From Deltaproteobacteria bacterium (GTDB taxonomy: Bacteria; Desulfobacterota; DSM-4660; Desulfatiglandales; HGW-15), in the NCBI GenBank assembly GCA_020060805.1, contig JAGUZM010000404.1, positions 1 through 21,549 of the forward strand: a stretch of 21,549 nucleotides of DNA. The letters are read 5' to 3'. The translations under genes were made by a program, and so were the position numbers. How positions within the stretch are numbered: the stretch's first letter is position 1; every line of letters begins with the position of its first letter. The notes under the pieces were generated by a model. The model searched no databases. It saw nothing but the letters and a program-made list of their open reading frames with translations, and had not been told where the DNA came from. This document shows positions 1-21,549 of this stretch, piece by piece.

Positions 1-166
1 ATGTGATGGCGACCTCGCTGACCCTGTTATCCCTCAGCAGAGAAAGGAATTGGCTGTAGGGAATGGTTTTGATCGCCAGAGCCGAGCCGAGATAATTTTG
101 AATCAGCAGAACCACCCAGATCCCCAGAAGGACATACCATATGGAAAACTTAGTATGCTTCTCCAC
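1..166 (-). CDS. ftsH: FtsH-like ATP-dependent zinc metalloprotease, N-terminal fragment (continues off the window)
   Basis: Manual translation from GTG at 166 gives MEKHTKFSIWYVLLGIWVVLLIQNYLGSALAIKTIPYSQFLSLLRDNRVSEVAIT..., a TM helix followed by the typical FtsH 'I.YS.FL..L....V..V.I' N-terminus. A strong SD (AGGAGGTGG) precedes the GTG. Not in the supplied ORF track. Confidence 0.8.
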   Translation of the reverse strand, partial: MEKHTKFSIWYVLLGIWVVLLIQNYLGSALAIKTIPYSQFLSLLRDNRVSEVAIT

Positions 167-202
167 AATCCACCTCCTCCTGCGACAACACCGGCGCTAT
201 CG

Positions 203-1705
203 TCATTTATCCTTCACCTTGAATTTCAGCCAGTCGAGCATCTCCTGGATATTCTTGGCCATGTACCATCGGCCGTTGGCGAAAGCACCGTAATCAGCCC
301 CTGCCATGGCAGAGGAAAAACGGGTTGAGTTGGCGTAGAAAAGCCACTGCTCAACCCACCTCTTTTCAATCGCTTCGTTAAAGATGCTGTCATTCTGCGC
401 AAGCCCTTTGGCCGCTCCCTTCTCCCAGGCAGCAAGGACGATCTTCGTAGCGGTCAGGGTCATCTCATTGGTCTTTTGTATGGTGTTTTCGAGACGAGCG
501 AAATGCCCGTCCACCCAACCCTGGCTGTGGCAGGAAAGGCAGACCTTTTGCATCGCCTTTCGTCTACGCTCCTGTTCCTTCTGATCGATGAGGTAAGTCG
601 TCGCAGGTTCGCCCGTCAGCTCCGTGGGCAGGGGGAGACCTGCCTTGTTCCGGATGATCGTCGTATCCGGGGAAATCGGGTGGGGATGGGCGTAGATCAG
701 GCCGAAGATCCGCCAGGGCAGGCGGTCATTCATCTGATGGGTTCTTCCGGCGATGGTTTCTCCATCTTCAGAGACGAGCAAGCTCACATGGCACGTGGCG
801 CAGGTCGGCCCGGTGATGTCTTTTCCCACGGTCCAGGGAACGGCGTCATAGTTCCATGAACCGCCGAGGGAGGAATACATGTTGCCGTGCTTGCTCACTT
901 CGTAGACTTTGAAAGCGGGCACATCGGGGCCCTTATGGCACTGAGAGCAGGTGTAGGGTTTTCTGGCCATTTCGATAGAGAACCGATGCCTGGTGTGGCA
1001 TGCGCTGCAAGACCCCTTGCTCCCGTCCGGGTTGACCCTTCCTACGCCCTGATTGGGCCAGCCCGAGAGCACCGGGAAGGTCATCTCACCGTGATCGGTC
1101 TCTCTTGAAACGTTCCCCTTCACGCTGACCACGGTTCCGTGGCAGGACAGGCAGGCATCGGCGGAGGTCAGAGGGTCAGGGGCGCTGAGGGTCGTGCTCA
1201 TCCCTGAGAAGGATTGAATGCCTGTGGCCGACTTGACGAAATCCTTGTAGACCGGGTTGTTTTCCAGGTTGCCGTAGGCATGGGACATCAGGTTTTTGCC
1301 GTACTGACTCCTTTCAGCAGGATGGCAGGTGGCGCAATCCTCAGGTGTCACGACCGTGTGAACCTCAAGGCCGTTGTGGTCGAAGGCATCTTTGTGTTTT
1401 GAAGAATTCATGGTGTGACACTCCGCGCATCCCACCACGACATGGGCAAGGGAATCGGGCAGCGTGTCGTAGGAGACCCTTCTCTCCTTCTCAGGCAGGC
1501 CCTTGGCCGCACCGGGGGTGACTCTGGACATGCGGCTTTTTTTCCAGTCCGCCACGATGCCCGGGTGGAGCGACGCATGGCATTCGAGACAGAAAGCCGT
1601 GTCTTCGCTGATAGGTGGTTCAGCGAAGACTGCCTTTGGGAAAAGGAAAACCGAAACGACAGCAACAAAAAAAAGCTTAGTACAAGCCTTCGTAAATACC
1701 CTCAC
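203..1705 (-). CDS. Periplasmic octaheme-type multiheme cytochrome c (hydroxylamine oxidoreductase-like/OCC superfamily candidate)
   Basis: Eight CxxCH motifs (CLECH, CAECH, CATCH, CLSCH, CSACH, CSQCH, CATCH, CLSCH). GTG at 1705 gives a signal peptide MRVFTKACTKLFFVAVVSVFLFPKAVFA. The track start at 1924 reads through a repeat element and is unlikely to be real. Confidence 0.85.
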   Translation of the reverse strand: MRVFTKACTKLFFVAVVSVFLFPKAVFAEPPISEDTAFCLECHASLHPGIVADWKKSRMSRVTPGAAKGLPEKERRVSYDTLPDSLAHVVVGCAECHTMNSSKHKDAFDHNGLEVHTVVTPEDCATCHPAERSQYGKNLMSHAYGNLENNPVYKDFVKSATGIQSFSGMSTTLSAPDPLTSADACLSCHGTVVSVKGNVSRETDHGEMTFPVLSGWPNQGVGRVNPDGSKGSCSACHTRHRFSIEMARKPYTCSQCHKGPDVPAFKVYEVSKHGNMYSSLGGSWNYDAVPWTVGKDITGPTCATCHVSLLVSEDGETIAGRTHQMNDRLPWRIFGLIYAHPHPISPDTTIIRNKAGLPLPTELTGEPATTYLIDQKEQERRRKAMQKVCLSCHSQGWVDGHFARLENTIQKTNEMTLTATKIVLAAWEKGAAKGLAQNDSIFNEAIEKRWVEQWLFYANSTRFSSAMAGADYGAFANGRWYMAKNIQEMLDWLKFKVKDK

Positions 1706-1708
1706 GTA

Positions 1709-1881
1709 TTCACCACCGAGGCACAGAGGACACGGAGGGGGATATGTTTTTCGTCTATCGGGAGATACCGATAGACGAAAATAATCCTCGTAAGATCTTC
1801 TCGGAGCAGAATATTTTTGTTTGTCGGTATCTCCCGACAAACAAAAACTTTTCTCTGCGCCCTCTGCGTCTCCGTGGTGAA
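1709..1881. repeat. Nested palindromic MITE-like or REP-like element with two internal perfect hairpins
   Basis: Outer imperfect inverted arms TTCACCACCGAGGCACAGAGGACACGGAG (1709-1737) and the reverse complement of 1853-1881 (TTCACCACGGAGACGCAGAGGGCGCAGAG). Internal 14-bp perfect stems at 1748-1781 and 1814-1847. AAGATCTT palindrome at the centre (1792-1799). Confidence 0.8.
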
Positions 1882-1916
1882 CCAAAATTCGTGACGGTAA
1901 TTGTGAAGACCTGACC

Positions 1917-2621
1917 TTAGTCATCAGCTTCTCCTTGTTCGAGACTTCTCAGAGCCCCGATCGCCAGTTCCCCGATCGTATGCTTCTCAAGCCGCTCTCC
2001 CGAGAATATCAACAGCTCAGTATCATCCTGTGTCAAACCCTCGAGCGCTGAGCAGGCCTCACCAACCCGCAGGAGGCCCAAGATTTTGACCGCAAGACCT
2101 CTGTGGGTCGGGTTGGGAGAGTCCAGAAAGGGCCGGAGAAGAGGGAGCGAATTCTTGACAAGGCCGGGACGCACCTCTGCCACCCTTCCTATTCCCCATA
2201 AAACACCCGATTGCAGGACCTCGTTCTCGAGAAGGTTCCCGTCCTCCCTCAGGTACGATATTAGTATATGGGTATATTCCCTTGCAAGCCTGTCATGGGA
2301 GGCAAGGATTTCACCCATCGCCTCGGGAGATCCCCACCCGATGCCGCCCGACTCGTCGTTGAGGTTCCACATCAGCCTGCGCAGGATGACGCGAGCTGCT
2401 TCCATGTCCCCCTCGGCCAGGCTCGCAACCACCGCTCCCATGGCTTTCACAGCGCCCCATTTCAATCTCTCGTCCCCCTCCTGGATCAAGGCAAAAAGGG
2501 GATTAACCGCAACCCGCGGCGGAAACCGGCAGATTTCCTCGATCGCAACGGGCAGGTTCCGTGTTTTCAAGAGTTCCAGAACTCTCTTTTTCAATGCCCG
2601 GCCTTTTGTGGGATGATTCAT
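1917..2621 (-). CDS. HEAT-repeat (PBS-lyase-type) protein, resembling the DVU0298 family
   Basis: 234 aa of helical repeats with 'RFPPRVAVNPLFALIQEGDERLKWGAVKAMGAVVASLAEGDMEAARVILRRLMWNLNDESGGIGWGSPEAMGEI'. Family name is from recall. Confidence 0.7.
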   Translation of the reverse strand: MNHPTKGRALKKRVLELLKTRNLPVAIEEICRFPPRVAVNPLFALIQEGDERLKWGAVKAMGAVVASLAEGDMEAARVILRRLMWNLNDESGGIGWGSPEAMGEILASHDRLAREYTHILISYLREDGNLLENEVLQSGVLWGIGRVAEVRPGLVKNSLPLLRPFLDSPNPTHRGLAVKILGLLRVGEACSALEGLTQDDTELLIFSGERLEKHTIGELAIGALRSLEQGEADD

Positions 2622-2791
2622 AGCGTCCCGAAAGGAGAGCGTGGACCCATGAGGCTCGAGCCTTGTCTTGCACGGGCTTGGACTGGGGCCATCAAGGGAG
2701 AGACAAGGGAATAGCTGATGGCAGATATCCCGGATGGGCAGAAAGAGATACCGATTTTCCCCGTGGGCGATATCTCTTCCTGCGGGTCATT

Positions 2792-2953
2792 CTAACTCTC
2801 CTTTTCAAACTGATCTTTTGAAGCTCCGCAAACGGGGCATACCCAGTCGGCAGGCACCTTGTCGAAAGGGGTTCCTGCCTTAACGCCGTTGTCAGGGTCA
2901 CCAGCCGCAGGGTCGTAGACATAGCCACAAACGGTGCACACATACTTATCCAT
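2792..2953 (-). CDS. Rubredoxin
   Basis: Manual translation [53 protein letters not shown] with both CxxC knuckles and a strong SD (GAGGAGGAG). Missing from the ORF track, probably because of its length (53 aa). Confidence 0.95.
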
Positions 2954-3294
2954 AATCATCTCCTCCTCGTAGAATAGTTGGGTTAGGCCAAAAAAGGGTG
3001 CATATCGCCTTCCATCGCAATATCCCAGGGAAAAGGTCCTGGATACCCTGTTTCGAACCGGTGAAACCTCCTTTTTTCTCTGGTCATAAACAAAAAGATG
3101 TTTAGAATGTGACCCGTAAACTCAAATTTCCTTCGAATTGATGGTTATTGGCCAGCTAAAAGCCAGGCCGGGTGAGCACCTGGGGGATACATGATACAAC
3201 AGGGTTAATACTAAGTGCCCAATGGCCTGATGTCAAGGAATCTCAACCGAGTATTACAGTCCAGAAACACCTTGGCACGAGCCTCTGTGTGAAC

Positions 3295-4119
3295 ATGGAA
3301 AGGAGGAGCGATTTCCTGTTGGCCGGCAAAACCATCCCATTCCCACAGCGGTCCACCGCCCAGGATATCATCCTGTTCGCCGTTGTGCTGGCGATAGCCA
3401 CCTGGGTCATGGTCCAGGGCACAACGCATCTCGGGTATCACTGGCAATGGTACAGGGTGCCCCAGTACCTCTTTACCCTGGAGGAGGGGCATTTTCGTCC
3501 GGGGCCGCTGCTGCAGGGGCTGATGGTGACTCTCAGGATTAGCGCTTTCAGTCTCCTCTTGACCCTTGCCTTCGGCCTGGTCACCGCACTGCTCCGGATA
3601 TCGAGTTCTTTCCTGGGCAGGACCTTGGCCCGGGGATACCTGGAAGTGATTCGAAACACCCCCCTTCTGGTGCAGCTTTTTGTCATCTATTTTGTCCTGT
3701 CGCCGATTCTCGACATCAGCCGCTTCGCCTCAGCCGTTCTCGCTCTCAGCCTGTTTGAAGGGGCTTACGCTTCGGAGATCTTCAGGGCCGGCATTCTCTC
3801 CATCCAGAGGGGTCAATGGGAGGCAGCGTACAGCCTCGGCCTCGGGAGCCTGAGCACGTACCGGCTGGTGATTCTCCCCCAGGCGGTGCGTCGTATTCTT
3901 CCTCCCCTGACGAGCCAGGCCATATCGCTCGTGAAAGACTCCGCCCTGGTGAGCACCATAGCGGTCTATGATCTGACCATGCGGGGCCAAGAGATTATCG
4001 CGGAGACTTATCTCGCTTTCGAGCTTTGGTTCACTGTCGCCGCGATGTACCTCTTCATCACCGTGACCCTTTCCATGGTGGTCCACAGGATGGAGGGGAG
4101 ACTGAAAGTGAAAACATAA
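3295..4119 (+). CDS. Polar amino-acid ABC transporter permease (HisM/GlnP family)
   Basis: Multiple TM segments and the 'GLGSLSTYRLVILPQAVRRILPPLTSQAISLVKDSALVSTI' EAA-loop signature. Start ambiguous: GTG 3172 (track) or ATG 3295. Confidence 0.85.
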   Translation: MERRSDFLLAGKTIPFPQRSTAQDIILFAVVLAIATWVMVQGTTHLGYHWQWYRVPQYLFTLEEGHFRPGPLLQGLMVTLRISAFSLLLTLAFGLVTALLRISSSFLGRTLARGYLEVIRNTPLLVQLFVIYFVLSPILDISRFASAVLALSLFEGAYASEIFRAGILSIQRGQWEAAYSLGLGSLSTYRLVILPQAVRRILPPLTSQAISLVKDSALVSTIAVYDLTMRGQEIIAETYLAFELWFTVAAMYLFITVTLSMVVHRMEGRLKVKT

Positions 4120-4190
4120 TGGCAAGAGGGGCAGGGGCTTTTTCAGTAACCTGCTGATTCGTTCACCATGAAAAGGAAAGGAGTTTTGCC

Positions 4191-5024
4191 ATGAAAGCAC
4201 GATCGGCATGTTTCGTCGTTTTGTTCATCCTCAGCCTGCTCGTCATCCCCCTGGACCATGGTTCTGCGGCAAACGTAAGGCAGCAACTCACGGCGGACAG
4301 CACCCTGGAGCAGATTCTCAAGCGGGGCGTCCTGAAGGTGGGCATGTCCACATTCGTGCCATGGGCGATGCAAGACAAAACCGGGAAACTGATCGGGTTT
4401 GAGATCGATGTTGCCACGCGGCTTGCCAAGGATATGGGGGTCAAAGTGGAATTCGTTCCGACCAAATGGGCAGGAATCGTTCCCGCCCTTCTCACGGGCA
4501 AGTTTGACGTTATCATCGGGGGCATGGGCATTCTTCCTGAGCGCAACCTGAAGGTGAATTTCACCGTGCCCTATGACCACAGCGGGATGTCCATGGTGGC
4601 CAACAAGCAGGTTGCCCAAGGTTTCAAAAGCCTGGAGGATTTCAACCGGCCGGACGTGGTTCTGGCCGTGAGGTTGGGAGCAACGCCCGTGGCTGCGGCT
4701 CAGAAGTTCATGCCCAAGGCGCAACTCCGCAAGTTTGACGATGAGTCACAGGCCATGCAGGAACTGCTGAACGGCAAGGCCCACGCGGTCGTCGCCTCGG
4801 CGCCGATGCCCGCCTTCCAGGCCCTGAAGTATCCGGACAAGCTTTTCCTTCCCCTCCCGGAGACCTTTACCAGGGAGCCGATCGGCTTTGCTCTCAGAAA
4901 AGGGGATGTGGACACCCTCAACTTCTTCAACAACTGGATAACGGTCGTTCAGGCGGAGGGATGGCTGGCTGAGCGGAAGCACTACTGGTTCGAGACAACC
5001 GAATGGGAGTCTCTGATTAAATAG
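4191..5024 (+). CDS. Periplasmic amino-acid-binding protein of an ABC transporter (SBP_bac_3 type)
   Basis: Signal peptide MKARSACFVVLFILSLLVIPLDHGSAA, then 'LEQILKRGVLKVGMSTFVPWAMQDKTGKLIGFEIDVATRLAKDMGVKVEFVPTKWAGIVPALLTGKFDVIIGGM'. SD GGAAAGGAG upstream. Confidence 0.92.
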   Translation: MKARSACFVVLFILSLLVIPLDHGSAANVRQQLTADSTLEQILKRGVLKVGMSTFVPWAMQDKTGKLIGFEIDVATRLAKDMGVKVEFVPTKWAGIVPALLTGKFDVIIGGMGILPERNLKVNFTVPYDHSGMSMVANKQVAQGFKSLEDFNRPDVVLAVRLGATPVAAAQKFMPKAQLRKFDDESQAMQELLNGKAHAVVASAPMPAFQALKYPDKLFLPLPETFTREPIGFALRKGDVDTLNFFNNWITVVQAEGWLAERKHYWFETTEWESLIK

Positions 5025-5147
5025 AATACCCTGATCAGGAGTGTCGGACAACGGGTTTCCCTTCCCCTTCCGCCTGTCCTCCTTGGCGGAGCACCTGCGG
5101 GGGATGGAGGAGGGGATGGGAGGTCTGGCACCGCCAAAAAGACGCTG

Positions 5148-6032
5148 ATGATCAAGGCCAAGGCAAAGATTAAACCCCTCGATATCATCATAGGCATTGC
5201 CCTGGTGGCGGCAGGAGCGTATGTCACGCACCGGGTCATCGCGGACCTCAACTACAGGTGGGACTGGGCCGCGATACCCCAGTATCTCCTCCGTTACGAC
5301 GAGGAGGAGGGAGGCTGGGTCCCCAACATGCTCCTCCAGGGGCTTTTCATGACCATCAGGCTGAGCGTTTGGGGAACGATTCTCGCCACCCTGATCGGAA
5401 TCGCGATGGGCCTCCTCCGCGTGAGCCGGAGGCTTTTCGGCAGGCTCGTGGCCAGGACCTACGTGGAGGTGATGCGCAACACCCCGCCTCTGGTGCTCAT
5501 CTTCCTGTTCTATTATTTCTTGAGCGGTCAGATCATGACGGTTCTGGGGATCGATACGATCCTGACCGGCCTGTCCGAAGACACGAAGTTCGTCCTCTCC
5601 CTTCTGTTTGGGTCGCCATCCCGATTCTCCGCCTTCACCTCCGCCCTGATTACCCTGGCTATTTTTGAGAGCGCCTACATTACCGAGATCGTCAGGGCGG
5701 GAATCCAGTCGATTGAAAGAGGGGTGTGGGAGGCGGGCTATTCCCTCGGGCTGTCTCGGTGGCAGCTCATGAGACGGGTGATTCTGCCTCTGGCAACGCA
5801 ACGGATCATTCCTCCCCTGGCAGGCCAGTTCATATCCACGATCAAGGATTCCGCGATCGTGTCTGTCATTTCAATCCAGGAGCTGACCTTTCAGGGTATG
5901 GAACTGACGGCCGCCACCTATCTCACCTTCGAGGTGTGGATCACCGTGACCCTCTTGTACCTCGTCCTAACCCTTTCCCTCTCCGTTACCCTGGGTCGGG
6001 TCGAGAAATATCTGAGAAGGAGTGAAGCCTGA
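5148..6032 (+). CDS. Polar amino-acid ABC transporter permease, second subunit
   Basis: Multiple TM segments and the EAA loop 'GLSRWQLMRRVILPLATQRIIPPLAGQFISTIKDSAIVSVISIQEL'. Confidence 0.88.
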   Translation: MIKAKAKIKPLDIIIGIALVAAGAYVTHRVIADLNYRWDWAAIPQYLLRYDEEEGGWVPNMLLQGLFMTIRLSVWGTILATLIGIAMGLLRVSRRLFGRLVARTYVEVMRNTPPLVLIFLFYYFLSGQIMTVLGIDTILTGLSEDTKFVLSLLFGSPSRFSAFTSALITLAIFESAYITEIVRAGIQSIERGVWEAGYSLGLSRWQLMRRVILPLATQRIIPPLAGQFISTIKDSAIVSVISIQELTFQGMELTAATYLTFEVWITVTLLYLVLTLSLSVTLGRVEKYLRRSEA

Positions 6033-7380
6033 GCGCGGGATGACCAAGGAAAATCTACTTACCACGCAACCGATTCCTGAACTGATCCGACGGATCGGCA
6101 TACCCGCCAGCATCGGGTACTTTTTCCACACCATGTACAACGTGGTGGACACCTATTTCGGGGGACTGATCTCCACCCAAGCTCTCGCCTCCCTTTCCCT
6201 GTCTTTCCCGGTATTTTTCATCATCATCGCCATGGGCACGGGTTTTTCTTCAGGAACCACGGCGCTGATCGCAAACGCCCTGGGGGCCGGGAAAGGAGAG
6301 GAGGCACGGGTTCTGGCCGTTCAGAGCATCAGCTTCGGGGTGCTCAGCTCGATCCTGCTGACGGCTTTGGGCCTCCTGATATCGCCCTTCCTTTTCAGGA
6401 TCCTGGGCGCCACAGAAGAATACCTTGCGATGGCTTTAAGCTATATGAACACGATTTTCTGCGGCACGAGCCTCTTCATGCTGGTCTACATGTTCAATGC
6501 GATCCTGAACGGCAAGGGGGAGACGAGGCCTTTTCGAAACTTCCTGATCGCCGCGTTCCTGATGAACATCGTCCTGGATCCCTGGTTCATTTACGGCGGG
6601 CTGGGCGTGCCGGCCATGGGAATCGTGGGTGTGGCTGCAGCCACGGTTCTCATCCAGTTGATCGGGTGCGTGTACCTGGGCCGGAAAGTTCTTCGGTCCG
6701 GCCTGATCGCGATGGCGGACTTCAAGCACGTGATCCCCAGGCTGGGCCCTTTTGTTCAAATCGCCCAGCAGGGATTGCCGGCGAGCCTCAACATGATGAC
6801 CGTGGGGATCGGCATCTTTGTGATCACCTATTTTGTAAGCCATTTTGGAAAAGAGGCGGTGGCAGCTTATGGGGTGGCCATGAGGGTTGAGCAAATGGTG
6901 CTCGTCCCCACGATCGGTCTCAATATCGCAACCCTCACCCTGGTGGCACAAAACAACGGCGCCAAGCTTTTCCATCGCGTCCGCGAAACCCTGCGAACAG
7001 CGTTGACTTATGGCGGCGTGCTCATGGCCGGCGGCGCGGTGGCGCTTCTGATCGGAGCGAGGGTTTTCATCGCCTTTTTTTCCGAGGACCGCTCCGTCCT
7101 TGACATCGGAGCGACCTACCTGAGGATCGATGCCCTCGCCTTGTACGCCTACGTGATCCTATACGTCAATGTGGCGGCCCAGCAGGGGATGAAAAAGCCC
7201 CTGTTCGGCCTCTTCCTCGGGTTGTACCGGCAGATGGTCGCGCCGTTTATCGTCTTCTGGCTTCTGACCCGTGTCCTCGACGTCGGTCTTTTGGGGATCT
7301 GGCTGGGGATATTCGGGATCACATGGAGTGGGGCGGCTTTTTCTATTCTGTACACTCGAAGGCTACTCAGCAGGGTTTAA
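6022..7380 (+). CDS. MATE family efflux transporter
   Basis: 452 aa, ~12 TM, 'YNVVDTYFGGLISTQALASLSLSFPVFFIIIAMGTGFSSGTTALIANALGAG'. Overlaps the upstream permease by 11 bp; start may be ATG 6040. Confidence 0.9.
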   Translation: MKPERGMTKENLLTTQPIPELIRRIGIPASIGYFFHTMYNVVDTYFGGLISTQALASLSLSFPVFFIIIAMGTGFSSGTTALIANALGAGKGEEARVLAVQSISFGVLSSILLTALGLLISPFLFRILGATEEYLAMALSYMNTIFCGTSLFMLVYMFNAILNGKGETRPFRNFLIAAFLMNIVLDPWFIYGGLGVPAMGIVGVAAATVLIQLIGCVYLGRKVLRSGLIAMADFKHVIPRLGPFVQIAQQGLPASLNMMTVGIGIFVITYFVSHFGKEAVAAYGVAMRVEQMVLVPTIGLNIATLTLVAQNNGAKLFHRVRETLRTALTYGGVLMAGGAVALLIGARVFIAFFSEDRSVLDIGATYLRIDALALYAYVILYVNVAAQQGMKKPLFGLFLGLYRQMVAPFIVFWLLTRVLDVGLLGIWLGIFGITWSGAAFSILYTRRLLSRV

Positions 7381-7406
7381 CAGGTTGCTGAGAAAGATTT
7401 CAAGAC

Positions 7407-7626
7407 GCCGGCCCGGGGGGGTCTCTGACGAGTCCGCAACCGGAAGTGCACGGATCCCCTCAACCGCCCCCATGATCCAAAGTCTTCTCCGGGGTAGGCG
7501 CAATCCCTCCAGGCCAACCGGAGAGATGCCACCCTGGGACTACAGACATAGCCCTATGACTTTTCGGCGCCGTTTCATGGGACTGAGGAAATGGTTGCGA
7601 CTAGGAAGAGACCCCCCTGGGTCGGC
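7407..7626. ncRNA. Candidate long rod-shaped structured RNA; 6S-like architecture possible (plus orientation favoured)
   Basis: GCCGGCCCGGGGGGGTCTCT (7407-7426) pairs with AGAGACCCCCCTGGGTCGGC (7607-7626): 20 bp, two G-U. Inside it AGTCCGCAACC pairs with GGTTGCGACT (one bulge), and CCCATGA pairs with TCATGGG. No plausible CDS in the interval. Confidence 0.4.
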
Positions 7627-7681
7627 TGCGCGGACAGTCCGGTGGGGGACCAAGGCGTGCGCTGAAAAAAGGCACAAAAAA

Positions 7682-7709
7682 ACCCCGTGGGCCCATTGGC
7701 CCATGGGGT
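7682..7709 (-). terminator. Intrinsic terminator downstream of the dodecin gene
   Basis: ACCCCGTGGGCC-CATT-GGCCCATGGGGT hairpin (12 bp, one wobble). The minus-strand sequence after it is a T-tract (reverse complement of CACAAAAAAA). Confidence 0.75.
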
Positions 7710-7728
7710 ATGAGATCAGAAAAAATGA

Positions 7729-7938
7729 TCAACCCTCGTACTTGAAGGATAGGTTGACCCTTGCCCGGTAGAGCTTGACCTTCCCTTTCTCAACAGTCAT
7801 ATCCAGTTTGGTCACTTCCGCGACTCTCAGATCCCTGAGGGTTCCTGAGGCGGTTTCCACCGCGGTTTTGGCAGCCTCCTCCCAGGATTTATCGCTGGTT
7901 CCCACGAGTTGAACGATGTTGTAGGTACTTGGTCCCAT
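7729..7938 (-). CDS. Dodecin family flavin-binding protein
   Basis: MGPSTYNIVQLVGTSDKSWEEAAKTAVETASGTLRDLRVAEVTKLDMTVEKGKVKLYRARVNLSFKYEG is a canonical dodecin. The ATG at 7938 has SD GAAAGGAGGGG, so the track's longer start (8016) is not favoured. Confidence 0.92.
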   Translation of the reverse strand: MGPSTYNIVQLVGTSDKSWEEAAKTAVETASGTLRDLRVAEVTKLDMTVEKGKVKLYRARVNLSFKYEG

Positions 7939-8077
7939 GTTTCCCCTCCTTTCAAAAATGTGCCTTTTTTCTTGAATTGCCCCAACCGCCGGGCCAGAGA
8001 ATACCCTCCCGGACACGATAAGTCAACAGTCCCTTAAGCCGGCTAAATGACGCGTTACCCCAAGTACACAGCCGAAC

Positions 8078-8608
8078 TCACATCGGGACGAAGCTGTTGG
8101 CCTGAAAATAATCCTCCTTGAGCAACTGAAGCTGGTTCTTGAAGGCTTTGTAATGGTCCTCTTCCCAGGCTGCCAGCTCATGGTAGAAAGCCTTCACATC
8201 CGGGGAGTCCGCTTTGTCGGCACAGGACCTGTAGAACTTCATGGCGTCCTGTTCCAGCTTCATGCCGATGGTGAGGGCGCTCACCTCGAAATGGCTGCTC
8301 TTGATTCGGGATTCGATCTCCTTGCTGAAAATCGGGCCGACGCCGTGCTTGCGGGAGCTTTTTTTCAATTTCTTTTTCAAATCATAGTCCCCGGTGTCAA
8401 GCACAGACCGGTACTGATGCTGCAGGTAATGGAGGTGCCCCATTTCTTCCTGGGCCATTTTCGCAAAGGTCGCCTTTCCCTTCGGGTCCTTGGTGCTTTT
8501 GGCTGCGCTTTTATAGAACTCATGGCCCGTCAACTCCGCTTCAATCGCTGTCTTCAGGCCATCCAGAATTTTCTTTTTGCTCCTTTCCATGGTCAGCTCC
8601 TTGTTCAT
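8078..8608 (-). CDS. Ferritin-like/rubrerythrin-type di-iron protein
   Basis: Repeated E...ExxH-like carboxylate motifs: 'AIEAELTGHEFYKSAA', 'MAQEEMGHLHYL', 'GMKLEQDAMKFYRSCA', 'AAWEEDHYKAFKNQ'. Confidence 0.8.
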   Translation of the reverse strand: MNKELTMERSKKKILDGLKTAIEAELTGHEFYKSAAKSTKDPKGKATFAKMAQEEMGHLHYLQHQYRSVLDTGDYDLKKKLKKSSRKHGVGPIFSKEIESRIKSSHFEVSALTIGMKLEQDAMKFYRSCADKADSPDVKAFYHELAAWEEDHYKAFKNQLQLLKEDYFQANSFVPM

Positions 8609-8759
8609 TCATCATCCCGTTTCGGGAGAGAGAAAACCTTTCTTACCCGGAAATGGGCTTTCGGCCCAGGGTTTTTTCGGGCAAGGGCATGACAGCGGAG
8701 GCTTCTCCAATCGCGCCCCTGCCCTTCACCGTCCTCCCCTCCGGCGATCGGAGTTATCC

Positions 8760-9092
8760 TTAAGAAAACTTCTCAGGCGGTCGCCGCTCGGGAACATATT
8801 GAATCGGGGTTTTTCCTTCATTCCACGCCTTCGAGACATAGAGATTGCAATAACAGCTCCCGAACTCCTTCACATCAGGCACCCGGTAGACGCAAGGGCA
8901 GATGATGTCCTGGTCTTTTAGACGGTCTCCTGACGAGAGCCTGCAAGGGCAACACATATACCCATAGCGTTTCCTGTTTTCGATCAACGAGGCCAGGAGG
9001 TCAAAAACCCTTTCCCTGTCTTTGTTGAAATAATAGCCCTTCGGTTCCTGAACCTTTTTCAGGTTCTCATACAGTTTCTCCACCTCGTTCAT
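8760..9092 (-). CDS. Ferredoxin:thioredoxin reductase catalytic subunit-like [4Fe-4S] protein
   Basis: CPC-x14-CPC-x12-CYC arrangement in 'YMCCPCRLSSGDRLKDQDIICPCVYRVPDVKEFGSCYCNLYVS'. Confidence 0.85.
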   Translation of the reverse strand: MNEVEKLYENLKKVQEPKGYYFNKDRERVFDLLASLIENRKRYGYMCCPCRLSSGDRLKDQDIICPCVYRVPDVKEFGSCYCNLYVSKAWNEGKTPIQYVPERRPPEKFS

Positions 9093-9340
9093 AGTCCGAG
9101 AGCCTCCTTGATCTCTTTCTCCTTGAAGCCCACGATGACCTTATCACCGATGATGATGGTGGGAAAAGAACACCGGGGGTTCAGTTTCCTCACGTCCTCC
9201 AGGATGGCGGTCCTCTCTTCGCCCTCGAGCATATCCACGTCCGTGAATTCGTACTTGACGGCGCATTCGTCCAGGAATTTCTTGGTCGCCTTGCAGTGAC
9301 TGCATGTGCTCAGCGTGTACATCTTGATGCTTTCTTTCAT
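9089..9340 (-). CDS. Glutaredoxin family protein
   Basis: MKESIKMYTLSTCSHCKATKKFLDECAVKYEFTDVDMLEGEERTAILEDVRKLNPRCSFPTIIIGDKVIVGFKEKEIKEALGL with CSHC active site and cis-Pro 'SFPT'. Stop overlaps the FTR start (ATGA). The track start at 9427 is extended. Confidence 0.9.
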   Translation of the reverse strand: MKESIKMYTLSTCSHCKATKKFLDECAVKYEFTDVDMLEGEERTAILEDVRKLNPRCSFPTIIIGDKVIVGFKEKEIKEALGL

Positions 9341-9359
9341 CAGCGTCGCTCCTTTCTCG

Positions 9360-10193
9360 TCAGGCTTCGCCTTCCATGAGGCGACCCAGGGATGCAAGAT
9401 GCCTCTTTTCTTCTTCCCCAAGGTCATGAAAGACGGCCTTGCTACGATGGTCTTGGCTTTTCCGTGAATAACGCAGGTAGAGATCGAGGGCCTGGGTTTC
9501 GAGCATCATGGCGATACCCAGGACGTTTTCCCTAGTATTCATCGCTTCCTTATTCTGCTCCATGAACTCCTCGGTCGTGAATCCCCCTTCCATGAGTTTC
9601 GAAACGATGCGGGTTTCGAACTGCCCCTGATCCGTTACGGTCCTATCGAGGGTCTGATACAGGTTGAAGAGCTTTTGGCGGTGATTCTCTTCGATGCCGG
9701 CCAACCGTTTCAGAAGGCTTTTTACCTCTGGCTGAGGGGTGGTTTCCGCGATCGCGGTATACCACTCAGACAACCCGGTCTCCATGCCGTATGCAAGAAC
9801 CACCACCTCCGGCGGCTTTTCATCTCCCTTCAGGTAGGCCATTCCCATTTCCGCTGGGCCGAAGGCTGTTCGGCCCTGCCAGGCGGTAATGCCCCCTTTG
9901 AGGTTGTACACTTCCTTGAAGCCCTCACCGGCCAGGAGTTGCGCAGCAGCACGGCTGCGCGCGCCGGTGGCTCAGTACGCAATCACGGGTTTCTGGGGAT
10001 CGAGTTCCCCATTACGGTTGAGGAGCTCCGGCAAGGGGATCAAAACGGCCCCCGGGATGTGCGACTTTTCGTATTCAGAAGGCTGGCGAACGTCAAGAAG
10101 GGAATAGGTTCCTTCTTTGTGTGTATTGATGTAGGTTTTCGCCTCTTCGGCGTTCATGGTGTTGACGGGTGTGAAAAATTTCAACCACTTCAC
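9360..10193 (-). CDS. Probable selenoprotein: rhodanese domain with Sec (TGA) at the catalytic position, fused to a ferritin-like domain
   Basis: GTG 10193 gives MKWLKFFTPVNTMNAEEAKTYINTHKEGTYSLLDVRQPSEYEKSHIPGAVLIPLPELLNRNGELDPQKPVIAY, then TGA (9974-9972), then in the same frame ATGARSRAAAQLLAGEGFKEVYNLKGGITAWQG and a ferritin-like C-terminus ('AYGMETGLSEWYTAI..', 'IEENHRQKLFNLY', 'LETQALDLYLRYS', 'GEEEKRHLASL'). The TGA replaces the Cys of the usual C-x-x-G-x-R loop. Confidence 0.8.
9926..9971 (-). promoter_or_regulatory. Candidate bacterial SECIS element immediately downstream of the in-frame TGA
   Basis: Minus strand after TGA: GC-CACCGGC-GC-GCGCAGC-CGTGCT-GCTGCGC-AACTCCTG-GCCGGTG. Perfect 7-bp outer stem (9969-9963/9932-9926) and perfect 7-bp inner stem (9960-9954/9947-9941). 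The 6-nt loop begins 19 nt after the TGA and has G as its second nucleotide. Confidence 0.65.
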
Positions 10194-10545
10194 GACAGCA
10201 ACCCCTTGGCGTTCAATCGGTCATCGCCCCAGAACCTACTATGGGACGCCTGAAATCTCAAGCAAAACGTGGGCGAGGAAAGGGCGTTTCCTTTGGCGTG
10301 CCCGGTTTTGAAAATCAAGCAGCAATATAATCACTGGATCAGCGCCTACAACCCCTTCTGCTTAAACCCGGGGGAGTGGGCTGCGACCGATCGAGGGATA
10401 CCTTGTCAACCGCCCTGGCGGGGTTTAATATAGGGAAAGAATTAGCCCGGATCTTCGGTCCCACCAGCAGTACGGGGGATCCAGCTGCGAAGCTTGTCCA
10501 ATAACTCCCTCCTTAGAGGGAGAGGGGATTTGGGTTGTCGGGCAG

Positions 10546-10629
10546 CCTCCGTAACGTCCTTCGAGCGGTAAGGGGGCGCTGGGATCGCACCGGGGAAGCC
10601 CCGACAGAACCGATGATGCGGTGGGGAGG
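10546..10629 (+). promoter_or_regulatory. Possible structured 5' leader that could sequester the SD of the MoxR-like gene
   Basis: CCTCC (10546-10550) is complementary to the SD GGAGG (10625-10629). The interior is GC-rich with local hairpins (CCTT..AAGG, CGGGG-AAG-CCCCG). No known riboswitch class recognised. Confidence 0.25.
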
Positions 10630-10640
10630 TGAATCATCTC

Positions 10641-11522
10641 ATGGAAAAAGTGGTCATAGAGGGAGTGGAACTGCACCTGACGCAGCCGGATGACGTTCCC
10701 ATGGTTTGGGTCGGCCAGGATGAGCTTGTCACCCAGGTCCTGGCAGCATGGCTCGTCATCGGCGACGATGATTTGCCCCTCCATCCGAGGCTCGTTGGAA
10801 AACCGGGCGTCGGCAAAACCACCCTGGCCTACCATGCGGGCCGTAAGCTCGGGAAACCGGTGTACCTTTACCAGGCGACGATGGACACGCGGCCGGAGGA
10901 CCTCATCGTGACCCCGGTGATCTCGGAAGCGGGCAAGATCAAGTACATGGCAAGCCCCATCGTTTCAGCCATGATCAAAGGGGGTGTGGCGGTCATCGAC
11001 GAAGGAAACAGGATGAGCGAGAAAAGCTGGGCCTCCCTCGCGCCGCTGATGGACAGCAGGCGCTACGTGGAATCCGTCGTTGCAGGAATCAAGATCAAAG
11101 CCCATCCCGAGTTCAGGCTCTGCACAACCATGAACGATGACGCCAGCACCTTTGAGCTTCCGGATTACATCCATTCGAGGCTCCAGCCGCAGATCTTCAT
11201 CGACTTTCCGGAAAGGGATGAAGAACTCCTCATCCTCAGGGCCAATCTGCCCTTTGCCGAGGAGGGGGTCCTGCAGTACGTGGTGGATTTTCTGCAGGCT
11301 GCCCATGAAATGGATGAGCGCTATTCGGTCAGGGACGGGATCAACATCGCCCGGTACGCCTTGAAAAGGCTTGTGGAGAGCGGCGAACGCCTCACCTCCC
11401 AGGAGCGGACGGAGAGGGTCGTTCAGTACATGAAAGAGGCTGCCACGATGATCCTGGATCCCAACGCCGCCCGGTATTTCAAGGACACGGTGGACTCCGG
11501 CGATGACGAAGAACAGGATTGA
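10641..11522 (+). CDS. MoxR-like AAA+ ATPase (AAA_5 type)
   Basis: Walker A 'GKPGVGKTTL', Walker B 'GGVAVIDEGNRM', sensor region 'FRLCTTMNDD'. ATG 10641 with upstream GGGAGG; GTG 10629 is the alternative. Confidence 0.85.
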   Translation: MEKVVIEGVELHLTQPDDVPMVWVGQDELVTQVLAAWLVIGDDDLPLHPRLVGKPGVGKTTLAYHAGRKLGKPVYLYQATMDTRPEDLIVTPVISEAGKIKYMASPIVSAMIKGGVAVIDEGNRMSEKSWASLAPLMDSRRYVESVVAGIKIKAHPEFRLCTTMNDDASTFELPDYIHSRLQPQIFIDFPERDEELLILRANLPFAEEGVLQYVVDFLQAAHEMDERYSVRDGINIARYALKRLVESGERLTSQERTERVVQYMKEAATMILDPNAARYFKDTVDSGDDEEQD

Positions 11523-13332
11523 GTGGAAAAACATCCGCTTTGTGCCTGTCCTTCACGGGCGGATGGAATTGGCCCTGGAGGTGAGGAGACAGTTCCGGGA
11601 GTTCAAGCCCGACCAAGTGGCGGTGGAATACCCCCATACCCTGCAGGACCAGATCCTTCGAGGAGTCAAGAGACTCCCCCTTCTCTCCGTTGTCTATTAT
11701 CAGGAGAGCGACGGCGCCTTCATTTACCTCCTTCTGGAGCCGACAGATCCGCTGGTGGAGGCTGTCAGGCTCGCCCTGGAAAACAACGTTCCGGTTCACT
11801 TCGTAGACCGGGACACGGAAGGCTATCCCCTTGATCGGTCCCCTATGCCTGACCCGTATGCGATCACCCGCATCGGTCATTACCTCTTCTGCCAGGCTTA
11901 CCTCAAGACCCGGGAGGGCGAGATGCCGTTCCTGGAAGACTCCCTCCGGGAGAAGACGATGGCCTACCATCTCCAGCGGCTGAACAGAGCAGGGGGGAAG
12001 ACCCTTTTCGTGGGCGGCCTGTACCACCTCCCCGGGATTCTTTCCAACATCGAAGGGCCCCAGGCGGAGGTAATCGGCAGGAAGCACAGGGAAGGGGCTG
12101 GACTGGCCCATCTACATCAGGACTCCAGCGCGGAAGTGTTGACAGAAATGCCCTTTCTGGTGGCAAGGTATGAGCGCTTCAGGGGTGCAGGGGGCGCGGA
12201 AGACCCTGACAGGCTCAAGGTTCATAACGAACTCATCGGCCTTGCCCGCAGGAGCCACTGGAAGAACAACAAAGAGGAATTATCCCGCCTTCAGGTCAGG
12301 ATCATGCACAAGTTTGCCAGGAACTATGCCCTTGTCACGGGCGGGCTGGTGCCCAGTTTCTACCAGCTCCTCGTGGCTGCCCGGGGAGCTGCGGATGACA
12401 ATTTTGCGTATGAACTTTGGGAAAAGGGGAGCGAATACCCGTGGCAGGCAGAGCAGCCCGGGCTGCCCATCATGCGCCTCAGCGGTGAGGATCTTTTCCT
12501 CGACCAGAAAAGGATACGATTCCACCGGAGGCTGAAGGCCTTCCGCAGGCGCCTGGTTCCGGTTCCCGTGAAGAAGAGGATAAGGGAGAAGACCCCGGGG
12601 GAATGGAAGAAAAGCTTCGACCACCTCTTCATCTGCTCTTATCCGCCCGAGGACGTGGTCGTGGAGGGTTACGGCCAATACCTCCAGAAAAAGGCCCTGG
12701 AGATCAAGTCTGAGGAGAACAGCCGGAGCGTTCCTTTTGTCAGTTCCATGATGGATGGGATCGATATCCGGGAGACCGTCAGGAACTGGGCCGAAGCGAA
12801 GATCTACGTGAAGGAGGGGAGGCCTATCCGGGGGAAGGTGGGATCCGTGGTCATGATTTTTGACCCTGACATGGCGGGAAAGGACGGGAAGGAAAATTTT
12901 CCCTGGAAGGTCACCTGGCTCGGTGAGCACGAACAGGAATCAGACATGGCTTTTTACAGCACCCCGGCCGGCGGCGTCATGGACGGGCCGGGTATTTCCC
13001 GGTGCCAGTACGGAGGCTTCATGCTCACCTATCCTCCGCTGAGGGTTTTGGATATATGGCAGGATCCCTTTTTCAACGTGGCGAGGAATAAACCGGAAAG
13101 GCTTCTCATGGCCGCCATAGACTACAGCGCGGAAAAACATGTGGTCTACGTCGCAGCCGACCCTCCCTCGGGATGGTGCCAGACCATGGCCGCGAAGCTG
13201 GGAAAGAAGATCATCTACATGCCCATCGGCGTTTTTTCTCCCGTGGCTCTGAAAAAGATCCGCCAGTTCCACGTCCTTGCCGGCCACCACGTCCGCAGGT
13301 ACGCCAAGCAGTACATCAAAACCGCCTCATGA
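11503..13332 (+). CDS. TraB/PrgY/GumN-like domain protein with large uncharacterised C-terminal region
   Basis: 609 aa. N-terminus 'IRFVPVLHGRMELALEVRRQFREFKPDQVAVEYPHTLQD....VPVHFVDRD....LFVGGLYHLPGI' resembles the TraB/GumN/ChaN-like fold. Overlaps the ATPase CDS by 20 bp. Confidence 0.55.
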   Translation: MTKNRIEWKNIRFVPVLHGRMELALEVRRQFREFKPDQVAVEYPHTLQDQILRGVKRLPLLSVVYYQESDGAFIYLLLEPTDPLVEAVRLALENNVPVHFVDRDTEGYPLDRSPMPDPYAITRIGHYLFCQAYLKTREGEMPFLEDSLREKTMAYHLQRLNRAGGKTLFVGGLYHLPGILSNIEGPQAEVIGRKHREGAGLAHLHQDSSAEVLTEMPFLVARYERFRGAGGAEDPDRLKVHNELIGLARRSHWKNNKEELSRLQVRIMHKFARNYALVTGGLVPSFYQLLVAARGAADDNFAYELWEKGSEYPWQAEQPGLPIMRLSGEDLFLDQKRIRFHRRLKAFRRRLVPVPVKKRIREKTPGEWKKSFDHLFICSYPPEDVVVEGYGQYLQKKALEIKSEENSRSVPFVSSMMDGIDIRETVRNWAEAKIYVKEGRPIRGKVGSVVMIFDPDMAGKDGKENFPWKVTWLGEHEQESDMAFYSTPAGGVMDGPGISRCQYGGFMLTYPPLRVLDIWQDPFFNVARNKPERLLMAAIDYSAEKHVVYVAADPPSGWCQTMAAKLGKKIIYMPIGVFSPVALKKIRQFHVLAGHHVRRYAKQYIKTAS

Positions 13333-13349
13333 GCGGCGAAGTGTCCTGT

Positions 13350-13393
13350 CAAAAGTAGTGAGGTTTGCGAACAAAAGTAGTGAGGTTTGCGAA
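13350..13393. repeat. Two tandem perfect 22-bp repeats, candidate transposase end-binding sites (R1/R2-like)
   Basis: CAAAAGTAGTGAGGTTTGCGAA at 13350-13371 and again at 13372-13393. Confidence 0.8.
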
Positions 13394-13464
13394 AAGCACA
13401 GGAAATAAAAATCCTGTCCGATTTGGAGTTCAATCGGTCAGGTTTTGAGCCTCTGAAAAGGCCA

Positions 13465-13953
13465 TCAAACTACGGCATTAGAACCCCTTTCTGCCTGTAG
13501 ATGAGTCTTCAAAACGTAAAGGATCTGGACCTCCAAAGGCCTCATTTCTTCTTCACTGAGCGCCCGGATCTGGGCGAAAAGATCAGGATAAAGCTTAAAG
13601 TTTATGATTACCTCCAAATCGGGCCGTGGCTGCATTTTCTCAGGGCGGTCCTTACTAACCTTCACCTTTTTCCCTGTTCCCCTGGAGGCCAACGTCTTGC
13701 GCTTTAAGCGCATGCACTCGGAACACAAACGGTGCGAAGGAGTGATCGTCTGCCGTTGCTCGCACTCTTCACATAATCTGACCGGCTTCTCCTCCATATT
13801 GCTTTGCCCTCGTCTTAGTTCAACCACAAACGGATCTTCTTCACGCTCTCTTTCTACTCTCTCCCCACAGCTTTCGCATCTTAGTGACCTTGTTCTTCCA
13901 TGAACCAATCTACTCAGGCAGGCCGAATAGTGAACACACTCAGGATCGCGCAT
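13465..13953 (-). CDS. Phage-associated protein with several CxxC zinc-binding pairs
   Basis: 162 aa: 'RCESCGERVE', 'RLCEECEQRQTITPSHRLCSECMRLKRK', plus an N-terminal 'ECVHYSAC'. Confidence 0.5.
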   Translation of the reverse strand: MRDPECVHYSACLSRLVHGRTRSLRCESCGERVEREREEDPFVVELRRGQSNMEEKPVRLCEECEQRQTITPSHRLCSECMRLKRKTLASRGTGKKVKVSKDRPEKMQPRPDLEVIINFKLYPDLFAQIRALSEEEMRPLEVQILYVLKTHLQAERGSNAVV

Positions 13954-13976
13954 TTCAAAAGACTCGGCAAATCGAA

Positions 13977-15875
13977 CTAGACCAACTTAGCCTCCCTCAA
14001 CTCTACCAATATCCGGCTGCGACCATATTTGATTGCGCTGGCGAGGCCTTCATCGATTCGGCGTATAAGGTCTTCACTGCCTCCACCGGCGATATTAATG
14101 CTTCCAACGTCGAAATTCAAAATCATCCCGGCTGCCCCGCGCCCCATAGCCGCACCGCCGCTCACACCCTTCAGAACTTCGAACTGGGCTTCAAGAAGTT
14201 GCTTGCTTAGACCGTAGGCCTCTTTTTCTCCAGCGCCCGCATACATCCTGTAAGTCGTCACGTCGGTGAGAGGCCCGAAATCCCTGATCGCCCTGATCGT
14301 CGCCTGCATCGATGCTGTGAGGCTCGCTACTCCGGTAAGGTCGAGGGCATCCTGTATGACGCCACCTACACCCCGAAGGTCGTCCATCATTTCCTGTATC
14401 CCCACGGCCCAGGGCTTTGCAGGAGATTTCTTAATTTGAGGCTCGAACACGAAAGGATTCCGGCCCTCCTCCGCCGCCATGTAGTCAAAAAATTGGGCTG
14501 TACTCTGTGTCGCCTGAGCGATGCTCTCGCTTGCGTTTTGAGCAGCCTCCTGGATCGAATTGATAGTATCGACCACCTTCTCAGCGGCTGCCGAATAAGA
14601 TCCAGGCTGTGAAATAGGCATTCTCACAAAAGGACCTCCGGTCTCCGATGTGCTTTCTATCCCAGAAAGAAGCCTCTTCAGTTCAGGGAAATTGGAAAAC
14701 GCATACTCGCTCAAGCTCAGCTTTCCTGCCGCTACCGCCTGTGCTCCCTTGACCGAATTCTGTACTGCCTCGATGAGATGAAGTCCTGCTCCAAAAACAG
14801 CAAGCCCTTTTTTGCCGAATACGATTGCTGCTACAACTCCTCCCTCCTGAATCCACCCAGGAAGCGATTGAAACGTTTTATAAAGCTCTTCGCCTTTCGT
14901 TATTATTTTCGGCAGATACCTATCCGCGATGTCCGCCAATGAACCCACCGTCCTCACCAATCCCTTCGCCAAATCCAAGATCTCGTCAGCAGTCTTTTTT
15001 GCCCACTCTTGAAGTTTCCCTTCCGAATGAAGTTTATCCACCCGATCCACAACGCCTGCGAGGAAGGTTTCTAGTGACTTCATGACACCGGATTTCATCA
15101 CGAGGCGCTCAAACTCAGTCCAGTAGCTTTTGAGGCTCTCGGTCATTCCCGACCACGTCTTTTGTATCTTCTCTGACTGTCCACCGTAACGCTCCTGCAG
15201 ACCTTCGAATATTGCCTGCACTGCCGCCTTTGCGTTCAGGCTCGACGTCTCCACCTCGCCGAATTTCTTTTTTAGAATGTCGAACACCGGGACACCACGC
15301 TCTGCGAGCTGCATCAGCTCTTCTGCGCTCACCTTTCCTTTCGTGGCAATTTGCGCGAGAGCCCTGGCGATGCCCTGTAAAGTCTCTTCCGTGCCGCCCA
15401 ATGCGCTCATCGTATCGACAAGAATCGTCATCTGCTTAGTGGTTGGATCAAGCCCCATCGCCTTCATCATGATGAAGGTCTCAACCGCCTTCTGGGTATT
15501 CACAGGCATTTTGAGAGCCCACTCATTTAGCATCCTGAAGGTTTCTTCACCTTTCCCTTTTGTAAGAGTGTCAAGGCTGAGCGTCATCTTGTCGAACGAA
15601 GCAGCCGTGTTTACAAAACCAGAGGCAATCCGTTCTAGACGCCATCCCACAAAGGCCGTGGCCGCTATAGTTTTAAGGTTCACAAGCGACTTCCTGACTT
15701 CGCCGATCCTGCCCTTCACACCATCAAAGAGATTCTGGACCCGTTGCAGCCCAGGAGCGGCGCTTGTCCCGACCCCGGAAAGGTTCTTCGATGCGCCGTC
15801 GGTAAACTTCTTGATGTCAGCAAGGGCCTTGTCCACAGCGGCTTTCACGATGATCTCGACCGTATTCTCAGGCAT
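13977..15875 (-). CDS. Phage tail tape measure protein
   Basis: 632 aa. 'LVDTMSALGGTEETLQGIARALAQIATKGKVSAEELMQLAERGVPVFDILKKKFG' is the characteristic tape-measure N-terminal domain. Helical/hydrophobic body. Confidence 0.88.
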   Translation of the reverse strand: MPENTVEIIVKAAVDKALADIKKFTDGASKNLSGVGTSAAPGLQRVQNLFDGVKGRIGEVRKSLVNLKTIAATAFVGWRLERIASGFVNTAASFDKMTLSLDTLTKGKGEETFRMLNEWALKMPVNTQKAVETFIMMKAMGLDPTTKQMTILVDTMSALGGTEETLQGIARALAQIATKGKVSAEELMQLAERGVPVFDILKKKFGEVETSSLNAKAAVQAIFEGLQERYGGQSEKIQKTWSGMTESLKSYWTEFERLVMKSGVMKSLETFLAGVVDRVDKLHSEGKLQEWAKKTADEILDLAKGLVRTVGSLADIADRYLPKIITKGEELYKTFQSLPGWIQEGGVVAAIVFGKKGLAVFGAGLHLIEAVQNSVKGAQAVAAGKLSLSEYAFSNFPELKRLLSGIESTSETGGPFVRMPISQPGSYSAAAEKVVDTINSIQEAAQNASESIAQATQSTAQFFDYMAAEEGRNPFVFEPQIKKSPAKPWAVGIQEMMDDLRGVGGVIQDALDLTGVASLTASMQATIRAIRDFGPLTDVTTYRMYAGAGEKEAYGLSKQLLEAQFEVLKGVSGGAAMGRGAAGMILNFDVGSINIAGGGSEDLIRRIDEGLASAIKYGRSRILVELREAKLV

Positions 15876-15901
15876 CTTTTATCCTCCCCTTCTTCCCTCA
15901 T

Positions 15902-16267
15902 TCAGAGTGGCTTGTAACATCCTCTCACCCTTCTTCTCATGCACAGGCTACAGATATACCACTCGTTATTAAGCTCTTGCCCATCCATAATTCCGAGCAT
16001 CTCAAAAGCCCATCTATCCGCCGCCAACTCTTCCGCCTCATCTGGCCCATCGAACTTGTTAATGAGAACGTGCTTTATTTCGTGGAACAGAACGAAAAAA
16101 GCTAAATATGGGCACTTCAGGTTGTGTGGAGAGATGAGGATTCGGAAACTGCCGTCGCGGAATCTGTGCGCTTCCCCGGCATGATTGTTTTCTAGGTCGC
16201 AGACCATCACGTATCTGATACTTTGGCAATGGTCTTTTGCAATAGAAGTCAGGAAGTCATTTATCAT
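15902..16267 (-). CDS. ImmA/IrrE-like (M78) metallopeptidase domain protein
   Basis: 'YLAFFVLFHEIKHVLINKFDGPDEAEELAADRWAFEMLGI' has HExxH followed by the downstream E..AD..A helix. Confidence 0.7.
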   Translation of the reverse strand: MINDFLTSIAKDHCQSIRYVMVCDLENNHAGEAHRFRDGSFRILISPHNLKCPYLAFFVLFHEIKHVLINKFDGPDEAEELAADRWAFEMLGIMDGQELNNEWYICSLCMRRRVRGCYKPL

Positions 16268-16350
16268 CGATCACCCTTTCTTTGTAGAAGGAGGGCCTGA
16301 GCGGGAAAGAAGGAGGAAACCCGCTCAGGCCAGCACATGGCTGCGACGTG

Positions 16351-17526
16351 CTATGAGACCACGGACTTGTAAGCTGATCGGTATTCGACCAAGGCTCCTT
16401 GATACTCGTGCCTGACCTTGTAGAGCCACGCATCCCCTTTAAATGCAGCCTCGCTCAGTGAGTCATCAACGATGATTTCCGGTTCCTCTCGCCCGTTCAG
16501 ATAAGACATTTCGATGCAACCGACATCCTCAACAGGGCGAATGATGCCCCAATCATTCGTGTCGCTTAAGAAGGAGATGATTGCGATTCGCTCATTCTTC
16601 TCCCCGAAGAGGCCGCGAACTGAGTTTATGGTTTTGGTTGTCAGATCATTTCCCGTGTAATAAGAATCGAGTTGGTTGACGCGCACAGCCGTATCCCAGA
16701 GTGAAAGCGGCACAGCAAGCCACCATTTGCCGCCGAGATTGATCCCTATCTTTTCGTTGCTCGGCGAACCCTCGGTCATGTCGCCCAAGGCGCCAACACC
16801 CGTAACCACGGCTGCGATTGAAAGCGCCCCAGATCCAAGGTTCCCATGCCCTCCGGTAAACCAGGCCGTTCCATCCGAACAATTTGCGTTGGAGGTGAAA
16901 AAACTCCAAACGTGTTTAGCATGCGTCCTTCTAGCAGCCCTCGCTACACGGTTAAGGAGTGCTCGCACAAGCCCGATGTTCTCGTTTATCATGCATATTC
17001 TTGTAATCTTAATAACCAGGCCTCGGGTAGTGATTGAGTAGGAAGCCTGTTCATCCCCAAAAGGCGCTATTGCGCCATAATCAGCCGCTTCCGGGTCAAC
17101 GGTCGGGATATCGCTCAAATATCCGAACCTCACAGCCTTAATGCTTCTGAAGTCTTTAGCGGATCGCTTTAAGCCGATCAGGGCGGCCTCATGGAAATCA
17201 ATATCAGCGTACTCTTTGGCCAACCCGACGTGGAGAGCGTTTTGCAATGCGTAGTCAAAGCTGGAGGAGTTGAAATCCTGGCATGATCGAAGATCCGCGT
17301 CCACCCGGTTTGAGTAGAATAACCCCCGCATTTCTACGTCGCCGGTGAAAAACTCATACGCAGGCCGCAAACCAGCGAAGGCAGGTATACCGTTGGAATC
17401 GAACCAGGGATTAATGAGCTTGGTGAGAGCTGCCCTGGCTTTGTCGAGCGCCGTCCGGCCCACTTCGAGCGATGAGTAATACACAGTCCGTTCAATGTCC
17501 CTCAAAAGTTTTTCCTTGCTGTCCAT
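16351..17526 (-). CDS. Major capsid/head subunit-like protein (Mu-like prophage type)
   Basis: 391 aa. 'FFTGDVEMRGLFYSNRVDADLRSCQDFNSSSFDYALQNALHVGLAKEYADIDFHEAALIGLKRSAKDFRSIKAVRFGYLSDIPTVDPEAADYGAIAPFGDEQASYSITTRGLVIKITRICMINENIGLVRALLNRVARAARRTHAKHVWSFF' resembles C-terminal head-protein domains seen in Mu-like prophages. Confidence 0.6.
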   Translation of the reverse strand: MDSKEKLLRDIERTVYYSSLEVGRTALDKARAALTKLINPWFDSNGIPAFAGLRPAYEFFTGDVEMRGLFYSNRVDADLRSCQDFNSSSFDYALQNALHVGLAKEYADIDFHEAALIGLKRSAKDFRSIKAVRFGYLSDIPTVDPEAADYGAIAPFGDEQASYSITTRGLVIKITRICMINENIGLVRALLNRVARAARRTHAKHVWSFFTSNANCSDGTAWFTGGHGNLGSGALSIAAVVTGVGALGDMTEGSPSNEKIGINLGGKWWLAVPLSLWDTAVRVNQLDSYYTGNDLTTKTINSVRGLFGEKNERIAIISFLSDTNDWGIIRPVEDVGCIEMSYLNGREEPEIIVDDSLSEAAFKGDAWLYKVRHEYQGALVEYRSAYKSVVS

Positions 17527-17578
17527 TTTAGTCCTCCTGCGTGGCCTACAAACCGACCACGGTGATATTTAATGTCAC

Positions 17579-17890
17579 TTATTGCTTCGCTTGATCGGCC
17601 CTAGCTTCACCGGATATTCGCACAGGCTCGGATCTCGCCTCCGCATCCCTCGGCCTTCTTTGGCCCAACTTTGAATCCCAGATCATTTCCTGCTTTGGGG
17701 GAATGCCCGTTTTCTGAACGTCTGTTAACTTGACAGATGCAGGCGCTCCCTTCTTATGGCGGATCTTTGCCCCTCCGTGCGTAACGATCACGATTTCGCC
17801 TGTAGTCTCATCAAACCTTTGAGCGAATACATGTTCCTCTCGAAGGCCATAGACCTTCAGCGTCTCTTGGAATCCTTTTTCATCTCTCAT
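17579..17890 (-). CDS. Hypothetical protein in Mu-like element
   Basis: 103-aa ORF in consistent orientation and spacing between neighbouring element genes. Confidence 0.5.
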   Translation of the reverse strand: MRDEKGFQETLKVYGLREEHVFAQRFDETTGEIVIVTHGGAKIRHKKGAPASVKLTDVQKTGIPPKQEMIWDSKLGQRRPRDAEARSEPVRISGEARADQAKQ

Positions 17891-17895
17891 TTTCC

Positions 17896-18162
17896 CTATA
17901 CCCCCTCGATCTCAAATTTGATGGTGTATTCTCGTCCTCTCGCTGTCATGAACTGAAGAATTGCCATCCGGTTCAGCATGAGTATCTCTCCACGTTTCCC
18001 CATTACGTTGTATTCGATCGTAATCCCTTTTCGTAAATCAACATCCAGCCGGATAGGATACGATTTCTTAATGCCATTAGTGGTAACGTGCAAAATCGCC
18101 CTCGGGTAAGAGTCAAGAAGCGCCAGAATCTCCTCCAATTCTGTTTGCGTATACTCGTCCAT
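17896..18162 (-). CDS. Hypothetical protein in Mu-like element
   Basis: MDEYTQTELEEILALLDSYPRAILHVTTNGIKKSYPIRLDVD... from ATG 18162 with SD GGGAGGAAG. The track start at 18186 is TTG within the hairpin arm. Confidence 0.6.
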   Translation of the reverse strand: MDEYTQTELEEILALLDSYPRAILHVTTNGIKKSYPIRLDVDLRKGITIEYNVMGKRGEILMLNRMAILQFMTARGREYTIKFEIEGV

Positions 18163-18177
18163 CTTCCTCCCAACAAA

Positions 18178-18283
18178 AAAGCCCAATTGTGCGTGAGATC
18201 CCCTTCGGGGACTTCCTGAGAACCCCTCCGAGGATTTTCTGAGATCCTGCCCAAGGACCTCATGACCGCAACAATTGGGCTTT
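18178..18283 (-). ncRNA. Candidate structured RNA or attenuator: three 23-nt hairpin repeats enclosed by a 13-bp stem
   Basis: Outer arms AAAGCCCAATTGT/ACAATTGGGCTTT (18178-18190/18271-18283). Units on the minus strand: GGTCCTTGGGCAGGATCTCAGAA, AATCCTCGGAGGGGTTCTCAGGA, AGTCCCCGAAGGGGATCTCACGC. T6 tract after the 3' arm, then SD. Confidence 0.65.
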
Positions 18284-18347
18284 ACTTTACGACTAAACTA
18301 CCCGGCAACTGCAGACCGTCAGCTACCGACCACAACACAGTTAAACT

Positions 18348-18572
18348 TTACTCGCGACCATGTCCCTCCACTTCCGCGACCATGTCCCTCCACTTCTGAA
18401 GTTCTGAGACTATGCCGGTGAACTCCCACAAAAACCAGCTTGCCTCTCTGTTCGCTTTCATGACCCGCTTATAGTCGAACAATGGAATGCTATCCACTTT
18501 TGCACGCAACTCATCTAACCACGCGGGATTGACATACCTAAATTTCTCGCCTCTGGGCCTCTTCGTTTTCAT
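18348..18572 (-). CDS. Small hypothetical protein in Mu-like element
   Basis: 74 aa, MKTKRPRGEKFRYVNPAWLDELRAKVDSIPLFDYKRVMKANREASWFLWEFTG..., 4 bp after the stop of the upstream wHTH gene. Confidence 0.55.
   Translation of the reverse strand: MKTKRPRGEKFRYVNPAWLDELRAKVDSIPLFDYKRVMKANREASWFLWEFTGIVSELQKWRDMVAEVEGHGRE
18353..18396. repeat. Perfect tandem duplication of 22 bp at the 3' end of the 74-aa ORF
   Basis: CGCGACCATGTCCCTCCACTTC at 18353-18374 and 18375-18396. Confidence 0.95.
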
Positions 18573-18576
18573 ATTA

Positions 18577-19038
18577 TCACCTCCTTTCTTTTCGATTTTT
18601 CCAGCTCTCCAGCACCGGGTGTTCCAAGGGGGCTTTCTCAGGCTCGATCAGGATATAGCAGCCCTCGCTATACTTCCGTGAAGTCGAGATAGATCTAATG
18701 ATCCCCTTTTGCTCCAAGAACCGTAAGTATTTGTGAGCATGGCTTCTAGAAGCACCGCTCAAAAGCACGAGATCTCTCCAGGTAAACCGACCCTTGATTA
18801 TGATCGCCCGCCACATTTTTTCGGTCATGGAGAAGGGGCGTTGTCTCATCTTGTATCGGAAAATCCCCGGCTGGACGGAAACGATCTCGCCGGTCTTCTT
18901 TAAGCCTTTCAAACCGCCCTTGAGCCTCGCCTTTTCAGCATAGCTACGGATGCAGAGGCGGTCAGCGAGATCATGGATCGTGAACTGAACCAACTCGACG
19001 GCTGCCTCTCGAATTTGTTTAGCGAGCTTCTGCCCCAT
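18577..19038 (-). CDS. Winged-helix/HTH DNA-binding protein in Mu-like transposition module
   Basis: 'FTIHDLADRLCIRSYAEKARLKGGLKGLKKTGEIVSVQPGIFRYK' and 'FTWRDLVLLSGASRSHAHKYLRFLEQKGII' look like two wHTH-type segments. Start overlaps the MuB-like gene by 1 nt. Confidence 0.6.
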   Translation of the reverse strand: MGQKLAKQIREAAVELVQFTIHDLADRLCIRSYAEKARLKGGLKGLKKTGEIVSVQPGIFRYKMRQRPFSMTEKMWRAIIIKGRFTWRDLVLLSGASRSHAHKYLRFLEQKGIIRSISTSRKYSEGCYILIEPEKAPLEHPVLESWKNRKERR

Positions 19039-19814
19039 TACGCAACCGCCGCCAACGCTGGTTTTTGATCGCTTCCGCCGTTCAGGATCTCCCCCAACTG
19101 CTCAGGATTCGGCATGCCCTTTGTAACCTCTTTGACCATCTTCGTGCTCACTTCGGCTTTGTTGTTTATTAGACACACCTTTTCGAGACGAACCAATAAA
19201 GCATTCACCAGCCTGAAGTCCCCCAAGGTGATTGTTCTGATCAAGCCTCCCACTTCGGCGTCACACTTCAACCCGCAGAGTTCTTTGGCAATGCCCTGAA
19301 TGTCTTTAGCGCTCAGCGGAGAAAACTCAACGGCTTCCGTGATCCGTGAAAAGAAGTTCCCCAACTCGTTTCTCTGCAAGCTGTTATAGATGCTTTCCTG
19401 GCCGACCAAAACAATCGGGACTTTGCTGATATCCGCAAGGTCTCGAACGGTCTCAACGAGAAGAGATTTGCGAACCACCCTGTCAGCCTCGTCTATAAAG
19501 AACACCACGCCGTGCTTTCGAAGTGTTCGGACAAGCTCCCTCAAATTCTCTTTAACGGTCCTGACCGGCTGAACTCGAAAGGCTAAAAGCATGTCTTCAA
19601 GCATCATACACAGCGACCGGGTCCAAGCTGCGACCGCCCGGCAGTGGAAACTTGGATAGTTGGAACAATACCACTCCGTGAAAGAGCTTTTCCCTAATCC
19701 GGGCCGCCCATAGAGAAGGCCTATGCGGTCAATGCGAGAACCTTTGTCAATCAAGGCTTTGACCATCATGAAAGCCTTACTTACGCTCTCAGTCATCACG
19801 AATTTGTCACGCAT
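19038..19814 (-). CDS. MuB/TniB-like AAA ATPase (transposition target selector)
   Basis: Walker A 'GLLYGRPGLGKSS', Walker B 'VVFFIDEADRV', 'VPIVLVGQE', located directly downstream of a MuA-like transposase. Confidence 0.85.
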   Translation of the reverse strand: MRDKFVMTESVSKAFMMVKALIDKGSRIDRIGLLYGRPGLGKSSFTEWYCSNYPSFHCRAVAAWTRSLCMMLEDMLLAFRVQPVRTVKENLRELVRTLRKHGVVFFIDEADRVVRKSLLVETVRDLADISKVPIVLVGQESIYNSLQRNELGNFFSRITEAVEFSPLSAKDIQGIAKELCGLKCDAEVGGLIRTITLGDFRLVNALLVRLEKVCLINNKAEVSTKMVKEVTKGMPNPEQLGEILNGGSDQKPALAAVA

Positions 19815-21549
19815 TTGCTGCCTCCTCGTCCAATTGGCGTTGCAGATTTTGGGCGATCAGAGAATAGTGATCGTCCTCCTCAAAGGTCTTCATAAATCGG
19901 TGATCATCCAGGCTGAGGACTTCGCCATTCCTCTTCCTCCTCAAAAGCCATGCGTATTTTTCGTCTTGCTCTAGAAAGAGGCCTGATCCTTGCTCCTCAA
20001 CGGTCTTGATAGGTTCATGCAGGTTCGGCACTTCCACAACCTCAAATCTTTGCGGGAACACAAGAGGCTTCTTTTTCTTCGCGGCTTCGATCTGATTCAC
20101 GATCCCTGCCCCGGAAATATCATACTTGCTCAAAAGAGCCTTGTTGGTCTCTATCGTGGCGCGAAGCTCTTTAGCCCGTTGGCGCTTCGCAATCTTGATC
20201 TCTTTGGGAGTGAGATCGCGCCGAGTCATATCCTCAGCCCGACAAACACGTTTCCCCTTAAAATAAACGAGCACGGACGATGCATCGTTATCGTCAATTC
20301 TGAGCACAACCCTGCTTCCTTCTGGGGGCAGCTTCCGATGGAAATATCTACCACCTTCATACATCACACATCCTCTGCGGACTATGCGTTCCTCTTCAGG
20401 CAGGATAAGAATATCCAGGTCCTCTTTATTGATTGTTCTCGCGATGAATCCGAGCTTCGCAAATCGTGCACGTGGTTTCTCCCCTGTCGAAGAATGAACC
20501 GTCTCGGCATATTTAAATGTAACCCAGTCATCGATCAGCTTCTGTAATTCCTCCCTTGAATATTCGACTTTGATTTCCTTTGGCCTATTGGCAAGAGTGT
20601 TCCCTGTGTATCCCGGAAGTCTCCTGAAAAGCCCTTCAGTCAAGGTCCGAAAAGCCCTTTCAATAAAGGGTTTCTCGACGGGTTGCCCGGGATGACAGAG
20701 ATGGTGCTTGGTCCCGACATGTTTAAAAAAGCCGCGAACGCGATTGCTTTTGAAACTTTTTCCCTGATCCGTCCTCGCAACCCCCGGAATGCCCCAACAG
20801 AGGATTGTATCTCTCAAAAAAACAGCCACGGAAAATGCGCTTTCCGGCATAAGCCGAAAACGAACTAGCCGGGAATAGACATCGATGCCGCCAATGATCT
20901 GAGACCGTTTTCCATCATTGGTCATAATGACGCAGTCCTCTTGTTGCCGTTCGGTCAATATATCCGCAAGGGTCGAATCAAGCTCCCATAACTGATTCGG
21001 TTCCGTTAGATTAGCATCCGCACACCCGAGAGCAGGTGTCATACTCCGATCACGCAGACCTTCTTGCCCCTCATGTTTCAGGATCAGGGCGGGAAAATTT
21101 TCTGCTCGGTAGTGCTTAGCGTAGTTTCGGACCTGGAAATATGAAGGCTGATCTTTTGCAGGAAGAAGAAGGCGGAGATCATCGTGGATATCTTGGAAGC
21201 GAATTTTGTAATTGTCCCAGATCAACTTCTCAATGAACCCGCGAACCTGCTCCGAAAGCTTGCAACCCCCATTATTGAAGCCCTCCAGGAGGCCATCTAA
21301 TCCGTTTTCTCGGTAAGCAGACTGCCAGCGATATAGAGTGGATTGACTGATCTTTGGTTTTCTTAGCCGAGCCCGGATCTCTTCGCCTAGAAATCCTTTG
21401 TTAAATTGGTGCAGAAATCTCTTCGCGATCTCCGTTCGTTTCAGGTCCTTCTTGTATTCTCGCTCGAAGGATTCAAATAAATGAAGAAGCTCGCTCTTCG
21501 CCTTTGCATATTCCCGATTTTGTTCTGAACTACCGTCCCATTTATTCAT
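19807..21549 (-). CDS. MuA/TniA-like DDE transposase (N-terminus may extend beyond window edge)
   Basis: HTH region 'ISQSTLYRWQSAYRENGLDGLL'. Integrase core 'PNQLWELDSTLADI...', 'WGIPGVARTDQGKSFKS', 'PFIERAFRTLTEGL'. C-terminal Mu-type beta-barrel region. 8-bp overlap with the B gene. Confidence 0.9.
   Translation of the reverse strand: MNKWDGSSEQNREYAKAKSELLHLFESFEREYKKDLKRTEIAKRFLHQFNKGFLGEEIRARLRKPKISQSTLYRWQSAYRENGLDGLLEGFNNGGCKLSEQVRGFIEKLIWDNYKIRFQDIHDDLRLLLPAKDQPSYFQVRNYAKHYRAENFPALILKHEGQEGLRDRSMTPALGCADANLTEPNQLWELDSTLADILTERQQEDCVIMTNDGKRSQIIGGIDVYSRLVRFRLMPESAFSVAVFLRDTILCWGIPGVARTDQGKSFKSNRVRGFFKHVGTKHHLCHPGQPVEKPFIERAFRTLTEGLFRRLPGYTGNTLANRPKEIKVEYSREELQKLIDDWVTFKYAETVHSSTGEKPRARFAKLGFIARTINKEDLDILILPEEERIVRRGCVMYEGGRYFHRKLPPEGSRVVLRIDDNDASSVLVYFKGKRVCRAEDMTRRDLTPKEIKIAKRQRAKELRATIETNKALLSKYDISGAGIVNQIEAAKKKKPLVFPQRFEVVEVPNLHEPIKTVEEQGSGLFLEQDEKYAWLLRRKRNGEVLSLDDHRFMKTFEEDDHYSLIAQNLQRQLDEEAANA

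Follow-up and report, generated by a model that had tools for sequence, protein, structure and literature searches.

A predicted selenocysteine-containing rhodanese fused to a rubrerythrin-type di-iron domain, recorded in databases as two fragments

The gene described here is on the minus strand of a 21,549-nt stretch of DNA, referred to as the window, from a Deltaproteobacteria bacterium (Table 1). It has a GTG start at positions 10193..10191 and a terminal TGA at 9362..9360. The translation reads MKWLKFF...PQKPVIAY ATGARSRAAAQLLAGEGFKEVYNLKGGITAWQG...GEA. The sole internal stop is a TGA at 9974..9972, which is codon 74, and besides this codon there is no stop or frameshift ahead of the terminal TGA. 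Two listed open reading frames, one of 73 aa with a GTG start (9972..10193) and one of 183 aa (9360..9911), share this minus-strand frame. The initial annotation had joined the two pieces into one continuous, unannotated gene, which agrees with the single frame and with the database records, where the gene stands as fragments. NCBI and IMG have the gene as a 73-aa piece plus 183- or 162-aa pieces; the 73-aa piece is named "rhodanese-related sulfurtransferase" in IMG and the 162-aa piece "rubrerythrin". A second NCBI assembly contig carries the identical TGA, and on a third contig, in IMG, the 183-aa fragment has again been called. Clusters in IMG group 73-aa "rhodanese-related sulfurtransferase" and 162–196-aa "rubrerythrin" pieces with read-through forms, and the fusion family is evidently split likewise in many Desulfobacterota genomes.

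Table 1. Features at and downstream of the predicted selenoprotein gene (window coordinates)
Feature	Position	Strand	Basis or detail
Predicted selenoprotein gene, complete	10193..9360	minus	277 codons plus stop; single frame; full-length homologues of ~277 aa starting MKW.QF.TP
Rhodanese domain, residues 23–106	9876..10127	minus	PF00581, E 4e-24; matches to solved rhodanese domains
In-frame TGA, codon 74, predicted Sec in rhodanese active-site loop U-A-T-G-A-R-S	9972..9974	minus	Cys in homologues; TGA pattern matches
SECIS-type hairpin within the coding sequence	9941..9960	minus	7-bp stem GCGCAGC/GCUGCGC, 6-nt loop CGUGCU
Rubrerythrin-type di-iron four-helix bundle (predicted), residues 129–272	9378..9809	minus	PF02915, E 3e-11, profile positions 1–136 of 137
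Glutaredoxin-like protein, 83 aa, CSHC motif	9089..9340	minus	PF00462, E 6e-14; 20 nt downstream of the selenoprotein gene
FTR catalytic (beta) subunit-like protein, 110 aa	8760..9092	minus	PF02943, E 1e-18; 4-nt overlap with the glutaredoxin stop
Second, stand-alone rubrerythrin/ferritin-like protein, 176 aa	8078..8608	minus	PF02915, E 1.5e-13
Dodecin ORF, last of the same-strand run	7729..8016	minus	PF07311, E 4e-22

The rhodanese domain scores 85.4 bits against a PF00581 cut-off of 22.2 bits. Its active-site loop, C/U-x-x-G-x-R-[ST], is present with the TGA-encoded residue in first position, and G77, R79 and S80 are invariant. The frame then stays open through a ferritin-like domain, as initially described; this domain is of the rubrerythrin type and scores 44.1 bits against a PF02915 cut-off of 22.8 bits. 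Candidate di-iron ligands, assigned from the sequence, are E138, E168-x-x-H171, E232 and E262-x-x-H265, to which an invariant E202 is added. The ligand columns are invariant in the window protein and 106 Cys forms and are kept in 107–110 of 110 sequences when the window protein is grouped with 109 Sec forms. An AF2 model of a homologue (P0002, not the window protein) displays four long helices, with a pLDDT of 81 and a pTM of 0.66. The window protein has no rubredoxin-like CxxC domain and zero Cys residues, so that Sec74 would be its sole thiol- or selenol-type residue. Likewise, 95 of the 106 Cys forms have no Cys other than that of the active site, and 89 of the 109 Sec forms contain no Cys at all. 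The predicted protein is a single-domain rhodanese of the GlpE/PspE (COG0607) type, with Sec for the catalytic Cys, fused to a di-iron bundle in which all candidate ligands are intact.

The initial annotation had placed the TGA exactly at the catalytic Cys of the rhodanese and had named the homologues' residue at position 74 as a check. This residue is Cys in 32 of 32 full-length homologues in the alignment that includes the window protein (motif YCAxGGRSR) and in 105 of 106 sequences of a larger alignment made without it. The single exception is a Trp (P0105), probably a TGA translated as Trp by the gene caller. Homologues of the window protein number 2075 at E ≤ 1e-5, those listed being ~277 aa with both domains, and Cys forms are the majority among those in protein databases. 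A DNA pattern demanding TGA in the motif matched at least 120 species genomes. The fusion architecture (75–100 aa + U + ~200–207 aa) is present in all 120 of the matches listed, and their hosts are overwhelmingly Desulfobacterota. Cultured carriers of the Sec form include Desulfosarcina alkanivorans PL12, Desulfospira joergensenii DSM 10085 and Desulforhopalus singaporensis DSM 12130. With TGY in the same DNA pattern, only 24 of the 120 matches listed are fusions. The window protein is about equally close to its nearest Sec form and its nearest Cys form (62% identity). That the same TGA is found in the same column, with an open frame on both sides, in at least 120 other genomes is, on this comparison, far beyond chance.

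In a genuine split, translation would stop at UGA74, leaving a 73-aa fragment, and the GTG at 9911 would start a separate ferritin-like product; this is improbable. Gene callers do produce exactly these two products, in accord with the database annotation, and partial termination at a Sec UGA is normal in bacterial Sec decoding. However, the 73-aa piece would have half of a rhodanese fold and no active-site loop, as the Pfam domain (residues 23–106) crosses the TGA, and the 183-aa frame begins in mid-rhodanese, at V95 of the conserved block EVYNLKGG. The 60 nt separating the pieces encode the conserved AxGxRSRxAAQ in frame, and the full-length homologues listed carry both Pfam domains on a single chain.

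The SECIS-type hairpin has its stem 11 nt and its loop 18 nt from UGA74. In E. coli, a gap of 11 nt between UGA and stem is reported to be required. In the MFE alternative fold, 9 pairs form, with one U bulged out and a CGU triloop. The bSECIS model calls for an upper stem of 4–16 bp, an apical loop of 3–9 nt with a G within its first two positions, a UGA-to-loop distance of 16–37 nt and an MFE ≤ -7.5 kcal/mol (PMC13188914). The window hairpin lies within all four constraints, with a 7-bp stem and 6-nt loop, a G at loop position 2 followed by U, a distance of 18 nt and an MFE of -17.6 kcal/mol. It resembles the bacterial SECIS of the E. coli fdhF type in being within the coding sequence right after the UGA, in an apical loop that opens with G then U, and in a spacing that fits the bSECIS model (PMC13188914). 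It differs in having no sequence similarity to that element and no Rfam match (an Rfam gathering scan of the whole window gave zero matches), and in that the fusion family employs two alternative stem registers, one in 99 sequences and the other in 21.

A comparison of Sec and Cys forms shows where the hairpin is kept. All 7 of 7 pairs of the family register are formed in the window. At codon 83, GCU is used by 97 of 121 Sec forms vs 5 of 24 Cys forms, and at codon 84, GCG by 68 of 121 vs 5 of 24. Of 120 Sec forms, 114 have an unbroken stem of 5 bp or longer, as do 6 of 24 Cys fusions and 9 of 95 rhodaneses of other kinds (Mann-Whitney p = 2e-9), p-values here overstating significance because the Sec and Cys sets were drawn from different collections and are phylogenetically non-independent. 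The mean continuous stem is 6.0 bp in Sec forms and 3.9 bp in Cys forms. CG-to-AU double changes are found at two stem pairs among Sec forms, and the observed pairing was reached by 0 of 500 shuffles. The folding energy of the region after the TGA is unexceptional against shuffles of this GC-rich sequence (z = -0.30 and -0.90), and the two sets are barely apart in mean MFE (-11.9 kcal/mol for Sec and -11.2 kcal/mol for Cys forms); it is in-register pairing and codon choice that tell them apart. The hairpin argument is thus built on comparison and not on energy. This comparison indicates that the hairpin is maintained in Sec forms via synonymous codon choice and compensatory changes, and much less so in Cys forms.

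These results also bear on the view that the gene is a pseudogene or a sequencing or assembly error, i.e., a Cys-form rhodanese-rubrerythrin gene inactivated by a change of TGC or TGT to TGA, which we consider very improbable. One base change would produce the TGA, but the downstream frame and all invariant residues are intact, and the two further contigs have the TGA and the 183-aa fragment, respectively. Cys forms prevail in the protein databases; yet a TGA is at exactly the codon 74 position in at least 120 other genomes, and the window has a perfect 7-bp version of the hairpin, an element selectively kept in Sec forms. The source is a metagenome-assembled genome, represented here by the 21.5-kb window; a tRNA scan of this window found no tRNA and no tRNA-Sec, and selA, selB, selC and selD are absent from the ORFs scanned in it. 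The earlier judgment that random decay does not fit is upheld by the Cys of the homologues, the at least 120 independent Sec-form orthologues and the conserved SECIS-type hairpin; the orthologues and the hairpin also favor the initial reading of the TGA as selenocysteine.

Reading of UGA74 as Trp, Cys or Gly, by an alternative code or near-cognate suppression, is barely credible. Some family entries (P0105) have W at this position, which implies that some callers used a code with UGA as Trp. In the window, TGA terminates both the selenoprotein gene itself and the neighboring glutaredoxin gene, so the code is standard, and TGA codons elsewhere in the window function as normal stops. Since the terminal stop of the gene is also TGA, recoding of TGA74 would depend on context. 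A Trp in place of the catalytic Cys would abolish rhodanese chemistry. The hosts are overwhelmingly Desulfobacterota, which are reported to be rich in selenoproteins (PMC1976440), and a position-specific hairpin is a hallmark of SelB-dependent decoding (PMC13188914).

Positions 10193..9360 almost certainly represent a genuine selenoprotein gene, on the sequence evidence given above. The best explanation, which we hold to be very probable, is one gene for a 277-residue selenoprotein with UGA74 decoded as Sec. Comparative evidence suggests that UGA74 would be read by SelB and Sec-tRNASec of the bacterial Sec machinery, and that the in-frame hairpin 11 nt downstream (codons R79-S80...A83-A84) would direct this decoding.

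The first report of the catalogued Sec-rhodanese is said to be that of Zhang and Gladyshev in 2005. Sec-containing rhodanese-related sulfurtransferases have had catalogue entries from 2005 onward (PMC13188914, PMC9312934, PMC1976440), and the catalogued protein is abundant in deltaproteobacterial symbionts (PMC1976440). The fusion has more than 2000 database homologues. The novelty initially attributed to the protein was therefore overstated: it is not a new kind, as UxxG Sec-rhodaneses are catalogued and the fusion is abundant. In common with the catalogued UxxG Sec-rhodanese, the window protein has one rhodanese domain with Sec (predicted) in the position of the catalytic Cys, here in the motif U-A-T-G, a COG0607/GlpE/PspE-type domain, a Desulfobacterota host and a bSECIS directly downstream. 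It shows the motif and domain type of form 2 (COG0607 type, UxxG) and, compared by these two properties, is likely this catalogued form (example MBM9537886.1). The difference is that the catalogued Sec-rhodaneses are listed as a rhodanese domain alone; the word "rubrerythrin" occurs 0 times in PMC13188914, PMC9312934 and PMC1976440. A search of the literature for rhodanese and rubrerythrin with selenocysteine, fusion or FTR found nothing on this fusion. Other forms do not match. Form 1 has UxxS in place of the UxxG of the window motif. Form 3 (NF041203, rhodanese_LYCAU, CxU) is excluded by a score of 41.8 bits vs a cut-off of 115 and by the window motif Y-U-A. Form 5 (TsoB, NF045694) is excluded at 25.3 bits vs 805; it is characterized by UxxxxU and a DsbD-like fusion, and the window protein has one Sec only.

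Close counterparts are the Cys-form rhodanese/rubrerythrin fusions, which match the window protein in length (~277 aa), in both domains and in the invariant residues of the active site and the di-iron site, at 50–62% identity. They differ in a Cys in place of the window TGA and a weaker downstream hairpin. They are named "rhodanese-related sulfurtransferase/rubrerythrin" in IMG and "sulfurtransferase" or "rhodanese-like domain-containing protein" in NCBI. No solved structure spanning both domains is among the structure matches.

The C-terminal domain is similar to rubrerythrin (Desulfovibrio vulgaris Rbr) and "erythrin"-type proteins in its four-helix bundle, in its E, ExxH, E, ExxH ligands and in an end-to-end PF02915 match. 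The di-iron site of rubrerythrin reduces H2O2, and in classical rubrerythrins a rubredoxin domain is the electron supplier. The window protein differs from these in having no C-terminal rubredoxin-like Fe(Cys)4 site and a rhodanese at the N-terminus instead; its helix C has a single Glu (E232) and not ExxE, and E202 is an extra invariant residue. Classical rubrerythrin has two CxxC pairs and is ruled out, and since the window protein is devoid of Cys, the domain is termed rubrerythrin-type di-iron and not rubrerythrin proper. Tethering of a catalytic-Cys rhodanese to a redox domain is known from BpPRF (5ve3, a persulfide dioxygenase-rhodanese fusion), CoADR-RHD (3icr), an NADH-dependent persulfide reductase (3nta) and a CoA-persulfide reductase (8a56), the rhodanese domains of which are among the closest solved relatives. 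The partner in the window protein is di-iron ferritin-like, in contrast to the mono-iron metallo-beta-lactamase fold or flavoprotein of these fusions; its rhodanese is N-terminal and its catalytic residue is predicted to be Sec.

The glutaredoxin-like protein immediately downstream, which gene callers do list as a gene, has the YruB family as its best NCBIfam match (55.7 bits, under the cut-off of 88.55). A terminator-like hairpin is at 7703..7688, after the dodecin ORF, although such sites are not enriched over shuffles, and a promoter and terminator scan of the window was near chance level. The initial annotation had placed the selenoprotein in a thiol-redox operon with the glutaredoxin and FTR genes. 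Both genes do adjoin it here; as a family trait, a conserved thiol-redox operon is ruled out, as glutaredoxin and FTR-beta genes adjoin the Sec-form gene at 3 of the 120 other Sec-form loci listed, one with full synteny (L071) and two with the genes upstream (L057, L076). The association is thus lineage-specific and not a family property.

Other neighbors recur among these 120 Sec-form loci. A flavoprotein of ~370 aa is directly downstream on the same strand in 21, and a member of its cluster is just upstream in 2 more. Its best NCBIfam match is TIGR03169 "Nterm_to_SelD" (E 5e-75, full-length, 253 bits vs a 310-bit cut-off). A ~715-aa protein is ~1.8 kb downstream in 12 loci; by eye, it looks like a membrane DedA-type domain joined to a MerA/Lpd-type disulfide reductase. 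Clustering of neighbor ORFs included many spurious antisense ORFs, and the clusters used were checked with Pfam/NCBIfam, except that of the ~715-aa protein. These two neighbors suggest an alternative function in which the protein would handle selenium and not sulfur or peroxide, selenium being bound or reduced at the rhodanese residue, as a perselenide-type adduct, to serve selenophosphate synthesis or detoxification. In vitro, selenium can be bound by rhodanese in the form of a perselenide, and a link to selenite uptake exists for DedA proteins; both points count for this function. It is nevertheless rather unlikely. The flavoprotein falls short of its family cut-off, and no selD was seen next to it; roughly one locus in five shows the association, and the window does not. 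In addition, there are many Cys-form homologues, including some in lineages for which selenium use is not known (Nitrospirota, Scalinduaceae, KSB3).

The biochemical function of the fusion, whether sulfurtransferase, peroxidase or persulfide chemistry, is inferred only. As a tentative mechanism, which we think possible, the rhodanese selenol may serve the tethered di-iron center as a substrate- or electron-delivery arm. The load on the selenol would be sulfane sulfur or a similar adduct (Se-S-, or Se-OH / Se-S-R), and a parallel may be drawn with the rhodanese domains that serve persulfide dioxygenase, CoA-disulfide reductase and persulfide reductase domains in other fusions. As there is no resolving Cys, the Sec would have to be recycled by a partner. 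In the window lineage this would likely be the presumably co-transcribed CxxC glutaredoxin-like protein together with the FTR-like Fe-S disulfide reductase, which would be ferredoxin-fed. The net role may be peroxide or oxygen reduction, or persulfide turnover, in an anaerobe. A broader and somewhat more doubtful proposal is that rhodanese(Sec/Cys)-di-iron fusions are an enzyme class in which the loop selenol or thiol replaces rubredoxin as the entry point to the di-iron site. Persulfide, perselenide or disulfide chemistry would then be coupled to peroxide/oxygen reduction or to oxidation of sulfane sulfur. Putative recyclers are glutaredoxin/FTR in the window lineage and, elsewhere, the SelD-associated-type flavoprotein and the membrane-anchored disulfide-reductase-like protein that follows it.

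The database record should carry one 277-aa selenoprotein and not two fragments. The fusion family is large and strongly conserved, with one reactive chalcogen residue beside a complete candidate di-iron site. Its lineages evidently switch between Sec and Cys, and because the window protein is about equally near both forms, the family offers a convenient natural system for the effect of selenium on rhodanese chemistry; the cultured carriers make direct tests feasible. The finding adds no new principle, as Sec-for-Cys in rhodaneses and SECIS hairpins within coding regions are both established. If the catalogued form 2 Sec-rhodanese proves to be without the di-iron domain, the Sec fusion would represent an uncatalogued selenoprotein family in at least 120 species.

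Two ORFs on the minus strand translate in a common frame: one of 73 aa (9972..10193), which starts with GTG, and one of 183 aa (9360..9911). Positions 10193..9360 on this strand read as 277 codons, unbroken except for one internal stop. This stop, codon 74, is the TGA at 9974..9972, and the surrounding sequence is ...PQKPVIAY-TGA-ATGARSRAAAQLLAGEGFKEVYNLKGGITAWQG... The description in the initial annotation, two ORFs in one frame separated by TGA, is exact to the base. The same TGA and the whole gene are identical on a contig of a second NCBI assembly (GCA_020062885.1), and IMG has a third contig on which the 183-aa fragment is likewise called. TGA is also the terminal codon of the gene (9362..9360) and of the next gene. 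The genome is thus on the standard code, and recoding of TGA74 would be context-dependent. A tRNA scan found no tRNA gene in the window, and there are no sel genes among the window ORFs scanned.

With Cys put at residue 74, the joined protein has two Pfam domains, Rhodanese at residues 23-106 (E 4e-24), which extends across the TGA, and Rubrerythrin at residues 129-272 (E 3e-11), an end-to-end profile match. NCBIfam has no model at or above cut-off for it. Alignments show an active-site loop of the form Y-C/U-A-x-G-G/A-R-S-R. Residues R36, G77, R79 and S80 are invariant between the window protein and 106 Cys-form homologues, as are E138, E168, H171, E202, E232, E262 and H265. Among them are the E / ExxH / E / ExxH residues expected of a carboxylate-bridged di-iron site, and the candidate ligands are kept in 107-110 of 110 sequences (the window protein and 109 full-length Sec forms). 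Classical rubrerythrin has a rubredoxin-like Fe(Cys)4 domain, whereas the window protein is without it. There is no cysteine in the window protein, exactly one in 95 of the 106 Cys forms, and none in 89 of 109 Sec forms; these counts imply that residue 74 is the family's sole reactive chalcogen. In an AF2 model of a homologue that is 62% identical (P0002; pLDDT 81, pTM 0.66), the rhodanese domain has an alpha/beta fold and four long helices come after it. A search of solved structures found none spanning both domains. Rhodanese domains are the closest relatives of known structure, and several belong to fusions with persulfide-handling redox enzymes, i.e., persulfide dioxygenase-rhodanese (5ve3), CoADR-RHD (3icr) and persulfide reductases (3nta and 8a56).

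A protein search with the window protein gives 2075 homologues at E<=1e-5. The full-length homologues listed measure ~277 aa and combine the two Pfam domains in a single chain; several are labelled 'rhodanese-related sulfurtransferase/rubrerythrin' in IMG. The nearest relatives are ~62% identical, Sec and Cys forms alike. The TGA had been read as standing in the place of a catalytic Cys, and this is borne out by homologues: Cys is present in 32/32 sequences aligned with the window protein and in 105/106 of a larger alignment built without it. The lone exception has W (P0105, YWAAGRRSR), which is most simply explained by a gene caller having read TGA as Trp.

A DNA pattern consisting of TGA and back-translated A-x-G-[GA]-R-S ... 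N-x-x-G-G-x-x-[AG]-W, with one genome per species, matches at least 120 species genomes. All 120 listed matches share one architecture, 75-100 aa, TGA and then ~200-207 aa in frame, the downstream part being judged wherever the stored DNA of the locus was long enough. The hosts of the listed matches are Desulfobacterota nearly throughout and include the cultured Desulfosarcina alkanivorans PL12, Desulfospira joergensenii DSM 10085, Desulforhopalus singaporensis DSM 12130 and Desulfopila sp. IMCC35006. A control pattern, with TGY replacing TGA and otherwise the same, was searched in metagenomes; it gave chiefly stand-alone rhodaneses. The fusion made up only 24/120 of the TGY matches listed. 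TGA in this motif context is, from these pattern searches, a property of the fusion family and not noise.

Secondary structure modeling predicts a hairpin at 9960..9941 (minus strand), starting 11 nt past the UGA, with 7 bp (GCGCAGC / GCUGCGC) and a CGUGCU loop. The stem is formed by codons R79-S80 and A83-A84, plus a flanking G (codon 78) and C (codon 85). The MFE alternative fold has 9 pairs, a bulged U and a CGU triloop, with -17.6 kcal/mol. [quoted passage not shown] The window hairpin lies within all four constraints, its UGA-to-loop distance being 18 nt. The folding energy is unexceptional in GC-rich sequence (z = -0.3 and -0.9); support for the putative element is comparative.

At codon 83, GCU (the stem partner of Ser80 AGC) is used by 97/121 Sec forms vs 5/24 Cys fusions; at codon 84, GCG (the stem partner of Arg79 CGC) is used by 68/121 vs 5/24. 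Stems with an unbroken run of 5 bp or more occur in 114/120 Sec forms, 6/24 Cys fusions and 9/95 other rhodaneses, and the mean lengths are 6.0 bp, 3.9 bp and 2.8 bp, respectively (Mann-Whitney p = 2e-9); the statistics of this paragraph ignore kinship, and the Sec and Cys sets are drawn from different collections. Pairing cells make up 82% of the 120-sequence alignment, CG-to-AU double substitutions occur at two pairs (22 cells), and the observed pairing values were reached by 0 of 500 shuffles. One of these two pairs, C24-G37 in alignment A3 (columns 24 and 37), has become A-U in Sec-form loci L020, L035, L104, L107 and L121. This swap makes Ala84 Ser (CGA...UCG), i.e., the compensatory RNA change costs an amino-acid change. 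Another register, GAGCCGC / GCGGCUC, is found in 21 sequences, which points to selection for a hairpin as such. Recurrence, specificity, the SECIS-type hairpin, the standard code and reproducibility on other contigs together make it very probable that TGA74 is recoded as Sec by SelB-dependent insertion. The selenoprotein gene of the initial annotation is a real finding, correctly read; it is a mis-split gene of a common Desulfobacterota family.

It was also rightly termed unannotated, as public records give the window gene as two pieces, a 73-aa product and a 183- or 162-aa product. IMG names the 73-aa piece 'rhodanese-related sulfurtransferase' and the 162-aa piece 'rubrerythrin'. The 90% cluster of P0105 mixes 73-aa 'rhodanese-related sulfurtransferase', 163-196-aa 'rubrerythrin' and 276-318-aa read-through products, so public collections contain several kinds of wrong call for the Sec form.

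Four same-strand genes follow the selenoprotein gene, encoding Grx-like, FTR-like, rubrerythrin-like and dodecin proteins. The Grx-like and FTR-like proteins (8760..9340, minus) are Cys forms; their NCBIfam matches, all below cut-off, include the selenoprotein-containing families Uxx-star and FtrB double-selenoprotein. Divergent from the selenoprotein gene are an AAA_5 ATPase gene and that of a 609-aa protein, the latter with no Pfam or NCBIfam match; both adjoin in L071 too (86% and 76% identity), the only one of the 120 loci listed with the entire window neighbourhood. Grx and FTR genes are upstream in L057 and L076, and neither is found in the 117 other loci. The Grx/FTR neighbourhood of the proposed thiol-redox operon, present in the window, is not a family trait (3/120 listed loci). 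Elsewhere, a run of phage-type genes by Pfam (13465..21549, minus) looks like a Mu-like transposable prophage.

Features of the window other than the selenoprotein gene
Feature	Position	Strand	Basis and remarks
Multihaem c-type cytochrome, 573 aa	203..1924	minus	several CxxCH-family Pfam matches
MatE efflux protein	6022..7380	plus	Pfam
Dodecin	8016..7729	minus	Pfam; terminator-like hairpin after
Second rubrerythrin-like protein	8608..8078	minus	Pfam
FTR catalytic-subunit-like protein	9092..8760	minus	Pfam, NCBIfam
CxxC glutaredoxin-like protein	9340..9089	minus	Pfam, NCBIfam
AAA_5 (MoxR/GvpN-like) ATPase, 297 aa, and overlapping 609-aa protein	10629..13332	plus	Pfam/NCBIfam
Tape-measure protein	13977..15875	minus	Pfam
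Phage capsid	16351..17526	minus	Pfam
AAA_22/TniB-like ATPase	19038..19814	minus	Pfam
Mu-type transposase, rve + Mu-transpos_C	19807..21549, continues past window end	minus	Pfam

SelB-dependent insertion of Sec would place a selenol on the rhodanese domain. This selenol may carry sulfane sulfur or cycle through Se-OH / Se-S-R states and, by analogy with rhodanese fusions to persulfide dioxygenase and persulfide reductases, would serve the tethered di-iron centre. A rubredoxin domain feeds electrons to the peroxidase site of rubrerythrin, and the selenol would replace it in that role. A resolving Cys is absent, so recycling of Sec would be intermolecular; in this lineage the obvious candidate chain would be ferredoxin to FTR-like protein to Grx-like protein. 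This enzymology, which we infer by analogy, is a tentative part of the proposal and may well not hold.

At other Sec-form loci, a ~370-aa Pyr_redox_2 flavoprotein gene is directly downstream in 21 (e.g., L121:3841..4957, L002, L016, L020 and L024) and just upstream in 2 more. The best NCBIfam match of the protein is TIGR03169 'Nterm_to_SelD' (E 5e-75), at 253 bits, below the 310-bit cut-off. A ~500-aa tandem-nitroreductase protein is encoded at 20 loci, mostly same-strand upstream, and a ~715-aa protein ~1.8 kb downstream in 12; by eye the latter looks like a membrane DedA-type domain joined to a MerA/Lpd-type disulfide reductase. Peroxiredoxin and rubrerythrin genes occur now and then nearby. 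Disulfide, flavin and di-iron redox chemistry is what the neighbours have in common. The flavoprotein and ~715-aa neighbours hint at a connection with the handling of selenium or metalloids, and a selenium-handling role for the protein itself, instead of the selenol enzymology, is suggested by the SelD-associated-type flavoprotein that adjoins the gene in about one-fifth of loci; we consider such a role improbable but keep it as an alternative.

As a predicted selenol-bearing rhodanese, the window protein can be compared with the five forms of Sec-containing rhodanese-like proteins, UxxS, UxxG (twice), CxU and UxxxxU (PMC13188914). By model or motif it is excluded from forms 1, 3 and 5. In motif, in type of domain and in host range it fits the UxxG, COG0607-type 'rhodanese-related sulfurtransferase', a form known since 2005 and plentiful in deltaproteobacterial symbionts (PMC1976440, PMC9312934), and on these three features it is probably the same as that catalogued form. 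A rubrerythrin domain is mentioned in none of PMC13188914, PMC9312934 and PMC1976440. Either way, a rhodanese with Sec in place of Cys, in a fusion family that is widespread, is of a known kind; the remaining interest is in the uncharacterised pairing of a Sec-rhodanese with a di-iron domain.

Follow-up and report, generated by a model that had tools for sequence, protein, structure and literature searches.

The SECIS of Escherichia coli fdhF has a minimal upper stem-loop of 17 nt located about 11 nt past the UGA, and SelB contacts the loop bases G23 and U24 as well as a bulged U17. For bacterial SECIS elements in general, the bSECISearch consensus model of Zhang & Gladyshev (2005), of which PMC13188914 gives a summary, describes a loop of 3-9 nt and a stem of 4-16 bp, a G at loop position 1 or 2 that is usually followed by G or U, a distance of 16-37 nt from UGA to loop, and a minimum free energy (MFE) of at most -7.5 kcal/mol. 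Rhodanese-like selenoproteins were initially described in the bSECISearch and Sargasso Sea analyses (PMC1088965), and eight of their genes are present in the deltaproteobacterial symbionts of Olavius (PMC1976440). Those with a UxxG motif are forms 2 and 4 of the "rhodanese-related sulfurtransferase" (PMC13188914). Sec-rhodaneses are abundant in deltaproteobacteria, and the Desulfobacterota are a selenoprotein-rich lineage.

The window, that is, the whole stretch of DNA analyzed here (21,549 nucleotides), carries a gene that joins an N-terminal rhodanese domain to a C-terminal rubrerythrin/ferritin-like domain (Table 1). The gene starts with GTG, terminates with a TGA at 9362-9360 and is 277 codons long, one of these being an in-frame UGA. 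In the fusion protein, Pfam recognized PF00581 (rhodanese, E=4.1e-24, residues 23-106) and PF02915 (E=3e-11), and around 1900 full-length homologues of 265-319 aa were found. No NCBIfam model matched the fusion protein at its cut-off, the LYCAU and TsoB rhodanese selenoprotein models scoring far below theirs. The NCBI/JGI gene calls cut the gene in two, a rhodanese of 73 aa and a rubrerythrin of 183 aa. The UGA that separates them occupies the alignment column of C74, a residue invariant in 19 Cys-type homologues, and lies in the motif Y-U-A-T-G-A-R-S-R, where the homologues have Y-C-A-x-G-G-R-S-R. Among the best 120 homologues the residue at this position is C in 115 and W in 3, W being TGA read as Trp. 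The 203 codons past the UGA remain in frame and keep the diiron ligand pattern (E138, E168, H171, E232, E262, and H265). A genetic code in which TGA is a sense codon was ruled out, because 10 of the 18 ORFs of the window, this gene among them, terminate with TGA. When TGA-joined ORF pairs were scanned across the window, no other convincing selenoprotein candidate was found.

With its PF00581 domain, a predicted Sec at the catalytic-loop Cys position in U-x-x-G (here U-A-T-G), a deltaproteobacterial distribution and Cys-containing homologues, the protein is like the UxxG rhodanese selenoproteins. It is unlike those described in being joined to a C-terminal rubrerythrin/ferritin-like diiron domain, and a literature search for a rhodanese and rubrerythrin fusion with selenocysteine found no relevant publication. 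The catalogued rhodaneses MBM9537886.1 and MCY3690685.1 may belong to the subfamily of the window gene. Sec-containing UxxG rhodaneses are already catalogued, and the window gene adds one more.

Table 1. Positions in the window of the fusion gene and of the parts of its hairpin.
Feature	Position	Strand	Basis
Rhodanese (N-terminal) and rubrerythrin/ferritin-like (C-terminal) fusion gene	9360..10193	minus	Translation, Pfam, homologues
In-frame UGA, proposed Sec codon (codon 74), at the rhodanese catalytic-loop Cys position	9972..9974	minus	Alignment with Cys-type homologues
Upper stem-loop, proposed SelB-binding SECIS core	9941..9960	minus	Direct reading, folding, comparison, codon bias
Apical loop C22-G23-U24-G25-C26-U27, G second, then U	9948..9953	minus	Direct reading, Sec-type comparison
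Lower stem 5' arm CACCGGC, nt +6..+12, not conserved in the family	9963..9969	minus	Direct reading
Lower stem 3' arm GCCGGUG, nt +43..+49, not conserved in the family	9926..9932	minus	Direct reading

On the minus strand, the UGA is followed by GC (9971-9970), CACCGGC (9969-9963), GC (9962-9961), GCGCAGC (9960-9954), the loop CGUGCU (9953-9948), GCUGCGC (9947-9941), AACUCCUG (9940-9933), and GCCGGUG (9932-9926). The sequence agrees exactly with the preliminary description, which had proposed a SECIS-like hairpin of two stacked perfect 7-bp stems directly after the UGA: both stems are perfect Watson-Crick helices, the whole spans 9969-9926, and the 6-nt apical loop opens at the 19th nt past the UGA, leaving 18 nt (+4 to +21) between, with G as its second base. 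The upper helix begins 11 nt past the UGA (nt +15). RNAfold of 57 nt recovered the double helix at -28.3 kcal/mol, the apical register being slightly shifted in the MFE structure (GCAGC/GCUGC with a CGU triloop, a bulged U on the 3' arm and a stem of 5+4 bp), and the upper stem-loop folded locally (nt +13 to +37) at -15.1 kcal/mol. The proposed fit to the known bacterial geometry was borne out as well. This stem-loop inside an ORF, directly past an in-frame UGA that aligns with Cys, passes all four criteria of PMC13188914 (6-nt loop and 7-bp stem, G23-U24, 18 nt, -28.3 kcal/mol), the alternative MFE register also stays within the loop and stem limits (3-nt loop, 5+4 bp), and the geometry does not differ in any way from the consensus model. 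When the whole window was compared with Rfam at E <= 10, 7 weak hits were returned, none of them a SECIS or other credible RNA family, and no covariance model of the Rfam SECIS families matched. As in E. coli fdhF, the upper helix starts 11 nt past the UGA, G23 and U24 (counting the U of the UGA as 1) are in the apical loop, and only the upper stem-loop is conserved in the family. Unlike fdhF, the 5' arm in the 7-bp register (register 1 below) has no bulged U, the bulged U of the MFE register being on the 3' arm; the loop is CGUGCU and not GGUC-type, and the sequence is unrelated.

The preliminary description had cautioned that the region is GC-rich and coding. Dinucleotide shuffles did fold as well as the window hairpin (z = -0.88; 35 of 200 shuffles equally stable), because any GC-rich 57-mer folds well. 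Since the shuffle z is uninformative for GC-rich coding sequence, synonymous recoding was used instead: the peptide was kept and synonymous codons were drawn from the window's own usage in 5000 trials. Such recodings rarely matched the hairpin. The MFE was -29.7 versus -21.4 +/- 3.8 for the recoded sequences, 2.2% of which were equally stable, and 7/7 upper pairs formed in 0.1% of the trials and 7/7 lower pairs in 1.3%. The window hairpin is unusual against a null appropriate for coding sequence. The peptide GGRSRAAAQ imposes much of the hairpin complementarity.

Relatives with TGA at the same codon (Sec-type) were collected from genomes and metagenomes by a DNA pattern scan. The catalytic codon was TGA in at least 120 genomes and at least 120 metagenome contigs, including the isolates Desulfosarcina alkanivorans PL12, Desulfospira joergensenii DSM 10085, Desulforhopalus singaporensis DSM 12130, and Desulfopila sp. 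IMCC35006. Among the matches listed, nearly all Sec-type loci belonged to the Desulfobacterota, spread over many genera. The 241 loci listed have around 203 in-frame codons past the TGA, with 200-219 codons in 210 of them. A second assembly with the TGA (L001) was rejected as independent confirmation of the window genome, because the two are 100% identical over about 1 kb.

The upper hairpin was present at nt +16 to +34 in all of the 225 unique Sec-type copies listed, in one of two registers, with no listed copy outside them. Register 1 (n=195) was perfect in 129 copies and one pair short (5/6) in 66 by one count, and perfect in 137 and one pair short in 58 by another. In register 2 (n=30), which had all pairs in 25 copies and 4/5 pairs in 5, the helix is re-formed one to two nt further on (GAGCC/GGCUC) with the peptide unchanged. 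The part conserved in the family is nt +16 to +33, window positions 9959-9942. The loop is C-G-K-G-Y-N in register 1 and N-G-U-K-G in register 2, placed 18 nt and 20-21 nt from the UGA, respectively. Position 23 was G in 195/195 register-1 copies, and position 24, the four-fold degenerate site of Arg81, was only U (106) or G (89). In register 2, G25-U26 hold the same loop positions as G23-U24, and both registers have G and then G or U. Covariation in Sec-type homologues, which had been put forward as a check, was found in 226 unique sequences at pair 16-33 (C-G in 135, A-U in 26, with U33 accompanying every A16) and at pair 18-31 (C-G in 177, A-U in 8), as well as in the second register with the same peptide. 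We found no description of two registers for one peptide in the summary of the consensus model, from which the family differs in this respect. RNAalifold predicted no structure from 150 mixed Sec-type sequences, because the two registers are superposed; run on each register class, it recovered each hairpin.

Over 80 conserved codons, the median synonymous codon bias relative to gene-wide usage was 0.05 bits, and the only outliers were codons 79, 80, 81, 83, and 84 (1.11, 1.96, 0.75, 1.79, and 0.70 bits, respectively). Ala83 is GCU in 84% of the copies versus 17% gene-wide. When the Sec-type peptides were recoded, a perfect helix appeared in 0.5% and a near-perfect one in 9%; the perfect helix is 140 times commoner in the Sec-type genes themselves, and the local MFE was -11.1 observed versus -6.2 +/- 2.8 recoded. 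The comparison shows a hairpin with a G[G/U] loop that is, as far as the synonymous sites record it, held by selection in all Sec-type orthologues.

The Cys-type control comprised only 11 unique DNA sequences, obtained by exact-protein look-up and picked among the best matches of the window protein; of these, none had a perfect helix in either register, against 137/195 of the Sec-type copies, and 3/11 had a helix one pair short (Fisher p = 3e-6 and 2e-12). A search for more Cys-type DNA gave 0 hits in a TGY pattern scan of viral contigs and no match by tblastn against plasmids. The Cys-type copies still fold at around -9 kcal/mol, about 3 kcal/mol better than recoded peptides, and keep CGC-AGC at codons 79-80. 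One of them (L265) reaches -15.9 kcal/mol in a different register, and L194 and L264, the most similar Sec/Cys pair, fold identically. The anticipated loss of the stem in Cys-encoding homologues was seen for the perfect helix, but the Sec-type and Cys-type copies cannot be told apart by stability alone. The SECIS assignment withstood both proposed checks, covariation and loss in Cys-type copies. Among these sequences the hairpin shows as degraded in the Cys-type homologues. The upper stem is conserved with compensatory change in Sec-type copies and relaxed in Cys-type copies, which is not the case for the lower stem. A rough UPGMA/Fitch count gave around 7 register switches and around 18 Sec/Cys switches.

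From these results, the UGA at 9974-9972 is very probably a Sec codon that replaces the catalytic Cys, and the upper stem-loop at 9960-9941 its bacterial SECIS. In a ribosome with UGA in the A site, approximately the first dozen downstream nt are inside the mRNA channel, and for this reason the lower stem (+6 to +12) would have to be melted during UGA decoding. The upper hairpin (+15 to +34) would then be at the channel entrance, where SelB, loaded with GTP and Sec-tRNA(Sec), would attach through its C-terminal domain to the loop (G23, U24) and the helix and deliver Sec in competition with release factor 2. SelB binding, Sec insertion, and the presence of selA, selB, selC, and selD are predicted for the window genome. 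Neither a tRNA nor a tRNA-Sec was detected by ARAGORN in the 21.5-kb window, and no selA, selB, or selD was seen among its annotated ORFs.

The TGA could instead be a true stop, the outcome of a nonsense mutation or of a gene split in two, and the hairpin would then simply follow from how G-A-R-S-R-A-A-A-Q is encoded in GC-rich DNA. The two ORFs of the public annotation, the shuffle z of only -0.88, the moderate folding of the Cys-type copies (one as stable as -15.9 kcal/mol), and the lack of visible Sec machinery in the 21.5-kb window all agree with this. A stop is nevertheless hard to reconcile with more than 240 loci, belonging to many genera, in which the TGA coincides precisely with the codon of the catalytic Cys and is followed by an intact frame and diiron ligands, with synonymous-site bias limited to the hairpin codons, with the 140-fold excess of perfect helices over recoded peptides, and with compensatory changes and two alternative registers; we regard it as very improbable. 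It is equally hard to credit that the hairpin serves the Sec-type genes in some other way, by slowing the ribosome or by promoting SelB-free near-cognate read-through with Trp or Cys inserted at the UGA. Downstream structures can promote stop-codon read-through in other systems, and the amino acid inserted here is predicted from sequence. But Trp at the catalytic Cys position would inactivate the enzyme, and a mere roadblock would leave the loop bases unconstrained, whereas a strictly conserved loop G, with nothing but G or U after it at a four-fold degenerate site in 195/195 register-1 copies, and a spacing of 18-21 nt are those of the SelB-type SECIS model. The hairpin is also confined, among the matches listed, to a phylum known for large selenoproteomes.

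How much of the structure acts as the SECIS is a separate matter. The preliminary description had taken both stems together, and the whole 14-bp structure, lower stem required, might be the functional element in the window lineage. The window has two perfect stems, few recodings reach 7/7 lower pairs, and in the MFE structures of most Sec-type relatives the upper hairpin is enclosed by some lower pairs, in varying registers. The comparison, which supports the upper stem-loop, gives no such support to the lower stem: its pairing frequencies equal the independent-column expectation in the 226 Sec-type sequences, 56% of its cells are paired against 82% in the upper stem (150 Sec-type sequences), recoding of the flanks only gave a mean z of +0.15, and the bias at its codons 75, 77, 87, and 89 is 0.01-0.16 bits, which amounts to no codon bias. 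Positions +6 to +12 should moreover be inside the ribosome during UGA decoding, as judged from the mRNA channel. We consider a required lower stem unlikely; the lower 7-bp stem is probably a lineage-specific extension or a product of chance that the SECIS assignment of the upper stem-loop does not need for its explanation.

The finding leaves knowledge of Sec decoding itself unchanged. For annotation, the window gene and several hundred Desulfobacterota copies in genomes and metagenomes are at present annotated either in two pieces or with Trp where Sec is predicted; each of them should probably be read as one 277-residue selenoprotein with Sec as the predicted nucleophile. For method, the comparative SECIS signature is unusually clean (five constrained codons, two registers, a strict G[G/U] loop), and the rhodanese-rubrerythrin family could be a benchmark for SECIS predictors. 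For biology, a predicted Sec persulfide/selenide-carrier domain is fused to a diiron domain and heads a conserved thiol-redox operon. The operon members are a glutaredoxin, a ferredoxin-thioredoxin-reductase-like subunit, and a rubrerythrin. Finally, we tentatively suggest a latent SECIS in the stretch that codes for the rhodanese catalytic loop (R-S-R-x-A-A), from which a few synonymous choices would produce a SelB-type hairpin in either register, correctly spaced from the catalytic codon. A latent SECIS would explain the repeated Cys/Sec switching in the family, and likewise the CGC-AGC at codons 79-80 and the roughly 3 kcal/mol of extra stability in Cys-type copies. If this holds, the family would offer a natural setting in which to follow the origin and decay of SECIS elements within a constrained active-site coding segment.

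On the minus strand, the region downstream of the in-frame TGA reads ...GUG AUU GCG UAC UGA GCC ACC GGC GCG CGC AGC CGU GCU GCU GCG CAA CUC CUG GCC GGU GAG... The preliminary description had placed a SECIS-like hairpin of two perfect 7-bp stems here, and both its coordinates and its description proved exact. Eighteen nucleotides lie between the UGA and the apical loop, whose second base is G, as described, followed by U. RNAfold kept both helices (-28.3 kcal/mol for 57 nt), with the apical pairing shifted to GCAGC/GCUGC (triloop CGU, bulged U). Against dinucleotide shuffles the fold was unexceptional (z = -0.88 for 57 nt and z = -0.76 for 141 nt), in agreement with the initial caution that the region is GC-rich and coding. 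We therefore adopted a recoding null in which the peptide was kept and synonymous codons were drawn from the window's own usage. The MFE was -29.7 in the window vs -21.4 +/- 3.8 in recodings, 2.2% of which were equally stable; all seven upper pairs occurred in 0.1% of recodings and all seven lower pairs in 1.3%. The hairpin is confirmed, and the comparative data below make it very likely that its upper stem-loop is a SECIS element.

Coordinates of the hairpin elements and of neighbouring features in the window
Feature	Position	Strand	Basis or description
UGA	9974-9972	-	direct reading
Lower stem 5' arm CACCGGC	9969-9963	-	direct reading
Upper stem 5' arm GCGCAGC	9960-9954	-	direct reading
Apical loop CGUGCU	9953-9948	-	direct reading
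Upper stem 3' arm GCUGCGC	9947-9941	-	direct reading
Lower stem 3' arm GCCGGUG	9932-9926	-	direct reading
Neighbour block of the gene	7729-9340	-	conserved synteny
Neighbour block of the gene	10629-13332	+	conserved synteny
Glutaredoxin, longest ORF	9089-9427	-	112 aa from the ATG at 9427, runs over the end of the predicted selenoprotein gene
Phage tape measure protein family PF20155	13977-15875	-	632-aa ORF, E = 2e-17
Multihaem cytochrome c	203-1924	-	573 aa, PF13447 and related families

When the TGA is read through, a 277-codon ORF, 10193..9360 (-), is obtained, whose N-terminal part is a rhodanese domain (PF00581, E = 4e-24) and whose C-terminal part is rubrerythrin/ferritin-like (PF02915, E = 3e-11). 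About 1900 database proteins matched this fusion at E <= 1e-10, and the best matches (265-319 aa, 50-62% identity) harbor both domains. In an alignment with 19 homologues, the TGA occupies the position of the invariant catalytic Cys of the rhodanese loop (Y-C-A-x-G-G-R-S-R), and there is little or no variation at the diiron ligand positions E138, E168, H171, E232, E262, and H265. In the public gene calls (NCBI, JGI) the gene is split in two, a rhodanese of 73 aa and a "rubrerythrin" of 183 (or 162) aa, a mis-annotation probably shared by several hundred Sec-type orthologues, that is, relatives with TGA at the catalytic codon 74. The same TGA is also present in a second NCBI assembly (GCA_020062885.1, locus L001, 300-1133, the counterpart of window 9360-10193 (-)); being 100% identical over about 1 kb, L001 was not retained as independent confirmation of the TGA. 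A genetic code with TGA as a sense codon was rejected, as 10 of the 18 window ORFs, including the rhodanese-rubrerythrin gene itself, terminate in TGA. No tRNA and no sel gene was found within the 21.5-kb window. Three database homologues (P0018, P0100, and P0105) carry Trp at the catalytic position (Y-W-A-V-G-G-R-S); they are most likely hidden Sec-type genes whose TGA was translated by an earlier pipeline using a TGA=Trp table.

Sec-type relatives were collected with a degenerate DNA pattern (TGA-GCN-NNN-GGN-NNN-MGN-WSN-MGN, 45 N, AAY-N6-GGN-GGN-N6-GCN-TGG) that imposes nothing on any third codon position or on codons 82-96. It matched once in the window, never in shuffles, and at least 120 times each in a one-genome-per-species collection and in metagenome contigs. 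Among the matches listed, the hosts are Desulfobacterota almost throughout and include the cultured Desulfosarcina alkanivorans PL12, Desulfospira joergensenii DSM 10085, Desulforhopalus singaporensis DSM 12130, and Desulfopila sp. IMCC35006. The same fusion architecture, with 200-219 in-frame codons beyond the TGA, was present in 210 of 241 listed loci. The best Sec-type relatives share 60-64% identity with the window protein, as do the best Cys-type relatives (homologues with a Cys codon at this position).

The upper helix was found in all 225 unique listed Sec-type sequences, in one of two registers (positions counted from the U of UGA). In R1, positions 16-21 pair with 28-33 (arms CGCAGC/GCUGCG, loop C22 G23 K24 G25 Y26 N27); 129 sequences have it perfect and 66 with 5/6 pairs. 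In R2, 18-22(23) pair with (29)30-34 (arms GAGCC/GGCUC, loop N24 G25 U26 K27 G28), perfectly in 25 sequences and with 4/5 pairs in 5. The window hairpin is a perfect R1 with an additional G15-C34 pair. By pair counting, 82% of upper-helix cells are paired, with changes on both sides at 16-33 (C-G in 135, A-U in 26, every A16 facing U33) and at 18-31 (C-G in 177, A-U in 8), and none of the 500 column shuffles or of the slid controls reached the observed covariation. When the same peptides were recoded from those genes' own usage, perfect helices fell to 0.5% (70% observed), near-perfect ones to 9% (30% observed), and local MFE was -6.2 +/- 2.8 (-11.1 observed). Codon use was also compared with gene-wide usage at 80 conserved codons of 195 unique Sec-type genes. 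Divergence had a median of 0.05 bits, and only five codons, spanning nt +16..+33, exceeded 0.35 bits. At R1 loop position 24, which is the third and four-fold degenerate position of the Arg81 codon, we counted U in 106, G in 89, and C or A in none. On a rough UPGMA tree, Fitch parsimony required about 7 changes between R1 and R2 and about 18 between Sec and Cys, so that the hairpin signal does not reflect one inherited event.

Codons with biased synonymous use in Sec-type genes
Residue	Codon	Use here	Gene-wide use	Divergence (bits)
Arg79	CGC	78%	21%	1.11
Ser80	AGC	97%	23%	1.96
Arg81	CGU	46%	15%	0.75
Ala83	GCU	84%	17%	1.79
Ala84	GCG	60%	20%	0.70

The proposal of a two-stem SECIS held for the upper stem-loop, which has this comparative support, but not for the lower stem, which has none in the family. 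There, 56% of lower-stem cells are paired and the seven lower pairs occur at the rate of independent columns (e.g., 39 observed vs 37.4 expected; 129 vs 131.8). Recoding of the flanks with codons 79-84 kept gave a mean z of +0.15, and codons 75, 77, 87, and 89 of the lower stem show a bias of 0.01-0.16 bits. Enclosing pairs do exist in many relatives, in varying registers and no more frequently than in recoded flanks. Since lower pairing is at chance level in the family, the perfect lower stem of the window would be a lineage-specific extension or chance (1.3% of recodings). At decoding, the upper hairpin alone could be folded, because nt +4 to about +14 lie inside the ribosomal mRNA channel when the UGA occupies the A site; this fits the place where family conservation starts.

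Loss of the perfect stem, anticipated for homologues that use Cys, was observed in a small sample of 11 distinct Cys-type orthologues, taken from the best matches to the window protein by exact-protein look-up: neither register forms a perfect helix in any of them, and 3 lack a single pair (Fisher tests of Sec-type vs Cys-type, p = 3e-6 when perfect helices are counted and p = 2e-12 when near-perfect ones are included). Of the first 10, 2 use GCU for Ala83, as against 164 of 195 Sec-type genes (p = 3e-5). The separation is not clear-cut, and much of the complementarity is forced by the peptide itself. Cys-type copies (L242-L266) retain CGC-AGC at codons 79-80, and their local folds are mostly -8 to -9 kcal/mol (range -3.9 to -15.9 for all 11), with a mean of about -9.3 kcal/mol in the first 10 vs -6.2 for recoded peptides. 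The extreme, L265, forms a 9-bp hairpin (-15.9 kcal/mol) whose register differs and whose loop is CGC. The residual folding in these 11 sequences may be left over from a Sec ancestor, may represent a latent SECIS, or may follow from GC content alone. The closest Sec/Cys pair, L194 and L264 (85% protein identity), has an identical fold and, TGA/TGC codon aside, a single base difference within nt +1..+36; either Sec and Cys were exchanged very recently here, or L194 carries a plain nonsense mutation. The two classes differ in register and loop motif rather than in stability per se.

The SECIS of E. coli fdhF has an 11-nt spacer before its upper helix, G23/U24 in the loop, a dispensable lower stem, a bulged U, and a GGUC loop. 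The window hairpin likewise has the 11-nt spacer and G23/U24, and comparison of sequences suggests that its lower stem is dispensable too, but it has neither the bulged U nor the GGUC loop. The bacterial consensus model specifies an apical loop of 3-9 nt on an upper stem of 4-16 bp, a G at loop position 1 or 2, usually as part of N1-G-[G|U]-N-N2, a UGA-to-loop distance of 16-37 nt, and an MFE <= -7.5 kcal/mol (PMC13188914). The window hairpin agrees with all four points, as do both family registers, and R2 with C24...G28 literally matches the N1/N2 base-pair form. No Rfam family matched the hairpin.

On the 3' side, the gene is followed on the same strand by a CxxC glutaredoxin, a homologue of the ferredoxin-thioredoxin-reductase catalytic subunit (its 90% cluster includes a Desulfatiglandales record), a rubrerythrin/DUF2383 protein, and a dodecin. 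Two divergent genes on the 5' side encode a MoxR-like AAA ATPase and a protein of 609 aa that has no Pfam match. Several Cys-type loci (L242-L255) share this arrangement, the dodecin being noted for the window. The cluster looks like a thiol/persulfide redox operon. Judging from homologues and from the L001 gene call, the glutaredoxin starts at the ATG at 9340 (83 aa), preceded by AAAGGAG. The tape-measure ORF lies a few kb away from the redox genes and may be what remains of a prophage or tailocin, and the multihaem cytochrome c is consistent with a metal- or sulfur-respiring host of the Desulfobacterota type.

The largest bacterial selenoproteomes are those of Desulfobacterota. Rhodanese-like selenoproteins were reported in bSECISearch and Sargasso Sea studies (PMC1088965) and are among the most abundant selenoproteins of the deltaproteobacterial symbionts of Olavius (PMC1976440). 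Five forms are described, two of them as "rhodanese-related sulfurtransferase" with a UxxG motif (PMC13188914). No mention of a rubrerythrin fusion was found in the literature searched, and no NCBIfam model covers it. We regard the gene as a predicted selenoprotein of known type, currently mis-annotated, with a standard bacterial SECIS. It is modestly new in its fusion architecture, its two alternative registers, and its very sharp synonymous-site footprint.

Follow-up and report, generated by a model that had tools for sequence, protein, structure and literature searches.

Among the systems closest to the locus described here are Mu and the Mu-like phages (D3112/B3/JBD30-type siphoviruses and metagenomic relatives of about 40 kb). 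These phages and the compact elements reported below have in common a MuA DDE transposase and a MuB AAA+ ATPase at the left side, TG…CA ends with repeated transposase sites, a 5-bp target duplication, a GemA-like early gene, and a gpT-family HK97 capsid with the p103 gene located upstream. Mini-Mu and mini-D3112 also bear Mu ends along with the A and B genes, and transpose. Engineered mini-Mu is packaged by helper Mu, by the headful and from the left end. In a Leptospira paper (PMC8705779), mini-Mu and mini-D3112 are presented only as engineered transposition tools. We found no published description of such capsid-carrying Mu-type elements, and the family looks undescribed so far.

Results

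The window, i.e., the whole stretch of 21,549 nucleotides analyzed here, contains the element on the minus strand, between positions 13342 and 21549 (Table 1). Starting from MuA, the order is MuB, a winged-helix protein, a 74-aa ORF, a structured RNA, an 89-aa ORF, the 103-aa p103, the capsid gene, an M78-type peptidase, a tape-measure-like gene, a Zn-ribbon gene, and the right end. This order and the gene identities had been claimed in an earlier note on this DNA, and both held upon analysis of Pfam and PHROG-type profile matches. Its observations that every ORF is intact, co-oriented, and closely packed along the element, and that packaging machinery is missing, were upheld as well: profile searches of the six-frame translations found no TerL, TerS, or portal in the element, and neither protease nor tail-tube genes were present among its genes. 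The source contig measures 21,592 bp, 43 bp beyond the window, and the left end of the element is not included; thus, the 22-bp repeat ends could be checked at one end only, and the mobility of this copy itself cannot be judged. The same element was present in two independent assemblies.

Table 1. Features of the compact Mu-type element found in the window.
Feature	Coordinates	Strand	Evidence and remarks
Right (attR-type) end	13342..13393	.	Terminal 5'-TGT read inward, two perfect tandem 22-bp repeats
Double Cys4 zinc-ribbon protein, 162 aa	13465..13953	-	Basic linker, C-terminal ribbon-helix-helix-like domain
Tape-measure-like protein, 632 aa	13977..15875	-	PF20155 TMP_3 1.8e-17, phrog_973 6e-38, TIGR02675 4.5e-11
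HExxH metallopeptidase, M78 (ImmA/IrrE) type, 121 aa	15902..16267	-	C-terminal Cys cluster; immediately follows capsid gene
HK97-fold major capsid protein, 391 aa, stand-alone	16351..17526	-	PF25209 7e-21; Mu gpT / Phage_capsid_4 family
Conserved capsid partner (p103), 103 aa	17579..17890	-	Family in 70 loci
89-aa ORF	17896..18165	-	ATG start preceded by GGGAGGAAG
Structured intergenic RNA	18187..18347	-	MFE −69.8 kcal/mol, z −4.76
74-aa ORF	18348..18572	-	Tandem 22-bp duplication at 3' end
Winged-helix protein, 153 aa	18577..19038	-	phrog_2030 1.9e-9; weak Pfam wHTH matches
MuB-type AAA+ transposition ATPase, 258 aa	19038..19814	-	AAA_22 5e-12, TniB 4e-7
MuA-type DDE transposase, at least 580 aa	19807..21549	-	Mu-transpos_C 2e-10, rve 8e-9, phrog_310 4e-67

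At the right end, the TGT terminus (13342) was located 9 bp past the stop codon of a host gene, and the 22-bp repeat CAAAAGTAGTGAGGTTTGCGAA was found twice, with both copies perfect, at 13350–13371 and 13372–13393 (0 expected by chance). These paired repeats are presumed to be MuA binding sites, and the flanking CGAAG at 13337–13341 would be a candidate 5-bp target duplication. The layout was the same at the ends of two relatives, L200 and L010, where the TGT terminus is accompanied by a pair of sites spaced by 22 bp and by a TTTGCGA-type core.

The first base of the MuA ORF is the final base of the window, and the protein may therefore be truncated at the N-terminal side. When aligned with its relatives, the acidic residues D191, D196, D261, and E297 were invariant, and a putative DDE triad can be drawn from them. 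MuB was also recognized by phrog_296, 'DNA transposition protein' (2.7e-37), and by an HMM of the compact-element MuB proteins (1.9e-77), and the 153-aa winged-helix protein is a probable transcription regulator. At the 3' end of the 74-aa ORF, 22 bp are perfectly duplicated in tandem (18353–18396), which alters the last residues. The 89-aa ORF has an alternative TTG start at 18186 that would give 96 aa; the ATG has a ribosome-binding site, and a length of 88 aa resulted from an independent gene call on L204. Homologues of the 89-aa ORF were sought and none was found.

The structured RNA has a 13-bp closing stem and then a U-run, immediately ahead of the late (capsid) block with its ribosome-binding site, and is a putative terminator, antiterminator switch, or sRNA. 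It matched no Rfam family, and its assignment as an int-alpA RNA was rejected on testing. The Rfam int-alpA RNA, together with a terminator, was found ahead of the capsid block in 15 compact elements and was absent from the 7 phage loci checked.

The AF2 model of the 391-aa protein (pLDDT 86.8, pTM 0.82) was used in a fold search, and the top PDB matches were all HK97-fold capsids, that of Mu among them, confirming that this protein, previously called capsid-like, has the capsid fold. Encapsulins, the RcGTA capsid, and the cf-PICI EcCI2 were also listed. The protein corresponds to the C-terminal ~390 residues of a ~800-aa protease–scaffold–capsid fusion found in full-size relatives, and the stand-alone capsids are collinear with the fusion from residues ~370–396 onward; since only this C-terminal part is represented, the protease and most of the scaffold are missing. 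The stand-alone capsids of ~400 aa formed one clade (100/100 bootstraps), nested among the ~800-aa fusions of the ~40-kb Mu-like phages. Capsids of other compact elements were 44–54% identical to that of the window, and the full-size phage capsids closest to the compact ones were at most ~49% identical. In the compact elements as well as in the full-size phages, p103 is the gene immediately upstream of the capsid. The compact-element genes are under purifying selection, with dN/dS values of 0.05 (p103), 0.11 (capsid), 0.22 (M78), and 0.20 (MuA).

Downstream of the capsid, the window peptidase matched Pfam M78 with an E-value of 0.019 only, and other members of its family passed the Pfam cut-off. 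The family alignment showed that H62, E63, H66, E80, and four Cys are invariant; its HMM recognized 12 of the 14 compact elements, and the peptidase is specific to these. The Zn-ribbon family HMM recognized 9 of the 14. This 162-aa protein has 37 homologues, all unnamed, and the Cys ligands were conserved in the alignments; its AF2 model (pLDDT 73) gave a fold list composed mostly of the RHH proteins Arc, CopG, and MatP, with non-significant E-values. A role as a DNA-binding regulator is probable, and the protein is confined to compact elements. The tape-measure-like gene of the window stands without tail tube, chaperone, or baseplate genes, and similar genes were found in L005/L012, L009, L010, L016, and L027. 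We know of no satellite strategy that predicts a tape-measure gene in the absence of other tail genes.

The same gene order, which the earlier note had proposed to look for in other genomes, recurs in at least 14 distinct, divergent elements that share the plan MuA–MuB–small genes–p103–stand-alone capsid–M78–(TMP)–Zn. Six-frame profile searches of 14 of them found no TerL, TerS, or F3, and portal, MuF, and Neck occurred once each; no packaging signal or small terminase was recognized in the compact elements. The genes M78, Zn, F7, and F10 are conserved and specific to this lineage. Two relatives are complete: L200, of 8,906 bp (target duplication CCTTG, terminal inverted repeat 19/24), and L010, of 13,632 bp (GCATG, 17/24). 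Each is bounded by inverted TG…CA ends and flanked by a 5-bp target duplication, with independent assemblies breaking exactly at …CA, indicating that they were inserted and replicated by Mu-type transposition. The relative L199 has lost its left terminus. The contigs of ~40-kb relatives showed the order TerS–TerL–portal–MuF–p103–fused capsid, one of them with MuA, MuB, and GemA at the left end. At one chromosomal site shared by related hosts, the flanks were 90–94% identical and the structural module 67–78%; this larger divergence of the module points to mosaic replacement, i.e., horizontal exchange. Persistence at one site would also be expected of a domesticated resident. The long-read MAG CAWBOS01 contains two compact elements, and no full-size relative was found in it in the same scan. 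Judged from these sequence comparisons, the compact elements represent a conserved family of 9–14 kb Mu-type transposons with their own capsid gene and without packaging, portal (one exception), or tail genes.

Discussion

Having their own capsid but no packaging, portal, or tail genes, these elements most probably depend for their spread on a full-size Mu-like phage that they hijack. We lean, with modest confidence, toward a transposable phage satellite that would build its own, probably smaller, head and borrow the terminase, portal, protease, and tail from the helper. The reduced capsid-encoding transposon (satellite or helper-dependent) that the earlier note offered as one option fits all the comparative evidence, including the relatives without terminase and the presence of the capsid fold. 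The element would replicate by transposition while a helper Mu-like phage grows lytically, and the structured RNA or terminator before the capsid block would restrain the late genes until late signals arrive. The scaffold-less capsid and p103 may then use helper portals as the base of a smaller shell, which, scaled from a T=7 head of 39–43 kb, would hold ~11 kb (T=3) or ~17 kb (T=4). The helper headful terminase would load this shell with one element copy, instead of 39 kb of mostly host DNA, and the particle would be finished with helper tails. Satellite-specific control or processing may be the task of the M78-type peptidase and of the Zn-ribbon/RHH protein, and the tape-measure-like protein could modify or exploit the helper tail or DNA-entry step.

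It is also possible, though unlikely, that the elements carry assembly-interference or defense cargo, with the capsid paralogue (in some copies also TMP, neck, MuF, or portal) acting as a dominant-negative subunit. Such a subunit would disrupt the heads or tails of superinfecting Mu-like phages during their assembly and thereby protect the host population, and transposition and carriage on other vehicles would be the element's sole means of spread. The structural genes kept by each element (TMP, Neck, MuF, or portal) form a different, isolated subset that resembles decoys more than a coherent set for a virion, the protease and scaffold on which normal maturation depends are missing from the capsid gene, the elements stay at one chromosomal site in related hosts, and defenses that inhibit virion assembly are on record (PMC10884400, PMC11364771). 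However, all HK97 core features and p103 are strongly conserved (dN/dS 0.05–0.11), as for a working shell, the structural module is exchanged horizontally, and none of the PADLOC defense families was convincingly matched. As known satellites join interference to hijacking, this explanation is compatible with the satellite.

More doubtful is a self-sufficient, portal-less shell of capsid and p103, i.e., an encapsulin-like nanocompartment or a GTA-like vehicle that needs no helper and would serve either the transposon or the host. Encapsulins follow the same pattern of a capsid gene without portal and terminase, the fold-search matches included both encapsulins and the capsid of RcGTA, and, as a lead only, the hosts belong to the Desulfobacterota, the phylum of GTA Dd1, which reportedly packages 13.6 kb with an unknown genetic basis. 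Nevertheless, the protein is assigned to a family of phage capsids (PF25209, Mu gpT) and branches within phage sequences, neither a cargo gene nor a peptide for cargo loading was evident, DNA packaging requires a terminase and a portal, and the portal, neck, MuF, or tape-measure genes in some elements fit a tailed virion only.

Decay of a Mu-like prophage into a functionless remnant through a unique or recent deletion, or an assembly error, could be suggested by the contig end that cuts the window copy, the fresh 22-bp duplication inside one small ORF, and the missing left terminus of L199, but it is very improbable, and the recent deletion series considered in the earlier note is refuted by at least 14 divergent elements with complete ends and 5-bp duplications, monophyletic capsids, and dN/dS of 0.05–0.2: the compact plan is kept down to ~45% capsid identity, the boundaries are intact with target duplications, the lineage-specific genes (M78, Zn, F7, F10) and the RNA are conserved, the capsid clade is under purifying selection, and two independent assemblies hold the window element.

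Comparison with Known Systems

Mu-like phages measure 37–43 kb, whereas the compact elements measure 9–14 kb and lack terminase, portal (one exception), protease, scaffold, tail tube/sheath, baseplate, and lysis genes. Their capsid gene stands alone and corresponds to the C-terminal half of the phage fusion gene, and they add the M78-type peptidase, the Zn-ribbon/RHH protein, and, in most cases, the int-alpA RNA. The cf-PICIs are likewise small chromosomal elements with their own HK97 capsid that need a helper for the remaining virion, a role that is inferred in our case. However, they use a tyrosine integrase instead of MuA/MuB, and contain a full head set (portal, protease/scaffold, connectors, and small terminase), borrowing only tails, whereas here there is essentially the capsid alone. 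The element is about 1/4–1/3 of the putative helper size, as in P4/P2 and SaPI/80α, and shares with P4 and SaPIs a predicted small head that would exclude the helper genome. P4 (Sid) and SaPIs (CpmA/B) remodel the helper capsid with scaffolds, in contrast to the truncated capsid paralogue encoded here; P4 also replicates as a plasmid with a primase, integrates by Int, and has no int-alpA RNA. Polintons/Mavericks, by analogy only, are self-inserting elements that combine a DDE (rve-type) integrase or transposase with an ATPase, a capsid, and a protease, but their double jelly-roll capsid has an unrelated fold, they occur in eukaryotes, and they replicate with a protein-primed polymerase B. Finally, mini-Mu elements were made in the laboratory, lack structural genes, and use full-size heads including ~30 kb of host DNA, a head-size mismatch that the capsid gene of the natural elements could resolve.

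Gene content and right end of the window element

The element at 13342-21549 was found to be a single unbroken row of minus-strand genes (see the table), with a G+C content of about 50% across its genes vs. 55-59% in the host genes on either side. Searches with Pfam, PHROGs, NCBIfam, and family HMMs run on six-frame translations detected no terminase, portal, protease/scaffold, tail tube, or baseplate gene in it. The gene order and the missing packaging machinery described in the earlier note were confirmed. Upon alignment of the MuA transposase with its relatives, D191, D196, D261, and E297 were invariant, and its gene shares an 8-nt overlap with that of MuB. The winged-helix, 74-aa, and 89-aa proteins showed no relation to the small-gene families F7 and F10, nor to the GemA and Neck families, of the other compact elements, i.e., the 9-14 kb Mu-type transposons with a stand-alone capsid gene. 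The TniB/TnsC-like matches had suggested a CRISPR-associated or Tn7-like transposon, and this identity was rejected on the basis of Mu-transpos_C, the Mu-type ends, the 5-bp target-site duplication, and the phage relatives, all of which point to Mu. An autonomous Mu-like phage was rejected because the virion gene set is absent.

The right end consists of 5'-TGT at 13342 followed by two perfect tandem 22-bp repeats, for which 0 are expected by chance, and a host-gene stop codon lies 9 bp from it. This layout of TGT plus two 22-bp-spaced sites matches those of L200 and L010, two complete compact elements. The MuA ORF reaches the edge of the window with its first codon, and the source contig, which runs only 43 bp further, ends inside MuA or at its start, so the left end falls outside; the last 44 nt and the 22-bp end repeat matched nothing in metagenome or viral collections, and a second assembly of the element (L204) spans just 3.5 kb of its interior. 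At 18353-18396, the 3' end of the 74-aa ORF contains a perfect 22-bp tandem duplication. Its length is not divisible by 3, and the C-terminus predicted for the ancestor, …MVASKV, is thereby swapped for …MVAEVEGHGRE. This looks like a recent micro-duplication, and the product is equally long in L204.

Features of the window element, in order from the transposase side, and positions of the int-alpA RNA in compact elements
Feature	Locus	Position	Strand	Size	Location or profile matches
MuA-family DDE transposase	window	21549->19807	minus		Mu-transpos_C PF09299 2e-10, rve PF00665 8e-9, phrog_310 4e-67
MuB-type AAA+ target-capture ATPase	window	19814->19038	minus		AAA_22 5e-12, TniB 4e-7, phrog_296 2.7e-37
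Winged-helix protein	window		minus	153 aa	after MuB
74-aa ORF	window		minus	74 aa	after winged-helix gene
Non-coding stretch	window	18187-18347		161 nt	after 74-aa ORF
89-aa ORF	window		minus	89 aa (96 aa if upstream TTG used)	after non-coding stretch
103-aa ORF (p103)	window		minus	103 aa	upstream of capsid gene
Capsid protein	window		minus	391 aa	PF25209 7e-21; NCBIfam 'prohead protease/major capsid fusion' 2e-29, C-terminal part only
HExxH protein	window	15902-16267	minus	121 aa	after capsid gene
TMP-like protein	window		minus	632 aa	TMP_3 1.8e-17, TIGR02675 4.5e-11
Double zinc-ribbon protein	window		minus	162 aa	last gene before right end
int-alpA RNA	L001	8995-9066
int-alpA RNA	L005	7494-7563
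int-alpA RNA	L006	3625-3691
int-alpA RNA	L007	4420-4492
int-alpA RNA	L008	70-138
int-alpA RNA	L009	255-322
int-alpA RNA	L010	9470-9542
int-alpA RNA	L012	7392-7461
int-alpA RNA	L016	8854-8924
int-alpA RNA	L033	3465-3534
int-alpA RNA	L034	1244-1315
int-alpA RNA	L036	5344-5411
int-alpA RNA	L037	9568-9638
int-alpA RNA	L196	9184-9255
int-alpA RNA	L200	6161-6226

The stand-alone capsid protein

The PF25209 match of the 391-aa protein covers profile positions 9-262 of 262, and its AF2 model reached a pLDDT of 86.8 and a pTM of 0.82. When this model was compared with the PDB by Foldseek, 351 matches were obtained at E<=1e-3, and the best 50 of the 351 were all HK97-fold shell proteins, the capsid of Mu (9jod) among them. 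The capsid fold previously suggested for this protein was thus borne out by the model and its structural matches; it is an HK97-fold major capsid protein of the Mu gpT / Phage_capsid_4 family. A large protein collection contained 117 homologues, the closest of which are all about 390-420 aa long, and many are encoded on 8-13 kb contigs. Looking up the exact protein gave no match, and among GenBank phages there was no close relative, the best identity being 29%. Reference genomes yielded nothing when scanned with the single protein, and the alignment-based scan of them succeeded.

Compact elements and full-size phages

About 110 loci were gathered by context look-ups and by scans of reference genomes and IMG/VR, and gene maps and clustering separated them cleanly into full-size Mu-like phages and compact elements. 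A MuA-based scan of viral contigs returned contigs that differed from those of the capsid scan. In the full-size class, with contigs up to 39-43 kb, the gene order is TerS-TerL-portal-MuF-p103-capsid-…-neck-tail-TMP, and the capsid invariably forms the C-terminal portion of a 700-900-aa protease-scaffold-capsid fusion. The left arm of one 39-kb relative carries MuA (3e-67 with the compact-element MuA profile), MuB (8e-87), and a GemA-like gene. The search elsewhere for the gene order of the window, as proposed earlier, was successful: 14 distinct compact elements, window included, follow the plan (repressor/ner)-MuA-MuB-2 to 4 small genes-p103-stand-alone capsid-M78-type peptidase-(TMP)-Zn-ribbon-host DNA, and the complete ones measure 8.9-13.6 kb vs. 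39-43 kb in the full-size relatives. Settings in which relatives occur include anaerobic digesters and Mono Lake. Profile searches of six-frame translations found TerL, TerS, and F3 in 0/14 compact elements, and portal, MuF, and neck protein in one each, while the M78-type peptidase was present in 12, p103 in 10, and the Zn-ribbon protein in 9.

The capsid-domain tree (neighbour-joining, 89 sequences, 100 bootstraps) placed the stand-alone capsids in one clade in 100/100 bootstraps, with the window protein as the deepest branch within it. In the alignment, the stand-alone form begins at fusion residue ~370-396; it is devoid of the protease and the coiled-coil scaffold, and keeps about 85 residues before the HK97 core.

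Three loci showed individual features. The sole portal-like gene of the compact elements (L009, 5043-6488) is split into ORFs of 351 and 124 aa beside a 613-aa TMP-like gene, and could be the result of a frameshift, a sequencing error, or a decaying gene. In a Desulfuromonadales MAG (L027, 4227-13662), a MuB-like gene (425 aa) adjoins a 570-aa ORF with no Pfam or MuA-profile match, and both lie only ~1.5-2.8 kb upstream of a fused 761-aa protease-capsid gene; next after the fusion comes a PhageMin_Tail (TMP-like) gene of 570 aa. The locus possibly represents a second lineage of compact elements, independent of the first. L016 contains a 530-aa capsid, a 736-aa MuA, and a 402-aa TMP-like gene within ~13 kb between inverted repeats, and looks like an intermediate form.

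Element ends, mobility, and maintenance

L200, which carries the capsid P0004, is 8,906 bp long and has flanks common to several assemblies. Its inverted termini, TGTTGAGGGACATATGACTTTAGA and TGTAAGCGGCCATATGACTTTAGA, are identical at 19/24 positions, the right end has two sites spaced 22 bp, and the 5-bp direct repeat CCTTG flanks both sides. L010 is 13,632 bp long, with termini identical at 17/24 positions and a 5-bp duplication, GCATG. These ends and duplications are hallmarks of Mu transposition. The 5-bp target duplication was not fixable at L001, L005, L012, L016, L036, and L196. Two contigs from independent short-read assemblies (L201 and L203) break exactly at the terminus …GCTTACA; these breaks and the many 8-13 kb homologous contigs are expected if the elements are multi-copy or their flanks variable. 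A Mono Lake copy of the 8.9-kb element (L199, ~3360-3400, compared with L200, 128-200) has the same flank but lacks a 72-bp stretch containing the terminal TGT of the left end along with the first transposase site, and is probably immobilised. At three loci, tRNA genes lie ~100-150 bp or less from the element ends (L010, 2793-2972; L016, 16765-16837; L033, 5752-5836), a proximity not anticipated for a Mu-type transposon that inserts at random, and possibly a sign of target preference.

L001 and L196 occupy one chromosomal site in related hosts, between the genes for an RRM protein and ribonucleotide reductase. Their flanks and the repressor-MuA left arm are 90-94% identical, and the segment from MuB through the Zn-ribbon gene is only 67-78% identical, indicating that the structural (late) module was horizontally exchanged by mosaic replacement. 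For two elements sharing a chromosomal site, dN/dS was 0.05 (p103), 0.11 (capsid), 0.22 (peptidase), and 0.20 (MuA); the values are rough because dS is near saturation. Of the two origins considered in the earlier note, a recent deletion series and a reduced capsid-encoding transposon (satellite, domesticated structure, or helper-dependent element), the first, and with it a decaying prophage, is excluded by the monophyly of the stand-alone capsids, the dN/dS of 0.05-0.22, and the module exchange.

Structured RNAs upstream of the capsid block

The int-alpA RNA, an orphan motif (Rfam RF02996), was detected in 15 compact elements at 39-56 bits (gathering score 35.8) and in 0/7 full-size Mu-like phage loci. 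It lies on the coding strand immediately 5' of the capsid block, with a hairpin and a U-run after several of the copies. The fold is backed by covariation, with 95.6% of cells paired and 7 pairs with compensatory changes, values that 0/500 shuffles reached. The window gave no Rfam match at E<=1, and a custom model built from the 15 copies scored at noise level (12 bits). At the same place, the non-coding stretch of the window holds a distinct RNA (-70 kcal/mol, z -4.8), with a 13-bp closing stem and a U-run just upstream of the ribosome-binding site that serves the following gene. The occurrence of this RNA, with its terminator-like end, at the int-alpA position points to control of the late genes by termination or antitermination. 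When int-alpA was considered as a general marker of satellites, none was found in P4, and BLAST of the consensus against E. coli genomes gave nothing. The location upstream of the capsid block may supply a biological context for this orphan motif.

Accessory genes

In the peptidase family, H62, E63, H66, E80, and four Cys are invariant. The window member scored 15.2 bits against Pfam M78 (ImmA/IrrE; cut-off 22), and several family members reached 24.5-35.8 bits. Its HExxH region also gave weak local matches, at the motif level only, to Lit / Peptidase_U49 (NCBIfam 7e-5; precomputed PF10463 on many homologues). Lit is a phage-exclusion protease activated by a phage capsid peptide, and the position of the peptidase gene directly after the capsid gene makes the resemblance worth a look. 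The Zn-ribbon protein combines two Cys4 ribbons with a conserved C-terminal domain, confidently modelled; the predicted structure of this domain resembles ribbon-helix-helix repressors, a fold match that is statistically non-significant. No significant sequence match in the PDB was obtained with profiles built from the M78-like protein, from the Zn-ribbon protein, or from the N-terminal half of the fusion. TMP-like genes recur in compact elements, differing in family and in position, before the capsid gene in L005 and L012 and after it in L009, L010, L016, L027, and the window. The window protein has the N-terminal domain of tape measures, with no other tail gene alongside.

Possible function of the compact elements

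Our analysis established that machinery and ends of the Mu transposition type are present, that the capsid gene is intact, that packaging and tail genes are absent, and that the elements are related to ~40-kb Mu-like phages. Among the traits of satellites, own replication and integration functions, an incomplete virion set, and a size far smaller than that of full-size relatives were observed. Judging from the sequences, we lean slightly towards the compact elements being phage satellites dependent on a helper Mu-like phage. Such an element would replicate by transposition and its capsid block would be switched on late; the scaffold-less capsid protein would then build a smaller head on helper portals, and the helper's headful terminase and tails would package and deliver the element. 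By arithmetic and not measurement, a T=7 head of 39-43 kb would scale to ~11 kb (T=3) or ~17 kb (T=4), taken to bracket the 8.9-13.6 kb elements, and a small head would avoid the ~30 kb of host DNA that accompanies mini-Mu in a full-size head. Related full-size Mu-like phages exist in the same phylum (L014, L017, and L025). Against the satellite reading, we counted that no full-size relative was found in a high-quality MAG with two compact elements, nor in the window, and that no pac site or TerS was found.

The main competing explanation, that truncated structural paralogues serve in assembly interference or defence, seems unlikely; such a role would be compatible with the satellite reading. 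A shell made independently of any helper, encapsulin- or GTA-like, is improbable; an encapsulin was rejected because the protein matches profiles of phage capsid families and its gene has a peptidase and a TMP-like gene as neighbours, with no cargo enzymes. That the elements are dead remnants is very hard to reconcile with the single capsid clade, the low dN/dS, and the horizontal module exchange.

Returning to the satellite reading, we tentatively propose, as a joint claim somewhat less secure than dependence on a helper, that these might be the first described satellites with Mu-type replicative transposition, possibly making their own small head via a paralogue of the helper's fused capsid that lacks scaffold and protease, with an RNA/terminator switch (int-alpA in most, another structured RNA in the window) timing the capsid operon to the helper's late phase, and a metallopeptidase and a TMP-like protein as new hijacking tools. 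We found no account of MuA/MuB satellites or capsid-carrying mini-Mu elements in the literature, of which our coverage was incomplete, and an earlier description is possible. A survey of transposable prophages dropped contigs <35 kb (PMC8705779).

If the satellite reading is true, a MuA/MuB lineage would add transposition to the satellite modes of replication and insertion, provide a natural counterpart to laboratory mini-Mu vectors, and use a truncated capsid paralogue as a very economical capsid-size control. Because Mu-type headful packaging takes along flanking host DNA, the compact elements also point to gene transfer in anaerobes that have received little study (Desulfobacterota, syntrophs). 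Even if it is wrong, a conserved transposon family that keeps a working capsid gene calls for explanation.

Comparison with known systems

To our knowledge, all well-studied phage satellites (P4, PICI/SaPI, cf-PICI, and PLE) integrate by site-specific recombinases. Unlike P4, SaPI, and cf-PICI, the compact elements lack an integrase, a portal/protease/TerS set, and a scaffold for capsid remodelling. The capsid-forming cf-PICI encode a tyrosine integrase and their own portal, protease, connectors, and small terminase, whereas the window element has no integrase, portal, protease, or TerS. The compact elements resemble a cross between mini-Mu and a capsid-forming PICI.
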